64,000 nt of DNA from Planctomycetota bacterium (lineage in GTDB: Bacteria; Planctomycetota; Planctomycetia; Gemmatales; Gemmataceae). Under the pieces are notes generated by a model that worked only from the letters and a program-made list of their open reading frames with translations, did no database searches and was not told the origin of the DNA. The stretch lies in the NCBI GenBank assembly GCA_041180805.1, contig JBEGQX010000365.1, positions 28,359 through 92,358 of the forward strand. The letters run 5' to 3'. Shown here one piece after another: positions 1 to 64,000 of this stretch (positions are counted from its first letter, which is position 1; every line of letters starts with the position of its first letter). The position numbers were made by a program, and so were the translations under genes.

Positions 1-50
1 GATTCAGGAACCCTTGGTTTCCGAATCCGTTATTTAATAACCCACCCAAA

Positions 51-75
51 GCAGCCCTCCTCCAAAGAGGGCTGC
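51..75. terminator. GC-rich hairpin (possible terminator of a gene outside the window)
   Basis: Perfect 9-bp inverted repeat GCAGCCCTC (51-59) / GAGGGCTGC (67-75) with a 7-nt loop. Flanked by CCCAAA upstream, which reads as a short T-run on the minus strand. No T-run on the plus strand. Confidence 0.3.
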
Positions 76-104
76 ATTCGCAATCAACAACCGGGATTCG
101 CATC

Positions 105-2552
105 ATGAATAACAGCATTTCAAGATTTTTACTGGCATTTGTGGGGTTTGCTGGAATAACACTCTCTTTAACTGCTGCTTCCCCTAATCTTGGCTCCGTG
201 CTGCCCCGTGGTGCGCAGCGTGGCACTGAGGTTGAAGTTACATTTACTGGTGCCCGCCTGGAAGATGCCAAAGAACTGCTCTTTTACAAAAAGGGCATCG
301 AAACCACCAAGCTTACGCCTGTCAATGCAAACCAATTCAAAGCCACTCTTAAGGTTGAACCAAACGCTGACCTTGGCGAATATGGTGTTCGTGTACGCAC
401 CGCTACCGGCATCAGCGAATTGAGAACCTTTTACGTGGGGGCACTACCTGTTATTCAGGAGAAAGAACCCAACAGTGAGTTCTCCACCCCCCAAAAAATC
501 GACATGAATGTGACGGTTCATGGGGTTGTTTCCAATGAAGACGCCGATTATTTTTTGGTAGAGGCTAAAAAAGGACAGCGCATCAGCGCCGAGGTGGAAG
601 GCATGCGCCTGGGGACCACCGTATTTGATCCTTTCGTAGCAATTATTAACATGAAACGATTTGAGTTAAATTCCCGGGATGACGCCCCGATGACTTTGCA
701 AGATTGTTTCGCCTCAATCGTTGCTCCCGAGGATGGCACTTATGTGATACTGGTTCGAGAAAGTGCTTATGGTGGCAATGGTAATTGTTATTACAGACTG
801 CATGTTGGGAATTTTCCCAGGCCAACAGGTGTATACCCAACCGGAGGTCAGGCTGGTCAGGAATTGGAAGTGACTTTCCTTGGGGACCCTGCTGGCTCCT
901 TCAAGCAAAAAATCAAGCTTCCTACTGTGGCTGATCCCGACTATCGCGTTTTTGCCCAGGATGCGGGTGGAATTTGTCCCTCAGGCATCAAATTCAGCAT
1001 CTCTAATCATCCTAACGCCTTCGAGGTTGAACCTAATGACACTCCAGCGACTGCTAATGCTGTCGCATTTCCCGCCGCTTTTAACGGGGTGATTGAAAAA
1101 GTTGGCGATGTGGATTGCTTCAAATTTCATGGGGTTAAGGGTGCTTTTGATGTTCGCTGCATTGCCAGAAAACAGGGCTCGCCATTAGATCCAATTATGA
1201 CTCTTTCCCTGGCTGGTGCTGGAAATGTAGCATCAAACGATGACTCTGGTGGCCCAGACAGCTATTTCAGGGTAAATCTTGATGACAAGGATTACCTCCT
1301 GACGATTTCCGACCATTTAAAGAAAGGTGGCCCTGATTACACTTACAGGGTTGAATTCACACCTGTTCAGGGTTCCACATTTGTTCAAATTCCGAAGGTT
1401 GCTCAGTATTCCCAGGAACGACAGGTGATTTCTGTACCAAAGGGAAATCGATTTGCCACATTGATGACTGTTCAAAGAAGAGATTTAGCAGGCGATTTAA
1501 AGCTTATCGCGGAAAATCTTCCTGCGGGAATTTCCATGCATGTTGATCCAATCCTGAATGGGATTGATTCCATGGCTGTCGTATTTGAAGCCTCTCCACA
1601 GGCGAACATCGGAGGTAATCTTGCTGAAATCAAGGCATTACCAGCAGATACTAATGTTCCTTGCAAAACTGAGTTTCATACCAATGCAGAGCTTACCTTC
1701 GGGAATCCCGGCCAGTCCATTTACTGGCGTTTCAACATGTCCAAACTAGGCATTGCGGTAACCGAGGAGTCCCCTTACTCCATAGAGGTTATCGAACCCA
1801 AGGCTCCACTGGTTCAGAATGGTAGTGTCAAAATCAAGGTGGTTGCCAAGCGAAAAGAAGGCTTTAAAGGGGCTATCAATGTCATCCCTGTTTACAACGC
1901 TCCGGGCATTGGCACTGTCTCCTCCATCACCATCCCCGAAAATCAGAACGAAGGCTTCTTTACGATGAATGCGAATGGCAATGCCCAAGCCCGCAAATGG
2001 AAAACATCGCTGCTGGCGAATGCGGCCACCCCGGGGGGAACGGTTTGGGTTTCCTCTCAATTGTTCAGCATTGAAATCGCACCGCCTTTTGTTGCAGCCA
2101 AACTTGAAAGAGTCGCTGTGGAGCAAGGTAAATCTGGTGAGATCGTATGCAAACTTACAAACAATACCCCTTTCGAGGGCGATGGAAAAATTGAGCTTGT
2201 AGGGTTGCCCCCAAAAGTTGTTGTAAAATCCATGGATTTCAAAAATGACACCAAAGAAGTTGTTTTCAAAGTGGAAGTAGACCCGGCTTCGCCAATAGGC
2301 AACCACAAGAATATTGTTTGCGCAGCCACGGTGCATAAAAGTGGGGAAGAAGTTGCCCACACCCTTGGAAGAACGGAAATACGGATAGACCCACCCGCGG
2401 CTCCCAAGGTTACTGCAAATGCGCCAATGCAAAATGCCACTGAGAAACCTGCCACACCGAACGCCCCTGAAAAAAGGCTGAGTCGGTTGGAAAAGCTGCG
2501 ACTTGAGCAGGAAGAACGCGAAAAGTCCCAAAAAACCGAACCTAAGAAATAA
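105..2552 (+). CDS. Secreted protein with two pre-peptidase C-terminal (PPC)-type domains and a K/E/P-rich tail
   Basis: 815-aa ORF with a signal peptide (MNNSISRFLLAFVGFAGITLSLTAAS). Two segments follow the PPC pattern EPN-x..D-x-D-x-F: EKEPNSEF...DADYFLV and EVEPNDTPATA...DVDCFKF. Low-complexity C-terminus. The next gene starts 20 nt downstream on the same strand. Confidence 0.6.
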   Translation: MNNSISRFLLAFVGFAGITLSLTAASPNLGSVLPRGAQRGTEVEVTFTGARLEDAKELLFYKKGIETTKLTPVNANQFKATLKVEPNADLGEYGVRVRTATGISELRTFYVGALPVIQEKEPNSEFSTPQKIDMNVTVHGVVSNEDADYFLVEAKKGQRISAEVEGMRLGTTVFDPFVAIINMKRFELNSRDDAPMTLQDCFASIVAPEDGTYVILVRESAYGGNGNCYYRLHVGNFPRPTGVYPTGGQAGQELEVTFLGDPAGSFKQKIKLPTVADPDYRVFAQDAGGICPSGIKFSISNHPNAFEVEPNDTPATANAVAFPAAFNGVIEKVGDVDCFKFHGVKGAFDVRCIARKQGSPLDPIMTLSLAGAGNVASNDDSGGPDSYFRVNLDDKDYLLTISDHLKKGGPDYTYRVEFTPVQGSTFVQIPKVAQYSQERQVISVPKGNRFATLMTVQRRDLAGDLKLIAENLPAGISMHVDPILNGIDSMAVVFEASPQANIGGNLAEIKALPADTNVPCKTEFHTNAELTFGNPGQSIYWRFNMSKLGIAVTEESPYSIEVIEPKAPLVQNGSVKIKVVAKRKEGFKGAINVIPVYNAPGIGTVSSITIPENQNEGFFTMNANGNAQARKWKTSLLANAATPGGTVWVSSQLFSIEIAPPFVAAKLERVAVEQGKSGEIVCKLTNNTPFEGDGKIELVGLPPKVVVKSMDFKNDTKEVVFKVEVDPASPIGNHKNIVCAATVHKSGEEVAHTLGRTEIRIDPPAAPKVTANAPMQNATEKPATPNAPEKRLSRLEKLRLEQEEREKSQKTEPKK

Positions 2553-2572
2553 CCATAAAGCGGAGCAATAAC

Positions 2573-4999
2573 ATGAATTCCAATTCAATGTTTACTTTTG
2601 GAGCAAGCCTGTTGATGCTTGCTGGCAGCTTTGTAAGCGCCAACACCTTGACGAACATTGCAGTATTTCCACCCGAAGTGAACATACAAACCAACCGGGG
2701 TATGCAACGGGTGCTAGTTCAGGCCAGTTTTGATGATGGCATCACCGAGGATGTCACATCCAAGGCAAAAATCACCATCAGCGATCCAAAAGTCGCGAAA
2801 TTGGAAAATGGAATTGTTCGTCCTGTGTCAGATGGTAAATGCACCATCGATGTAAGCTATGAGGGAAAAACAACAAAAATTCCCCTGGATGTCAAACAAG
2901 CTCAGGCAGATCGTCCCATCAGTTTTAAACTTGATGTTATGCCAATTTTCATGAGAACAGGTTGCAATCAGGGTGGTTGCCATGGTGCCGCCAGAGGCAA
3001 AGATGGTTTCCGTCTTTCGCTCTTCGGCTTTGACCCCGACGGCGATCACTACAGATTGACCCGTGAATTAAATGGCAGACGCATCAACCTGGCAATTCCT
3101 GAAGAAAGTCTTCTTGTGGAAAAAGGCGCTGGTAAAGTTCCCCACACCGGAGGCCAGAAATTTGCGGTGGGAGATCAATACTTCAACGAAATCATTCGCT
3201 GGCTTGACGCTGGCGCTCCGGTGGATTCAGCTTCCATCGCCACCCCTCTTAGCATTGATGTATACCCCAACAAAGTGGTCATGAATGGCAAGGGTAGCAC
3301 CCAGCAAATTGTGGTACGGGCCAAGTACAGCGACGGTTCGGAAAGGGATGTCACATCACTTTCTTTGTTCATGAGCAACAACGACAGCAGCGCCAAAATA
3401 TCTCCAGATGGCCTTGTAACCGCTGGTGACCGTGGCGAAGCATTCATCATGGCAAGGTTTCACACCTTTACCGTAGGCTCCCAATTCATTGTTCTTCCAA
3501 AGGATCTGAAGTTCAATTTTCCCCAATCCCAGGAAAAGAATTACATCGACACCCTGGTGAACGCAAAGCTTAAAAACCTTCGCATAACACCTTCCGAGGT
3601 ATGCTCGGATGAAGCATTCCTTCGCAGGGTTTATGTTGACTTGAATGGCATTCTGCCGACCGTGGAAGAATTCCAAAAGTTCATGGCGAATAAGGCACCC
3701 AACAAAAGAGAGCAACTTGTCGAAGAACTTCTTGCGAAAAAAGAATTCGCGGAAATGTGGGTTCTCAAATGGGCCGAACTTTTGCAAATCCGAAGTTCCA
3801 ACGATGTTAGCTACAAATCCACTTTGCTTTATTACAACTGGTTGCAGGATCGTATTGCCCGTAATGTTCCATTTAACCAGTGGGTGCAGGAACTCCTCGG
3901 CGCCAGTGGTGGAACTTTCAAAAACCCGGCAACGAACTATTACCAGAATGAACGCGACATTTTAAAGGTAACGGAAAATGTTGCCCAGGTTTTCATGGGT
4001 ATGCGCATTCAATGCGCCCAGTGTCATAATCATCCTTTCGATCGCTGGACCATGGATGATTACTATGGATTTGCCGCCTTTTTCTGCCAGATTGGAAGAA
4101 AAGGGACTGATGACCCCCGTGAATTGACCGTATTCAACAGTGGCAATGGCGAGGTTCGTCATCCAGTTGGAAACCGTGTGATGGCTCCCAAGTTCCTGGG
4201 AGGCAGCACGGCCGATGTTGCAGGAAAGGATCGCAGGCAGGTGATGGCCAACTGGCTCGCATCTCCGGAGAATCCTTACTTTGCCACCAACTTATCAAAC
4301 ATCGTTTGGGCGCATTTCTTTGGAATTGGCATTATCAATGAAGTGGACGATGTAAGGGTGAGCAATCCGGCTTCCAATCAGGAATTGCTTAATGAGATGG
4401 GCAAAAAGTTCACGGAATACAATTACGACTTCAAAAAACTTGTTCGAGATATTTGCAATTCCAACACCTATCAGAGAAGTACCAAGGCAAATGAATCGAA
4501 TGATTCTGATTTGAAAAATTTCAGTCATGCCTATATTCGTCGAATCAAGGCTGAGACATTCCTGGATTGCATCAGCCAGGTGACGGAAACCAAGAATAAG
4601 TTTCCAGGTCTTCCTCTTGGCGCCCGTGCCGTGCAAATTGCCGATGGCCAGGTTTCCAATTACTTCCTGACGACATTTGGCAGAGCAACCCGAGAATCCG
4701 TTTGCTCCTGCGAAGTAAAATTGGAACCCACCTTGAGCCAAAGCCTTCATTTACTGAATGGCGATGCCACCACCCAAAGAATCAACCAGGGAAATCTGGT
4801 GGGACGCCTTCTCAAGGAAAAGAAAGCACCCGAAGAAATCCTGAATGAAATTTACATTCGCTGCCTGTCACGCCTTCCATCAGCAGATGAAAAGAAAAAA
4901 GTTCTCGCCTTGGTAACCGCGGAAACAGACAAAAAGAGAGCTCTTGATGATGCTTTCTGGGCGGTTCTGAATACCCGCGAATTCATGTTTAATCATTAA
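2573..4999 (+). CDS. Ig-like (Big_2-type) + DUF1549/DUF1553 domain protein
   Basis: 808-aa ORF with a signal peptide. Carries CNQGGCHG and QCAQCHNHPFDRW motifs and the family-typical C-terminal ending NTREFMFNH. Two Ig-like segments flank the first Cys motif. Confidence 0.8.
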   Translation: MNSNSMFTFGASLLMLAGSFVSANTLTNIAVFPPEVNIQTNRGMQRVLVQASFDDGITEDVTSKAKITISDPKVAKLENGIVRPVSDGKCTIDVSYEGKTTKIPLDVKQAQADRPISFKLDVMPIFMRTGCNQGGCHGAARGKDGFRLSLFGFDPDGDHYRLTRELNGRRINLAIPEESLLVEKGAGKVPHTGGQKFAVGDQYFNEIIRWLDAGAPVDSASIATPLSIDVYPNKVVMNGKGSTQQIVVRAKYSDGSERDVTSLSLFMSNNDSSAKISPDGLVTAGDRGEAFIMARFHTFTVGSQFIVLPKDLKFNFPQSQEKNYIDTLVNAKLKNLRITPSEVCSDEAFLRRVYVDLNGILPTVEEFQKFMANKAPNKREQLVEELLAKKEFAEMWVLKWAELLQIRSSNDVSYKSTLLYYNWLQDRIARNVPFNQWVQELLGASGGTFKNPATNYYQNERDILKVTENVAQVFMGMRIQCAQCHNHPFDRWTMDDYYGFAAFFCQIGRKGTDDPRELTVFNSGNGEVRHPVGNRVMAPKFLGGSTADVAGKDRRQVMANWLASPENPYFATNLSNIVWAHFFGIGIINEVDDVRVSNPASNQELLNEMGKKFTEYNYDFKKLVRDICNSNTYQRSTKANESNDSDLKNFSHAYIRRIKAETFLDCISQVTETKNKFPGLPLGARAVQIADGQVSNYFLTTFGRATRESVCSCEVKLEPTLSQSLHLLNGDATTQRINQGNLVGRLLKEKKAPEEILNEIYIRCLSRLPSADEKKKVLALVTAETDKKRALDDAFWAVLNTREFMFNH

Positions 5000-5017
5000 A
5001 ATATCGGAGCCATAACC

Positions 5018-7081
5018 ATGGTTCGTTCCACCATTCTTGCCGGCTTGGTAATTGTTCTTGGAGTTGGTTCCGCGCAGGCACAACCTGCAGGAAAAAAGGT
5101 CAATTTCCAGGAACACATTCTTCCATTCTTTCAGGACAAGTGCATAGGCTGCCACAACCAGGACAAAAAAAGTGCTGGTGTGATTCTGAACAGCTACAGC
5201 AAAATTCTTGAGGGTGGCAGTTCCGGGGCAATTGTAAAGTCTGGAGATGCGGAAGGAAGTTCCCTTTACCAGGTGGTTGCCCACAAGGCTGAACCGATTA
5301 TGCCACCAAAGTCACCTAAAGTTGCTGATGCTTCCATTCAATTGCTAGAAAAGTGGATCAAAGAAGGATTATTGGAAACGCCCACTGGCAAACCAATGGC
5401 CCTTAACAAGCCCACTGGTGAAATCGCATTGGGAACCGTCCGCCGGGGCAAGCCGGAAGGCCCTCCTCCCATGCCTGAAAAGCCGCTTTCTTTGGAACCC
5501 ACTGTGATTACCAAGCGGGGAAATGCTGTTACCGCAATTGCTGCAAGTCCATGGGCACCTCTCCTTGCAGTCGGCGGGCAAAAACAGATTATTCTTTATA
5601 ACACCGATACGTTGGAATTCTTAGGAGTACTCCCATATACCGAAGGGTTTCCCAATGTTCTGAAATTCAGCCGAAATGGCGGATTTTTGCTTGCCGGAGG
5701 TGGAAGAGGCGGCAAGTCAGGTTCTGCCAGTCTCTACAACATTAAGACAGGTGAAAAAGTTTTCACGGTAGGTCAGGAAGCTGATGCGGTGCTTGCCGCG
5801 GATATTAGCCCGGATCAAACACAAATTGCATTGGGTGGCCCAAGCAAGGTTGTTCGCGTTTATTCGACAACCGATGGAAAACTTCTTCATGAAATTCGAA
5901 AACACACGGATTGGGTAACCTCCATTGAATACAGCCCAGACGGCGTATTGCTTGCATCCGGTGATCGAAATGGAAACCTTTTCATTTGGGAATCCCACAA
6001 TGGCAAGGAATATTTCACCTTAAAGGGTCACACCAATTGCATTAATGATATTTCTTGGAGAGCCGATGGAAATGTTCTTTCTTCTGTTAGTGAGGATGGA
6101 ACATTAAGGCTTTGGGAAATGGAAAATGGTACCCAAATTAAATCTGTAGCCTCCCATGCGGGTGGCGCACAGGGCTTGGTTTTTCATAGGGATGGTAACA
6201 TTTTCACCAGTGGCAGGGATAAGCTTCCCAAAGCTTGGAAAACAGATGCCACCGCAATTCGTAACATGGAAGCCACAGCCGAAATTGCCTTAAAACTTGC
6301 CGTTTCTCATGATGCCCATCGCATATTTGTTGGTGATTGGGATGGGAACATCCTCGCCTATAATGTGGCAGATGGAAAGAAAATCGATACTCTCGCAAGC
6401 AATCCTCCGGCTTTAAAAGACCGTCTGGATTCTGCCGCCAAAGAAATAGCCTCCCTGAAGGAGCAGATTCAAAAACAAAAGGCTGAAGCTGCAGCAATTA
6501 CAGCACAGGAAACCAAGGCCAAAACCGATTTGGCAAATATGCAAAAATCACTGGCGGATGCAAACCAATTGGTAAAAGATGGGCCTGCCAAGGTTAAGGA
6601 GGCCCAGCAAGTGATCAGCAAAGCATTGGCTCTTCAAACTCAGGCAGCCAATGAAATGAAATCCAGAGAAGTTTTGATAAGCACACTTGGGGAAAGTGCA
6701 AAACGTATACAAGATTTGGCCAATCAAAACAAACAAGATGGATCGTATCCCAGAAGCTTGCAGCTTTTAAATGAAACCATAGCCAAACTGCGACAAGAAT
6801 TACCTGCCTTACAGGCGGTAAATCAGGAAAAGTTGAAAGCCCATACACAGGCTAATGCTGACCTGAAGGATTTGCAGGCCAAAATTGCTGCATCACAACC
6901 CCAAATAGCCGCAATTCCGAAGCAAATTGAAGCCCAACAAAAGGCTTTAGCAGCCATTCAGGCGCAAATTTCCCCCAAGAATGCCGCTGTTGCCGAACTG
7001 GAAAAGCTTGTTACCTTCAAGGAGGCAGCACTTCAAAAGTATAAAGCTGCCGCAACTCTGGCCAAAACAGCGAAATCCTAA
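5018..7081 (+). CDS. Planctomycete cytochrome-c domain (CxxCH) - WD40 repeat - coiled-coil protein
   Basis: 687 aa with a signal peptide. CIGCHN heme-binding-type motif in a PSCyt1-like N-domain. WD40 repeats are visible (HTDWVTSIEYSPDG, GDRNGNLFIWE, DGTLRLWE). The last ~220 aa are Q/A/K-rich heptad-like coiled coil. The gene starts 18 nt after the previous gene. Confidence 0.75.
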   Translation: MVRSTILAGLVIVLGVGSAQAQPAGKKVNFQEHILPFFQDKCIGCHNQDKKSAGVILNSYSKILEGGSSGAIVKSGDAEGSSLYQVVAHKAEPIMPPKSPKVADASIQLLEKWIKEGLLETPTGKPMALNKPTGEIALGTVRRGKPEGPPPMPEKPLSLEPTVITKRGNAVTAIAASPWAPLLAVGGQKQIILYNTDTLEFLGVLPYTEGFPNVLKFSRNGGFLLAGGGRGGKSGSASLYNIKTGEKVFTVGQEADAVLAADISPDQTQIALGGPSKVVRVYSTTDGKLLHEIRKHTDWVTSIEYSPDGVLLASGDRNGNLFIWESHNGKEYFTLKGHTNCINDISWRADGNVLSSVSEDGTLRLWEMENGTQIKSVASHAGGAQGLVFHRDGNIFTSGRDKLPKAWKTDATAIRNMEATAEIALKLAVSHDAHRIFVGDWDGNILAYNVADGKKIDTLASNPPALKDRLDSAAKEIASLKEQIQKQKAEAAAITAQETKAKTDLANMQKSLADANQLVKDGPAKVKEAQQVISKALALQTQAANEMKSREVLISTLGESAKRIQDLANQNKQDGSYPRSLQLLNETIAKLRQELPALQAVNQEKLKAHTQANADLKDLQAKIAASQPQIAAIPKQIEAQQKALAAIQAQISPKNAAVAELEKLVTFKEAALQKYKAAATLAKTAKS

Positions 7082-7124
7082 TATCTTAGCTTTTCATTGA
7101 AAATCATTAATTTTGGGGTTACCC

Positions 7125-7370
7125 ATGGGTACATCAAGAAAGCTCCGCAAGACTTTACAGCAGTTGGATCAGCGTATGTCTCGGAGCAATAATAGCGCCA
7201 GAAAAATCAAGGAACGAACCAGAAAGAACACCAGGTTAGTAAAGGCATTAAAATCAGGTAAACTGCCTTACACTCCCACCGTTATGAGCTGGCTATCACA
7301 AGCAATCGAAAAACCATCCAGCCAGATTGTACAGGCTGATGTGGAAAAGTTTGTGGCAAGCTCCAAGTAA
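7125..7370 (+). CDS. Small basic hypothetical protein
   Basis: ATG at 7125 inside the 7113 TTG-initiated track ORF. The protein is K/R-rich (MGTSRKLRKTLQQLDQRMSRSNNSARKIKERTRKNTR...). No recognisable motif. Confidence 0.35.
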   Translation: MGTSRKLRKTLQQLDQRMSRSNNSARKIKERTRKNTRLVKALKSGKLPYTPTVMSWLSQAIEKPSSQIVQADVEKFVASSK

Positions 7371-7377
7371 GTATGTC

Positions 7378-7713
7378 TTATTTCAGGTGTTCTTCGCAGT
7401 AAGCGGCCTGATAGGGTATTAATGGAATAACTCCAAAAAACCTCACCCAAGCCTTACCAAGGCCTACGGCGGGGTTTATGCATTTACAGCATGTTTTTGG
7501 CAATCCCTCCCTGTCCCACAAGATTTTTTCCTTCCAAAGGGTTTCGTGGGTTAGAATTTGACTCGGGGTGATACCCCTGCTGGAAAGTTCATTCTCAAAG
7601 ATTACAAGTGCTTCCGCTTCCATGCCTTTGCGGTAAAAAGTAACCCTGTCCAGTAGCTCTCTGGTGGGAGCTTTTTTGGCGAAATTTTCAACTTTGGAGG
7701 CATTCAAATACAC
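7378..7713 (-). CDS. Hypothetical protein
   Basis: 111-aa ORF convergent with the previous gene. No motif recognised. Four Cys residues near the C-terminus (CCKC...C). Confidence 0.4.
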   Translation of the reverse strand: MYLNASKVENFAKKAPTRELLDRVTFYRKGMEAEALVIFENELSSRGITPSQILTHETLWKEKILWDREGLPKTCCKCINPAVGLGKAWVRFFGVIPLIPYQAAYCEEHLK

Positions 7714-7870
7714 AGAATTATGGAACCTTTCCTTTAAATCCCAAGTCTAAAGTACAATTGGAGATTTAAGGGAATTTCCCGGAAGTGTAAATAGAATTTC
7801 CCTTGTTCAGAATGTCTTGTTGGGTGATAATTTAAAGAAGGTTCATAGTCGCTTTTACGAGGATAATGCC

Positions 7871-9703
7871 ATGGCATGGAAATCGAGTCTTCGAAGTCTG
7901 ATAAGCTTCAAGGTTCTTGGTGGATTGGCTTTGGGTGCCGGATTTGTTTTCACCCAGGGGATTGGTTTAAGCCAGGAAAAAGCAGCCAAGGATTCCTCCA
8001 AAAAGGAAGCTTCCAAAGATAAGGAAGCAACCAAGGAAAAAGAATCCAAAGAGGGCACCGAAAAGGCCGCTCCATCGATTCCCTGGCCAACTTTTCCAAA
8101 ACTGAAAATCGTCGGCAAGACACCTGAAGAAAAACAGGTCACCGAACAGATCGTAAAAGCCATCAACCAGAAATTGGATGCATCTTGGAAGGAAAACAAG
8201 ATTGTCCCTTCAGGCTTCATCGATGACTACGAATTCATCCGAAGGGTTTCCCTGGACATTGTCGGAAGAATTGCAAGCTTGGAAGAAATTTCCAAGTATA
8301 TGCGTTATCCTCAAGAAAGTCGAAGATCACAAGTCATTGAAGATTTGCTTGCAAGCGAAGACTATCCAAGGCACTGGGCAAACCACTGGTCCAATTGGTT
8401 ATTGAGTCGCAGCGGAATTTTTGGCAAGGGCAAGTATCACGAAGAAATGACGGTATGGCTCGAAGATCAGTTTGCCCAAAACCGCCCCTACCATGAATTG
8501 ATGAAAGATTTGGTAACGGCCACCGGTAAAAATAATGAGAATGCTTCTGTTAACTTCATTCTTGCCCACCTTGGTGAAACAGTTCCACCTGCTAAAAGAG
8601 CCGAAGAAGGTCAGTTCGAAATGGTGCCTATCACCTCTCGAATCACCCGACTTTTCCTTGGCATTCAAATGCAATGCGCGCAATGCCATGACCATCCTTT
8701 CAATAATGCGATCACCCAAAAACATTTCTGGGGTATCAACACCTTCCTCCGCCAGGTGGAACGTGAGGGAACTCCACCTAATATTGAAAACATGAACAGA
8801 GCGATGACATTGCCCACATTGGGCCTCAAAGAAAACTCAAGTGCAAATTCCCAGGGCATTGTTTATTACGAAAAACGAAACGGCGTGATTTTGCCTACCC
8901 GAGCGTCTTTTATGGAGGATAAGAAGCTTTCAGGTTCTGCCCCAAGGCGTGAGCAGCTAGCTTCCTTCATTGCCGAGCATGAAAACTTCCAGAAATCACT
9001 TGCCAACCGCATGTGGGGTGTCTTCTTCGGAAGAGGATTCACCAACCCGATTGATGATTTCAACGAACAAAACCTTCCCACCAACCCGGAACTTCTTGAT
9101 GAACTGGCTTCCAACTTCAAGAACTACAACTACGATTTGAAAAAACTCATTCGCTGGATTTGCAACAGCAACGCTTACAACCTGAGCTTTGTTGCCAACA
9201 AAACCAACGATAAGCCCGATGTTGAGGGATTGTTCAGCCGTATGTTGTTGAAATCCATGGGACCGGAACAACTTTTCGAATCCCTCATGACAGCAACCCG
9301 CGCAGAGGCTTCCGAGTCCAAGGATGCCAAACGTAACCTTCGTACCTCTTGGTTGAATAAGCTGGTCAGTAACTTTGGGGATGATGAAGGAAATGAAGTC
9401 AACTTCAATGGTACTGTTGTTCAGGCTCTTTTAATGATGAATGGCGCCGACATTAACGAAGCTATTGGCCGCAAAGATAAAGGCACGGTGGCAATGGTCA
9501 TGGCTAAAAACCGTGGTAACCAAAATGGAATCGTTAATGATCTATATCTTGCCACGCTGAACCGACCTGCCAAACCATCGGAAGTTGCGAAAGCCAAAGC
9601 AGGTTTTCCGCTTCTGAAACTACGCGACAAGGATGTTCAAGCACCTTACCAGGATCTTTTCTGGGCTCTTTTGAACAGCAACGAATTCCTGTTGAATCAC
9701 TAA
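7871..9703 (+). CDS. DUF1549/DUF1553 domain protein
   Basis: ATG at 7871 follows GAGGA (the track ORF begins at a TTG at 7817). K/E-rich linker after the signal/TM segment. QCAQCHDHPF motif. C-terminal NSNEFLLNH matches the ending of the 2573-4999 paralog. Confidence 0.8.
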   Translation: MAWKSSLRSLISFKVLGGLALGAGFVFTQGIGLSQEKAAKDSSKKEASKDKEATKEKESKEGTEKAAPSIPWPTFPKLKIVGKTPEEKQVTEQIVKAINQKLDASWKENKIVPSGFIDDYEFIRRVSLDIVGRIASLEEISKYMRYPQESRRSQVIEDLLASEDYPRHWANHWSNWLLSRSGIFGKGKYHEEMTVWLEDQFAQNRPYHELMKDLVTATGKNNENASVNFILAHLGETVPPAKRAEEGQFEMVPITSRITRLFLGIQMQCAQCHDHPFNNAITQKHFWGINTFLRQVEREGTPPNIENMNRAMTLPTLGLKENSSANSQGIVYYEKRNGVILPTRASFMEDKKLSGSAPRREQLASFIAEHENFQKSLANRMWGVFFGRGFTNPIDDFNEQNLPTNPELLDELASNFKNYNYDLKKLIRWICNSNAYNLSFVANKTNDKPDVEGLFSRMLLKSMGPEQLFESLMTATRAEASESKDAKRNLRTSWLNKLVSNFGDDEGNEVNFNGTVVQALLMMNGADINEAIGRKDKGTVAMVMAKNRGNQNGIVNDLYLATLNRPAKPSEVAKAKAGFPLLKLRDKDVQAPYQDLFWALLNSNEFLLNH

Positions 9704-9744
9704 GAATTCGCCGACTTTATTCTTAAACTGGCTGGAAGCTTGAA

Positions 9745-9767
9745 AAGGCTTTCAGCCTTATTTTTTT
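9745..9767 (+). terminator. Rho-independent terminator
   Basis: AAGGCT (9745-9750) / AGCCTT (9754-9759) stem with a TTC loop, followed by A-TTTTTTT (9761-9767). Lies 42 nt after the stop of the DUF1553 gene. Confidence 0.6.
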
Positions 9768-9812
9768 AGAATTGATCTGACACACAATATAAGTTTCGGC
9801 TACGATACGCCC

Positions 9813-10823
9813 ATGAGTCCTAATCGTTACTATGTTGGGTTGGATGTTGGTGGTACTGGGATAAAAGCCAGCATTATCACACAAGATGGCCAGTTGGTTC
9901 AATCCAGCCATGAACCCACCACGCAGGATGCCGGTCCTGATCATGGCTTGAAATTAATGAAACTCACCGTGGAACGCTGCCTTGAAAAGGCAGGAATCCC
10001 ACTTTCAGAGGTAGGGGCTCTTGGCGCCGGGGTACCTGGAATTATTGATTTAAAAAAGGGAATGATTTTAAACGCGGTAAACCTGCGTGGCTGGAAAGAT
10101 GTTGCTGTCAGGGAATATCTTGAAAAAACTTTTGGACTTCCTGTGGCATTTTTAAACGATGCCAATGCAGCGGCGCTTGGCGAAGCTTGGATGGGAGCCG
10201 GAAAAGGCTCCGAAAGCATGGTCTTGCTTACCCTGGGAACAGGCATTGGCGGGGGTATCATTTACCAAGGAAGGGTCATTGAAGGAAAGCATGGTCTTGC
10301 GGGGGAAATTGGACATACTCGTATTGAAATGCGAAGACCAAGGCCCTGTTCATGCGGTCAGTTTGGCTGCCTTGAGGCCTACGCAGGGGCATCCTCTGTA
10401 TTAAAACGAGCCTATGAGGCACTGGCTGAAGACTTCAACCATATCTCCAATCTTCATTCCAAGGCCGATGCGAAAACTCTTAGCTGCAAAGATGTATTCG
10501 ACGCTGCAAGTGATGGTGACCCCCTGGCAGACAGACTTGTGGAGGAAACTGCACTGGCGCTTGCGCTAGGCTTGGTGAATGTGCTTCACTTTTTTGACCC
10601 GGAAAAAATTGTCCTCGGTGGTGGAATGATCGGTGCTGGCGAAGACTTTCTAAACCGCGTGAAATGGTTCGTGGCTGATCAGGCTTTTCCCCAATGCGCA
10701 TCCCGTGAAAGTATTTGCTATGCCACCTTGGGAACGGATGCTGGCATTCTTGGGGCTGCGGTGGCAGCACGACAAATTTGTCAGTCAAGTTTCAGCGGTT
10801 ATTCTTCAACTTCATTTTCTTAA
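9813..10823 (+). CDS. ROK-family glucokinase
   Basis: N-terminal ATP motif [16 protein letters not shown] zinc motif [24 protein letters not shown]. Glycine-rich [10 protein letters not shown]. Confidence 0.8.
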
Positions 10824-11628
10824 AATCCCTTGTCTGGCCAGCTATGGCTTCCTCAACCGGCAGTCGCTCCATGGAACTTGCCCCATAGAAGCCATCCACC
10901 TCGGGTACTTTTTCAAGAACAAATTGGGCATCTTCAGGCATGGCAATGGGACCGCCATGGCAAAGCATCAACACTTCAGGCCGAATGGATTTGCAAACCT
11001 TTGCAATCGCAGCCACCTCTTGCGCAGACTGTTCTAATGTCTTGGCTGTCCTTGCACCTATGGCCCCCTTGGTTGTTAGGCCCATATGCGCCACCACTAT
11101 ATCTGCACCCGCTTCCGTCATCCGCCGGGCTTCCTCCACATTAAAAGCATATGGCGTTGTCAGAAGATCCAACTTTCTGGCCGCGGCAACACACTCCACT
11201 TCCAATCCGTAACCCATTCCGGTTTCTTCGAGGTTTTCGCGCATCAAGCCATCAATAAGGCCGACTGTTGGGAAATTTTGAATTCCCGCAAACCCCATCT
11301 CCTTGAGTTCCCTCAGAAAAAGGTCCCTAAGCATAAACGGGTCTGTGGCGCAAACTCCCGCAAGCACAGGTGTATGCTTTACCGCGGTAAGAACCTCGTA
11401 GGCCATTTCTTTCACAATCTGATTGGCATTTCCAAATGGAAGCATCCCGGCAAGCGATCCCCTACCTGCCATGCGAAAGCGACCAGAATTGTAAATGACA
11501 ATAAGATCTATTCCCCCTGCCTCTTCGCATTTAGCGCTAATTCCAGTTCCTGCGCCACCACCAACAATTGGAATACCCTTGGCAACTTGGGAACGAAGTT
11601 TTTCCAAAATTTCAGTTCTAACAGACAT
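10792..11628 (-). CDS. TIM-barrel phosphoenolpyruvate-hydrolase-like family protein
   Basis: 278 aa. The pattern [35 protein letters not shown]...HGGPI is typical of the TIM-barrel partner of UPF0261/Tm-1-like proteins. Its 3' end overlaps the ROK gene convergently by 32 nt. Confidence 0.6.
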
Positions 11629-11647
11629 GCCCCTTACCCCCTCTTGG

Positions 11648-12511
11648 TCAGGTTTTATTCATAACTGCTGGTATAGCCGGATTGCGCTGGATTGCGACTT
11701 TTTCTGCGTAAGTCAAAAGCATGGGCAAAAAGAAAATGGTAAAGACCCCGCAATATACCGCCCCAAGCCCAAAAGCATGAGGCCATTGAAAATCATAGAG
11801 AAGCCACAGACATAAAAACCATGCCACGAAATGAAGTATATGCAGCAAAATTCCCATGAATACTGTGCCGGGCCTGCTAATTACCAACGCACCTAGTCCA
11901 CCCTCAATCATCTGGCGGTTTCTGTCATCCCGATAAATTAGGGACTCGCCAATTCTGCGAACAAAATTACCTTTCGCATCTCTTTCTGGTTTGAACACAA
12001 TTTTCTTTCCGTCCTCTTCCACTTCCACTTCAAGCGGGGTCGATGGCAAAGGCATATTTGTCTTGGAGCGATATTCCAGCTTGGTACCAGGCTGCTTGGT
12101 GAAAACTTCTTTTTTACCATCAGGCCTGGTAATCGTTAGAGATGGATAAGGTGCGCCTTCCTCGGGTTTCAGGCTCCCCTTTTTATTTTCAGGTGTGTAA
12201 GACTGGAGTTCATGCAGGGGTCTGTAAAGACCTGGTGATGAGTAATCGAACCAAACCCAAATGGTTAGGGCGGTGGTAACCCCCAACCCAACGCATGGGG
12301 CTTTCCAAAGCCATCCGGTGGTAGGCTCGCTGTAAATAGCCCCTTGCAGAAAGTGACAAAAGCCCGCCGAAATCACCACAACCACAAACCATAAAACCAA
12401 AATCGCGAAAATCAGGCCCAACATGGTTACGCCCCCTGAATCAAGGTACAGCCTAGTTGAATCGCCATGGTCACAAGAGTGAAAGAGCAAATCAAATGCA
12501 TTTTTTGGCAA
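11648..12511 (-). CDS. Integral membrane hypothetical protein
   Basis: 287-aa ORF with hydrophobic helices at both ends and a soluble middle. Lies 19 nt upstream of, and co-directional with, the TIM-barrel gene. Confidence 0.5.
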
Positions 12512-12671
12512 TTAAAGTGATTTGGATAAAACTTTGCCTAAATGAAACCCGTAAGGTACCTGGTTGGTGGAATCAACCCAATTTGACACGCTCTTGAAAC
12601 CTGTCTTGTAGATTTTTCAAGCATTGTTATAATTCGGCCGCCTTGGAAAAGGCATTATCCAATTGCATGCC

Positions 12672-14129
12672 ATGGAGGGCAAAGCAGTGACTTCTTTCAT
12701 CCTTTTCAGTGCATTACTTATACAAAGCCAATCCAAGCCTGCCACCACAGACAAAGAACCTGTTCAAGCAAGCAATTTATCTTTTCGTTTACAGCAAGGC
12801 CAGGAACTGGTTTACCGTGGATTATTCATGGAAGAGGCAAACTCCAGCAGGGTGCAATTTCAACGGTCATACCGGGTGGAATGCAGGGCCCTTTCTTTGG
12901 GGTCTGATGATAACTCCTTGGAGGTGGCTACTCTTACAACATTAAAACAGCGCGCAAACCCGACAGCTTCTCCAACAGTAAGCTCCGAACCCCCTGCTAC
13001 GCATGTCCGGTTGGAAATACTTAAGTGCTCCAACCGAGGCCGCTGGCAACCCCAGGCAAACCAGGGACTGATGCCTCTTTCCGGCCCTCCCACCATGGAA
13101 AATGGCTTTATGGTGGAGATTCCAAAAAACCGGCTGACGGAAAAAGACACATGGGAAACTTCCGAGGATGGCCGGCCTGTTCGAACCTGGTCGGTCGCCG
13201 GATGGGAAACCCTTCAAGGGGTGCGCTGCTTGAAACTTGTGGGCATTCAACAAACTGAAGATTGGGAAAAACCCCGCGCAGACAGTAACGCCTGGAAACG
13301 AACCGACACCGTGTTTTTTAATCCTCAATCTGGAATCCCACAGAGATTTGAAAGGATGATTGAGACCAAAGATCCCGCGCACAGCACACCATCCCAGAAA
13401 AGCACGCTGCGTTGTGAACTTGAAACAAGCCTTTTCTATCCGGGTCAGTTGTTTGAGGATCGCAAAAAGGAAATAACCCTCGCCAAAAATTACCGCGATG
13501 GCATTAATCCCTACATGGAAGATGCCAGCCGTTATGCGAAGGATTTATCAGCAATCGGCAAAAGAATCGAAACTCAGATGGAATTACAAACACCGACCCC
13601 CTATCGCGAATCCATTTTCCAAACCAAGAAAATGGTGGAGATGGCCATCAAGGGGGAAACCCAGGATCGTGTTATTGTTCCGGTATCCACCAAAGGCCTG
13701 AAAGTGGCATCCATCGGAACCATGGCACCTGACTTTGTCGCACAGGACTTCATGAAGCTAGAATCCGTGCGTTTAAACCGCCTTCATGGAAAACCTGTTC
13801 TTATGGTTTTCTTTAATCCAAAATCACCCCTGGTGGATGAAGTCCTCGCATATACACAGGGAATCCAGAATGGATTTGGAAACCAGATTACTGTACTTGG
13901 AATGTCTGTGGTTGAAGACCAGGCAAAGGTGAAAAAGCTGATGGAAGCCGGCAAGTACAAATTTACGGTGCTGGACGGCAGCGGTCTCAGGACCAGTTAC
14001 GATCTGGAAGCAACTCCCAAAGTGGTACTGCTGGATTCCGAAGGGATTGTGAAGCTTTCATGCCTTGGATGGGGTCAGGAAACACAGCAAGAGATCATCC
14101 GGGAGATAAGAAAGGTTTTTCAGGAATAA
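12672..14129 (+). CDS. Secreted protein with a C-terminal thioredoxin-fold (TlpA/AhpC-TSA-like) domain lacking CxxC
   Basis: ATG at 12672 (the track ORF starts at a TTG at 12663). Signal peptide present. The C-terminal ~130 aa follow the TlpA layout (APDFVAQDF...GKPVLMVFFNPKSPLVDEVL...ATPKVVLLDSEG). The redox motif position reads S-P-L-V instead of C-x-x-C. Confidence 0.55.
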   Translation: MEGKAVTSFILFSALLIQSQSKPATTDKEPVQASNLSFRLQQGQELVYRGLFMEEANSSRVQFQRSYRVECRALSLGSDDNSLEVATLTTLKQRANPTASPTVSSEPPATHVRLEILKCSNRGRWQPQANQGLMPLSGPPTMENGFMVEIPKNRLTEKDTWETSEDGRPVRTWSVAGWETLQGVRCLKLVGIQQTEDWEKPRADSNAWKRTDTVFFNPQSGIPQRFERMIETKDPAHSTPSQKSTLRCELETSLFYPGQLFEDRKKEITLAKNYRDGINPYMEDASRYAKDLSAIGKRIETQMELQTPTPYRESIFQTKKMVEMAIKGETQDRVIVPVSTKGLKVASIGTMAPDFVAQDFMKLESVRLNRLHGKPVLMVFFNPKSPLVDEVLAYTQGIQNGFGNQITVLGMSVVEDQAKVKKLMEAGKYKFTVLDGSGLRTSYDLEATPKVVLLDSEGIVKLSCLGWGQETQQEIIREIRKVFQE

Positions 14130-14258
14130 ATGATCCGAACCGAAAATCTTGTGCAGGAGTAAAAAACAAGGTTTTTTGATTGGAAACACAAGCCACTTTT
14201 AAAAAGTTCACTTGAGAACCGGGTTCAATTGCCGATACGATAATGAGGTATTGTAGCA

Positions 14259-14747
14259 ATGGTAGAATTTGAAATTCAGGCATCTACCAGGCAATGCGCG
14301 ATCTCCGGAAAAGAATTAAAACCGGGTGATTGGGTTTGGAGCGTCCTTACCGACGAGGAAGGACGGATGGTTCGTAAGGATTATTCCGTCGATACATGGC
14401 AAGGGCCACCTGTAGGGGCGTTTTCCTTCTGGAAGTTTCAGATACGGGAAAAAGCCTCTTCAAAAGAAACCCAAAAACTTGATGAAAGTCAGTTGCAAGA
14501 TTGGTTTGAAAGGCTTGAAGGCCAGGAAGAAGCAAAACAGCAAAATATTCGCTATCTTCTTGGATTAATGCTGCTGAGAAAAAAGAAATTGAAGCTTCTT
14601 AAGACGGAAGACCTTGGCGACATGGAAAAAGTTGTTCTTCGTTGCCCAAAGACAGGGGTGGATCACGAAGTTCTTCACCCCAAAATTTCGGAAAGTCAGG
14701 CGTTTCAACTTCAGGATGAAGTAAACTCGCTTTTGGGTTGGGAATAA
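14259..14747 (+). CDS. Hypothetical protein
   Basis: 162-aa ORF with no motif recognised. The next lipoprotein gene starts 19 nt downstream. Confidence 0.45.
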   Translation: MVEFEIQASTRQCAISGKELKPGDWVWSVLTDEEGRMVRKDYSVDTWQGPPVGAFSFWKFQIREKASSKETQKLDESQLQDWFERLEGQEEAKQQNIRYLLGLMLLRKKKLKLLKTEDLGDMEKVVLRCPKTGVDHEVLHPKISESQAFQLQDEVNSLLGWE

Positions 14748-14766
14748 ACCAGCAATTGGAAACACC

Positions 14767-15666
14767 ATGAACATCAAGACCCTGACTTTTGGAATGCTGG
14801 CTTTCTGTTGCACCATGGGTTGCAATAGCTGGCCAGGTCTCCGGGACAGGGACCAAAACAGGCTTCCAACAGAAAATCCAACCGCGCAACAATTAGTAAC
14901 CTTCCTGAATACCAACTCTCAAAAAGTTCAGGCAGTTCAATGCAATCAAGTATCCATCGATGCGAAGCAGGGCAACCAGACTGCTCCGGGTCTTGATGGT
15001 TTAATGGTTTGTCAAAAGCCCAGAAATTTCCGACTTAAGGCAAAGGTTGTTGGCCAACCCGCAGTGGACCTTGGTTCCAACCAGCAGGAATTCTGGTACT
15101 GGATTAGCAAAATTGAACCGGTCCCCTACGTGTTCCATTGCAACTACGAGGATTTGGACAGGGGCAATGTCCGCCTGCCTTTTCCTTTTCATCCGGATAT
15201 GATCATCTCCGCATTGGGAATGGGTGATTATGACCTTGCCAAGCAGTACGAGATAAAAAATACCCAGCAATCCATCGAACTTGTAGAACCCATGACTTAT
15301 TACCAGGGCAGACCGGTGAAAAAATCGACTGTGTTTGCCAGAAAAATGACCAACGGCCAGCCGAAAGTCATAGGGCACATTCTTCGGGATGCTCAAGGCA
15401 AGGAAATTTGCAACGCTTCTATTTACGAGGTTCAGCAGAACCGCGATACCGGTGCCATTCTTCCGCAACGCATGAAAATCAGTTGGCCCGAAGATCGCAT
15501 TGAAATGATGTTAAGATTTTCCGATATGCAGGTAACAAACATTACCCCGGATAGGGCTGAAAGGTTATTCACAAGAAATGACCTTACAAATTTGCCAGGT
15601 TTTGATCTTGCCCGCTGGTCACCCGATGCAACTCCTATCCAGCGAACACGAGGTTTGGAACCTTAA
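14767..15666 (+). CDS. Putative lipoprotein
   Basis: 299 aa. Signal peptide with lipobox-like CCTMGC (MNIKTLTFGMLAFCCTMGCNS). Confidence 0.5.
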   Translation: MNIKTLTFGMLAFCCTMGCNSWPGLRDRDQNRLPTENPTAQQLVTFLNTNSQKVQAVQCNQVSIDAKQGNQTAPGLDGLMVCQKPRNFRLKAKVVGQPAVDLGSNQQEFWYWISKIEPVPYVFHCNYEDLDRGNVRLPFPFHPDMIISALGMGDYDLAKQYEIKNTQQSIELVEPMTYYQGRPVKKSTVFARKMTNGQPKVIGHILRDAQGKEICNASIYEVQQNRDTGAILPQRMKISWPEDRIEMMLRFSDMQVTNITPDRAERLFTRNDLTNLPGFDLARWSPDATPIQRTRGLEP

Positions 15667-16212
15667 TCAGGTTTCAAGCATACCCTTGAGATTTTTTTTG
15701 CCCCGGCTTAGCAACGAACCTATGGAGTTAATGGAAAGTTGAAGGTTTTTGGCCATTTCCTTATGGGTCAATCCAAGCACATATTTCATTTCCAAAGCTG
15801 CCTGCTGATCTTTTGAAAGCTTACCGATTTCGTCACGAAGAACCTCGTCAGGAACAGATTCGGTTAAGGCCGATTTAAAATCCGTGTTGTAACCTGGGGT
15901 CAAAAGTTTTTTGCGCTTTTGGATTTCTTCCCTGGCTTTCCTTTGAGCCACCACACATAAATAGGTGGAAAGTTTGCTTTGAGCCTTATACCTGCGCAGC
16001 AAAGCCATCTTGTTACGCAGTATTTCCAGATAAACCTCAGAACAAATATCCTCCGTGTCCTGAGGCCTTAGATTAAATCGCAAGCGGAACGCAACCTGGT
16101 GTATCACATGCCAGAAAAGCTGGGTATGGTCATCCACCAATTGATTCCACGAACCCGGATTACCCTCCAGGCAGCTTTCCACCAAATTCTGATCCGAAAT
16201 ATAGGACGGCAT
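15667..16212 (-). CDS. ECF-type RNA polymerase sigma-70 family factor
   Basis: Region 2 (EDICSEVYLEILR) and region 4 helix-turn-helix (LGLTHKEMAKNLQLSINSIGSLLSRGKKNLK) are present. The ATG at 16212 (MPSYIS...) is preferred over the track start at 16257. The stop directly abuts the stop of the convergent lipoprotein gene. Confidence 0.8.
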   Translation of the reverse strand: MPSYISDQNLVESCLEGNPGSWNQLVDDHTQLFWHVIHQVAFRLRFNLRPQDTEDICSEVYLEILRNKMALLRRYKAQSKLSTYLCVVAQRKAREEIQKRKKLLTPGYNTDFKSALTESVPDEVLRDEIGKLSKDQQAALEMKYVLGLTHKEMAKNLQLSINSIGSLLSRGKKNLKGMLET

Positions 16213-16360
16213 TCGAAAGGAAATTTTCCTTTTCTTCCCGGTGGATTGCAAACACAATAAACTATCAGGATATATCCTAATGGATAAGTAATCGGCAAGT
16301 CACTACCAACCGTATTTGCCATTCTACTTATGGGAACACGATTTTTGAAAAAGAGGAATT

Positions 16361-17605
16361 ATGAGTAACAAAGAAGCCTCGGATCCATGGTTTCAGTCAC
16401 TTTTCGCAGACCGAATCGGAGGAGCCAACTATGGCAAATCTAACAAGATATATAAATTTGAGAAGATCAAGAGGGCAAAACGGGCGGCCCTTGCCGCTCA
16501 TCCTGAAAGAAAGCTGTTAGATTTTGGCATTGGTGAAAATGATGACATGGCAGCCCCGCTGGTGCGTGAATCCCTAAAGCGCGAAGTGGATAAGGTGGAA
16601 AATCGTGGCTACGCCGACAATGGTATAGCTGCTTACAAGGAAGCCGCTGCAGAGTTCATGCAAAAAGTTTTCGGGGTTACTCTGGATCCTGCCACTGAAA
16701 TCAATCATTGCATTGGTTCAAAACCAGCTTACGCCATGTTGCCAGCGGTATTCATTAACCCCGGCGATATCACTCTGATGACAGTTCCTGGCTATCCGGT
16801 GGCCGGAACCCATACCGAATATTATGGAGGCAAGGTTCATCGGTTACCTTTGCTGCAAGAAAATAACTTTTACCCGGACTTGGACAATATTCCCAAAGAT
16901 GTATGCGAAAAAGCCAAGTTGCTGGTAATCAATTATCCAAACAGTCCCACAGGCCAGACTGCCACCAAGGATTTCTACAAGCGAGTTATCGATTTCGCAC
17001 ATAAGAACAAAATCGTAGTGGTGCAAGATGCTGCCCATATGCTGCTTAGTTACGATGGACCGCCGCTCAGTTTCTTACAGGTCGATGGCGCTCGTGAAGT
17101 GGGTGTTGAAGTGCATTCCATGTCCAAGGGATTCAACATGATTGGTTGGCGCCTTGGTTTTGTAGCAGGGCATCCGAAAATTGTTCAAGCATATGCGGAT
17201 GTTAAGGACAATTGTGATTCTGGTCAGTTTATGGCCATTCAGCAAGCCGCTGCCGAAGCGTTAAGGCACCCGGAAATTGGGGATCAAGTTCGCGAAAAAT
17301 ACCGCAGAAGGCTTAAAAAATTGGTGGATGCCCTTAACCAGGTAGGTTTCAAGGCTGCCATGCCCAAGGGAACTTACTTCCTTTATACAAAGGCACCAAA
17401 AGGCTGCACCGGACAAACCTTTGCAAATGCGGAAGAAGCATCCCAATTTCTTATCACGGAACAATCGGTGTGCTGCGTTCCATGGGATGACGCGGGAGCG
17501 TTTCTCAGATTTTCCGTCACCTATATCGCAAAGGATGAAGCGGAAGAAGATGCCCTGATGAAAGAAACGGTGGATCGGCTGGGAAAATTGAAACTTCAGT
17601 TTTAA
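16361..17605 (+). CDS. dapL: Class I/II aminotransferase, probable LL-diaminopimelate aminotransferase
   Basis: 414 aa. The N-terminus (FADRIGGANYGKSNKIYKFEKIKRAK...LDFGIGEND) resembles the DapL family. PLP-lysine motif SMSKGFNMIGWRLGF. Confidence 0.65.
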   Translation: MSNKEASDPWFQSLFADRIGGANYGKSNKIYKFEKIKRAKRAALAAHPERKLLDFGIGENDDMAAPLVRESLKREVDKVENRGYADNGIAAYKEAAAEFMQKVFGVTLDPATEINHCIGSKPAYAMLPAVFINPGDITLMTVPGYPVAGTHTEYYGGKVHRLPLLQENNFYPDLDNIPKDVCEKAKLLVINYPNSPTGQTATKDFYKRVIDFAHKNKIVVVQDAAHMLLSYDGPPLSFLQVDGAREVGVEVHSMSKGFNMIGWRLGFVAGHPKIVQAYADVKDNCDSGQFMAIQQAAAEALRHPEIGDQVREKYRRRLKKLVDALNQVGFKAAMPKGTYFLYTKAPKGCTGQTFANAEEASQFLITEQSVCCVPWDDAGAFLRFSVTYIAKDEAEEDALMKETVDRLGKLKLQF

Positions 17606-17650
17606 TAAAAAAAGAGCCGGGCCCGATTAAAGGCCCGGCTCTAATAGTTT
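17606..17650. terminator. Bidirectional intrinsic terminator between convergent genes
   Basis: 11-bp perfect stem AGAGCCGGGCC (17613-17623) / GGCCCGGCTCT (17632-17642) with an 8-nt loop. An A-run lies upstream (a T-run for the minus-strand gene) and AATAGTTTT lies downstream. Confidence 0.65.
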
Positions 17651-17660
17651 TGGCTTCCGA

Positions 17661-18422
17661 TTATTTGAGCAGATCCTTAATTACGCTTTCCACGGCATTA
17701 GCCCAGATCTCGTATCCCTTTTCGCTAAGGTGCAATTGATCAGGCATAATATCCTTTGGAATGGCGCCATTTCCATCAAGGAATTTGCCACCAATATCCA
17801 GGAACTTCACGCTTTTGCCACCATCATCAAGCTTTGCAATCATCTTGTTAATGTTGTCAATTTTATCTTTCTGGGTCTTGCGGGCAGTTTCATCTTTTGC
17901 GGTATTTCGGGGAAACACGGCCAAAAGAAGAATCTTGGTCTTGGGTGAGCGCTTTTTTACCTCGGCAACAATTGCCTTGATACCATCTGCGATCTCCTCG
18001 GAGGTGTTGTCCATGTTGTTGGAATTATTCGTACCGATCATCAACTGCAAAACCTTGGGCTGAATTCCATCCAATTCCCCGTTCTGCAACCTCCAGAGAA
18101 CATGCTGGGTACGATCCCCGCCAATTCCGAAATTGGCAGCTTTCAAAGGCACAAACTTGGAAGCAAAAAGCTTGCTGCCAGAGGCTTTATCACTGTGGCC
18201 TTCACCTCCCCAGGCATCGGTAATGGAATCTCCCAGGAACAGAAGATCCACATTGCCACGTTTTGCGATCTGCACAAATGTGTCATGGCGCTTTTCCCAA
18301 TTCTTATCCCTTGGAGCGGGCTTGGTGGCGGTATTCTCCTTGCTTTGCGCATTCGCGAAAGAGACCAATCCAAAAAGGATTACAGCCAGGGTCATGGATC
18401 CGGCAAATTTTCCACGCATCAT
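17661..18422 (-). CDS. Secreted SGNH/GDSL-family hydrolase
   Basis: Signal peptide, block I FLGDSITD, block III GTNN, and a C-terminal D-x-x-H region (PDQLHLSEKG). Confidence 0.75.
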   Translation of the reverse strand: MMRGKFAGSMTLAVILFGLVSFANAQSKENTATKPAPRDKNWEKRHDTFVQIAKRGNVDLLFLGDSITDAWGGEGHSDKASGSKLFASKFVPLKAANFGIGGDRTQHVLWRLQNGELDGIQPKVLQLMIGTNNSNNMDNTSEEIADGIKAIVAEVKKRSPKTKILLLAVFPRNTAKDETARKTQKDKIDNINKMIAKLDDGGKSVKFLDIGGKFLDGNGAIPKDIMPDQLHLSEKGYEIWANAVESVIKDLLK

Positions 18423-18575
18423 GATTCTCCTTTCAAAAATTGATTACCAAGGCGTGAGAAGACATCATGGCTTGGAACCTCACACCAGTCAAACTTTTTG
18501 AAGATTCGATCCGGGTTTTTGCCAATCCGCTCGACCCCAAAAACTAACTTGGGTAAACTTGTTGAAGGTGAAACC

Positions 18576-19961
18576 ATGCTGATGTTCCAAGCAGGACAAC
18601 AACTGAATCGCAGATTATTCATGGCCCTTGGAATACCCATGGCAGGGCTTACAGGGAATCTCCATGGATTCGTCCCCACAAAGCCGGCCAAGGCAAAATC
18701 CGTCATTGTGCTCTTCTGTGGTGGAGGGCAAAGCCAGTTGGAAATGTGGGATCCAAAGCCAGATGCCCCAGCCGAGGTTCGTGGTGCTTTTTCAACCATT
18801 AACACAAAAACTCCGGGGCTTCGTTTTGGCGAACATATGCCTCAAATTGCCAGGCAGTCGCATCGATTTACTGTGCTTCGAAGCGTGAGCCACGATGATA
18901 CCGACCATGGTTCGGCCTGCTATTTAAGCCTTACCGGCCTCTTTCATGTTCAAAAATCAGCAAATCCGCCCCCAAAGCCTGATGACCCTCCAACGCTTGC
19001 CAGTATTTTTCGCAGGTTAAAACCCGAGGCACCCTTTGGATTCCCATCCGTGCATCTTAACGGGCCTCTGCTTGTTCCGGAACTTCCAAGCCCGGGGCAA
19101 AGTTCAGGATATTTGGGCAGGGTGATGGAACCCCTGGAGGTCGATCCCGAATTTCCCGAACGTTCACTGCCAGCTTTGGAAACCCGGGATGAACTGCCCG
19201 TTGTTCGCCTGCAAAAAAGACAATTACTTAGGGATGCCCTTGAACAGCACCAAAAAACTTGGGAGAAAACTCCCGGCCTTCTCGATTACGACCAGCGCTA
19301 CAGACAAGCCTATCAACTCATCAGTAATCCCATCGCCCGCTCCGCATTTGATTTATCTTCCGAACCAGAATCTGTGCGAAACAGGTATGGCAGAAATCGC
19401 TCGGGTCAGTCTTGCCTTCTCGCCCGCAGGCTTGTTGAAAAGGGTATTCCCTGGATCACGGTATTTTGGAATGGCAACATAAGGGGCCAGGACAAGGAAC
19501 CAGATTTAACCGATCAATATGGATGGGACACTCATAACGATATTTTTGAAGCCATGAAGGATCGGCTTTTGCCTCGCTTTGACCAGAGTTTCTCCGCACT
19601 AATTGAAGACCTTGACCAGCGCGGCCTTCTTGCAACAACGCTGGTAGTGTGCATGGGGGAATTTGGCAGGGCCCCCCTGGTTGCATTAGAACCACGCTTT
19701 GCCGGAGCCACCCCCGGAAGAAAGCATTGGGCTGCCGCTTATTCAGTGGTATTTGCCGGAGCAGGAGTCCAAAAAGGTGCCATACTCGGGGCAACTGATG
19801 CAAAGGGGGCTTACCCAACATTGGATCGAGTTTCCCCCATGGATATTCATGCAACCATTTTTGATGCCCTTGGAGTCGATCCATCAGGGGACTATCATGA
19901 TTTATTGAACCGGTCATCCCCCATTAGCAGGGGAAGGGTAATCAGTCGTCTTTATTCCTGA
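18576..19961 (+). CDS. DUF1501 domain protein (sulfatase-fold, Tat signal)
   Basis: ATG at 18576 follows GAAGGTG. Twin-arginine-like LNRRLFMALG. Family motifs GGQSQLEMWDPKPDAP and GEFGRAP...HW. Confidence 0.8.
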   Translation: MLMFQAGQQLNRRLFMALGIPMAGLTGNLHGFVPTKPAKAKSVIVLFCGGGQSQLEMWDPKPDAPAEVRGAFSTINTKTPGLRFGEHMPQIARQSHRFTVLRSVSHDDTDHGSACYLSLTGLFHVQKSANPPPKPDDPPTLASIFRRLKPEAPFGFPSVHLNGPLLVPELPSPGQSSGYLGRVMEPLEVDPEFPERSLPALETRDELPVVRLQKRQLLRDALEQHQKTWEKTPGLLDYDQRYRQAYQLISNPIARSAFDLSSEPESVRNRYGRNRSGQSCLLARRLVEKGIPWITVFWNGNIRGQDKEPDLTDQYGWDTHNDIFEAMKDRLLPRFDQSFSALIEDLDQRGLLATTLVVCMGEFGRAPLVALEPRFAGATPGRKHWAAAYSVVFAGAGVQKGAILGATDAKGAYPTLDRVSPMDIHATIFDALGVDPSGDYHDLLNRSSPISRGRVISRLYS

Positions 19962-19979
19962 TCTTTCAGGGCAAAAACT

Positions 19980-21152
19980 ATGCAGAATTATCCAGAACAT
20001 AATCAGGGCTCACCTCCGAAGTACCTTATACCTTTGGTTGTAATTTCAGTTCTGGCGTTGTTGATGCCATTTATCCTGGCAGGCTTGTACTTCACGGGGC
20101 GTTTGCAATTTCCAGGGACAAATGAGGACGCAAGAAAATATGGTAATGCCAGGACAGTGGTCCCCCGCGGCAACCTCGCCGAGGATGAAAAATCCACCAT
20201 CGAACTATACAACCGTAGCAAGCAATGTGTGGTTCATATCACCACACTTGCAAACCGCCGCAGTGCTTTCAGCTTGAATGTTCAACAAGTACCTGAGGGA
20301 ACTGGCTCGGGTTTTATCTGGGATGAAGGCGGGCACATTGTAACTAACTTCCATGTCATTCAAAACGCCGATGCTGCGGAAGTCACCTTTTCCGACAATA
20401 GCACCTATCCTGCAAGAATGGTCGGGTACTACGCGGACAAAGATTTGGCCGTTCTAAAGGTTGATGCACCCAAATCCAAACTTAAGCCCATACCAGTGGG
20501 CAAATCGGAAGATTTACAGGTGGGCCAGAAAGTTTTTGCGATAGGCAACCCTTTTGGCCTGGATCAGACCCTTACCACGGGCATCATCAGCGCACTGGGA
20601 AGGGAAATCGATTCTGTAACCAAGCGGCCCATCAAAAATGTGATCCAGTCGGATGCAGCGATCAATCCTGGTAATTCCGGCGGTCCACTACTGGACAGTG
20701 CCGGCCTTTTAATTGGTGTGAACACTGCTATCGCAAGTTCCACAGGGCATTCCGCCGGCATCAGTTTTGCCATTCCGGTGGACGAAGTGAACCGGGTTGT
20801 CCCCGAATTGATCCGCCATGGAAAAATCACCAAACCCGCCTTGGGGGTCACCCTTGCCCCCGACCACCTTGCAAAGCAATTGGGAAGCAAAGGTGTCATG
20901 GTGTTGGAAACACTGCCTGAAGGCCCCGCTGCAAAAGCAGGAATAAAAGGTGCCAGCAGGGCAAGAAGTGGAAAAGTTATCCCAGGAGATTTTATTATCC
21001 GAATCGATGAACAAGTGATTCAAACCTTAAAGGATTTGTACCTGTACCTTGATTCCAAAAAGGTTGGGGATACAGTCAAGGTAGTGGTGGATCGGGAAGG
21101 TGCGGAGGAAATCATGGAAATAACTCTCGCTCCCTTGCAATCGCTTAAATAA
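19980..21152 (+). CDS. HtrA/DegP-family serine protease with PDZ domain
   Basis: N-terminal TM segment. Catalytic triad contexts TNFHVIQ, DLAVLKV and GNSGGPLLD. C-terminal PDZ-like segment (GVMVLETLPEGPAAKAGI). Confidence 0.85.
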   Translation: MQNYPEHNQGSPPKYLIPLVVISVLALLMPFILAGLYFTGRLQFPGTNEDARKYGNARTVVPRGNLAEDEKSTIELYNRSKQCVVHITTLANRRSAFSLNVQQVPEGTGSGFIWDEGGHIVTNFHVIQNADAAEVTFSDNSTYPARMVGYYADKDLAVLKVDAPKSKLKPIPVGKSEDLQVGQKVFAIGNPFGLDQTLTTGIISALGREIDSVTKRPIKNVIQSDAAINPGNSGGPLLDSAGLLIGVNTAIASSTGHSAGISFAIPVDEVNRVVPELIRHGKITKPALGVTLAPDHLAKQLGSKGVMVLETLPEGPAAKAGIKGASRARSGKVIPGDFIIRIDEQVIQTLKDLYLYLDSKKVGDTVKVVVDREGAEEIMEITLAPLQSLK

Positions 21153-21170
21153 CTGGTCTGGAAAAATATC

Positions 21171-22028
21171 ATGACAAAGGAATTAAACTTCAAACAAGAA
21201 CTTACCGCATGCTTCGGCAAACCCGTGGCGGAGAACCCGACTCAGGCAATGATCGAGGCTGCTTACGCCCACCACAACCTTTTTTGGCGCTACCTTACCA
21301 TTGAAGTGGACCCCGCAGACCTGAAAGCCGCTGTCGCGGGTGCCCGGGCAATGGGTTTTCGCGGGTTCAACTGCACCATACCCCATAAGGTTGCGGTTAT
21401 TCAGCATCTGGATGGCCTTGGGGAATCCGCCTCGGTAATGGGCGCGGTGAATTGTGTGGTACGCAGAGGCGGGAAACTCATCGGTGAAAACACAGATGGC
21501 AAGGGTTTTCTGGAATCGCTACGCGAGGTGATGGATCCCAAGGGAAAGAATATTGTAGTGTTCGGAGCGGGTGGCGCAGCCCGTGCCATAACTGTCGAAT
21601 TAGCCCTTGCAGGTGCCGCTGGTTTTCAGATTGTTAATCGTGGAAGCCAAAGGGGAGAGGAACTAGCAACACTTTTGAAAGAAAAAGTAAAAGCAAAAGT
21701 TGATTTCATTCCTTGGAAAACCACTTTCAAAGTCCCCACCCAGACCCATGTTGTGATCAACGCAACTTCCATCGGATTATTCCCGGATGTGAATGCCAGA
21801 CTGGATTTTGATACCGCCTCATTAAGGCCTGAAATGGTGGTTGCGGATGTAATTCCCAATCCACCAGAAACCAACCTTGTGCGGGATGCCCGTAAGGCTG
21901 GTTGCAAAGTTCTAGATGGATTGGGAATGCTGGTAAACCAGGGAGTTATTGGAATTAAACACTGGACCGGCATCGACCCGGACCCCTCCGTAATGCGCAA
22001 GGCACTTGAGAAAGTATTTGGAGTTTAA
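21171..22028 (+). CDS. aroE: Shikimate dehydrogenase
   Basis: FNCTIPHK substrate motif and GAGGAARA NADP-binding motif. 285 aa. Confidence 0.85.
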   Translation: MTKELNFKQELTACFGKPVAENPTQAMIEAAYAHHNLFWRYLTIEVDPADLKAAVAGARAMGFRGFNCTIPHKVAVIQHLDGLGESASVMGAVNCVVRRGGKLIGENTDGKGFLESLREVMDPKGKNIVVFGAGGAARAITVELALAGAAGFQIVNRGSQRGEELATLLKEKVKAKVDFIPWKTTFKVPTQTHVVINATSIGLFPDVNARLDFDTASLRPEMVVADVIPNPPETNLVRDARKAGCKVLDGLGMLVNQGVIGIKHWTGIDPDPSVMRKALEKVFGV

Positions 22029-22032
22029 CCAA

Positions 22033-22446
22033 GTGCAAGAATCAACCGAACAAAAAATCCTTTGCGTGCAATCGGGGGTCAGCACCAACATCCAACAACT
22101 TGGGCCTTATGGAATTGAGACATTGATTGACCTTCCAGAAGAGGGAAAAACCACCGCTTATCGAGTTCATATTCAACCCAACAGCAAAACCTCCACAAGT
22201 TATCACCAGATAGCCGAGGAGCTTTACTATGTCCTATCAGGTTCCGGGATAGCTTTCCTGAATGGCAAGCCATTTGAGTTGAAACCGGGGATTTTCCTGC
22301 GACTTCCACCGGGCACCCGGCATGCGTTCGAAGCCTTTGCCGAGGGTCTGGATATGTTGGATGTTCATTCCCCGGGTTGCAGGCCCAACAGGGATGTTTA
22401 TTTTCCCGAAGGCAAAACACCCGAGGGTTTCCACAAGCAGGGATAG
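22033..22446 (+). CDS. Cupin domain protein
   Basis: Cupin motifs H-x-(x)-E..Y.L.G (YHQIAEELYYVLSGSG) and P.G..H (PPGTRHAF). A GTG at 22033 lies 8 nt after GGAG and just past the aroE stop. The track ORF starts at a TTG at 22006 inside aroE. Confidence 0.6.
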   Translation: MQESTEQKILCVQSGVSTNIQQLGPYGIETLIDLPEEGKTTAYRVHIQPNSKTSTSYHQIAEELYYVLSGSGIAFLNGKPFELKPGIFLRLPPGTRHAFEAFAEGLDMLDVHSPGCRPNRDVYFPEGKTPEGFHKQG

Positions 22447-22453
22447 GAAAGCC

Positions 22454-23935
22454 TTAACCGTTCCAGTCTTTCCGCTCGCGGGACGAGGGAATATTCAACA
22501 TCTTTCGGTACTTTGTAATGGTTCTTCTGGCTACTGGGTAACCGTCCGCCTGTAATTTTTCAACCAAGTCTTCATCTGACAGCGGATTGGTTTTGTCTTC
22601 GCTGGCAACCACGTCCAACAGTTTCCTGCGTATCTTTTCCCACGCAATATCCTCACCACTGGCATTCTGGGTGCCACCGCCAAAAAACCTTTTCAGAGGA
22701 AAAACTCCGCGGGGCGTCTGAACCCATTTGTCATCCACCGCCCTGCTAATGGTGGATACATCCACACCAACAACATCAGCAATCTGCTGCATTTTCAAAG
22801 GTTCCATGTATTCCGGGCCGGAATCCAGAAAGCTTTTCTGGCGTTCCACGATTGCCTGGGTGACTTTGCGAAGAGTGTTCTTGCGCTGCTCAATGGCTTC
22901 AAGCAACCACTGGGCAGATTGAATCTTGGGTCGAAGAAACTCCTTGACCTTCGGATCTGTAGCCTTGTTTTTACATTCCGCAAGATATCCCTTGTTAAGC
23001 TGGACATTAGGCAAAAGGTCATCCACCAGCTTTACGATATACTCGCCATTTTCATCTTGCAGAACCTCAATATCAGGGACAACGTAGGGAATGTTGCCTG
23101 CATGAAAATCCGCCGCAGGCTTTGGATTGAGTTTCTTGATCACTTCGATCGCCTGCATGATCGTTGGCAGTTCAAATCCGGTGGATTTTTGAATGGCGGG
23201 AATCCGGTTGTGGCGAATATCTTCCAAGTGATTATTGATCAGTGAACGAACCACATCGCCATGTTCGGTATCGGGGGTAAGCTGAAGCAGCAGGCATTCG
23301 GAAAGATCCCGCGCCCCAACCCCCAAAGGCTCAAGCCCCTGAACTATGTAGATTGCTTCTTCGATGGCATCCGTGGAAGCGGCAGGATCAACCATCGCAC
23401 AAAGTTCATCTATTCCCAGCTTCAGATATCCACCATCATCAAGGTTGGAAATCACAAGATGCACAAGCTTGCGAATATCCTTCTTGATATCCATGAATGC
23501 AAGCTGGTCTATCAGGTATTCTTCAAGCGACTGTGGCCTGGAAACCATGTTTTGCATGGCATCGTGCTTGCGGTCGGAATATTCCTCGCTGGCTGCCCGC
23601 GATGGCCGATGATCATCAAAGAATGATTCTTTCCAGTCATCGGGAATACTATCCAGGCGTTCAAAGTCCGATTCTGCCTGCCCGCTTGTATCAATGTCCA
23701 GAACCTTGGATTCCGGCGCATAATCTTCAGGGCTTTCAGCAGGTTCAGGCGTTTCGGAAAAGTTCTCATCCGCATCCTGTGTAAGCTCCAGCACAGGGTT
23801 TTCCTGAAGCTCCTGTTGGATTTTCTCCTCAAGTGCCATGATGGGCATCTGCAGAATCTCCATGGATTGGATCATACGAGGAGCCAGGTGCATTTCCTGG
23901 CTCATTCGCTGTCCCATGGAGGTTTCTAGACGCAT
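22454..23935 (-). CDS. rpoN: RNA polymerase sigma-54 factor
   Basis: N-terminal Q/L-rich region I, an acidic region II, and the C-terminal RpoN box ARRTITKYRKML. Confidence 0.9.
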   Translation of the reverse strand: MRLETSMGQRMSQEMHLAPRMIQSMEILQMPIMALEEKIQQELQENPVLELTQDADENFSETPEPAESPEDYAPESKVLDIDTSGQAESDFERLDSIPDDWKESFFDDHRPSRAASEEYSDRKHDAMQNMVSRPQSLEEYLIDQLAFMDIKKDIRKLVHLVISNLDDGGYLKLGIDELCAMVDPAASTDAIEEAIYIVQGLEPLGVGARDLSECLLLQLTPDTEHGDVVRSLINNHLEDIRHNRIPAIQKSTGFELPTIMQAIEVIKKLNPKPAADFHAGNIPYVVPDIEVLQDENGEYIVKLVDDLLPNVQLNKGYLAECKNKATDPKVKEFLRPKIQSAQWLLEAIEQRKNTLRKVTQAIVERQKSFLDSGPEYMEPLKMQQIADVVGVDVSTISRAVDDKWVQTPRGVFPLKRFFGGGTQNASGEDIAWEKIRRKLLDVVASEDKTNPLSDEDLVEKLQADGYPVARRTITKYRKMLNIPSSRERKDWNG

Positions 23936-23972
23936 GACAAATCCCCAAGCCCAATATTATCCACTTATTATT

Positions 23973-24584
23973 CTATAACTGTTGACGCCCTTCGAGAGCA
24001 TCCGCAAGAATTTGGTTGCTGGCATACTCCAACCCGGAACCACTGGGCAATCCCCGGGCCAGCCTGGTTATTTTAACCCCCGTGGGCGCAAGAATACTGG
24101 AAAGGTAAAGAGCTGTTCCATCACCTTCCAAGTTCGGGTTCGTTGCCATGATAATTTCGCGGACATTACCACCAGCAACCCTGTCCATAAGGCGATCGAT
24201 GGTTAATTGGTCTGGGCCCATGTTATCTAATGGGGCCAGCCTGCCATGCAGAACATGATAAACTCCGCGATAAATTCCGGATCTTTCCATCGCCCCTAGA
24301 TCTCTGGGTTGTTCGACAATGCAAATAAGGGTGGGATCCCTTCTTAGATCCGAACAAATATGACAATGGTCATGCTCGGTGGGGTTACAACATGTCTTGC
24401 AATTGCGGATGGATTCTTTGATGGCGCGCAAACATTCGGCAAGGGCCAGTACATCTTTGCGATCCGCTCCAAGCAAATAATGGGTAAGGCGCTCTGCGGA
24501 CTTCGGACCTATGCCCGGCAGTTTGCCAAGTTCTTGCATCAATCTCGCTATTACACCAGCTTGTTGATCCATCAACGCACTCAA
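23973..24584 (-). CDS. recR: Recombination protein RecR
   Basis: HhH motif (LPGIGPKSAERL), C4 zinc finger (CKTCCNPTEHDHCHIC) and Toprim segment (ICIVEQPRD...EGDGTALY). Confidence 0.9.
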   Translation of the reverse strand: MSALMDQQAGVIARLMQELGKLPGIGPKSAERLTHYLLGADRKDVLALAECLRAIKESIRNCKTCCNPTEHDHCHICSDLRRDPTLICIVEQPRDLGAMERSGIYRGVYHVLHGRLAPLDNMGPDQLTIDRLMDRVAGGNVREIIMATNPNLEGDGTALYLSSILAPTGVKITRLARGLPSGSGLEYASNQILADALEGRQQL

Positions 24585-24601
24585 TTATGCCTCAGATTTG
24601 A

Positions 24602-24943
24602 TTATCCCATTCCGGGTAACTGGAAACCACCCGGAAGGCCCAGCGATTGTGCAAGTTTTCCGGTTTCTTCAGCAATTTGAGTTCGCACTTTTGCCATGGC
24701 TTGATTCGTGGCACCACGAATCAATTCTTCCAGACAATCCCGGTCCTGCATTTTCCAGGCATCATCAGAAATCCGACAGGACAACATTTCAAATTTACCA
24801 TTCACTTTTACGGCCACCAGCCCGGCACCAGCATCACCCTGCGCTGTTATCTTTTCAAGCTTGCCTTGCATTTCCATTGCCTGTTCTTGCATTTTAGGCA
24901 AGTTTTTCATCAGGCTTGCAAACTGTCCGATTTCCTTGAACAT
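24602..24943 (-). CDS. ybaB: YbaB/EbfC nucleoid-associated protein
   Basis: 113 aa. Typical N-terminus (MKNLPKMQEQAMEMQGKLEKI...VKVNGKFE). Conserved position between dnaX and recR. Confidence 0.85.
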   Translation of the reverse strand: MFKEIGQFASLMKNLPKMQEQAMEMQGKLEKITAQGDAGAGLVAVKVNGKFEMLSCRISDDAWKMQDRDCLEELIRGATNQAMAKVRTQIAEETGKLAQSLGLPGGFQLPGMG

Positions 24944-24945
24944 CC

Positions 24946-26700
24946 TTACTCCTCTTCCTCGTCCGTCTTTTTATCCTTGGGTGGATACACCCCAAAACCT
25001 TGATCGGCGCGGACAATTGTGGCGTTTAAAACTTCCAGGGCCCTTTGAACCATGGGATCTTTTTCCGCAATCAGTTTTGTATTCTCCCTGGGCTTGGGAG
25101 GCGCCTGCTCGGCCACGGGCTGGAGTAATGGCGATGGCACCGGGACTACCGCACCCGTTCCCAACGACATCCTAACCTGCCAGGATTGGCCGGTAATTTT
25201 CAATAAAACTTCCTGAATTCGATTGGTCCTGCCAGGTTCCTGACAAAGTTCCATAGCCAGATTATATTCCCTGGAAAATTCAAGCACTAGGGCATTTGAA
25301 CCGGCAATACTTGGGAAACCGGCTTTTTTAAGCTCGTTTCCCAGCATGGGACCCACGCCTTGAATGACCTGCATCCAGATGGATGGAAGATTCTCCTCCG
25401 TCAGGCCATTCAGGGGTATTTCCCCTGGCGCAAGGATTTCAATTTTAGGTTCTGTCAGGAACTTTTTTTTTAAGCCCTCGGGGGGGGCAACAATCTGAGG
25501 CCTTGCAGGGCTGCCGCCAGGCATAGTTCCGGATTGAAGTTGGGTTATTAATTGGGAAACATTTAATAAATCCTTCAGGCGGGAAACCCGTATCAAACCC
25601 AGTTCGACCATGGTTCGGGGTTGATGTGTATGCTTTAGGCGGGAACGAGTCAGGGATAGCACATCCATTGCAGCCAAAATGTTGTCAAGCGATACCGACT
25701 TTGTCAGTTCTGAAAATCGCTGCTTGTTCCCCGAAGAAATCATGGTATCGGCCGGCAGGACACCCGAACTGCTAAGCACCATCATATCTCGCCAGAAGGT
25801 TAAAAGTTGCTCTACCAGTTCTCCCATCTGTAAACCACGTTCGCATGCCTTTTCCATCTGGGCCAACACACCGGCAGCATTACCTGAAATAACCGCTTCC
25901 GCAAGTTCAAGAATTCTTTCTTCATCTACCATGCCAATCAGGCGGTGAACCTCATCCCTGGTGAGTTTACCAGTGGAAAACGCCAGTGCCTGATCTAAAA
26001 GCGATTGGGCATCCCGCATCGATCCACCCGCCCGCCTTGCGATAAGCTCCACGGCAGCGCTTTCCGCTTCCAAGCCTTCCTTGTCAATAATTTCAGACAG
26101 ATGCTTGGCAATTTGCTGGGTTGGAATTCCAACAAAATCGAATCGTTGGCAGCGCGAAAGAATGGTGATCGGAATCTTTTGAACTTCGGTGGTGGCAAAG
26201 ATGAACTTCACATGACCGGGTGGTTCTTCAAGCGTTTTCAACAGCGCATTGAAAGCAGGGCCACTAAGCATGTGGACTTCGTCGATAATGTAAATTTTGT
26301 AACGAGACCTGCTTGGGCGATATTGCACATTATTGCGAATCTCGCGAACCTCATCGATGCCGCGGTTGCTGGCACCATCAATTTCCAGGACATCAACATC
26401 CTCTCCGGTGGAAATGGCAGTGCAAATGGAACAGGTTCCACAAGGGGATGTGGTTGGGCCCTTCTCACAGTTTAAAGCCTTGGCCAGAATTCTGGCAGTG
26501 GAGGTTTTCCCCACCCCGCGTGCCCCCGTGAACAGGTAGGCATGCGCCACCCGATTGTTATTGATGGCATTGGTTAAAACTTGGGCAACGGCATCCTGGC
26601 CTATCAAATCCTGAAAAGCCCCGGGACGGTACCTCCGCGCCAGGACCGTGTATTGATCCTTGGTGGTTTTCTCAGTGTTTTTTTGACTTGACTTGGCCAT
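24946..26700 (-). CDS. dnaX: DNA polymerase III subunit gamma/tau
   Basis: Walker A GARGVGKTS, zinc module CEKGPTTSPCGTCSIC, DEVHML and SRCQRF sensor motifs. 584 aa. Confidence 0.9.
   Translation of the reverse strand: MAKSSQKNTEKTTKDQYTVLARRYRPGAFQDLIGQDAVAQVLTNAINNNRVAHAYLFTGARGVGKTSTARILAKALNCEKGPTTSPCGTCSICTAISTGEDVDVLEIDGASNRGIDEVREIRNNVQYRPSRSRYKIYIIDEVHMLSGPAFNALLKTLEEPPGHVKFIFATTEVQKIPITILSRCQRFDFVGIPTQQIAKHLSEIIDKEGLEAESAAVELIARRAGGSMRDAQSLLDQALAFSTGKLTRDEVHRLIGMVDEERILELAEAVISGNAAGVLAQMEKACERGLQMGELVEQLLTFWRDMMVLSSSGVLPADTMISSGNKQRFSELTKSVSLDNILAAMDVLSLTRSRLKHTHQPRTMVELGLIRVSRLKDLLNVSQLITQLQSGTMPGGSPARPQIVAPPEGLKKKFLTEPKIEILAPGEIPLNGLTEENLPSIWMQVIQGVGPMLGNELKKAGFPSIAGSNALVLEFSREYNLAMELCQEPGRTNRIQEVLLKITGQSWQVRMSLGTGAVVPVPSPLLQPVAEQAPPKPRENTKLIAEKDPMVQRALEVLNATIVRADQGFGVYPPKDKKTDEEEE
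25463..25471 (-). promoter_or_regulatory. A9 slippery run inside dnaX (candidate programmed frameshift / transcriptional slippage site for a gamma-like product)
   Basis: The minus strand reads TTA AAA AAA AAG TTC CTG ACA (L K K K F L T, ~residue 405 of 584). The -1 frame gives GTT CCT GAC AGA ACC TAA. The +1 frame gives TCC TGA. A run of this kind (A AAA AAG / A9) is used in dnaX of E. coli and Thermus thermophilus. Confidence 0.45.
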
Positions 26701-26742
26701 GCAAACCAGAAAAGGGTTGGCTGGCTAGAAAAAGAGCGGCGT

Positions 26743-26850
26743 GGCGCCGGAAGAGGCTAATCCACTGCACAAGGGTTTGCTGCGTATGGCTGCTCCTTCC
26801 GGCCTGACCAGGTTGACAACTACCCATTGCGTGGGGCCCCTCCCAGCGCC
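26743..26850 (-). ncRNA. ffs: Signal recognition particle RNA, small (4.5S) type
   Basis: The minus strand reads GGCGCUGGGAGGGG...GUCAACCUGGUCAGGCCGGAAGGAGCAGCCAUACG...CCUCUUCCGGCGCC. The central block matches the universal domain IV sequence (E. coli CCAGGUCAGGUCCGGAAGGAAGCAGCC), with a compensated loss of one U-A pair next to the GGAA tetraloop. The 14-nt 5' and 3' ends pair with each other. The RNA sits 42 nt upstream of dnaX, the classic ffs position, and is followed by CUCUUUUUCU. Confidence 0.8.
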
Positions 26851-26901
26851 TCGCCGCACCATTTATTGGCCAGCAGTGCCGGGAATAACTCCACTACTAT
26901 C

Positions 26902-27816
26902 TTAGCGGGCAACGACCTTGTTGACATCACTTTTCGTCTGAATAACCACTTTCAAGATTTGAACTGGTTTTTCCAGCCTTCTGGAGCCTTCTTTATCTTT
27001 GTCTTCAGGATTTACTGGTTCGTTGTATATTTTTCGAACATGGTCCAGGCCTTCAATCACCTTGCCGAATGCGGTGTAATTACCATCCATAAAAGGGGCC
27101 TTGGTAAGATTAATATAAAATCGGCAAGCGGCGGTATCAGGTTCCAGATCAAAATAAGCCCCAATCGTTCCTTCGGCATGAGTTCCTTCAGGGCTTGATT
27201 CGGGGTTCATCCAGTAACCAATGCTTCCGTAACCCGGCTCACCAGTGCCCAAGGGACAACCAGCCTGCACCTGTTCAAGTTTGATATTTGGATCTTCCTC
27301 GGATTGTTCAAAGTGGTTTTTTTCAAAAAACAGGCCGTCGTAATAACCAGCTTTGGAAAGGGCTATGAAGTTGCGCACATGATTTGGAGCCTGTTTGGAA
27401 TTTAGCTCGATAACCATGGAACCATGAGTAGTTTCCACTTTGGCGATGTATTCAATATCCCGTCCTTGCGCATCCTTAAAGCGGATATCTTTCCAAGAAT
27501 CCTGCACCTTCTGAAAAATACGATACACAGGCTTTTTGGAAACCGTTTCATCCGGTGGACGATGGCAAGTTTCTGGTGGATTATCACCAAAACGCGCTGC
27601 CTTTTCAAAAGGGATATGCAAAGGATCTTCCTCTGTCGAAATTGTTTTGGAAGAAGCCGCTTCGGGCTTTGTACTGGAGGTTAGAACTGCATCTACCTTA
27701 TTGGTTGTGGTAGGGGTTACACCAACCAAAGGCTCTTTGGAAGCTTGCTTGCCACATCCTGCAAGAGCACCAACGACTATAAAACCTGAAAGCAGTCCTG
27801 ATTTTTTCTTAGACAT
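26902..27816 (-). CDS. Cyclophilin-type peptidyl-prolyl cis-trans isomerase, lipoprotein
   Basis: The ATG at 27816 gives MSKKKSGLLSGFIVVGALAGCGK (lipobox). The C-terminal cyclophilin core reads VIELNSKQAPNHVRNFIALSKAGYYDG...FMDGNYTAFGKVIEGLD. The track ORF extends to 27888. Confidence 0.8.
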   Translation of the reverse strand: MSKKKSGLLSGFIVVGALAGCGKQASKEPLVGVTPTTTNKVDAVLTSSTKPEAASSKTISTEEDPLHIPFEKAARFGDNPPETCHRPPDETVSKKPVYRIFQKVQDSWKDIRFKDAQGRDIEYIAKVETTHGSMVIELNSKQAPNHVRNFIALSKAGYYDGLFFEKNHFEQSEEDPNIKLEQVQAGCPLGTGEPGYGSIGYWMNPESSPEGTHAEGTIGAYFDLEPDTAACRFYINLTKAPFMDGNYTAFGKVIEGLDHVRKIYNEPVNPEDKDKEGSRRLEKPVQILKVVIQTKSDVNKVVAR

Positions 27817-28121
27817 AACCATGCCCCCAATAAAACCTTTTAAAACATTCGTGGTGGGGGTGATAACCTTGGTTATTTTTAAGGTCAAGGCAGAATATCG
27901 AATATTAACCTGTTTAAGTTTCCCAACCTACCATTACAAAGTTTTGGGTTACTTTTTAAATCGAGGTTTCCCTAGGTCTTCTCATAATAAGCCCTTTTAA
28001 GAACTGACTGTCTATCCTTTGGCAGCATGAAAGCCTAGGCAATTTAAGGGTTTTAAGTTGATCCATTCGTTTAAGGTGATAAATTATTTAAGGAAAAACA
28101 ACTTGGTTCATATGGCAAAAG

Positions 28122-28568
28122 ATGTCCATTTACTTCCGCATATTAATGGTGACAGGTTGTCTGGCTGGCCAAGTAATCTCAGCATTTGGAAGCCCTATAT
28201 TAGCGTTTTCCGATAATCAAAATAATTCCTCATTATTAATTATGGGTTGTTGCTGTTCAAAAAGCTCAAACGCCTGCTGTTCTGATGGATGCTGCTGCTC
28301 TTCGAATATTGCCCCTGAAATTTTCAAAACCGATGATGTTCCACTTTCTTCCGAAGAATTCAGTTTTGCTTGGATAAACCCTGTTTCCTCAAACCGCTGC
28401 AAAGGGTTGCAAATTATTCATGACCTCGGCACAGACCAGACAGTGGAAACCCCTGCCCCATCATTTTTTGGCGTGCGAACACTTTTTATGCTGCCAGGTT
28501 TTTGCGAATTAAGCTCGAGAATTTATTCCGAAATTAAAACTCCTCCTCCAAAAGCAATCATCTCCTAG
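28122..28568 (+). CDS. Small secreted hypothetical protein with a dense Cys cluster
   Basis: 148-aa ORF with a signal-peptide-like N-terminus. Residues 42-61 read GCCCSKSSNACCSDGCCCSS (28245-28304). It lies in an otherwise ~760-nt gap directly upstream of, and co-directional with, a DUF1559 gene. No clear Shine-Dalgarno. Coding status is unproven. Confidence 0.35.
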   Translation: MSIYFRILMVTGCLAGQVISAFGSPILAFSDNQNNSSLLIMGCCCSKSSNACCSDGCCCSSNIAPEIFKTDDVPLSSEEFSFAWINPVSSNRCKGLQIIHDLGTDQTVETPAPSFFGVRTLFMLPGFCELSSRIYSEIKTPPPKAIIS

Positions 28569-28649
28569 TTCCATTTGTTTCATGGTCAGGACCCATCTTT
28601 ATGGGCCTGTATCAATGTTTATTACATTTTTATTTTTAGGAGATTTCAG

Positions 28650-29627
28650 ATGCTTTCCACCTTGGAAAGGTGCAGAAGAGCATTCACACTAATTGAACTT
28701 TTAGTGGTGATTGCCATTATTGCGATACTGATCGGGTTGCTACTTCCCGCTGTACAGAAAGTTCGAGAATCTGCAGCCAAGCTATCCTGCTCCAACAATC
28801 TTAAGCAGTTAGGACTGGCCATGCACAACCACGAATCCATGCTAGGGGTTTTTCCACAGGGCAGAAACGCCTACCCTAATGTGGTTTCTGCTCACGCAAG
28901 GCTTCTGGCCTTTCTGGAACAAGCAAGCCTGCAAAACCTAATTGATCCCAACGGCCCCCTTACTGTTGGCTCCCAAAATGATAGCGCTGCGAAAAACGGG
29001 GTTAAAATTTTGGTTTGCCCCAGCGATTCATCCCCAGGACAAATCTCAGGCAGTTCCTACTTTGGAACTAGTTATGTTGCTTGTACAGGCACCGGGGTCA
29101 CATGGGATGCCACCGGCAACATCATGGGTTACCTGACCATTGCCCAAAGCAATGGCGTATTTGCACAAATCCCCACCAGAATTGCAGATATCACCGATGG
29201 TTTATCCTCCACCGTCGCTTTCAGTGAAAGCAGCATCGGCACTGGGGTGCCTGTTTCATCTTTGCCCACCGATGAACAAACTCAGCGCAGAATCGTTCTG
29301 GAAGTACCCGGCGGCACCGACCCCACACCAGCCGCATGTTCCGGGGGTGCAGGCACATGGAACCCAAGGCGGGGCGAACAATGGATTAACGGGCACTATG
29401 GCAACACACTTTACAACCATTACTACACTCCCAATCAAAAAGGTGTTTGGGATTGTGGAAACGGCAGTCACAACAAGGGGCTTACAGCAGCACGCAGCAA
29501 CCACACCGGCGGCGTGAATATTTTACTCTGCGATGGTTCCATCCGTTTTGTGTCCAACAGTATCGATCCCACCATTTGGCGCAGTCTTTCCACCCGTGCT
29601 GGCGGCGAGGTGGCAAGTGTGCCATGA
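28650..29627 (+). CDS. DUF1559 protein with prepilin-type N-terminal cleavage/methylation domain
   Basis: ATG at 28650 lies 8 nt after AGGAG. N-terminus [35 protein letters not shown]-terminal H-X9-DG signature [18 protein letters not shown] and TRAGGE. Confidence 0.85.
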
Positions 29628-29668
29628 AGCTTGAGGCAATAATTATCTACTATCAGCTCGCCCATTTA

Positions 29669-30931
29669 TTAAGAATCAGGAATAGCTTTTCTAGAATCAT
29701 GAAATGAGATGGAAACAACGCCACCCAGCAGTGCCAAGCCAGCAACAAGATTTATGATCAGGCTGATTCCATGGATTTTTGCGAATTCTTTTCGGTCACT
29801 AAGAATTGTTTCAAGCTTTGGCTTGTTTTCGGCTGAAGCAAGAACATATCCATCAGTGGAGTTGGCCCTTTTTAATCTCGCTTTTTCCGTTGGGCCAAGA
29901 AGGAACCAGTTTGCAAGAATCATTATCGCAGCCACAAAAAATAAAATAGTTGAACTTTTGCCAACTTTCCTGAAGTCTTTCACAAATACTTTTCCATGAA
30001 GCAAAAGTAGAACAAAAAAAGCACAGCACGCTTGCATGGGATAATATATTTTAAAAATTGGTGTAACCACCAATCCTGCCAATCTGCTGGCTTGTTCTTT
30101 TGCCAAAGGGTTTGGCATTCCTTCCGGGGCTTTCTGTTTAAGAACTTCCGGCACTACAAGCCAATAAGGTGGGTTTTCTTGCAAAACAGCTTTTTCAAAC
30201 CAATTGAAAACCCCCGGGCCAACCACAAAAGTAAAGAATGCGTAACTACCAATCCATAAACCCAGGGCAAGCTGCAGCATGGATTTCTCCAAACCGCGCC
30301 ATAGCAATGAATCTTGAACCAGGTTTTCCGTGCCATTGCATATGCGTTTAATGTTGGAAATGTGCTTTATCCAAACAAAACCACCGCAAAGCAGGGTGAA
30401 GAAAAACAATTCCCAATTTCCAGCTCGACCAGAATGCAGGAACAAAACTGAACCTTGCAGAACCACCAAAACCAAGGTGGATACCAGGGACCCAAACGAA
30501 ACCATCCTTGTGGAAGCGACTGCTGCCAGCCAGGTAAGAATGGCAAACAAAAATGGCGTTGGCACCAGAACCGCCATCACCCCGGCGCCAGTAGCCACAC
30601 CTTTGCCCCCCTTGAAACCAAGGTAAATCGGGAATAAATGGCCTACAAAAGCAGAGGCCCCCATAAGAATTCCAGATGTTTCACTTCCGAAAGGGTTACT
30701 TAGAAACCTCAATCCAACCCAGGAAGATATGGCTCCTTTAAGTAAATCCAACAGAAAAACAATTAATCCATATCGCCGCCCCATCACCCGCCCCACATTA
30801 GTGGCGCCGATATTTCCACTTCCCTGCCGAAGTAAATCAACCCCTTTGATTCGGGCCACCAACAATCCAAATGGAACGGCTCCAAAAAGATAGGCGGCCA
30901 AAATACCAAACAACAAAAATACAACGTCCAT
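29669..30931 (-). CDS. plsY: Glycerol-3-phosphate acyltransferase PlsY fused to a C-terminal multi-TM domain
   Basis: Residues 1-~205 are a full PlsY (GSGNIGATNVGR, GHLFPIYLGFKGGKGVATG). Residues ~206-420 add about four further hydrophobic helices that are not part of PlsY. Confidence 0.8.
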   Translation of the reverse strand: MDVVFLLFGILAAYLFGAVPFGLLVARIKGVDLLRQGSGNIGATNVGRVMGRRYGLIVFLLDLLKGAISSWVGLRFLSNPFGSETSGILMGASAFVGHLFPIYLGFKGGKGVATGAGVMAVLVPTPFLFAILTWLAAVASTRMVSFGSLVSTLVLVVLQGSVLFLHSGRAGNWELFFFTLLCGGFVWIKHISNIKRICNGTENLVQDSLLWRGLEKSMLQLALGLWIGSYAFFTFVVGPGVFNWFEKAVLQENPPYWLVVPEVLKQKAPEGMPNPLAKEQASRLAGLVVTPIFKIYYPMQACCAFFVLLLLHGKVFVKDFRKVGKSSTILFFVAAIMILANWFLLGPTEKARLKRANSTDGYVLASAENKPKLETILSDRKEFAKIHGISLIINLVAGLALLGGVVSISFHDSRKAIPDS

Positions 30932-31082
30932 GAAATCGAGGTCCCTGATTACAAGGTTTTAGTCATTATTATGCTATATCTTGCAAGACACTCCCAAGCT
31001 AAATGTTTTGGCTGGATTTGACCGATAAAAATGGTATAATTTTTATGTTTCACCCCCTTTATTTCCTCCTTGGGGTTATTCC

Positions 31083-32465
31083 TTGAACAATTTTTACAGC
31101 AATGCTTGCAAAGAATTTAATGTGGTCAGCCAAAATAGAAGAAATTTTCTTCGAGTAGGCTCCCTTGGGGTTGCTGGCTTGTCTTTGCCAACCCTGTTAA
31201 GACATGAAGCCTTGGCAAGCGCGCTGGGGAAAAAGACTCACCGAGAAAAATCGGTTGTAATCTTGTGGATGCGTGGTGGTCCAAGTCAGCACGATATGTG
31301 GGATCCAAAGCCTGAAGCCCCGGTTGAAATACGTGGCGAGTTCAAACCAATAGCCACAAGTGTTCCAGGCATTCAGGTTTCCGAACTTTTGCCGAAAACA
31401 GCGGCAATCATGCATAAATGGGCAATTGTCAGGAGTCTGGCTCACCGTAATGAAGATGGTAATGTTGGCCATTCTGATGGAGATCAGATTTGCTTTACAG
31501 GCTACCGAAGCGGGCCAATGCCGGATGTCAATGTGATGCCGTCTTGTGGTTCTTATGCTGCCAAACAACTTCAGCATCTCGATCACTCTATGCCAGCCTA
31601 TGTAATGATCCCTAAAAATGTGCCAGGCACAGGGTCTGCGTGGCTTGGTAAAGCATATGCTGCTTTTGAAACTCAAGCTGACCCAGCATCCTCTGGACCA
31701 TTCAAAATACCCAACTTCACACTTGCTGAAGGTGTTACAGGACCGTTATTGAAAGAAAGAAATTCTCTACTTGGCGACTTAAACTCTCCTGAAATCGGAG
31801 AGAATATGAAGAATATCGGCGAATTCCAGGAAAAGGCGATCAATATTCTTACTAGTGGAAAGGCACAAGCTGCCTTCAATTTGGATAGCGAGCCTCAAAG
31901 TGTCAGGGAACGCTATGGCTTCATGCCAGCCTTTGACCCACAAGATCCTCAAAGGTGCGGGGCACCAAATTGGGCACAACGAATGCTTCTTGCCAGAAGG
32001 CTGGTTGAAGCTGGTGTAAGGCTTGTGACAGTGGATTTGCGTTGGTGGGATTTCCACAAGCAGGGTTTTGACTCTCAAAAGCGTGGTTTTCTTCCAAGGT
32101 GGGATCTCGCTTACTCGGCATTCGTTGAAGATTTGGAAGCAAGGGGTCTATTAGATTCCACACTTGTGGTAGCGTGGGGAGAAATTGGCCGAACACCCCA
32201 GGTAAATAAGGATGCAGGCAGGGATCACTGGCCATATGTAATGTCTGCGGCTTTCACTGGTGGTGGCGTTAAAGGTGGCACGGTTGTGGGAGCCTCTGAT
32301 GCCAAAGGCGCATTGCCCAAGGACAACCGCAAGACTCCCCAGGATGTTCTAGCCACAATCTACAGGCACCTTGGAATGGATTACAAAACTTCTTACATGG
32401 ACCACACTGGCAGGCCGCATGTAATGTTGCCCGAGGGTAATCCAATCGATGAGTTATTTAGTTAG
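31083..32465 (+). CDS. DUF1501 domain protein (Tat signal)
   Basis: Twin-arginine motif NRRNFLRVGS. Family motifs GGPSQHDMWDPKPEAP and GEIGRTP...DHW. The start is uncertain: TTG at 31083 or an in-frame GTG 36 nt downstream. Confidence 0.8.
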   Translation: MNNFYSNACKEFNVVSQNRRNFLRVGSLGVAGLSLPTLLRHEALASALGKKTHREKSVVILWMRGGPSQHDMWDPKPEAPVEIRGEFKPIATSVPGIQVSELLPKTAAIMHKWAIVRSLAHRNEDGNVGHSDGDQICFTGYRSGPMPDVNVMPSCGSYAAKQLQHLDHSMPAYVMIPKNVPGTGSAWLGKAYAAFETQADPASSGPFKIPNFTLAEGVTGPLLKERNSLLGDLNSPEIGENMKNIGEFQEKAINILTSGKAQAAFNLDSEPQSVRERYGFMPAFDPQDPQRCGAPNWAQRMLLARRLVEAGVRLVTVDLRWWDFHKQGFDSQKRGFLPRWDLAYSAFVEDLEARGLLDSTLVVAWGEIGRTPQVNKDAGRDHWPYVMSAAFTGGGVKGGTVVGASDAKGALPKDNRKTPQDVLATIYRHLGMDYKTSYMDHTGRPHVMLPEGNPIDELFS

Positions 32466-33510
32466 TATGCGACTGTGATCCGGCCGGCAGTATGGTTTTC
32501 ACCTGCAAATCCTCAAGGTTCCACAGCACCACGGAACCCTGACTGGTACCCACCGCAAGAGTTTTGCTATCCTCGCTTAATGCCATGCAGGCTATCATTT
32601 CCTGAACAGAAACCAATTGGGTTCGTGGTTGCATGGTTTCAACGTCAATTACCTGAATTTTTTCATTCCCCAGCGCAACAAAAAGTGTTTTTCCATCTTT
32701 GGTCAACTCCAAGGACCTTATCGGCTTATTGGAAATCATCAGGTTTTTTACTTCCAAAGAATCATTTTGGTTTATAAGGCAAATCAAACCGCCGTCACAA
32801 CCCAAGGCAATTTTACCCCCTCCTGCCTTGATAACCCCAACCGGCCGGTTAAGCGAAATAATAGGCTTTGAATCATGTTCCAGAAGGTGATTTAACTCAT
32901 AAAGATCACCCATCGAAGTGACTGCAAAAAACCCTGAACCAGTTTGTTGCAATGATGTAAAAGAACTATCACCAGGGTGAATTTCCATTAACTCGTGCTC
33001 AACCCCATTCGCAAAAAAAAAGCTGGGCTTCATTGCGCAGGCAATGTTATGAAATGCACCAATAACACCAAACTGGCATGGTCTTCCAAAATTCACCACA
33101 TGAGAAATTACCTCAAGAGGGGTTTTTATTTTTTCCTGACAAATCAGGTCTAATGAAGAAAGCCTCATCAGAATGGAATGATTGGTACCTGCCAGCAATT
33201 CATCGCTTTCCAAATTCCAAGCAAGAGTTGTTATGGGGGTTTTTTCAAAAATTCTCTTTGCCAGTAATTTACAATCATGCGTATCCCAAACAGAAACCAA
33301 ACTATCTCCAGCAAGAACCGCAAGGGATTTATTATCTTTGGAAAAAGTTATCTGGCTGATTTTCAATGGGGTTTCCATGAAGGATTTTTTTTCCTTCACT
33401 GATTTATTGGTGAGGTTTCCGGTGGATTGGTAAGCAATCCCTGATGAAACAAACACCATTAAAACCGGCAGAATGAAAATCAGCTTTTTACAAAAAACCA
33501 AAAAGCCCAT
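32458..33510 (-). CDS. Secreted beta-propeller (degenerate WD40-like) repeat protein
   Basis: 350 aa with an N-terminal signal/TM segment. Repeated ~40-aa units end in hydrophobic-W/D motifs (LVSVWDTHD, VVLWNLED). Its 3' end overlaps the convergent DUF1501 gene by 8 nt. Confidence 0.5.
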   Translation of the reverse strand: MGFLVFCKKLIFILPVLMVFVSSGIAYQSTGNLTNKSVKEKKSFMETPLKISQITFSKDNKSLAVLAGDSLVSVWDTHDCKLLAKRIFEKTPITTLAWNLESDELLAGTNHSILMRLSSLDLICQEKIKTPLEVISHVVNFGRPCQFGVIGAFHNIACAMKPSFFFANGVEHELMEIHPGDSSFTSLQQTGSGFFAVTSMGDLYELNHLLEHDSKPIISLNRPVGVIKAGGGKIALGCDGGLICLINQNDSLEVKNLMISNKPIRSLELTKDGKTLFVALGNEKIQVIDVETMQPRTQLVSVQEMIACMALSEDSKTLAVGTSQGSVVLWNLEDLQVKTILPAGSQSHTN

Positions 33511-33665
33511 TGCTGTTAACCGCCTTCAAATAAACATAACCATTTCTTTACCATTTCTTCATATTTGAATTTGAAAAAAATTGCAACAGAACTTGCTATT
33601 ACAAGCGATTAACCGGCGGTAAAAATGCTTGTAACCATAATAAATAATGAAAAGGGAATAAGGAT

Positions 33666-34598
33666 CTATTTAATTTCCCAAAGCTTTATGGTGCCATCCA
33701 AGCCAGCGCTTCCAACCGTTTTTCCATCTGGCGCAAATGCAACGCCCCGGACATCATTTTTGTGACCTTTAAAAATTTGCAAGTTTTCACCGGACTTGGA
33801 ATCCCATGTTTTAACCAAATTATCCGTACCAGAGGATGCGATAGTTTCACCATCTGGCGAAATACTTATGGAAGTAATCGCACCCGCATGAGCATTAATT
33901 TCCTTGGAATCCTGACTTTTATCCGGGTTAGGCCAGATTCGAATTCTTCCGGAACGGTCAGCGCTTGCCAGCATTTTCCCCTCACGGGAATAGCAAACAG
34001 CAGAAACTGCCTTTTTATGCCCTTTTAAGGCAAGCCTTTTTCCACCATCTAGCGCGAACAAATAGATGTTATTATCAGAGCATCCCGCAAGAACTGTTTT
34101 GCCATCAACCGTCCAGGTAACAGCATCAATCGCTGAAGGACAATTAAAGCTTTGACTTTTTTTGAAGCTAGAACTGGGAAGAATTTCCAAAGAACTTTTT
34201 CTGGCCAGGGCAAGGTATTTTCCATCACCAGAAAAAGACATGGACTTTATCTGGCCATTACCAGTTTTTACAGTCTGTAACTCTTCACCATCGTCCGTCT
34301 TTATAAGCCTGATGTCGCCATCAAGGTGCCCCAGCGCGAGCGTTTTTCCATCCGGATTAAAAGCCAATGTGGTTGGCCTTTTATCCCCTGCGGAGACCAC
34401 TAGAATTTGTTTTTGTTTTATTGGGTCCCAAAAATTAATAGCTCCATCTTTACCAATCCCGGCAAGGATAGAGCCATCCTTACTGAAATCCACGGCTATA
34501 AATTGCTGACCGCTTACCTTGAAATTGGCTTTTTCCTCGCCGCCACATCCAAGTAAACCAATCAGCGTGGCAGACAGAATCGCTATTATTTTTCGCAT
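33666..34598 (-). CDS. WD40-repeat lipoprotein
   Basis: Lipobox LLGCGG. Repeated WD40 units (GAINFWD, GDIRLIK, RIRIWPN, LVKTWDS, GTIKLWE). Confidence 0.75.
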   Translation of the reverse strand: MRKIIAILSATLIGLLGCGGEEKANFKVSGQQFIAVDFSKDGSILAGIGKDGAINFWDPIKQKQILVVSAGDKRPTTLAFNPDGKTLALGHLDGDIRLIKTDDGEELQTVKTGNGQIKSMSFSGDGKYLALARKSSLEILPSSSFKKSQSFNCPSAIDAVTWTVDGKTVLAGCSDNNIYLFALDGGKRLALKGHKKAVSAVCYSREGKMLASADRSGRIRIWPNPDKSQDSKEINAHAGAITSISISPDGETIASSGTDNLVKTWDSKSGENLQIFKGHKNDVRGVAFAPDGKTVGSAGLDGTIKLWEIK

Positions 34599-34624
34599 GG
34601 CTTCCCGGAAGGTCCAAACAAGCT

Positions 34625-35581
34625 TTAGAAATCTCCTGCAACCTCACCACCAGCGCGCGTTCCAATCTTTTCCCATGTTTTGGGATCAATATTATTGGTA
34701 ATAAATCGAACCGAACCATCTCCTAGAAGACAATTGATGCCGCCAGAGTGCCTGCTTGTGAAATCCTCTGCATGAAAGGATCCATCCGGTTGAGGTTTAT
34801 TTGGCGTATGTGCAATTTCACCTGTGGCCGCATCGTTAATTCCAGTATGGCCAAGAATTAGTAATGAGGTGGTTTCACCGTCAAGGTCACCGCCGGGAAC
34901 CGCTCCCACCCAAGTACAAACTCCCATAATTCCGATGGTTGGATTGGCAGACCTTGAACTTCTTTCACCTATGAAAATGGTATTGCTTAAACCATCTGTC
35001 ACTTCACCGATGGAAATCCCCCGATTTCTCACGAACATTCCAACGCCAAGGGCAGGATCAATTGCCGCAAGTTCCTCTCCACCGTTCACACCCGCATAGG
35101 ATGATTTTGCAACTTGAATGTTGGCCCCATTTACAAGAAATTTGCTAACTCCATCAGAATCCGAAGGGCAAATGTAATTCTTCAAAACAGTTTCGCGAAA
35201 AGCCCTGACCGCAGCGTTGTTCGAAGTTACGCTCATGGTTTTAAAATCTACCGTTTTAGCCAAGGCTTCTTGCTCTAAAAATGGAAGAATGGCTGCGCCC
35301 CAACCCCAACCAGGGTTGAATACTTGATCAGGGTCAAAGCCATTGGGAATTCCCAATGGCTGATTACAGTAATAACCAGCAGGAAAAACTTTGTAGGTAC
35401 TCTCATAGTTCATTAGCGCCAAACCAATTTGCTTAAGATTATTGGAACAGGTAAGCCGAGCCGCGGCTTCCCGAACTTTCTGCACAGCAGGCAGCAAAAG
35501 ACCAATAAGAATGGCAATGATGGCGATCACAACCAATAACTCGATAAGGGTAAAAGCTTTAAGGCGGCTATTCTTAAGCAT
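34625..35581 (-). CDS. DUF1559 protein with prepilin-type N-terminal domain
   Basis: ATG at 35581 is preceded by GGAGG (the track ORF uses a TTG at 35599). N-terminus [35 protein letters not shown]-terminus [18 protein letters not shown] and TRAGGE. Confidence 0.85.
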
Positions 35582-35760
35582 ATTTAGGCCTCCAGCCAAA
35601 AAGTAATATAAGATAATACCAATGATATCGCCTCGTATAACTTTGTCAAACTTTTTTCAACCTCCATCCAATTATTACTGTTTTTTTGCCTTTCCTTAAC
35701 CTCCTTATCTCCTTTGGTAGCATTGACACAATCTTTCGCAAAAGAATATAACTTGTTCTC

Positions 35761-36981
35761 TTGGTTCATCTTGCAGGCTATTTGTCCTCATTTGAACCAA
35801 GGCAAGGATGCCTTTGGGGGATGGAACCCTTGTTTTGTGCGACCATTAACGCTGGCAGTTCGTGGAATAAAAAATCCACCAACATATCAATCGCTCATTG
35901 GCATCAATCAGTGGCCAATGGTAGTGCTGATGGCGTTTACCCTTCTCTACTGCGGTTTTTATTCCTTATCTGTAGTTGGTTTTATGGTCTTGCCACTTTC
36001 TTAAGAAACACTTTTTTCAACCTCGGCTTTCTGAAGACGAACCATATTCCGATCCCTGTGATCAGCGTTGGGAACCTGACGGCAGGGGGAACCGGAAAAA
36101 CGCCCATGGTGGAATGGGTGGCAAAATTCATCAGGGATTTGGACCTGCGACCCGTAATACTCAGCAGAGGTTACAAAGGCGCTGGCGGGGCAAATGATGA
36201 GGCACTATTACTCGAAGAACATCTCCCGGATGTTCCACATCTGCAGGGCCCGGACAGGACATCCCTTGCACACACAGCTATTGAAGAACTCGAAGCCGAA
36301 ATATTGATCCTGGATGATGGATTTCAGCACCGAAGAATTGGAAGAGATTTGGATATCCTCCTTTTGGATTCCACCAATCCCTGGGGTTTTAACCATTTAC
36401 TGCCTCGAGGCACCCTGCGTGAAACTACCCATGGGCTTCGAAGGGCAGACATCATTGTGCTTACAAGGGTGGATCAAGTGGATCAAACCACTTTGGAAAA
36501 AATTAAAAACCAAATCCACCGAATCAAAGGCACAATCACCATCTGCGAGGCAACCCACGAGCCAAAAGATTGCGTTCGCTATCAGAATGAGCCTTTGCCA
36601 TTGGATAAACTCAAAGGCAGCAAACTGCTTGTCTTTTGTGGTTTGGGCAATCCTCAATCCATGCTCACAACTTTGGAATCTTTGGGCGCGATCATAGTGG
36701 ATTCGAAAATATTTCCAGACCATCACCCTTACACATCCACAGATGTGGAACAAATCATCGATTGGGCTGATGCAAATCGAAACGATTTTGATTTTCTAAT
36801 AACCTCTGAAAAAGACCTTGTGAAACTTCAAACGGCATCCCTTGCGAATTACCCACTTTATGCGCTTTCCATTCAAATGAATATCCGCAAAGGCGAGGAA
36901 GAACTCAGGCAAATCATCAATGAAAAGGTCCGCGGTAAACATCTCTCGGCCCGATTCACGGAAGGAGAACAGTATGTTTAA
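35761..36981 (+). CDS. lpxK: Tetraacyldisaccharide 4'-kinase
   Basis: P-loop VGNLTAGGTGKTP preceded by the usual membrane helix, plus DDGFQH. The N-terminus is about 40 aa longer than E. coli LpxK, so the true start may be internal (ATG at 35818, or a GTG further in). Confidence 0.8.
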   Translation: MVHLAGYLSSFEPRQGCLWGMEPLFCATINAGSSWNKKSTNISIAHWHQSVANGSADGVYPSLLRFLFLICSWFYGLATFLRNTFFNLGFLKTNHIPIPVISVGNLTAGGTGKTPMVEWVAKFIRDLDLRPVILSRGYKGAGGANDEALLLEEHLPDVPHLQGPDRTSLAHTAIEELEAEILILDDGFQHRRIGRDLDILLLDSTNPWGFNHLLPRGTLRETTHGLRRADIIVLTRVDQVDQTTLEKIKNQIHRIKGTITICEATHEPKDCVRYQNEPLPLDKLKGSKLLVFCGLGNPQSMLTTLESLGAIIVDSKIFPDHHPYTSTDVEQIIDWADANRNDFDFLITSEKDLVKLQTASLANYPLYALSIQMNIRKGEEELRQIINEKVRGKHLSARFTEGEQYV

Positions 36982-37948
36982 GAAAAACGTTCAACCCTTT
37001 GATCTTTCAGGTTTAAAAACCTACGATCTTGCCTCCAGACCATCAAAGGTGTTCAAGGAAGATCTGGGAAAGCCGGTGCAGGATGATTGTTCCATAAGCG
37101 AGTTTCTTAACTCCCTGCCAAATCAACTGGCGGGAAAAAGCATTCGACGAGTCCGGGACCATCTTTTAAGGGCACGCGACCAAGGCAAAACTGTTGTTGC
37201 TGCCATCGGTGGCCATGTGATCAAGACTGGTTGCGCCCCCTATCTGATCGACTGGATGGAAAAAGGATTCATTAGCGCGATCGCCATGAATGGATCCGCG
37301 GCGATCCATGATGTGGAACTTGGGATCGAAGGCAAAACCAGTGAGGATGTTGGAACCACACTGCACCACGGGCTTTTTGGCATGGCCCGGGAGACAGCGG
37401 ATTTCTTCGCACTTGCCAGCAGGCGCGGTTCTGACGAGAAGACCGGGCTTGGGGCGGCGGTTGGAAACATGCTTGCTGAAAGAAAGTGCAAATCACCCGA
37501 ATCAAGCCTGTTGCTTGCTGCCCACCATCTTGGAATTCCCGCCACAGTGCATGTGGCCCTGGGCACAGATATCGTTCACATGCATCCTCACTTAAGTGGC
37601 GCAGCCATCGGAGAAGCCAGCCTCACCGATTTCCGAATCCTTTGTACCGTGGTAAGCACCATGGCTGAAGGCATATGGATGAACCTTGGCAGCGCGGTCA
37701 TCATGCCGGAAGTTCTTTTGAAAGCGGTAAGCGTCGCCCGGAATTTCGGGTATTCCCTGGATGGCTTTGTAACTGTAAACCTGGACAAGGAATCACGCTA
37801 CAGAAGCACAGTCAATGTTTTAAACCGCCCCAGCGCCGAGGGAATTGAAATCACCGGCCATCACGAATTGATGATTCCCCTTCTCCATGCTGCAACATCC
37901 GCGGCATTGGCGGCAAAGAATTCAGTTTCAGAATCCAAGGCAGCGTAA
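36974..37948 (+). CDS. Deoxyhypusine-synthase-like fold protein (function unknown)
   Basis: The ATG at 36974 overlaps the lpxK stop (ATGTTTAA). The block order resembles DHS: GGHVIKTGCAPYLIDWMEKGFISAIAMNGSAAIHD, IPATVHVALGTDIVH, NLGSAVIMPE, ELMIPLL. There is no Lys at the position of the DHS catalytic Lys. Assignment is by eye only. Confidence 0.45.
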   Translation: MFKKNVQPFDLSGLKTYDLASRPSKVFKEDLGKPVQDDCSISEFLNSLPNQLAGKSIRRVRDHLLRARDQGKTVVAAIGGHVIKTGCAPYLIDWMEKGFISAIAMNGSAAIHDVELGIEGKTSEDVGTTLHHGLFGMARETADFFALASRRGSDEKTGLGAAVGNMLAERKCKSPESSLLLAAHHLGIPATVHVALGTDIVHMHPHLSGAAIGEASLTDFRILCTVVSTMAEGIWMNLGSAVIMPEVLLKAVSVARNFGYSLDGFVTVNLDKESRYRSTVNVLNRPSAEGIEITGHHELMIPLLHAATSAALAAKNSVSESKAA

Positions 37949-37959
37949 CTGGTGCAAAC

Positions 37960-39504
37960 ATGTCACTTAGCAACAAACCACGACTGGTAAAGCCTGAAGA
38001 TTCCGCAACGGGAAAAGACCTTGTGGAACTTGTAAATCACCTGGGTACCCCCAGTATTTTGGTACTTGGCGACCTGATGCTTGATCGTTACATCTGGGGT
38101 GATGCCGAACGCATCAGCCAGGAAGCCCCAGTGATTCTTCTTTGCGCCCAAAAGCGCGAAGAGCGCCTGGGTGGGGCAAGCAGCGTCGCGATGATGCTTT
38201 CAGCGCTTGGCGCCAGAGTACACATTGCCGGCGTGGTGGGTAAAGATGCGGATGCGGAGCGGGTTCGTGGAATGCTGCTGGACAATGGTATCAACTCAGA
38301 ATTGGTACTTACCGACACCGAAAGACCAACCACGGTGAAAGAGCGTTACATTGGCAAAGCACAGCACAAGCACCCCCAGCAGATGATTCGTGTGGATTAC
38401 GAAGTGCGCAACCATCTGAGCAAACCCATTCAAGAAAAACTCTCCGGAATGATTCTGCAACGATTGCACGAATACGACATTGTGCTTGTCAGCGATTATG
38501 ACAAAGGCGTATGCACCCCAGGCCTGCTTTCCGATTTGATCAATGCCTGCAAGGCGAAAAACAAACGAATTGTCGCAGACCCCATCCGTGGATCAGACTA
38601 CCGGAAATACCACGGCATTTCCGCCATGACCCCCAACAGATTGGAAGCAAGCCTGGCTTCGGGAAGAAACATCAACACCAACCAGGAAGCGCTTCAAGCT
38701 GCCACCATCCTTAGGGAACGGCTTGATATGGAAGCAGGCATCATCACGTTAGACAAAGAAGGCATGGCCCTGGCGCATCAGGATGGCACACTGGAAATTT
38801 TCCCAACCAGGGTTCGACAGGTGTACGACATCACTGGAGCGGGCGACATGGTGATGGCAGTACTAGGAATGGCTCTGGCTTCAGGCGCGGACTATTCCCA
38901 GGCAATCCGCCTTGCTAATATCGCGGGTGGCCTGGAGGTTGAAAAAATCGGCGTGGTTCCTGTGACTCGCCAGGAAATCCTGGAAGATCTCGCCAAATCA
39001 GGCTTTGCCTCGAAAGCTGAAACCTCAACAGGCATGGAGAAACTTCGATCCAGGGATGCCTTGGTAACCGAAGTTGAACACCGAAGAAAGCTTGGACAGA
39101 AAATTGTATTTACCAATGGTTGCTTTGATGTTCTGCACGCAGGGCATGTCCAATATCTTCGCGAGGCCCGGGCCCAAGGTGACCTTCTGATTATTGGTTT
39201 GAACAGTGATGATAGTGTCAGGTCCCTTAAGGGCCCAAAACGTCCAATAAATCGTGAAGATGCAAGAATAACCGTGCTTTCAGGTCTTGAGGCCGTTGAT
39301 TTTGTAACCATCTTTGGGGAAAGCACCCCACTGGATCTGATCAAATCCATAAAGCCTGATGTGCTTGTAAAGGGTGCTGATTATCACAAAGACACGGTGG
39401 TCGGTGGATCTTTTGTGGAAAGCTACGGCGGACGAGTCCATCTTGCAAACCTGAAGCAGGGCTACTCCACCACCACTATCCTTGAAAGACTTGGTGCCGC
39501 ATAA
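37960..39504 (+). CDS. hldE: Bifunctional D-beta-D-heptose 7-phosphate kinase / D-beta-D-heptose 1-phosphate adenylyltransferase
   Basis: N-terminal ribokinase-like domain (DITGAGD) and C-terminal cytidylyltransferase domain (FTNGCFDVLHAGHVQYL). 514 aa. Confidence 0.9.
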   Translation: MSLSNKPRLVKPEDSATGKDLVELVNHLGTPSILVLGDLMLDRYIWGDAERISQEAPVILLCAQKREERLGGASSVAMMLSALGARVHIAGVVGKDADAERVRGMLLDNGINSELVLTDTERPTTVKERYIGKAQHKHPQQMIRVDYEVRNHLSKPIQEKLSGMILQRLHEYDIVLVSDYDKGVCTPGLLSDLINACKAKNKRIVADPIRGSDYRKYHGISAMTPNRLEASLASGRNINTNQEALQAATILRERLDMEAGIITLDKEGMALAHQDGTLEIFPTRVRQVYDITGAGDMVMAVLGMALASGADYSQAIRLANIAGGLEVEKIGVVPVTRQEILEDLAKSGFASKAETSTGMEKLRSRDALVTEVEHRRKLGQKIVFTNGCFDVLHAGHVQYLREARAQGDLLIIGLNSDDSVRSLKGPKRPINREDARITVLSGLEAVDFVTIFGESTPLDLIKSIKPDVLVKGADYHKDTVVGGSFVESYGGRVHLANLKQGYSTTTILERLGAA

Positions 39505-39538
39505 TGGCCTTACATTTCCCAACCTTGGAGACAGCAGT

Positions 39539-40606
39539 ATGAAAATTGCTGTTTTTCTACCTGGCTGGATAGGCGATGCAGTGATGGCCACCCCTGCCAT
39601 TCGCGCTTTGCATGACCAACTTCAACCGGAAAAAATGATAGCTGTTTCCAAGGCTTATGTCGCGCCCATTCTGAATGGAAACCCCTGGTTCGATGAAACC
39701 ATACTGACGGGTGGCAAAAAAGGATTAAGCACGTGGCATTCTGCCATGGCCCTGAGAAAACATTCCATTGATCTTGCTGTGGTTTTTCCCAACTCTTTCA
39801 GGTCTGCTTTGATTGCTTGGCTTGGCAACTGCAAGAGGGTGATAGGATACAATCGGTACTTCAGGGGATTTTTCCTTTCTGATTCTTTGCCACCCATCAA
39901 GGATGGCAAAGGTAAACTTCTACCAACCCCTATCATTGACGCCTACAATCTTCTCGCAACAACGGCAGGTTGCAGCCAACCCAATCACAAAATGGAGCTG
40001 TTTGTTTCCGATGCGGAAGATCAACTGGCGAAACAAGTATGGAATAACACAGGTTTTCAGGAACTTTCTGAAGTGATTTGCCTGAACCCCGGTGCCGCTT
40101 TTGGAGCCAGCAAGCTTTGGCCTGCAGAACATTTTGCAAGCCTCGCCCGTGATTTGGTTCGCCTTCGCGGAGCAGGAATTCTTTTGCTTTGTGGTCCCAA
40201 AGAAAGTGAACTAGCCCTTCGAATCACCCAACTGGCTTCGCATCCTTTGGTAAGGTGTCTGGCCGAAGCAGGTATGCCATCACTTTCCCTGGGACTTACA
40301 AAAGCCTGCGTAAAACGATCAAGCCTATTGGTAACCACCGACAGTGGCCCAAGGCACTTTGCTGCTGCATTTAATCGACCGGTAGTATCGCTCTTTGGGC
40401 CCACACATATCGAGTGGACGGACACTTTTCATCCGTTGGAAATTCAACTTCAAAAGAAGCTACCTTGTGGCCCATGCCAGAAAAGAGCCTGCCCCATAGA
40501 CCACCGTTGCATGAAAGAACTTGAGCCCCAAGAAGTGCTTGCGGCTTCCATGAAATTACTGGATTCCCAACTACCTTCCCTGCGTATGGCAAGGAATGCA
40601 TCCTAA
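39539..40606 (+). CDS. Glycosyltransferase family 9 (LPS heptosyltransferase)
   Basis: ATG at 39539 follows GGAG. N-terminus MKIAVFLPGWIGDAVMATPAIRAL is typical of GT9. C-terminal TTDSGPRHFAAAFNRPVVSLFGPT. Confidence 0.8.
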   Translation: MKIAVFLPGWIGDAVMATPAIRALHDQLQPEKMIAVSKAYVAPILNGNPWFDETILTGGKKGLSTWHSAMALRKHSIDLAVVFPNSFRSALIAWLGNCKRVIGYNRYFRGFFLSDSLPPIKDGKGKLLPTPIIDAYNLLATTAGCSQPNHKMELFVSDAEDQLAKQVWNNTGFQELSEVICLNPGAAFGASKLWPAEHFASLARDLVRLRGAGILLLCGPKESELALRITQLASHPLVRCLAEAGMPSLSLGLTKACVKRSSLLVTTDSGPRHFAAAFNRPVVSLFGPTHIEWTDTFHPLEIQLQKKLPCGPCQKRACPIDHRCMKELEPQEVLAASMKLLDSQLPSLRMARNAS

Positions 40607-40625
40607 AAGATAGGAAGATCGAAGC

Positions 40626-43268
40626 TTGTTGGATGGATTTTTAAGACTTATTGGAGCCATTTTTTACCCCATCCTTTGGGCTTTGGATTGGGTTTCGGCG
40701 ACCTTTTTCTCGTCTCGCTCCGACTATTTGCTGGTAAGGTCTTCCAAAAGAAAAATATTCCTCGGCAACAACTACCACAACGCGGAAAGCATCTTTCATG
40801 TGGAAGGACTCCGGGTTACCGGCCATGGCTGGAAAAAGAAAAGGCATGTCTGCAAATTGGAATTTCAGGAACCGCCTGGCTCAACCCATGCCTATATGAA
40901 AAAAGAATATGCGGGCAGAGGCTGGCTTGCGCACCTGAAACCCAAACGCCTTATGCTTCATGAAGCCAGGGTCCTGGGCACACTTGAGAGGGAGGGAATA
41001 CCCGCCCCAAAATGGATTGCGGTTGGAAACACCTTCAAGGGGGATGCGTTTCTCATCACCGAGGAAATCCCCGATACGGTGACACTAAAAACCTATCTTG
41101 CTGAAAACCACAGTCGGTCTCAGAAAAAGGAAGTTTTAAGAGCACTGGCATGCTCTTTGGCTAGGATGCACACCCTGGGGTTTTGTCATCCGGATCTTTA
41201 TTCCAAGCATGTTTTGGTGAACCCTGAAAGCAGAAAAGTTTTCATTCTTGATTGGCAACGGTCCGTGAGAATTCAGGATTTGCCCTGGGTTGTGCGCTGC
41301 GAAAACCTTGCGAGACTTCATGCAACCATTGAGGAAACCAGCCTTTCCAACTTGGAAAGACTGGCATTTCTTTCATGTTACCTTGAGGCAACAAGCCAAT
41401 ACTGCTCTTTCAATAACAGCATCCCCTTGATGGGTGTCATGGCTTTAACCATCGAAAAGGAATGCCAGCGACTTTTAAAAAAGCGACATATCCGCGAAAA
41501 AAGATACTCCTCCAGCAGTACCACTCAGGCACAAAACTGGATTTACCAGGACAGGGATCATTTTGTCATCACATCATCCTGGGACAGCCAGGACAAAATT
41601 ATCCTTGATGAACTTACTAAAACTTTTGAAGCGAATGAAAAAAAGCGCCAAGTCATTCGGAAACACCAAATCGCCAGCAACAGCATCCTCAGGGCTGAGT
41701 TTCTACGATTCTCAAACCCAACAGGAATTCTCACCAAGTTGCTGGGGCGTAAAACCTTTCAATCCCCAATGCATTGGAATGCCACCACCCTTTATAAATT
41801 GCAGCGGCATGGAGTACAGACAGGGAAAATTCTTGCCCTAGGGTCCAGGAAGACCAACGGGTTCAACCATGGTTGCTTTTTGCTTACCAGAGAACCTCTT
41901 AGCTCAGTATCACTGGAAGAATGGCTTCAGGAAAGCATTCGCAAAAATTCACACGATGAATCACGCAAGTATCTTCTGGAAGCTGTTGGAAAACTACTTT
42001 CCAGAATTCACAAGGCAGGATTCGTGATACGCGATGGTTTTGATCCTGAAATAAGGCTAAATCTGCAAATGAATCTTGCCCCATATCTCGCATCGGCAAA
42101 CGCCCTGCAGGATGCATCAGGCATAGACCCTGAAAAGGCCATGCATGACAAAAAAGCCTGCAGGAAATGGTTGCGCAAGATGGGCACCTCGAATGACGAA
42201 ATCTTATTTTTCTTGAAAGGCTATTCTGGAAAAGCGGGTTTCCATGGCTACTCATTCAGTCAGCCAAATGTGGCACAATCCCAAGCCCAATCTATTCATA
42301 ACTCGCCAACCAATTCCACCTCCGCAACCGTGGTGACTTCCGTGGAAAATACAACGCAATGGACCGAACCAGTTTCCGCGGGCAATGAAATCACCACCAC
42401 AAAATCCGGCAACAGAAATATCAAGCATTTCGCCTTACAAGATTGGAAAGTTTATTTTGGAGATGAATGGTACAACTCCATCATGGATGTGGGTGTTACA
42501 GATCGTTTTCATTCCAAGCAGGGTCGTTCGGTTGGAAGATTGATTTTCGAGGCGGGAGATGGAAAGCCCGACCTACGGGTTTACTTAAAACGGCATTACG
42601 ATCTACCTGCAATGGATGGTCTTATGGGCAGGTTGTTTCCTAATGTTGCCTGGTCACCGGCTTTGCAGGAATACCAGCATTTGGAATGGGCCAGACAGTT
42701 GGGAATAAAGGTGCCTGAACCGGTGGCGGTATTGGAAATACAAGGACCGGGAAACAAGCTTCAAAGCGCACTTGCCATACGAGAATTAGAGGGGATGCTG
42801 GCGCTTCATGAAGCAATACCCCTGGCAGAAAAACGGTTGGACAAAATCACCTTCCGAAAATGGAAGAAATCCTTGATCGCAGAAATGGCAAGAATGTCCA
42901 GAATTCTGCATGACAGGCATTGGTTCCACAAGGATTTATACCTGTGTCATTTTTATATTCCCGAGAAATACACCTTTGAAATTCCCAATTGGCGAAATCA
43001 GGTATGGATGATTGATTTGCACCGACTGGGTCACCACCCATGGACTTCCAAAATCTGGCGCATCAAGGATCTTGCCCAGCTTGTTTATTCTTCCGAGATT
43101 TCGGGGGTGGATAATAAAGATCGCATAACATTCTGGCGCTTTTATAGAGAGTTGGGTCCAAAATCCCGTTTGGATACGCTTATGCTTTGGGTCATACGTT
43201 TTAAATGGCAAAGATACAGATCCCATAACCTTAAAAAGAAAGGGAATCAGACTTCAAACCCCGGGTAA
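40626..43268 (+). CDS. Multi-domain lipopolysaccharide kinase (Kdo/WaaP/InaA family) protein
   Basis: 880 aa. The N-domain has HPDLYSKHVLV and ILDWQRS. The C-domain has HKDLYLCHFYI and MIDLHR, the classic InaA/WaaP catalytic and Mg loops. The middle ~200 aa look like a degenerate third copy (RIHKAGFVIRDGFDPE). Confidence 0.7.
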   Translation: MLDGFLRLIGAIFYPILWALDWVSATFFSSRSDYLLVRSSKRKIFLGNNYHNAESIFHVEGLRVTGHGWKKKRHVCKLEFQEPPGSTHAYMKKEYAGRGWLAHLKPKRLMLHEARVLGTLEREGIPAPKWIAVGNTFKGDAFLITEEIPDTVTLKTYLAENHSRSQKKEVLRALACSLARMHTLGFCHPDLYSKHVLVNPESRKVFILDWQRSVRIQDLPWVVRCENLARLHATIEETSLSNLERLAFLSCYLEATSQYCSFNNSIPLMGVMALTIEKECQRLLKKRHIREKRYSSSSTTQAQNWIYQDRDHFVITSSWDSQDKIILDELTKTFEANEKKRQVIRKHQIASNSILRAEFLRFSNPTGILTKLLGRKTFQSPMHWNATTLYKLQRHGVQTGKILALGSRKTNGFNHGCFLLTREPLSSVSLEEWLQESIRKNSHDESRKYLLEAVGKLLSRIHKAGFVIRDGFDPEIRLNLQMNLAPYLASANALQDASGIDPEKAMHDKKACRKWLRKMGTSNDEILFFLKGYSGKAGFHGYSFSQPNVAQSQAQSIHNSPTNSTSATVVTSVENTTQWTEPVSAGNEITTTKSGNRNIKHFALQDWKVYFGDEWYNSIMDVGVTDRFHSKQGRSVGRLIFEAGDGKPDLRVYLKRHYDLPAMDGLMGRLFPNVAWSPALQEYQHLEWARQLGIKVPEPVAVLEIQGPGNKLQSALAIRELEGMLALHEAIPLAEKRLDKITFRKWKKSLIAEMARMSRILHDRHWFHKDLYLCHFYIPEKYTFEIPNWRNQVWMIDLHRLGHHPWTSKIWRIKDLAQLVYSSEISGVDNKDRITFWRFYRELGPKSRLDTLMLWVIRFKWQRYRSHNLKKKGNQTSNPG

Positions 43269-43341
43269 ATAAAGGTTTTCACTCATCATGTCGATAAAAG
43301 ATAAGATGAGGAATTTTAAACGATTATTCGGGAAATGAACG

Positions 43342-44571
43342 ATGGCGGCTATGGACATTGCTTTCTGTTACGAAAGTGTTTTACCCAGACGCGGTGGTTG
43401 TGAAACCTATATTGCATCTCTCGCCAGAAGATTGGCGCTGGATGGTCATCAGGTTCACCTTTATGCCAGCAACTGGGATGCGAGCAGTTTGCCGGAAAGC
43501 ATGATTTATCATGAGGTGAAAATCCCATGGCGCCCCAGGTTTATGCGCCCCTGGGCATTTGGTTCCGCGGTTCTCAAGGCAATGAGGGGTAACAACCACG
43601 ATGCCAGCATTGGTTTTGATAAAACCTGGGGCTTGGATGTACTATACCCACAAGGTGGATTATTTGCCGCAACAGCGGATCATAACCTCTTAAAATACGA
43701 GAACCCCGGTACACAAAAATTAGTTCGCTTTATCAAACGATTTGACCTATCCCAGCAATCTTTCCTGATGCTTGAGAAATTGCAATATCTTGGAATGAAA
43801 AAATCCATCGTCATTGGCATCAGCGAAATGGTTCGAAACCATTTCCAAAAATACTACGAGATTTCATCCGAGGATCTTCGCCTCGTTCGAATAGCCATGG
43901 ATCCCAACAGATTTCAGGAAACAGACCGACCAAGGCGCAGAATCGAATGGCGGCAACAATGGAACATCGAACCCACCGATTGTCTGGCTTTGTTTGTTGG
44001 CATGAATTATCGCCTGAAGGGTATTGAACCTTTGCTGAAATCGCTACGCCTGCTTCCCACAGACAGCCCCGTTAAGGTAATGATTGTGGGAAACAAGAAT
44101 TACAAGCAATTCGAAACCATGGCAAAAAACCTTGGCGTGGAAGAAAGGGTTCGATTTGTTGGCTATTGCAATGAAATGCGAAACTGCTATTTCGCTGCAG
44201 ATTTTCTTGTTCACCCGACCTTTTATGACCCCTGCTCAAATGTGGTTCCGGAAGCCATGGGATGCGGTTTACCAGTTATCACCACCCGCTACAATGGAGC
44301 TTCGGAATTCATCACTGTCAACAAGGAAGGCATTGTGATCGACGACCCACATGATCACGAAAAACTTGCCTGGAGCATGGGCCAATATACCGATCCTGCC
44401 AAAAGACTCTCAGCGGCACAGGCGGCCAGAAAAACCGCATCCCAGTGGACTTTTGAGCATCATTACAAGCAAATGGTTGCCATCTTCCAAGAAGCAGCAT
44501 CCAGAAAAAACCAGACGGATGGCACCAATCAATTTGCAGGAAAAGCAAGCACCTGGATGCAATCGCACTGA
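43342..44571 (+). CDS. Glycosyltransferase family 4 (GT-B, group 1)
   Basis: N-terminal GG.E motif (PRRGGCETY) and C-terminal E-x7-E region (DPCSNVVPEAMGCGLPVITT). Confidence 0.8.
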   Translation: MAAMDIAFCYESVLPRRGGCETYIASLARRLALDGHQVHLYASNWDASSLPESMIYHEVKIPWRPRFMRPWAFGSAVLKAMRGNNHDASIGFDKTWGLDVLYPQGGLFAATADHNLLKYENPGTQKLVRFIKRFDLSQQSFLMLEKLQYLGMKKSIVIGISEMVRNHFQKYYEISSEDLRLVRIAMDPNRFQETDRPRRRIEWRQQWNIEPTDCLALFVGMNYRLKGIEPLLKSLRLLPTDSPVKVMIVGNKNYKQFETMAKNLGVEERVRFVGYCNEMRNCYFAADFLVHPTFYDPCSNVVPEAMGCGLPVITTRYNGASEFITVNKEGIVIDDPHDHEKLAWSMGQYTDPAKRLSAAQAARKTASQWTFEHHYKQMVAIFQEAASRKNQTDGTNQFAGKASTWMQSH

Positions 44572-45416
44572 CCAGTCAGGCTTGTATATCTGCTAGCCAT
44601 ACTCGATCCAAAACGGGTTGAAAGAATTTTATGCAGGATGTTGGGCCTGCCACTTCTGGCAACTTCAGCGGATGAATTCCTAAGCCAGCCTGCATGCCGG
44701 ATAAACCTGACTCCATCAGTCGTAAAGCCAGCCTTTTGAAGCAAACCGCAAAGGGTATCTGGCGTGAAAAATGTAAGGTGCCGGGGAAAATCTATTCCTG
44801 TCCAATGCTCCCCGAAAACCCTGTATGCGAAACTTTTTAAATTGGGAACAGAAACGCTAAGCATTCCATCGGCCTTTAACAGGTTTCTGGCAGCCTTCAA
44901 GGCACCCAAAGGATCATGCAGATGCTCCAATACCTGGCGCATGGTAATTACATCAAACTTACGGCCTACAATCGCAGAATGTTCAAACCCACCTTGGTAA
45001 GCTTCAATACCCAGGGATTTTGTCGTTTCAACGGCATGCGATGAAAAATCAACACCCGTTACATTCCAGCCCAGGTTTCTCATCTTGGAAAGGAAAGCAC
45101 CACTTCCGCATCCAAAATCCAGCATGGTGGCATCAGGGCGAGCAGGTTTAATCGAAAATTCTTTGCTGGTAGCTTTGGTGGATTTGGATTCATCATGGGA
45201 ATGGTAGGGGTCATATCCCTGCGGATAAAAGGCTCCAATTGTTTCCACGGTTGGCCTTGGCCCGAGGTAGCATAAACCACAGTCCTTGCATTGAAGCACT
45301 GCAGCGTTTTCCACACCATGCACTTTCCCTTGGGAACCAAGGGATAAAAAAATATTGCCCTGGCTACTTCCACAACCAGGGCAATGATTGGATTCCCAAT
45401 GTACTTTTTGATCCAC
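44529..45416 (-). CDS. Class I SAM-dependent methyltransferase with N-terminal zinc ribbon
   Basis: CPGCGS...CKDCGLC zinc ribbon and SAM motif I MLDFGCGSGAFL. Its 3' end overlaps the convergent GT4 gene by 43 nt. Confidence 0.7.
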   Translation of the reverse strand: MDQKVHWESNHCPGCGSSQGNIFLSLGSQGKVHGVENAAVLQCKDCGLCYLGPRPTVETIGAFYPQGYDPYHSHDESKSTKATSKEFSIKPARPDATMLDFGCGSGAFLSKMRNLGWNVTGVDFSSHAVETTKSLGIEAYQGGFEHSAIVGRKFDVITMRQVLEHLHDPLGALKAARNLLKADGMLSVSVPNLKSFAYRVFGEHWTGIDFPRHLTFFTPDTLCGLLQKAGFTTDGVRFIRHAGWLRNSSAEVARSGRPNILHKILSTRFGSSMASRYTSLTGQCDCIQVLAFPAN

Positions 45417-45449
45417 GTGTCATCCTAACACTAAGAGGAAAATATATGA

Positions 45450-46022
45450 TTAAGAGTTGGAACGACTGAGATATTCCCCAGTTCTGGTATCCACAGCCAC
45501 CATTTCACCAATTCCAATAAAAGGTGGAACCGTGATCTTAAGACCAGTTTCAGTGGTTGCTGGCTTGTATTGAGCTGCTGCGGTGGCCCCCTTGAGAGCA
45601 GGTTCGGTTTCCACAACTTTTAAATGCACCGTGGGTGGCAATTCAAGGGATATTGGTTTGCTTTCATAAAAGGTGACATGCGCCTTGTCGTTTTCCTTAA
45701 GGTAAAGGATCTGGTCACCAACCCAATCTTTATGCAGTGGGGTCTGCTCAAAGCTTTCCTGATCCATGAACACAAAGTCATCACCGTCACGGTAAAGGTA
45801 CTGCATCTCTCTTTTGTCGAGGTAAGCCTGTTCAACTTTGTCCTGAGGACGAACCCGGTTCAAGGTAATGGAACCGGTGTTAAGGTTTTTTAGCTTGAGG
45901 TTCAGGATGGCTCGCCAGTTGCCAGGGGTATTCAGATCCCTGTCTACCACGTAAAAGAGCTGATTACCTTCACCAACAATAACCATTCCTTTGCGGACCT
46001 GGCTGTATTCAATGGATGCCAC
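45450..46022 (-). CDS. efp: Elongation factor P (non-canonical loop residue)
   Basis: A GTG at 46022 is preceded by GGAGG and gives a 190-aa product that aligns over its full length with E. coli EF-P (KLKNLNTG, GDDFVFMDQESFEQ, VVETEPALKG, VDTRTGEYLSR). The track ORF extends 21 codons further upstream. Confidence 0.85.
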   Translation of the reverse strand: MASIEYSQVRKGMVIVGEGNQLFYVVDRDLNTPGNWRAILNLKLKNLNTGSITLNRVRPQDKVEQAYLDKREMQYLYRDGDDFVFMDQESFEQTPLHKDWVGDQILYLKENDKAHVTFYESKPISLELPPTVHLKVVETEPALKGATAAAQYKPATTETGLKITVPPFIGIGEMVAVDTRTGEYLSRSNS

Positions 46023-46182
46023 GAGAACCTCCGGAAGAAAAACTGTTAAACAATACCTCATTAATCTATCACGAAGATATGCCATGGAGAAGGGGCAACA
46101 CAGTCAAAGAGCCACCAAATTATTTCGTTCACGACAGTTCAAAAACCCTTTAAAAACCAATCAAACCATATTCAAGAACAGA

Positions 46183-46216
46183 TAAAAACCCTCGCCAAAC
46201 TGATATGAGTGGCGGC
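46183..46216 (-). terminator. Candidate intrinsic terminator
   Basis: The minus strand reads CGCCA-CTCATATCAGTT-TGGCG followed by AGGGTTTTTAT. Lies 12 nt after the stop of the 46228-47145 gene. The stem is only 5-6 bp. Confidence 0.35.
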
Positions 46217-46227
46217 ATAATCCACTG

Positions 46228-47145
46228 TCACTTTTTCAATCTTTCAAACTCGTTTGATGAAATCCGGGTTGTGGCCAACTGGTTTTCCACCCCCGACAAG
46301 GCTTCAAAACGGATCACCTTTTGAAGTGGTTTAAAAAACTCCAGACGGGTGATTTCCCAGGTTTCCGCATCTATTTCACGATCCTCGATATTCCAGTTGG
46401 GCATCCAAACGATCAATTCCTGTTTGCCTTCAGGCACATTTTGGAGTTCAAAATTACCATCCTGATCACACCTTGCAATCCAAGGGTGTTGCATGGAAAA
46501 AAGATACGATCTCATCCAGAACTGACCCGATCCGCTGCTAAGAGCAACCATTCCAGGCTTTTCCAGTTTTCTTACATACTGCTTACCACGACTTGCAAGC
46601 GGGATACTGAAAAAAGAATCTCCCCTACCCCTTAACGAAAAAAAGAAATCCTGCATGTTTAGAATTTCAAACTGCCCGTCTGTTTTCACAAAACCAACCT
46701 GCGAATCAACTCCACCCTGGACAATGCCAAGTTGAAAGTTATTTGTAATTACCCTGACTGGTTCAAATTCAAAAGATTCCGCAACAGGACCATGTTTAAG
46801 GAAGACTACCGCGGAACCAACCCCCATGTTAATGGAATTGATTTTGGGAATATTAGGATTCATCCAATGGCGCTTGGGTTTATCCAGGTGCTCGGTAAGA
46901 GGACTAATCGGGGCAGAAAATCCTTCCACTTTGGGAATGTCCCCAGACCAGACAACCCTTCCCTTCACATTAGCTTTTAAAGCAACCATCGCCTTGGAAA
47001 CATTCAGGGGTTTGGCATTTGCGATTTCAATTTTTCGCGCCCAAACCATGGAAGCCGTGCCTGCTAATATCATTGCACCAACCGCCAGCAAAACCTTATG
47101 ATGATTTTTGCGAATTGTTCCAGCCTGATTGAAAGGTCTTGCCAT
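46228..47145 (-). CDS. Secreted hypothetical protein
   Basis: The ATG at 47145 gives MARPFNQAGTIRKNHHKVLLAVGAMILAGTASMVWA (signal peptide). The C-terminal GNFELQNVPEGKQELIVW resembles a carboxypeptidase-regulatory-like beta-sandwich. Confidence 0.5.
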   Translation of the reverse strand: MARPFNQAGTIRKNHHKVLLAVGAMILAGTASMVWARKIEIANAKPLNVSKAMVALKANVKGRVVWSGDIPKVEGFSAPISPLTEHLDKPKRHWMNPNIPKINSINMGVGSAVVFLKHGPVAESFEFEPVRVITNNFQLGIVQGGVDSQVGFVKTDGQFEILNMQDFFFSLRGRGDSFFSIPLASRGKQYVRKLEKPGMVALSSGSGQFWMRSYLFSMQHPWIARCDQDGNFELQNVPEGKQELIVWMPNWNIEDREIDAETWEITRLEFFKPLQKVIRFEALSGVENQLATTRISSNEFERLKK

Positions 47146-47503
47146 GGCTTCCTGCGCTACCAAGGGTTATCGAGTATTCAGCAGAGAAACAGCTCCAACC
47201 GTTCCATGCCCTTGCGGACAAAGCACCCGCATAGTATCTAGAACCGATGGATTGGCTTGTAATCTGCACGTGACATCCATCAAGGATTCCACCAAGCACT
47301 ATCATCGCCAATGTACAGAGGTTTACTATATTCTTGAGGGTCGGGGCAAGATGGAATTGAATGAAGATGTGATTGATGTTGAACCCGGAACCGTGGTTTA
47401 CATTGAGCCCCACACACGCCACAGGCTTTTCAGCGCTGAAGGGGTTCAAACCATGATCATTGGAATACCCGCCTGGGACCCCAACGACGAATTTTTTGAT
47501 TGA
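47144..47503 (+). CDS. Cupin domain protein
   Basis: Cupin motifs HYHRQCTEVYYILEGRG and EPHTRHRL. ATG at 47144 (the track ORF uses a TTG at 47129). Confidence 0.6.
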   Translation: MASCATKGYRVFSRETAPTVPCPCGQSTRIVSRTDGLACNLHVTSIKDSTKHYHRQCTEVYYILEGRGKMELNEDVIDVEPGTVVYIEPHTRHRLFSAEGVQTMIIGIPAWDPNDEFFD

Positions 47504-47504
47504 T

Positions 47505-48125
47505 TTAATCTCCTTCAGGTACTCCCCAGCGGCCTTGAAGGGTATGATCCACTCCAAACTGGTCACAAATCCTTGCCACAACAAAATCCACAAGCTCATT
47601 CATGGTGGTTGGTTTGCTGTAAAAACCAGGCATGGCCGGTAATATAACTCCGCCAGCTTCAGTAACGGTTGCCATGTTTCTTATGTGAATCAGGTTTAGC
47701 GGCGTTTCCCTTGGAACAACAACCAACCTGCGCCTCTCTTTAAGATGCACGCTAGCTGCGCGAGTTATCAGGTTATCTGTCATACCATTGGCAATGGAAG
47801 CCAGGGTTCCCATGCTGCATGGACAAATAATCATCCCACTTGTGAGGAAAGATCCACTGGCAATACCGGAGTTGAAATCACGATAATGATGGTAACTAAA
47901 ACGGCTGGAAAGAATGCCTGTCCAGAAAGAGCCAAAGAACTTGGCGGGATTGAACTTTTCAGGATCCACTTTCCTTCCGCACTCCGCCGCGATAACTTCT
48001 ATTGCAGCAGGGCTAAGGGTAAAATGAATATGTTTGCCGGCTTTCAACATTACTTCCATCAACCGAAGGCCATAGGTGGCACCGCTGGCTCCAGTCATCG
48101 CAATCACGATATCTTCAACCGCCAT
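47505..48125 (-). CDS. ubiX: Flavin prenyltransferase UbiX
   Basis: IVIAMTGASGATYGLRL N-terminus and MIICPCSMGTLASIANG core. 206 aa. Confidence 0.85.
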   Translation of the reverse strand: MAVEDIVIAMTGASGATYGLRLMEVMLKAGKHIHFTLSPAAIEVIAAECGRKVDPEKFNPAKFFGSFWTGILSSRFSYHHYRDFNSGIASGSFLTSGMIICPCSMGTLASIANGMTDNLITRAASVHLKERRRLVVVPRETPLNLIHIRNMATVTEAGGVILPAMPGFYSKPTTMNELVDFVVARICDQFGVDHTLQGRWGVPEGD

Positions 48126-48180
48126 GCCATCCTGCCTTCATAAAATGGTGGGAGATTAGCTAATAGAATCGACATAATTC

Positions 48181-49029
48181 ATGATAGACGCAAGCAAAGT
48201 CCTTTACACCATAGAAAAAGCCACCCAAGCCACCCAAAAATACCCGTACAGGCAGGGGAGGGTTCTCCGAATACCTGATGCATCGGACATTCTTGTGGTT
48301 GGAGACCTCCATGGAAGAATGGATCTGTTTAAAAAAGCAGTTCAATTGGCAGATTTGAAAGCCAACCCTGGAAGGCATCTGGTCATTCAGGAACTCATGC
48401 ATGGAACCCAAACCTATGAGGATGGTTCTGACAATTCCCATCTCACCGTGGACATGGTGGCACTTCTCAAATGCCAGTTTCCGCTCCGGGTTCACTATCT
48501 GATTGGTAATCATGAACTTTCGCAAGCCACCAACAGGCGTGTCAGCAAGAATGGAAAAGATTTAAACCAGTTATTCGACATGGGTGTGGCTTTTGCTTAC
48601 CCGGAACACACCGATCAATTCCTTGAAGCCTATCGAAAACTTGTGGAAGAGTTACCCGCCCTTATACTTCTCCCTAACGGGGTAACCATTAGCCATAGTC
48701 TTCCTGATTCAACAAAAATGGACTCTTTCGATGTCCGAAAGCTGGAAGTTCTACCCACCACAAACGAGGAAACCACTCCGGGGGGCAGTTTGCATTCTCT
48801 TCTTTGGGGAAGAGATACTTCCGAACACAATGCCCAAGCGTTTCTTGAAAAGGTGAGGGGGAAATGGCTTATCACTGGTCACATTCCCGTGTTTCAAGGG
48901 GTTGATTTTCCAAACCCAAGGCAAATTGTGCTTGATGCTCATTTGGATGTCGGTGGTTACGCTCTGATCCCCGGACAAAGGGAAATATCACCCGGGGAGT
49001 TTCACGGATTGGCTGGTGTTCTGCAGTAG
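48181..49029 (+). CDS. Metallophosphoesterase (PPP-family Ser/Thr phosphatase-like)
   Basis: Motifs VVGDLHGR, GNHE and GH (LITGHIPV). Confidence 0.75.
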   Translation: MIDASKVLYTIEKATQATQKYPYRQGRVLRIPDASDILVVGDLHGRMDLFKKAVQLADLKANPGRHLVIQELMHGTQTYEDGSDNSHLTVDMVALLKCQFPLRVHYLIGNHELSQATNRRVSKNGKDLNQLFDMGVAFAYPEHTDQFLEAYRKLVEELPALILLPNGVTISHSLPDSTKMDSFDVRKLEVLPTTNEETTPGGSLHSLLWGRDTSEHNAQAFLEKVRGKWLITGHIPVFQGVDFPNPRQIVLDAHLDVGGYALIPGQREISPGEFHGLAGVLQ

Positions 49030-49045
49030 AGTTTTCAGGTGTGTG

Positions 49046-49744
49046 ATGGATTCAAAAAATACTACCACAAAAAAACTGCCATTCACCCCCCGGGATGCAC
49101 TGGGACCAACCCGCATTGAGAAGGTTATTGTTCATGAAAAAGAATTTCTCCTGGGAATTCCCACAGATACAGACAGGATGCTAAACCACCCTCAGGTACT
49201 GGCGGATATGCAGTATGAGGAAAATATGCCCTACTGGGCAGAGTTGTGGCCATCGGCGCGGATGCTGGCAAAACATATTTGGAAGCAAGAGTTTACCCAG
49301 GGCCAAAAGGCCTTGGAAATAGGATGCGGGCTGGGGCTCGTTGGAATAGTTGCGCTTGCCAGGGGCCTACAGGTCACATTCTCGGACTACGATGGCACCG
49401 CCCTGGAATTCGCATCTGAAAATGCAAAACGCAACGGGTTCAACTCTTTTGAAACCAGACAGATTGACTGGAGAGAAGTACCAGAAGGCCTGAGCTTTGA
49501 TTGGGTATTTGCTTCCGATTTAATCTACGAGAAAAGAAATGTGCAACCATTGGTGGCCATGATTGCCAAGACTCTTGCCCCTAAAGGCGTGTGCTTACTG
49601 ACCGACCAGGACCGCGCACCGGCGGAATTTCTTAAGGCGGAACTCAGCAAGGCGGGATTGTCATTTACCACCTCGCTGGTCCGGGCGGGTCAGCCCGGCG
49701 GAGACCGCTTCAAAGGTACTCTTTATCACATTCAAAAATCATGA
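49046..49744 (+). CDS. SAM-dependent methyltransferase (protein-lysine methyltransferase-like)
   Basis: ATG at 49046. WPSARMLAKHI followed by SAM motif ALEIGCGLGLVGIVALARG and ASDLIYE. Confidence 0.65.
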   Translation: MDSKNTTTKKLPFTPRDALGPTRIEKVIVHEKEFLLGIPTDTDRMLNHPQVLADMQYEENMPYWAELWPSARMLAKHIWKQEFTQGQKALEIGCGLGLVGIVALARGLQVTFSDYDGTALEFASENAKRNGFNSFETRQIDWREVPEGLSFDWVFASDLIYEKRNVQPLVAMIAKTLAPKGVCLLTDQDRAPAEFLKAELSKAGLSFTTSLVRAGQPGGDRFKGTLYHIQKS

Positions 49745-49814
49745 TTTGTCTTCGCACTTAGCGCGCATCACGCTAACATAACCTTTAGAAGCATATTGGT
49801 TGGAGGTTTAAATC

Positions 49815-50324
49815 ATGAATAGGATATTCGGCTTGGTGATACTGGCAGGAACCCTTATAGCCACCGCCTCCTTTGGCGGCGAAGTGACCGTAAAGACTGT
49901 TAAATACCCTGAACTAGCCAACCTGGTAAGAAGCCTCAAGGGCAAGGTCGTTCTTGTGGATTTCTGGCGGCACGACTGAGTGCCTTGCAAGAAGGAATTT
50001 CCTCATCTGGTTCAGATGCAGCAGAAGTTCAGCAACAGGGGATTCGTGGTGGTTTCGGTGCACTTAAACATGGGAGTGGACAAAGACCTTGGCCTTTCCG
50101 GAGTGGAGAAAACCGCCCAAAGCTTTCTTCAAAAAGTGAAGGCAGACTTTACCAACTTGATTCTGGATGAACCCGAACAAGTTTGGATGGCAAGGCTGGA
50201 AACAGGCGCGGTTCCCACCTTGTTTCTTTTCAACAAGCAAAACCGGATTGCCCAGAAGTTTATCGATATCGAGGATCAGGCAGCCTTCGAAAAAGAAATA
50301 AGCGAACTGTTGGACAAACCGTGA
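49815..50324 (+). CDS. TlpA/ResA-like periplasmic thiol-disulfide oxidoreductase, candidate selenoprotein (UxxC; TGA at 49977-49979 read as Sec)
   Basis: ATG at 49815 lies 7 nt after GGAGG. Signal peptide MNRIFGLVILAGTLIATASFG. The frame reads ...GKVVLVDFWRHD-TGA-VPCKKEFPHLVQMQQKFSNRGFVVVSVHLN..., which is colinear with the TlpA signature GK.VLVDFWATWC.PC..E.P.L. The TGA falls on the first Cys. A SECIS-like hairpin lies 15 nt downstream. Confidence 0.7.
49995..50030 (+). promoter_or_regulatory. SECIS-like bipartite hairpin downstream of the in-frame TGA
   Basis: Lower stem GAATTTC (49995-50001) / GAAGTTC (50024-50030): 7 bp with one G-U pair. Internal loop CT / CAGCA. Upper stem CATCT (50004-50008) / AGATG (50014-50018). 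Apical loop GGTTC. The apical loop sits ~30 nt after the TGA, in the range known for bacterial SECIS elements. Confidence 0.5.
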
Positions 50325-50821
50325 TGAATATTCCCGAATCAAAAGTCATAGAAATGGCAGACCCATCCCAGGCACTTGGAAAGATTCCAAGCGGTCTGTT
50401 TGTCATTACTTATCTTGGCAAGGATGACAAACCTGAAGGCATGCTGGCAAGTTGGGTTCAGCAATGTTCCTTGGAACCGCTTCTTATAAGCATCGCCCTG
50501 AAAGCAGGGCGTGGAATCCTTGAAAGCCTGACACCGGGCGCAAAATTCCATGTGCATGTGCTGCGAACCGGCCAGAACCAACTGGTCTCGCGTTTTGCGA
50601 AACCTTCCAACGGTGAAAATCGATTTGCAGAGCTCTCCATCCATCAGACCGCGGATATGCCGCCAATCCTTCTAGATGCCTGTTCGGTTCTTTGCTGCGT
50701 GGCGCAAAGCCATACCGGGGCCGGCGACCACCGACTTCTTCTGGCGGAGGTTTTATCAGGGACCCTGCTGGAAAGTGGAGACCCAATGGTCCATGTCCGA
50801 AAAAATGGAAGAAATTACTAA
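50324..50821 (+). CDS. Flavin reductase-like (FMN-binding split-barrel) domain protein
   Basis: The ATG at 50324 overlaps the preceding stop (TGATG). GLFVITYLGKDDKPEGMLASWVQQCSLEPLLISIAL matches the flavin-reductase domain pattern. The track ORF start at 50183 lies inside the upstream gene. Confidence 0.7.
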   Translation: MNIPESKVIEMADPSQALGKIPSGLFVITYLGKDDKPEGMLASWVQQCSLEPLLISIALKAGRGILESLTPGAKFHVHVLRTGQNQLVSRFAKPSNGENRFAELSIHQTADMPPILLDACSVLCCVAQSHTGAGDHRLLLAEVLSGTLLESGDPMVHVRKNGRNY

Positions 50822-50895
50822 GTTGGAAGCTCTCACGGACATGCTTAGGTTTCATCATAAAATAAAAGTTAAGACGAACAATTACTGGGGATGTA

Positions 50896-52317
50896 ATGAA
50901 AAGACTTTTTGACAGGCTTGAATCCATTGTTGGGCCGGGAGCAATGATCACCTCATCAAGTGAATTGCTTGTTTATGAGTGTGATGGATTCACCATTGAA
51001 AAAAACAAACCTGATGTGGTTGTGTTTCCCACCACAACGGATCAAGTGGCGGAAATCGTGGCGGTATGCAGTCAGTTTGAAGTCCCATTCATTCCCCGCG
51101 GATCAGGTACCAGCCTGGCGGGAGGTTGCCTTCCCGTTGGTGGTGGTGTGGTTGTCTCGCTGGCTAGAATGAAAAAAATTCTGGAGGTGGATTACCGCAA
51201 CCAGTGTGCTCTTATCGAAGCTGGTGTCATCAATCTATGGCTTACCAATCACCTGAAAAACAATGGTTACCATTTTGCCCCTGACCCCAGCAGCCAGGGT
51301 GCCTGCACCATTGGCGGAAATGTCGCCACCAATTCAGGAGGTCCTCACACGCTGAAGTATGGCGTGACTGTCAATCACATAATGGGGCTGGAATTCATCA
51401 TGCCCGATGGCAGGGTTTACCACACTGGCGGCCCGGTGGAGGATACTCCCGGCTACGATCTTACCGGCGTCATGGTTGGTTCGGAGGGGACCTTTGGAGT
51501 TGCTACCAAGTCCTGGGTTCGCATCACTCGCAATCCGGAATCCTACCGAACGCTACTGGGTGTGTTTGAATCGGTGGATGATGCCACAAACACCATCAGC
51601 GAAATCATTGGAGCGGGAATCGTGCCGGCCGCCTTGGAGATGCTGGACCAAATGATTCTCGGCGCGCTTGAGGATGCGTTTCATTTCGGGTTCCCATTGG
51701 ATGCGGGTGCCATTCTGATCATGGAAGTAGACGGACTGGAAGCAGGGCTTCAGGATGAAGCCGACCGAATTAGCGCCATAGCCATGAAAAACAAAGCCCG
51801 CGAAGTTCGAAAAGCCTCCACAGATGCTGAAAGATTGTTGCTTTGGAAAGCCCGCAAGCAGGCTTTCGGCGCCGTGGGCAGGCTGGCCTCCAGTTTCTGT
51901 ACTCAGGATGGTGTTGTGCCTCGAAGCAAATTGCCCCACATTTTAAGAGTCATTCAGGAGATTGGCAAAAAGTACGACCTGAAGATATGCAATGTCTTCC
52001 ACGCAGGTGATGGCAACATTCATCCCATTCTTTTATTTGATGAAAGACACCCCGAGCAGGTTCGCAAAGTTTTGGATGCCAGCACTGAAATCCTTGACGA
52101 ATGCATCAAGCAGGGTGGCAGTGTCACAGGCGAACATGGCATTGGGGTGGAAAAAATCAGTTTCATGGAAAAACTGTTTGCCCCCGAGGACATCAAGATG
52201 ATGATTCGCCTTAGGGATGCCTTTAATCCGGAAAACAAATGCAGCCCCCATAAGATGCTTCCGACCTCCGGCGCGTGTGTGGAAGCTACCAAGGCTGGCC
52301 GCATGGCCGCGATGTAA
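50896..52317 (+). CDS. glcD: FAD-linked oxidase, glycolate oxidase subunit GlcD
   Basis: PCMH-type FAD-binding domain (PRGSGTSLAGG) and C-terminal GSVTGEHGIGVEK motif. 473 aa. Confidence 0.85.
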   Translation: MKRLFDRLESIVGPGAMITSSSELLVYECDGFTIEKNKPDVVVFPTTTDQVAEIVAVCSQFEVPFIPRGSGTSLAGGCLPVGGGVVVSLARMKKILEVDYRNQCALIEAGVINLWLTNHLKNNGYHFAPDPSSQGACTIGGNVATNSGGPHTLKYGVTVNHIMGLEFIMPDGRVYHTGGPVEDTPGYDLTGVMVGSEGTFGVATKSWVRITRNPESYRTLLGVFESVDDATNTISEIIGAGIVPAALEMLDQMILGALEDAFHFGFPLDAGAILIMEVDGLEAGLQDEADRISAIAMKNKAREVRKASTDAERLLLWKARKQAFGAVGRLASSFCTQDGVVPRSKLPHILRVIQEIGKKYDLKICNVFHAGDGNIHPILLFDERHPEQVRKVLDASTEILDECIKQGGSVTGEHGIGVEKISFMEKLFAPEDIKMMIRLRDAFNPENKCSPHKMLPTSGACVEATKAGRMAAM

Positions 52318-52342
52318 TTTAAGAAAACAGGATCAAATCAAC

Positions 52343-53575
52343 ATGACACTTTCTGCCACGCCTGAAAAAGCAAAGGTTCAAAAGCCAGCTTCCATCAAGG
52401 AAGCGTGTGAGATAATCACCGAAGCCAGAAATTATTCCCATGTGATTATTCCCACCGGAAATGGGACGAAAATGGCATTAGGGTACCCGTGCAAACGAAG
52501 CGCTGTTCACCTTGACACAAAGGCACTGGACAAAGTTATCGACTACCCCGCAAGGGACATGACCATTACGGTTCAGGCTGGAATTACCATGCAAAACTTG
52601 AGGGCTTTGCTTGCGAAAGAAAACCAGCGTCTGCCTGTGGATGACCCCTATCAGGGTGCAAGCACTCTTGGTGGCATGATTGCAACCAACACATCGGGGC
52701 CAAGAAGGTTCGGCTGGGGAACCTTGCGTGACTATGTGATTGGAATAAGCATTTTGAACGACGAGGGAATGGAAACCAAAGCGGGTGGCAGAGTCGTCAA
52801 GAACGTGGCAGGGTACGATTTCTGCAAACTGCACACCGGCGCGTTAGGCACCTTGGGGGTAATTTCCCAGGTAACCTTGAAAGTCCGTCCCGTTTCGGAA
52901 GCGAATGCCCTGGTGTTGGTTGGGCTGAACCCAAATGAGGTGGAATCCGCATTGAACTTAGTGCATCAAACATCCACCCGGCCAGTTGTGGTAGACATTT
53001 TGAACCCGAAAGCCACTTACCAATTCGGGTTGGGTTCGGGGGACAAATGGCTGCTCGCCGTAGGGTTTGAACATTCTAAAACCACCACCGACTGGCAAGT
53101 TCAAACCATCGCCAGAGAATTTCAGGATTTCTCATCAAGCACTGTCGAGGTCCTGGAAGGTTCGAACTCTGAAAAAGGCTGGAAAGCCTTGGAATCTTTT
53201 CAGGGACAACCCCAGTTTGATTCACCCGTAACATTTAAAGCTAATATCCCGCCGGCAAAAGTGGCAACCTGGAGCGAGTTAGCGAATCAATTGTTCCCCG
53301 AAGCGTTCTTGCAGGCGCATGCAGGGAATGGAATAGTATTCGGGCATATTCAAGGTCTAGACTTGAAAGACACCAAAAACGGCCTCAACCAACTCATGGA
53401 AAAAGCGGTTCGATACCAAGGCAATATGGTGCTGCATCGCTGCCCGGATTCCTGGAAGGAAGAATTGCCCTTATGGGGAACCTTGAGAGAGGATTTGGAG
53501 TTAATGCGTAAGGTAAAGCAGGCCATGGATCCACTGGGGTTATTCAACCCCGGGCGCTTCGTGGGCCGAATCTAA
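52343..53575 (+). CDS. glcE: Glycolate oxidase FAD-binding subunit GlcE
   Basis: ATG at 52343. FAD-binding PCMH domain (PTGNGTKMALG, VVKNVAGYD). Positioned between glcD and glcF. Confidence 0.75.
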   Translation: MTLSATPEKAKVQKPASIKEACEIITEARNYSHVIIPTGNGTKMALGYPCKRSAVHLDTKALDKVIDYPARDMTITVQAGITMQNLRALLAKENQRLPVDDPYQGASTLGGMIATNTSGPRRFGWGTLRDYVIGISILNDEGMETKAGGRVVKNVAGYDFCKLHTGALGTLGVISQVTLKVRPVSEANALVLVGLNPNEVESALNLVHQTSTRPVVVDILNPKATYQFGLGSGDKWLLAVGFEHSKTTTDWQVQTIAREFQDFSSSTVEVLEGSNSEKGWKALESFQGQPQFDSPVTFKANIPPAKVATWSELANQLFPEAFLQAHAGNGIVFGHIQGLDLKDTKNGLNQLMEKAVRYQGNMVLHRCPDSWKEELPLWGTLREDLELMRKVKQAMDPLGLFNPGRFVGRI

Positions 53576-53602
53576 AACCAAACAACATTGGAACAACCAT
53601 AA

Positions 53603-55003
53603 ATGAACGCTGGAAATACTACTCAAAAGCCATTGGAAAACGACCCACTAGCCTTGAAACCTTTAAAAGGCGAACCGGGGTTTGGCAGAAACATCGATTA
53701 TGAAACTTTCATGGATTGTGTGCATTGCGGACTTTGTCTTGGTTCCTGCCCCACGTATGTGGAAACTGGCGACGAGAACGACAGTCCCCGTGGAAGAATT
53801 TACCTTTGGCGCGCAGTAACTGATGGACGAGCCGAGCTGACGCCAAAAGTACGCCAGCATATGGATCTATGCCTGGAGTGCCGGGCTTGCGAGACGGCAT
53901 GCCCATCTGGTGTCCAATACGGAAAAATTATCTCTTCTTACAAGCATGACATGGCAAAGGTGCTACCACCCGCACCCACAGTGAATGCACTGCAAAGATG
54001 GATGCTTTTCAATCTGACACCCTTTGCGGACAGAATGCGACTGGCGCTCACCCCTGTTCGCATCATGCAAAAACTAGGCCTCGGCAGCGTTGTAAGATTC
54101 TTGGGTAAATTTCTACCAAGATCGCTTCGATTGCTTAATGATATCGTCCCGGATCTCGAGCCTCATTATGGTTCCCTGCCTGAGGTACTTCCAGCCAAGG
54201 GGACAAAGCGTGCCAGAGTTGGTTTGATCCTTGGTTGCGCAGCGGACGCCTTTCTTCCAAATGCCAATCTGGCGACCGTAAAGGTTTTGCAAGAGAATGG
54301 CTGCGAGGTATGGATTCCAAAATCACAAGGTTGCTGTGCTGCCTTGCATCATCATGCGGGGTTGGATAGCGAAGCCAAAAAATTTGCCGCTGCCAACTGT
54401 AAGGCCTTTGAATCAGGCTTGGGGGAAGGGCCAGGCAAACTGGATGCCATTATCAACAATGCTGGCGGGTGTGGCCCGGTACTCAAAGAATACGATCATC
54501 TTCTTCATGGAACCGAATTCGAAAATCTTGGTAAATCATTCGCCTCCAAGGTGGCGGACATACATGATTTTCTGGTTAAGCTTGGTCCGGTAAAGCCAAA
54601 GCACGCCATACCTCTCAAAGTTACCTACCATGATGCCTGCGGTTTAAGTCATGCCCAAAAGATCAGAACTCCTCCTCGCCAACTTTTGGGAATGATAGAC
54701 GGCCTGAAGCTGGTATCCCTTCCTGAAAGCGAACACTGCTGTGGAGCCGCTGGAAGTTACAACATTACACAGCCTGATATGTCGCAAACTTTGGGGGAAC
54801 GCAAGGCAAAAAATATTCTTTCCACCGGTGCTAGAGCCATCTTTACCGCGAACATTGGTTGCCTGTTGCAGGTGGACCGTTACTTGCGTGAACAACAACC
54901 CAGAGTCTGGGTCGCACATCCGATGGAAATCCTTTGGGCGGCTTATTCCGGCCAAAAACCCAGGGGCCTTAAACAAGCTATGGAACCATTCGAAAAGGAT
55001 TGA
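53603..55003 (+). CDS. glcF: Glycolate oxidase iron-sulfur subunit GlcF
   Basis: Two 4Fe-4S motifs (CVHCGLCLGSCPTY, CLECRACETACPSG) and two Cys-rich CCG domains (CCAALHHH, HCCGAAGSY). Confidence 0.8.
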   Translation: MNAGNTTQKPLENDPLALKPLKGEPGFGRNIDYETFMDCVHCGLCLGSCPTYVETGDENDSPRGRIYLWRAVTDGRAELTPKVRQHMDLCLECRACETACPSGVQYGKIISSYKHDMAKVLPPAPTVNALQRWMLFNLTPFADRMRLALTPVRIMQKLGLGSVVRFLGKFLPRSLRLLNDIVPDLEPHYGSLPEVLPAKGTKRARVGLILGCAADAFLPNANLATVKVLQENGCEVWIPKSQGCCAALHHHAGLDSEAKKFAAANCKAFESGLGEGPGKLDAIINNAGGCGPVLKEYDHLLHGTEFENLGKSFASKVADIHDFLVKLGPVKPKHAIPLKVTYHDACGLSHAQKIRTPPRQLLGMIDGLKLVSLPESEHCCGAAGSYNITQPDMSQTLGERKAKNILSTGARAIFTANIGCLLQVDRYLREQQPRVWVAHPMEILWAAYSGQKPRGLKQAMEPFEKD

Positions 55004-55005
55004 AT

Positions 55006-55893
55006 ATGAACATTCATGGCATTATTCCTCCGCTTGCAACGCCTTTCACAGCCAATGAGGACCTTGATATTCCAAGGCTCCGCTGGTTTATTGAACATCA
55101 ACTATCCGCCGGGGTTCATGGAATTTTCGTGCTGGGCACGAACAGCGAATTTTACGCCATGGATGACGCCGAAAAGCAGCAAGTAATCGCAGTGGCTGTG
55201 GAGCAGGTTAAAGGCAGGGTACCTGTTTTTGCGGGCACTGGTGCTGAAACCACTCGCGAAGCCATTCGGATTACCAAGATTGCTGAAAAAGAGGGAGCAA
55301 ATGGGGTTTCGGTGATTACACCTTACTTCATTTCCCCCAATCAACAAGAGATCCATGATCATTACAAGCGGATTGCGGAATCAACATCTCTGCCCGTATT
55401 GCTTTACAACAACCCCGTGACTTGTGGTGGGCTGAAAATTGACCCTGACACCGTGGGAAAGCTTTCCCGAATAAAAAACATCGTTGGGATCAAAGACTCG
55501 AGCGGCGACCTGCAAAACACCATTGAATATCTTCGCAATGTGCCGGATACTTTTGCAATTCTTCAGGGGCGTGACACCCTGATTTATTCCGCCATGGATC
55601 TTGGCGCGCGGGGCGCTGTGCCAGCAACTGCAAACATTGCGCCAGCCTTACTTGTGGAAATTTACAACAAGTTCAAAGCCGGAGATAAGGACGGCTCCAA
55701 GGCTGCTCAGGCGAGGCTTCACCCTCTGCGAATGGCACTTACTTTGGGAACCGCTCCCGGTGGAGTGAAATCTGCGCTTAGAGAGCTTGGCACCCCGATT
55801 GGGCCATGCCGTTCACCAGTCGCACTGATTGGCACCGACAAAGCCAACAAACTGCGCGAGGCCCTTGTTTCGGCTGGCCTAAAGCCAGTCTAG
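55006..55893 (+). CDS. Dihydrodipicolinate synthase-family (class I) aldolase
   Basis: The ATG at 55006 lies 3 nt after the glcF stop. Schiff-base Lys context VGIKDSSGD and Tyr context LLYNNP. The N-terminal motif is GTNSEF rather than the DapA-type GTTGE. Confidence 0.8.
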   Translation: MNIHGIIPPLATPFTANEDLDIPRLRWFIEHQLSAGVHGIFVLGTNSEFYAMDDAEKQQVIAVAVEQVKGRVPVFAGTGAETTREAIRITKIAEKEGANGVSVITPYFISPNQQEIHDHYKRIAESTSLPVLLYNNPVTCGGLKIDPDTVGKLSRIKNIVGIKDSSGDLQNTIEYLRNVPDTFAILQGRDTLIYSAMDLGARGAVPATANIAPALLVEIYNKFKAGDKDGSKAAQARLHPLRMALTLGTAPGGVKSALRELGTPIGPCRSPVALIGTDKANKLREALVSAGLKPV

Positions 55894-56198
55894 TCAGCTT
55901 TAAAATAAGCCCAGGCAGTTATTCCGTCTTGCAAGCGAACCAACTTACGATGGTAAACGCTTGGAACTTCTTCAAAAATGTCCAATTCTGCCAGAAGTGT
56001 ATCATTCACCAGATACACTTCCCCAGAAATGCTTTCCCCGTTGATTTCCACTTTCACCATCGCCGGGAATTCGCCTACTTGAACTATCTTATATTCTGAG
56101 ACAGTCGATTGTTCACCAAGGAACCGGGAGCCCCTCAAAAGAAGATGATTTTTTTCCGAACGCTTTAGTGACCCATAGACAAACAGCAATTCTTTCAC
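55890..56198 (-). CDS. Gamma-glutamylcyclotransferase (AIG2/GGACT-like) family protein
   Basis: 102 aa. LFVYGSLKR N-terminus and a later E (GEVY) are typical of the family. It overlaps the upstream pxpB stop by 4 nt. Confidence 0.7.
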   Translation of the reverse strand: MKELLFVYGSLKRSEKNHLLLRGSRFLGEQSTVSEYKIVQVGEFPAMVKVEINGESISGEVYLVNDTLLAELDIFEEVPSVYHRKLVRLQDGITAWAYFKAD

Positions 56199-56905
56199 GG
56201 AAGTCTGCTTCCTTTCAGGGAATCAAACTTCTTAATTGTGATAGGCTCAAACTTGACCGCATCACCCACTTTAAGTGGAAAATAATTTTCTTCCACATCC
56301 ACTAAAAGCAAGGGGGTTCTTCCTATGAGTCGCCAACCACCCGGCTTTTCTTGTGGATAGATTCCTGTTTGTATACCAGTAAGCCCCACACTACCCGCAG
56401 GAACTTTCAATCTGGGAGAATCCAACCTCGCCACACCTTGCAGCTTTTCTGGAAGATAACCCAAATAAGGGAAACCAGGACTGAAACCTATGGCATGCAC
56501 GATGTAAGTATTGGCTGAATGAAGTTCCACCACCTCTTTTTTTCCAAGGTCCGTCAAACGGGCAACTTCAACCAAATCCTCGCCCAATTCATAACAACAA
56601 GGAACCTTATGAAGTTTTCCTGTTTCAGAATTCAAATCCAAAGGTTGCTTCGAAAGCCATTCGGTAATTGAAGTATTCAACTGATTTAACCGTATTTTTG
56701 CTGGGTTATGGTAAATAGCAAGCGCCTTATAGGCGCAGACCAAATCTAAAATAGCTTCACTTTTGCTTGCGAGAATGGCTCGAAAAGCCGACTGACAGGC
56801 GCTTTCCGTTTCAAACCGAAGAAGCACACCCAAGTCAGCCAGCGGTTGTAATTGAAAGGCAGCCATGTCTTTTATCATAAAATTTTCACTGTAAGATCCA
56901 TACAA
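56195..56905 (-). CDS. pxpB: 5-oxoprolinase subunit B (allophanate hydrolase subunit 1 / KipI family)
   Basis: Colinear with E. coli PxpB: VVELHSANTYIVHAIGFSPGFPYLGYLPEKL...PRLKVPAGSVGLTGIQTGIYP...PGGWRLIGRTP. The start is uncertain (M1, M10 or M14). Confidence 0.8.
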   Translation of the reverse strand: MYGSYSENFMIKDMAAFQLQPLADLGVLLRFETESACQSAFRAILASKSEAILDLVCAYKALAIYHNPAKIRLNQLNTSITEWLSKQPLDLNSETGKLHKVPCCYELGEDLVEVARLTDLGKKEVVELHSANTYIVHAIGFSPGFPYLGYLPEKLQGVARLDSPRLKVPAGSVGLTGIQTGIYPQEKPGGWRLIGRTPLLLVDVEENYFPLKVGDAVKFEPITIKKFDSLKGSRLP

Positions 56906-56961
56906 CTATGTTCTATAGTACATTCAAGAATCTTAATCAACAGAATGCAAAGGGGCTGAGA

Positions 56962-57762
56962 ATGAGGCTGACAATTTCTTTGCTTATCGTGGCTGTTCTT
57001 TTAACCTCGGCGGGTTGCAGAAAGAAGCCTAAACCGGAAATGGAATCCATCGAAGCCCCTGCAAAAAAAACTGAGAAAAGCACCACCACATCCTCTTCCC
57101 AAACAGGAAACTCATCCCAACCACAAACAGCTCCCGCCCAAAATATAAAACGCAATATCGTTCAAAGGACCGGTACCAGCGACAAATTGCGTGGCATTTA
57201 CCGGGCATTGGAACTTTATTCCAACGATAACAATGGCAACTTTCCACCCGCGTACACAAAAAGCCCCGATGGCAAACCTCTTCTTAGCTGGCGGGTACTG
57301 CTCCTTCCCTACATGGAACAAGATAATCTATACAGAATGTTCAACCAGAATGAACCTTGGGATGGCCCCACAAACAAGCCACTTCTAAAAAATATACCCA
57401 AGGTGTATCTTTCCAGCAGCAATTACGATGTGAATGCTGCGTTTAAGACTACCATTCTTGCACCAGTGGCTCTGGAAACTGTTTTCCCACCCACTGGCCC
57501 CATCAACAGAAACGCAGTTTCCGATGGTTTATCCGGCACGATCCTATTGGTGGATGCGGATGATGAGGCAGCGGTCGAATGGACCCGCCCCAAAGACCTT
57601 CTTGTAACCAAGCAAAACCCAACTTTGGGGATTGGAAGCAGCCATGCTGGTGGAGTGATGGCTTTGTTTGGCGATGGAACACCAAGGATTTATCCCACGC
57701 AAGCTCCTATTATGGTTTGGGGTCGCTTCACCCGCGCAGGTGGAGAAACCCCAAATCCTTAA
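56962..57762 (+). CDS. DUF1559-like domain lipoprotein (no prepilin N-terminus)
   Basis: The ATG at 56962 gives MRLTISLLIVAVLLTSAGC (lipobox). An S/T/Q-rich linker follows, then DUF1559 hallmarks LLSWRVLLLPYMEQDNLY, HAGGVMALFGDGTPRIY and TRAGGE. Confidence 0.65.
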   Translation: MRLTISLLIVAVLLTSAGCRKKPKPEMESIEAPAKKTEKSTTTSSSQTGNSSQPQTAPAQNIKRNIVQRTGTSDKLRGIYRALELYSNDNNGNFPPAYTKSPDGKPLLSWRVLLLPYMEQDNLYRMFNQNEPWDGPTNKPLLKNIPKVYLSSSNYDVNAAFKTTILAPVALETVFPPTGPINRNAVSDGLSGTILLVDADDEAAVEWTRPKDLLVTKQNPTLGIGSSHAGGVMALFGDGTPRIYPTQAPIMVWGRFTRAGGETPNP

Positions 57763-57783
57763 GCGTCTGCAACATCAGGCTTT

Positions 57784-60402
57784 TCATTTTCTCAGGTTCA
57801 ATGATGTAAACACCAGCGAAGACCTGGCCTGATCAAAGTCCACGGTCACCTTGGAACCATCCTTGATTTTCCCTTCCAGAATTTGTCTGGCAAGGGGTGT
57901 TTCCACTTCCTTGGTGATGGTTCTTTTTAAGGGCCTTGCACCAAATGATGGATCATAGCCAACTTCAACCAGATGCTTGCGGGCTGCTTCAGTAAGTTCA
58001 AGTTCGATATTCTTTTCTTCAAGCCGATTCCTTAGCCTGCCAAGCTGGATTTCCACAATCTTACCCAAGTTCTTCTCACTAAGAGCATGGAATACGATCA
58101 AATCATCCACCCGATTAATGAACTCGGGGCGGAAGTTTTTGCGAAGTTCTTCAAGCACCGCATCTTTCATGCGATCGTATACTTCGCCAACAAATGACCC
58201 CTTGTATTGCAAGATTTTCTGGCTACCTATGTTCGAGGTCATGATAACGATGGTATTTTTGAAGTTGACTGTCCGGCCCTGACCATCCGTCAATCTTCCA
58301 TCATCAAGAACCTGCAATAACAAATTAAACACATCCGGGTGGGCTTTTTCAATTTCATCAAAAAGAACAACGCTGTATGGTTTCCGGCGAACAGCCTCGG
58401 TCAATTGTCCACCTTCCTCGTAACCGACATAACCCGGGGGGGCGCCCACCAGTCTTGCAACAGTATGTTTCTCCTGGTATTCAGACATATCAATACGAAT
58501 CATGGCGCGTTCATCATCAAACATGAACTCGGCTAATGCCCGCGCCAATTCGGTTTTTCCAACGCCTGTAGGCCCCAGAAAAATAAAACTACCTATGGGC
58601 CTTTGTGGATCTTTCAGGCCGCTTCTTGCCCTTAGAACCGCCTCGGCCACCGCATCCACTGCTTCCTCCTGCCCGATAACCCGCTTATGCAATTCATCCT
58701 GAAGATGCAGAAGTTTCTGCAATTCCCCCTCCATGAGTTTGGTGACAGGCACGCCAGTCCAGCGGCTTACAACACCGGCAATATCTTCCTCGGAAACTTC
58801 TTCCTTGATAAGTTTGTTTGCGCCCTGCTTGGCGGCCAGCGCTTCTTCCTCTGTCTTGATCTTCTTTTCTAACTCTGGCAGTTTGCCGTATTTCAGCATG
58901 GCAGCTTTGTTTAAATCATAGTTGCGTTCGGCAAGTTCTATTTCATAGCGAGTCTGCTCCAGTTCCTGTCTCAAGCTGCTAAGTTTCTGAACAGCATCTT
59001 TTTCAGCCTGCCATTGGCTCTTCAGGGCCCCAGTCTGGGTTTTAAGATCGGCAAGTTCTTTTTCCAGCTTGGAAAGCCTGTCTTTTGAAGCATCATCCTT
59101 TTCTTTCTTTAGGGCTTCCCTTTCTATTTCCAATTGCATCTTTCTGCGTTCCGCCTCATCAAGTTCCGCAGGCATACTATCAATTTCTGTTCGCAACTTT
59201 GCGGCAGATTCGTCTACGAGATCAATGGCTTTATCTGGAAGGAATCGATCCGTGATATAGCGGTTGGATAGAACCGCAGCAGCCACAAGGGCGGAATCCT
59301 TGATTCGCACCTTGTGATGCACCTCGTACCTTTCCCTTAAGCCACGCAGGATACTGATCGTATCTTCCACGGAGGGTTGATCGACCTGAACAGGCTGAAA
59401 TCGGCGCTCAAGAGCCGCATCTTTTTCAATATGCTGCCTGTATTCATCCAAAGTGGTGGCTCCAATGCAATGCAACTCTCCACGAGCCAGTAACGGTTTC
59501 AGAAGGTTACCTGCATCCATGGCTCCATCTGTTTTTCCAGCCCCGACCACCGTATGAAGCTCATCGATAAACAGAATGATTTCCCCGGAGGATTGCTGAA
59601 CTTCCTTGAGAACCGCTTTTAATCTTTCCTCAAATTCACCACGAAATTTCGCCCCTGCAATCAACGCTCCCATGTCCAGCGAAACTATTTTCTTCTTTTT
59701 CAAGCCTTCCGGCACATCGCCACGGACAATTCGCTGCGCCAATCCTTCAACAATGGCAGTTTTGCCAACGCCGGGTTCCCCAATCAACACCGGGTTATTC
59801 TTGGTTCTTCTTGACAGCACCTGAATAACACGTCGAATTTCCTCATCCCTGCCAATCACGGGATCCAGTTTGTTGCTGGATGCCATCTTGGTAAGATCAC
59901 GACCATACTTTTCCAAAGCCTCGTAAGTAGCTTCCGGGTTTTGTGTAGTCACTCTTTGGTTCCCCCTTATTTCATGAAGTGCGGCCATCATGTTTGTTTT
60001 GTTGATGCCGGCATCCTTTAGCACTTTGCCTGCAACCTGATTATCGTCCAGCATTGCAATCAGAATATGTTCCACCGAAATGAAATCGTCCTTAAAACTT
60101 TTTGCTTCCGCTTCGGCCTGAACAAGAAGTTTGTTCACCCGGCCGGTAATACTAATTCCACTGCTTTCATTGCCACCACTTACCTTTGGAAGGCGATCTA
60201 TTTCCTGCAGGCATTTTTTTAAAATGCTGGAGGGATCCAGATTCATTTTCCGGAGCAGGGAAACAACCAAGCCAGGTTCCTGTTGAAGCAAGGCCGCGAG
60301 TAGATGCTCCACATCCACCTGCTGTTGCCCCTTGGATTGTGCAAGCTGTGATGCCTGTTGAAGTGCGTCCTGGCTTTTCTCAGTAAATCTTTGAATATCC
60401 AT
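57784..60402 (-). CDS. clpB: ATP-dependent chaperone ClpB
   Basis: 872 aa. Clp N-domain, two AAA+ modules ([18 protein letters not shown]) and a long coiled-coil middle domain. Confidence 0.95.
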
Positions 60403-60637
60403 GGTCCACCTCTTTTCAAATGATTAAAGGCAAAAGAGATGCCATATTCCAAAAAACGTCAAATTATCACAAATTAATGGTCTTTATGGACTTATAAATA
60501 ATCATGACAGCCCCATTACCTGTACATGAATTCACCATTTTGGCAGTTCCATTGAGCCGACTGCCATTTTTGCAGACCGTTTGAACTTGAGATTTTTATG
60601 AACCTTGTTATAAGCCCATGGCTTTAAATTTGCTTAA

Positions 60638-61096
60638 ATGCGGAAAAGTATGACCATGAAAACCTTAAAAATTCTTTTCATTGGTGTTTTGCCATCCTTA
60701 ATCCTGGGTTGCCAGGAAGGACGCATAAAAATGTATTCCGCAAACACTGATGCCCATTTTGAAAAGGCAAGAAAAGATATTCAAGAAGCTGCGACTTCAG
60801 TAACTGAGGCCATGTCTTCGGTTAGGACAGATTATTACTCTCAGACCCAAAAGAAGCTTGTGGAGTTAGACAATCAATATCAGGAATTACTGAAACAGGG
60901 TCAAACAACCACCGGAGAAGCAAAAGCCGCTCTGCTGAAACGTGTTCAGGAATTGGAAGAACGCAGGTCTGGAATCAAAAGCCGGATGGAAGATTACAAA
61001 CAGGCTAGTGACAAAGCTGCGGAAAGCATTCGAACCGGCTTAGATGCTGCACTTTCTGATTACGCTTCTGCCCTCGCAAACAAGCAAATTGAATAA
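60638..61096 (+). CDS. Putative lipoprotein, coiled-coil
   Basis: 152 aa. Signal peptide with lipobox LILGC. The remainder is helical and charged. Confidence 0.5.
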   Translation: MRKSMTMKTLKILFIGVLPSLILGCQEGRIKMYSANTDAHFEKARKDIQEAATSVTEAMSSVRTDYYSQTQKKLVELDNQYQELLKQGQTTTGEAKAALLKRVQELEERRSGIKSRMEDYKQASDKAAESIRTGLDAALSDYASALANKQIE

Positions 61097-61200
61097 GAAA
61101 CGTTTTTATTTGATTTTTTAATGTCTTCCATTTATTAATTAATTAGTTTAATTCATATTAATCACAACATAGACATGCGACTCTGCATTAAAATTACTTT

Positions 61201-61581
61201 TTGTATTTTCATTTTATTCTTGTGATAGCTGGTTGCAGCAAATCACTTAACCGACAGGAGCTTTCAGGCCAAATTTCCTGGAAAGAAAAACCTGTTTTGA
61301 TTGGCAGTATAACTTTCGTTGGGGAGGATGATAAAAACCCCACAACCATCAGTGCAGAAATTAAGGATGGAATTTTTACGGTTCCCAAAGAAAACGGCCT
61401 TGTTCCCGGAAATTACAAGGTTCGATTCAGTGCATTGGACAGAATTGCAATTGCTCCCGCAGATACAACTCTGCCAGCCATTCCCCCTAAGGAAATTTTG
61501 CCTGAAAAGCATACCGTTCAAGGAATGAATCTTTCCATCAAGGATGGAGAAAAAAACTTTTTCAAACTTAACCTTGATTAA
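61201..61581 (+). CDS. Small lipoprotein with a carboxypeptidase-regulatory-like beta-sandwich
   Basis: TTG/GTG start region. Lipobox [26 protein letters not shown] pattern. Lies 17 nt upstream of a DUF1559 gene, a common pairing in Planctomycetes. Confidence 0.5.
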
Positions 61582-61598
61582 TTTCGAAGGGCGCAAAA

Positions 61599-62546
61599 AT
61601 GCTAAAGAAAAAAGGTTTTACACTTATTGAGTTATTGGTTGTGATTGCCATTATTGCGATTTTAATCGGTCTGTTATTACCAGCCGTCCAAAAAGTTCGG
61701 GAAGCCGCGGCAAAGGCAAAATGCTCCAACAGCCTAAAACAAATTGGAACAGCAATTCATAATTATCAATCTACTTTCATGTCTCTACCACCCGGAGATA
61801 CCGGTAATGGAAATAATGGAACCTGGCAACACTATCTCCTTCCTTATTTAGAGCAGGAAGCTCTGTTTAAAATGTACACAAATTTGGGTGGACAGAATGG
61901 AGGAACCCCTTCCTACGCAACGGCTGGAAACAACCTGACAGTATCCCAAACACAGATTCAGGCTCTTGTTTGCCCCAGCGAACCTAATGGTAAAGGCACA
62001 CATACGAACAACTACAAATTTCACAATTATGCGGTTAACTATGGAAATACCCACCGAACCCAAAACAAGGCTGGCAGGGACCCATTCCCCGCGGCAATTA
62101 GACCCAGTTTTGCCGGTGCGCCTTTTACTTTTAGTGGAACTTTTCCACCTGTGGCTTACGATTTCAGGGATGTTACTGATGGCCTCAGCAATACTTTACT
62201 TGCCGCAGAGATTCTTCAAGGAATCAGCATTCTTCCAGGCAACACCGAGTTTCGGGAAATGACTTGGTATGGCCCGGGAGCTGGCTTTACCACTTTCGCA
62301 ACGCCCAATAGCGCAACACAAGATAGAATTCAGTTTGCAAATTATTGCAATAATCAAGCAATTCAGGGGTTACCTTGTACTGCGGGAACCGATTGGGCAC
62401 TTGCCGCAAGAAGCAAGCATACAGGCGGGGTTAATGTTGGTTTATTGGATGGAGGTGTTCGATTTATCGCAAACAGTATCACACCTGTAACGTGGAGTTT
62501 ATTGGGATCATCAAAAGATGATCAACCTTTGCCATCAGATTTTTAA
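61599..62546 (+). CDS. DUF1559 protein with prepilin-type N-terminal domain
   Basis: [35 protein letters not shown]-terminus. [18 protein letters not shown] signature. Confidence 0.85.
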
Positions 62547-63526
62547 ATATTGGAAAGCCATTCCTCAAGTTTCTTCAATCCTTCTTTCATAGAGACCTTA
62601 GGATTATAACCCAGCTCGGATCTTGCTTTCGACAAATCAAACCAATGAGAAGTAGATAATTCCTTGGCAAGAAAACGGGTCATGGGTGGCTCGGACTGAA
62701 CTCCAAAAGCCCCGTAAGTTGCTTCCAGAAAGGCTCCAATTGCATATGCCGCCCTACCGGAAATAAACTTTTCAACAGGCCTTTTTCCCCCCGCTTTTAG
62801 AATGGCATTCACCAATTCCCAAAGTTTCCAAGGTTCTCCATTACTTATGAAATACGCCTTGCCACTGATTAGCGATTGGGGAGCCAATCGGTCCAACGCT
62901 TGAATATGTGCCTGAGCTGCATTGTCGATGTAGGTTGAATCAATCATTACATCACGATTACCAATTCGCCTGAGCCTATGGGCTCGATTCAAAATTCTTG
63001 GCACCAGATGATGGTCTCCCGGTCCCCAAATCAGGTGAGGCCGCAAGGAAACAGTGCCAAGGCCTGATCCGGTTGCGGCTAAGACTTCCTGTTCAGCGAT
63101 TGCCTTGGATTTTGGATAGTGCGCAAGATACTTTTGCGGATATGGTGCGCTTTCATTTACATTTTCCATATCAGCGCCCCCGAAAACCACACTCGGAGAG
63201 CTTGTATATACCAACCTGCTTATTCGTTGATCACGAGCTACGCGAATGACATTCTGAGTACCCAGGATATTTGCGTTCAAGTAATCTTTCCAAGAACCCC
63301 ATATTCCCGCTTTGGCAGCGGTATGAATTATTGCTTCACAACCAATCGCGGCTTGATAAATGAACTTTAGATTTCCCAAATCGCCCTGAACCTGAATCAC
63401 CCCCAGTGATTCCAATTCTGGATATGCTTTCCTGGAATAGGAAACAACTTCATCCCCGCGAGCTTTAAGCAATTTGCAAATAGCCAAACCCAAAAAACCT
63501 CCACCACCTGTGACAAGAATTTTCAT
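62543..63526 (-). CDS. oleD: NAD(P)-dependent 3-beta-hydroxysteroid dehydrogenase/epimerase family reductase, OleD-like
   Basis: [13 protein letters not shown] Rossmann motif and YPKSK catalytic motif. [11 protein letters not shown] and [12 protein letters not shown] resemble the OleD sequence as I recall it. Overlaps the upstream AMP-ligase-like gene by 4 nt. Confidence 0.65.
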
Positions 63527-64000
63527 GCCAAAACCTCGTTGGCCCAGAGTGACAGGTCTTCTCGGCGGATTTTTGAGTTGTGACGAATATCCATGGGAAA
63601 TGAAGGATGAAAAAGAACCTTTTTAACATCCTTGGTTTGATCAAATTGTTTGGCAATCCCCAAAATCATTTCCCGCAATCTAGCTTCATCTTCAACAGGA
63701 TCTTTTTTCTGAATGCAGACCACAGGTTCCTGCAGCCCCACGGGCCCAACTCCAACCAATGCCGAACGAAAAACCCCTTGCACGGAATCAAAAATGCCCT
63801 CACATGGAACCGTGTGATGGATTTTATTTCCCTGAATAATTCTTTGGGATTTTCTTCCGCAAAACCAAAGGCGACCTTGTAAATCCAAATAACCCAAATC
63901 CCCCATGCGATGGTATATTTGCCCATCCAACCCCTTCATTTTTGCGCGAGATTCCTGATCTGGGCGATTCATGTAATGTTTTGTGACCATCGGCCCTGAT
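63523..64000 (-). CDS. oleC: AMP-dependent synthetase/ligase C-terminal part, OleC-like (truncated by window edge)
   Basis: YHRMGDLGYLDLQGRLWFCGRKSQ is the adenylate-forming-enzyme motif (GD.G..D..G.l...GR). The frame remains open to position 64000. Coupled to the oleD-like gene. Confidence 0.6.
   Translation of the reverse strand, partial: SGPMVTKHYMNRPDQESRAKMKGLDGQIYHRMGDLGYLDLQGRLWFCGRKSQRIIQGNKIHHTVPCEGIFDSVQGVFRSALVGVGPVGLQEPVVCIQKKDPVEDEARLREMILGIAKQFDQTKDVKKVLFHPSFPMDIRHNSKIRREDLSLWANEVLA

Follow-up and report, generated by a model that had tools for sequence, protein, structure and literature searches.

A predicted TlpA/ResA-like selenoprotein with a conserved in-frame UGA and candidate SECIS hairpin in a planctomycete metagenome-assembled genome

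Introduction

Thioredoxin-fold proteins in which selenocysteine (Sec) takes the place of the first Cys of a CxxC motif (UxxC) are the commonest kind of bacterial selenoprotein. TlpA-like proteins are already known among them, and the published UxxC examples come from Geobacter, Syntrophus and other Deltaproteobacteria. Sec within the TlpA/ResA superfamily is likewise already represented by NF041054, a model for WAxxUGC ResA-like selenoproteins. The better-characterized relatives ResA, TlpA, CcmG (DsbE) and the C-terminal domain of DipZ use Cys at the same active-site position. Decoding of UGA as Sec has its reference case in E. coli fdhF, where SelB contacts the G and U of a GGUC-like sequence in the loop of the SECIS hairpin.

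Among planctomycetes, selA, selB, selC and selD have been reported in Gemmata obscuriglobus (PMC4807772), and split genes for a 'thiol-disulfide isomerase-like thioredoxin' have been listed as selenoprotein candidates in planctomycete P1 (PMC4807772, Table S9).

Here we describe a locus on a 64-kb stretch of DNA (64,000 nucleotides, hereafter the window) from a Planctomycetota metagenome-assembled genome (MAG) whose close relatives are named Gemmataceae. A first-pass annotation had proposed a candidate selenoprotein at this position. Comparative sequence analysis makes it very probable that positions 49815-50324 are a single gene for an exported TlpA/ResA/DsbE-like thiol:disulfide oxidoreductase, with a SECIS-directed selenocysteine as its nucleophile (U55-V-P-C58).

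Results

A single reading frame spans an in-frame TGA

Translation of the plus strand from 49815 to 50324 yields one gene of 169 codons when the in-frame TGA at codon 55 is counted (Table 1). Past this TGA the frame resumes as VPCKKEFPHLVQMQQKF and remains open until a second TGA, which ends the gene. The ATG at 49815, the in-frame TGA at 49977-49979 and the continued reading had all been proposed in the first-pass annotation and were reproduced by re-translation. Its GGAGG, placed at 49803-49807, was off by one, as the sequence gives 49802-49806. The list of open reading frames at the locus contains only a 54-aa ATG ORF (49815-49979) and a 114-aa GTG ORF (49980-50324), the latter being the same GTG-started fragment that the annotation had taken from its ORF track. 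Metagenomic relatives have equivalently hydrophobic N-termini, some of them with a lipobox-like LAGC or IAGC.

Table 1. Coordinates of the predicted selenoprotein gene, its sequence elements and its neighbours in the window
Feature	Coordinates	Strand	Description
Metallophosphoesterase	48181..49029	+	Pfam Metallophos; further upstream, synteny conserved
SAM methyltransferase (Methyltransf_16-like)	49016..49744	+	Pfam; upstream conserved neighbour
Shine-Dalgarno-like GGAGG	49802..49806	+	8 nt 5′ of the ATG; direct sequence reading
Predicted selenoprotein CDS	49815..50324	+	169 codons including predicted Sec55, then stop TGA 50322-50324; TlpA/ResA/DsbE-like thioredoxin fold
N-terminal hydrophobic putative export signal MNRIFGLVILAGTLIATASFGG	49815..49880	+	Direct sequence reading
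In-frame UGA, predicted selenocysteine U55	49977..49979	+	Opens redox motif U-V-P-C; aligns with Cys of homologs
C58, resolving Cys of UxxC	49986..49988	+	Column invariant in protein alignment A1
Candidate bacterial SECIS hairpin, clade form	49995..50030	+	Lower stem 49995-50001/50024-50030, internal loop, upper stem 50004-50009/50013-50018, apical loop G-GUU-C
Family-wide SECIS core (candidate)	50003..50019	+	Alignment positions 27-43; 6-bp stem and 5-nt loop GGUYS; RNAalifold consensus
P134, cis-Pro-loop proline of the thioredoxin fold	50214..50216	+	Invariant in alignment A1; aligns with LPT of ResA
Flavin reductase	50324..50821	+	Pfam Flavin_Reduct 1.7e-26; ATG overlaps the selenoprotein stop by one base, 50324 (TGATG)

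The joined protein resembles ResA, TlpA and DsbE, with the TGA at the first active-site Cys

On its sequence matches, the joined protein is a ResA/TlpA/DsbE-like thioredoxin-fold protein. It matches the Pfam families Thioredoxin_8, Redoxin and AhpC-TSA across the TGA (residues 43-145, E about 1e-10), passing the cut-off of PF00578 (37 bits versus 26) and scoring under that of PF13098 (23.3 versus 27), and its matches in the PDB include DsbE (3gl3, 9e-11) and ResA (1st9, 3.6e-10). In the alignment to ResA, the TGA column corresponds to the first Cys of the CEPC motif, and a Cys occupies this column in P0001, P0011, P0014 and P0016 as well. This alignment, together with the Pfam matches across the TGA, confirms the earlier placement of the TGA on the first Cys of a TlpA/ResA-type CxxC motif.

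For structural comparison we used an AlphaFold model of the Cys ortholog P0001 (68% identical, pLDDT 87.9), standing in for the window protein. Its top Foldseek matches are the ResA structures 2f9s and 1st9 (E 2e-10, TM 0.6-0.7), and it also matches DsbE, DipZ-C and CcmG. Cys53 of the model, the equivalent of U55, immediately precedes helix 54-73, and the hallmarks of ResA/DsbE-like proteins are present: a central insertion, a cis-Pro loop and a CxxC-type motif at the start of helix 1. Scores against the NCBIfam ResA subfamily NF002854 (46.5 bits versus a cut-off of 170) and the TlpA equivalog NF047696 (40.5 versus 230) both fall short. Judged by these profiles, the window protein is related to ResA and TlpA proper and is a member of neither NCBIfam family.

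We also rejected membership in described selenoprotein families. NF041054 scores 19 bits versus 300, has a UGC motif versus W-R-H-D-U-V-P-C in the window, and its profile spans 354 positions versus 169 residues. The SelL-related NF040769 scores 19.7 bits versus 120, and NF047660, which carries an HUIPC motif versus RHD-U-VPC in the window, is absent from the matches at E <= 0.001.

The TGA is conserved and interchanges with Cys

A TGA occupies the same column in syntenic orthologs located through protein similarity (L001-7, L009-13, L095, L094 and L014), including orthologs as distant as about 40% identity. It is also found at this column in 97 distinct metagenomic sequences, which were retrieved with a DNA pattern demanding both the TGA and a KEFP.L motif and so cannot by themselves exclude TAA or TAG at the column. 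The frame upstream of the TGA is open in nearly all 97, reading as a signal peptide followed by GKVVVVDFWxxx. On each side of the TGA dN is far below dS, indicating purifying selection on both flanks. A profile search of genome contigs with protein alignment returned, among the matches listed, one family member (L014, Gemmataceae), the rest being generic TlpA-family genes. The family numbers roughly 900 members.

The first-pass annotation had suggested checking whether homologs carry Cys or TGA at this column, and both were found: alongside the TGA of the orthologs and the 97 relatives, Cys is present in 113 of the 120 best profile matches. Many Cys forms occupy the same operon as the Sec forms. 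One close relative (P0001/L008) reads RHD-C(TGC)-VPC, with flanks otherwise near-identical to those of the window gene.

Elsewhere in the window TGA is an ordinary stop, ending 6 of 33 long ORFs in addition to the selenoprotein gene itself, and we therefore rejected a global reassignment of TGA. A mechanical scan of the window for further TGA-interrupted genes gave only off-frame noise and adjacent in-frame genes.

A hairpin downstream of the TGA is maintained by synonymous codon choice

The first-pass annotation had described a bipartite hairpin at 49995-50030. Its position and both stems stood up to analysis; its 7-bp lower stem (one pair being U-G) proved to be specific to a clade, as it is fully paired in the RHD-U clade and 73.9% of its cells are paired across the family, and the family-wide core is the upper stem-loop. 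In the window sequence, the upper stem can be drawn as 6 bp with a GUU loop or as 5 bp with a GGUUC loop, and the outermost pair of the family core (50003/50019) is a U-C mismatch. The hairpin at 49995-50030 has a minimum free energy (MFE) of -10.9 kcal/mol. Folded on its own, this region of the window (64 nt, -16.1 kcal/mol) is no more stable than its dinucleotide shuffles (z = -0.34), so the significance of the hairpin is drawn from comparative data only.

Across the family, 98.8% of the cells in the core stem are paired. Compensatory pairs number two, and the observed covariation was reached by 0 of 500 shuffles: pair 30-40 (alignment positions) occurs as U-A 83 times and as A-U 10 times, and pair 27-43 as G-C 93 times and as A-U once. 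Synonymous sites within the stem are frozen, with CCG in 93/97 sequences, CAU in 83/87, CUG in 97/97 and NAG in 97/97, against background values of 0.51, 0.41, 0.42 and 0.65, respectively, for the same genes. Synonymous sites next to the stem but outside it vary freely. Cys paralogs with the same peptide motif, including the Cys members of the same-contig Cys/Sec pairs L204 and L174, lack the hairpin codons; these DNA controls comprise three independent Cys forms.

In the published bSECIS model, an upper stem of 4-16 bp is capped by an apical loop of 3-9 nt, G occupies one or both of loop positions 1 and 2 (pattern N1 G [G/U] N N2), the loop lies 16-37 nt from the UGA, and the MFE is -7.5 kcal/mol or lower (PMC13188914, Fig. 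2A). All four constraints hold for this hairpin, in agreement with the bacterial SECIS geometry initially proposed. Stem and loop measure 5-6 bp with GGUUC or GUU in the window, and 6 bp with 5 nt in the family. The window loop reads G-G-U-U-C, and GGU (positions 33-35) is present in 97/97 sequences, of which positions 34-35 are fixed by the retrieval pattern and only G33 is free to vary. The apical loop lies 29-30 nt past the UGA (positions 4 to 32/33), and the MFE threshold is passed by the window hairpin and by 96/97 relatives (positions 19-54). In Rfam, SRP RNA was the only match in the window at the gathering threshold, and relaxing the threshold over 49900-50120 added nothing beyond a snoRNA match attributable to chance (E 4.9); Rfam contains no family covering bacterial SECIS elements of this type.

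Sec machinery in the lineage

Neither Pfam annotation of about 40 ORFs nor tblastn searches with the E. coli proteins SelA, SelB and SelD revealed selA, selB or selD in the 64-kb window, and ARAGORN detected no tRNA of any kind there and no tRNA-Sec in the retrieved loci. A bona fide selB is present on the same contig as one Sec-form family member (L173), and the homologs of this SelB at 76-84% identity include several named Gemmataceae SelB proteins. The best 120 SelB homologs do not include a protein from the source MAG, and Sec machinery in the source genome is presumed at the level of the lineage only.

Alternative explanations for the in-frame TGA

Hairpins 3′ of stop codons can stimulate read-through. 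The Sec machinery was not found in the 64-kb window, and the hairpin might instead promote SelB-independent insertion of a standard amino acid (Trp, Cys or Arg) by a near-cognate tRNA. We consider this very unlikely. The UGA falls exactly at the redox-active Cys column, where only Cys or Sec can function, and near-cognate decoding would be inefficient and would mostly deliver residues other than Cys. Moreover, the hairpin fits a SelB-type bSECIS in both its loop G and its 16-37 nt spacing, and selB shares a contig with one family member and is widespread in Gemmataceae.

The codons TGC and TGT are one step away from TGA, a close relative reads TGC, and a few metagenomic members look damaged (the upstream portion of L153 is frameshifted, and L109 and L127 are cut short on the downstream side). 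These observations could be explained if a TlpA-like gene had been killed by a nonsense mutation at its Cys codon, leaving a pseudogene without a full-length product. However, retention of the TGA in orthologs as distant as about 40% identity and across the 97 distinct relatives, purifying selection on both of its flanks, and synonymous-site selection that maintains the downstream hairpin in TGA forms only are not expected of a decaying pseudogene, making this explanation extremely improbable.

It is no more credible that the locus makes two products, a 54-residue leader that stops at the TGA and, after re-initiation at GTG 49980, a protein of 114 residues. Gene callers do return exactly these two ORFs, public calls treat the locus in this way, and the GTG directly adjoins the TGA in the window. 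In many relatives, however, the TGA is followed by a codon other than a start, CTG in most and also ATC, ATT, GGG and others. The first-pass annotation had judged neither half plausible as a stand-alone gene, and we concur: the 5′ product would consist of a signal peptide and one strand, the 3′ product would lack an export signal, the first beta-strand and the nucleophilic residue, and the Cys forms are single full-length proteins.

Finally, a sequencing or assembly error concealing a true TGC or TGT, conceivable for a window that derives from a MAG and has a TGC-bearing relative (L008), has a negligible chance of being correct, as the same-position TGA recurs in assemblies made independently, from many samples and with many pipelines (JGI, ENA, Logan and NCBI).

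The gene lies in a conserved cluster

The predicted selenoprotein gene is part of an operon-like cluster with the conserved order metallophosphoesterase, methyltransferase, Sec-TlpA gene, flavin reductase and GlcD/E/F-like oxidase. Among Sec-form loci with enough flanking sequence, the flavin reductase is immediately downstream in 43/77 and the methyltransferase upstream in 29/55; the former is also found in Cys-form loci and the latter in ortholog loci. At L174, L204 and L136, Sec and Cys forms are found side by side as tandem paralogs.

Discussion

The selenoprotein interpretation of the TGA, made from sequence comparison, is strongly supported. The candidate put forward in the first-pass annotation has gained support from Cys homologs, a conserved TGA, dN much lower than dS, hairpin covariation and the fit to the bSECIS model. 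Viewed through the Cys/Sec-pair criteria for bacterial selenoprotein genes as summarised in PMC13188914, the locus presents a TGA aligned with a conserved Cys, recurrence of this TGA in orthologs and 97 relatives, and selection on both sides.

From this conservation pattern and the known bacterial mechanism, we infer that the UGA would be recoded as Sec. The hairpin that starts 15 nt past it would act as a SECIS, recruiting SelB-GTP-Sec-tRNASec to the ribosome such that termination is averted. The hydrophobic N-terminal signal probably directs the protein out of the cytoplasm, where the selenolate would attack an oxidised sulfur species, such as a substrate disulfide, and C58 would resolve the resulting selenenylsulfide. 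By analogy with other TlpA-family reductases, the enzyme may be re-reduced by a membrane electron transfer system of the CcdA/DsbD type.

The locus is a genuine gene that public databases annotate wrongly, splitting, shortening or mistranslating it. Gene calls for the source MAG and for hundreds of metagenomic contigs give two fragments or a truncated protein of 101-114 aa, and in at least one JGI record Trp replaces Sec in the translation. None of the NCBIfam selenoprotein models covers the clade with the signature KKEFPHLV[EQ]M. A clade-specific model would recover a sizeable set of missed selenoproteins and mark Sec use in Gemmataceae-type planctomycetes. The selenoproteome of this phylum has hardly been described, and the gene adds to it a predicted exported thiol-disulfide reductase that depends on Sec. 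With 97 Sec forms and Cys paralogs from the same genomes, the family also offers clean natural material for studying how a constrained peptide accommodates an overlaid SECIS.

More tentatively, and with the odds against it, the KKEFPHLV[EQ]M clade may constitute a large uncatalogued selenoprotein family of Gemmataceae-type environmental planctomycetes, combining Sec/Cys interchange, a uniform SECIS built from synonymous codons and a conserved cluster. If so, Sec/Cys interchange would be frequent in this family, an unusually uniform SECIS would be laid over a conserved peptide motif by synonymous codon choice alone, and the cluster could mark an uncharacterised envelope redox pathway. Understanding of Sec decoding itself would be unchanged by the window gene.

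Several described systems bear on this locus. ResA, TlpA, CcmG (DsbE) and the DipZ C-domain provide the best sequence and structure matches (ResA 1st9 and 2f9s, DsbE 3gl3) and agree with the window protein in active-site position, central insertion and cis-Pro loop; they also have an export signal or anchor at the N-terminus, where the window protein has a putative one. These proteins use Cys, whereas Sec is predicted for the window protein, and, unlike ResA/TlpA-type systems, the window gene has no cytochrome c maturation or Sco/CoxB context (Pfam on neighbours). The candidates from P1 resemble the window gene in being planctomycete, thioredoxin-like and split by a TGA in automatic annotation; compared by description only, they come from a different planctomycete lineage (a marine macroalga associate), and their SECIS entry in Table S9 is 'no' (PMC4807772). 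Like the fdhF-type SECIS of E. coli and the bSECIS consensus, the window hairpin directly follows the UGA inside the ORF, within 16-37 nt, and has a small apical loop with G followed by G or U. Its stem sequence differs from that of the fdhF-type element, and a bulged U was looked for and none was identifiable.

Since UxxC thioredoxin-fold selenoproteins, including TlpA-like ones, are known, the window gene belongs to a well-known kind of bacterial selenoprotein. It has in common with the published examples the fold, a predicted Sec in place of the first Cys of CxxC, a candidate SECIS in the coding region just downstream and abundant Cys homologs. Compared by description only, the published examples are deltaproteobacterial and the clade described here is planctomycete, with its own signature, KKEFPHLV[EQ]M, and its own conserved operon.

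Sec and Cys at one active-site column

From the ATG at 49815, the frame encodes MNRIFGLVILAGTLIATASFGGEVTVKTVKYPELANLVRSLKGKVVLVDFWRHD before the TGA at 49977-49979, as the first-pass annotation had read it, and runs on beyond this codon as VPCKKEFPHLVQMQQKFSNRGF... until the stop TGA at 50322-50324. Listed ORFs cover the locus only as fragments of 54 aa (49815-49979) and 114 aa (49980-50324, GTG start), the second of them as described there; the GGAGG reported before the ATG is present but was placed one base off, its actual position being 49802-49806. Elsewhere in the window TGA is an ordinary stop, ending 6 of the 33 long ORFs as well as the selenoprotein gene itself.

With the TGA read as Cys for the domain search, residues 43-145 of the 169-residue joined protein, a span that includes the junction, match Thioredoxin_8, Redoxin and AhpC-TSA at E about 1e-10. 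Its PDB matches include DsbE (3gl3, 9e-11) and ResA of B. subtilis (1st9, 3.6e-10). The TGA does fall on the active-site Cys, its column aligning with the first Cys of the ResA CEPC motif; the VPT of the window protein aligns with the cis-Pro LPT of ResA. An AlphaFold model of P0001, a Cys ortholog 68% identical to the window protein, has a thioredoxin fold (pLDDT 87.9) with the CVPC motif at the beginning of helix 54-73, and its top Foldseek matches are ResA, DsbE, DipZ-C and CcmG.

P0001 was the one full-length Cys ortholog returned by the protein search, along with many 101-114-aa "proteins" starting just past the TGA column, and we fetched the contigs behind these entries to read the upstream DNA. 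Homologs carry either TGA or Cys at the active-site column. The same in-frame TGA, in the same operon and after ...VDFWRHD, occurs in five ortholog lineages of 61-93% identity (loci L001-5, L006/7, L009/10, L011-13 and L095), and the P0001 locus (L008) has TGC between nearly identical flanks. The same operon also carries the in-frame TGA in L014, from a Gemmataceae MAG, and in L094 (roughly 40% identical; VWSTT-TGA-VTC). Compared with its orthologs over the 32 codons preceding the TGA and the 35 following it, the window gene has a dN of 0.0-0.27 on both sides, with dS large or saturated.

A metagenome scan by DNA pattern (TGA, N6, TGY, then ...AARGARTTYCCNCANYTNGT) yielded 106 stretches, reducing to 97 distinct sequences with flank enough to analyse. 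The upstream frame is open in nearly all of these Sec forms, though the pattern did not demand it, and encodes a hydrophobic or lipobox N-terminus, then ...VKY..L....GKVVVVDFWxxx right up to the TGA. The exceptions are L153, whose upstream part is out of frame, and L109 and L127, which are cut short by stops 33 and 65 codons past the UGA; all three look damaged, and in each either the assembly is at fault or the gene is a real pseudogene.

A conserved hairpin in Sec forms

The bipartite hairpin first noticed at 49995-50030 is indeed there; its MFE is -10.9 kcal/mol. Taken alone, it is no more stable than dinucleotide shuffles (z = -0.34), so claims about it must rest on comparative evidence. 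For the 97 Sec forms, numbered from the U of the UGA, RNAalifold finds a single consensus element, a 6-bp stem (GCAUCU/AGAUGC, positions 27-32 with 38-43) closing the 5-nt loop GGUYS. This helix is paired in 98.8% of cells, falling to 25-45% in slid registers, and none of 500 column shuffles matched the observed covariation. Compensatory changes occur at two pairs: 30-40 (U-A in 83, A-U in 10, unpaired in 4), where the variant turns His CAU and Met AUG into Gln CAA and Leu UUG, and 27-43 (G-C in 93, A-U in 1, unpaired in 3). The element falls within all limits of the published model for bacterial SECIS hairpins (PMC13188914), in line with the geometry expected from the window alone. That model calls for 3-9 nt in the loop and 4-16 bp in the stem, a G among the first two loop positions, a distance of 16-37 nt to the UGA and an MFE no higher than -7.5 kcal/mol.

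Synonymous positions inside the stem are near-invariant in Sec forms, though the search pattern left them free: Pro is CCG in 93/97 (background in the same genes 0.51), His CAU in 83/87 (0.41), Leu CUG in 97/97 (0.42) and the NAG codon is found in 97/97 (0.65). Nominal binomial P values for this bias overstate independence, as the sequences are phylogenetically related. Synonymous sites flanking the stem vary freely (GAA/GAG 57/40, TTT/TTC 49/48), and their saturation argues against simple inheritance of the frozen stem codons.

The 7-bp lower stem of the first-pass annotation held up in part. It is perfect in the RHD-U clade, the close relatives reading ...VDFWRHD-TGA, but only 73.9% of its cells are paired family-wide, because most members have Tyr (UAC) versus Phe (UUC) in this clade; the lower stem is thus an extension peculiar to the clade. 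In the window it includes one U-G pair, and U faces C at the outermost conserved pair (50003/50019), as also in two other sequences.

Cys forms and tandem paralogs

Cys forms carrying the same peptide do not keep the stem codons. From the Pro codon, those of L204, L205 and L174 read CCT CAC CTG GTC GAG CTC, CCC CAC CTC GTC GAA CTG and CCG CAC CTC GTG GAG ATG. The Sec paralogs on the same contigs as the L204 and L174 Cys forms both read CCG CAT CTG GTC GAG ATG, such that, within a shared peptide motif, the SECIS codons are in the Sec copy and not in the Cys copy. The Cys paralog of L136 differs from its Sec copy in peptide motif and was left out of this comparison. In all three loci the paralogs are in tandem on the same strand, the Cys form preceding the Sec form in L204 and L174 and following it in L136; such pairs could be a backup arrangement for selenium availability.

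In L008, which is closely related to the L001/L143-type orthologs, the codon is TGC but the SECIS hairpin is still complete (-22.6 kcal/mol over 66 nt); this is a Sec-to-Cys switch of very recent date or else a within-population variant. The family comprises 931 database proteins at E <= 1e-20 and is mixed, with Cys forms making up 113 of the 120 best-scoring full-length entries; we do not, therefore, suggest that Sec predominates in it.

Sec machinery, genomic context and mechanism

Neither tRNA genes nor SelA, SelB or SelD homologs were found in the 64-kb window; support for Sec decoding in its lineage is indirect. L173 holds a Sec-form family member (UGA at 3347) and, about 5 kb away and just past GlcDEF-like genes, a full-length selB, whose adjoining 385-aa ORF has no Pfam match. 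Homologs of this SelB are very numerous; the other 119 of the best 120 listed are 76-84% identical, and the organism-named entries among them are Gemmataceae. Both Gemmata obscuriglobus and Isosphaera pallida are reported to have selA, selB, selC and selD, and split "thiol-disulfide isomerase-like thioredoxin" Sec candidates occur in another planctomycete (PMC4807772). In L019, a Terriglobia MAG, a selB homolog adjoins a Cys-type (WCPPC) TlpA-like gene, possibly by coincidence.

SelB-independent read-through at the UGA is improbable: it does not fit a codon placed at the column of the redox Cys, a hairpin of SelB type or a selB linked to a family member. A pseudogene, a sequencing error at the TGA and two separate genes are each contradicted by conservation of the TGA, both flanks and the hairpin across independent assemblies, and the last also by the codon after the TGA, usually no start codon. 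At the level of sequence comparison, a single coding frame, a Sec/Cys column and a conserved, Sec-form-specific hairpin at SECIS distance are firmly seen, and window 49815-50324 is very probably a genuine Sec-encoding gene. By the established bacterial pathway, SelB-GTP-Sec-tRNASec would bind the apical loop with the ribosome at the UGA and deliver Sec. The N-terminal signal would export the protein, the U55 selenolate would attack an oxidised substrate thiol, C58 would resolve the selenenylsulfide, and a CcdA/DsbD-type system would re-reduce the protein.

The conserved gene order is metallophosphoesterase, Methyltransf_16-type methyltransferase, selenoprotein gene, flavin reductase (its start overlapping the selenoprotein stop codon by one base) and GlcD/E/F-like oxidase. 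This neighbourhood recurs in orthologs, in Cys-form loci and, where the flank is long enough to judge, in about half to two-thirds of the Sec-form loci; it suggests co-expression and names no pathway. The mechanically called ORFs for the GlcD-like and GlcE-like genes share about 100 nt; at the loci of orthologs the GlcE-like gene begins 18-28 nt past the GlcD-like end, and its real start in the window is probably further downstream.

The 90% clusters of window proteins include members named "Gemmataceae bacterium". The window is dense in the planctomycete signature families PSCyt1/2, PSD1, DUF1501 and DUF1559 (N-terminal methylation motif), plus WD40 proteins, and these planctomycete-specific families confirm its phylum assignment. 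A separate 488-aa protein lacks a CxxC motif throughout; its thioredoxin-fold domain, preceded by a long uncharacterised N-terminal region, may be redox-inactive or of the single-Cys type.

Positions of features in the window and in fetched loci
Feature	Position	Strand	Details
Bacterial small SRP RNA	26747-26843	-	Rfam RF00169, 51.3 bits, full-length match
488-aa protein	12663-14129	+	C-terminal 130 residues match AhpC/TSA and ResA-like thioredoxin folds
Planctomycete-family/WD40 genes	2573-4999, 5018-7081, 7817-9703, 18498-19961, 28575-29627, 31083-32465, 34625-35599, 56908-57762, 61599-62546		
GlcD-like ORF	50896-52317		
GlcE-like ORF	52217-53575		
Tandem paralogs	L204:1501-2401		
Tandem paralogs	L174:1602-2498		
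Tandem paralogs	L136: Sec UGA 267; Cys form 704-1123		Sec-gene strand (reverse of stored locus)
Cys ortholog P0001	L008:498-998		
selB	L173:8316-10403	-	GTP_EFTU, SelB beta-barrel and SelB wing-3 domains
385-aa ORF	L173:10431-11588	-	
selB homolog	L019:324-2180	-	
TlpA-like gene	L019:3001-3300	+	
P0015	L206:131-631		JGI protein record

Database annotation and relation to known selenoproteins

Eight window proteins are identical to source-MAG entries within MEY4396073-MEY4396117 (RL595_3322-3366), and, to judge by accession numbering, three entries (MEY4396112-114) probably lie between the methyltransferase and GlcD. This suggests that the selenoprotein is annotated there in pieces rather than as a single CDS containing Sec. 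Public gene calls split or shorten the gene, and one translates TGA as Trp: the P0015 record shows Trp where the DNA reads stop in the active-site column, evidently because the gene call used a TGA=Trp code, and the Sec form is thereby hidden as a "WLVC" protein. None of the NCBIfam selenoprotein models reaches its cut-off, the only two that match scoring about 19 bits versus 120 and 300; no selenoprotein names appear among the matches listed in two family searches, and U is at the active-site column in 0 of the 120 best profile matches.

These findings correct the annotation on solid grounds and give a data set well suited to comparison; their interest is modest, and no new principle is involved. 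The most common class of bacterial selenoproteins is UxxC thioredoxin-fold proteins, and Sec use in planctomycetes has already been reported (PMC4807772); the kind of gene is therefore already known. This particular clade is not evident in the resources searched. The window protein scores far under the NCBIfam cut-offs for both ResA and TlpA proper, and far under that for the WAxxUGC ResA-like selenoprotein family. Judged by these scores, it is a relative of the ResA, TlpA and WAxxUGC families and a member of none.
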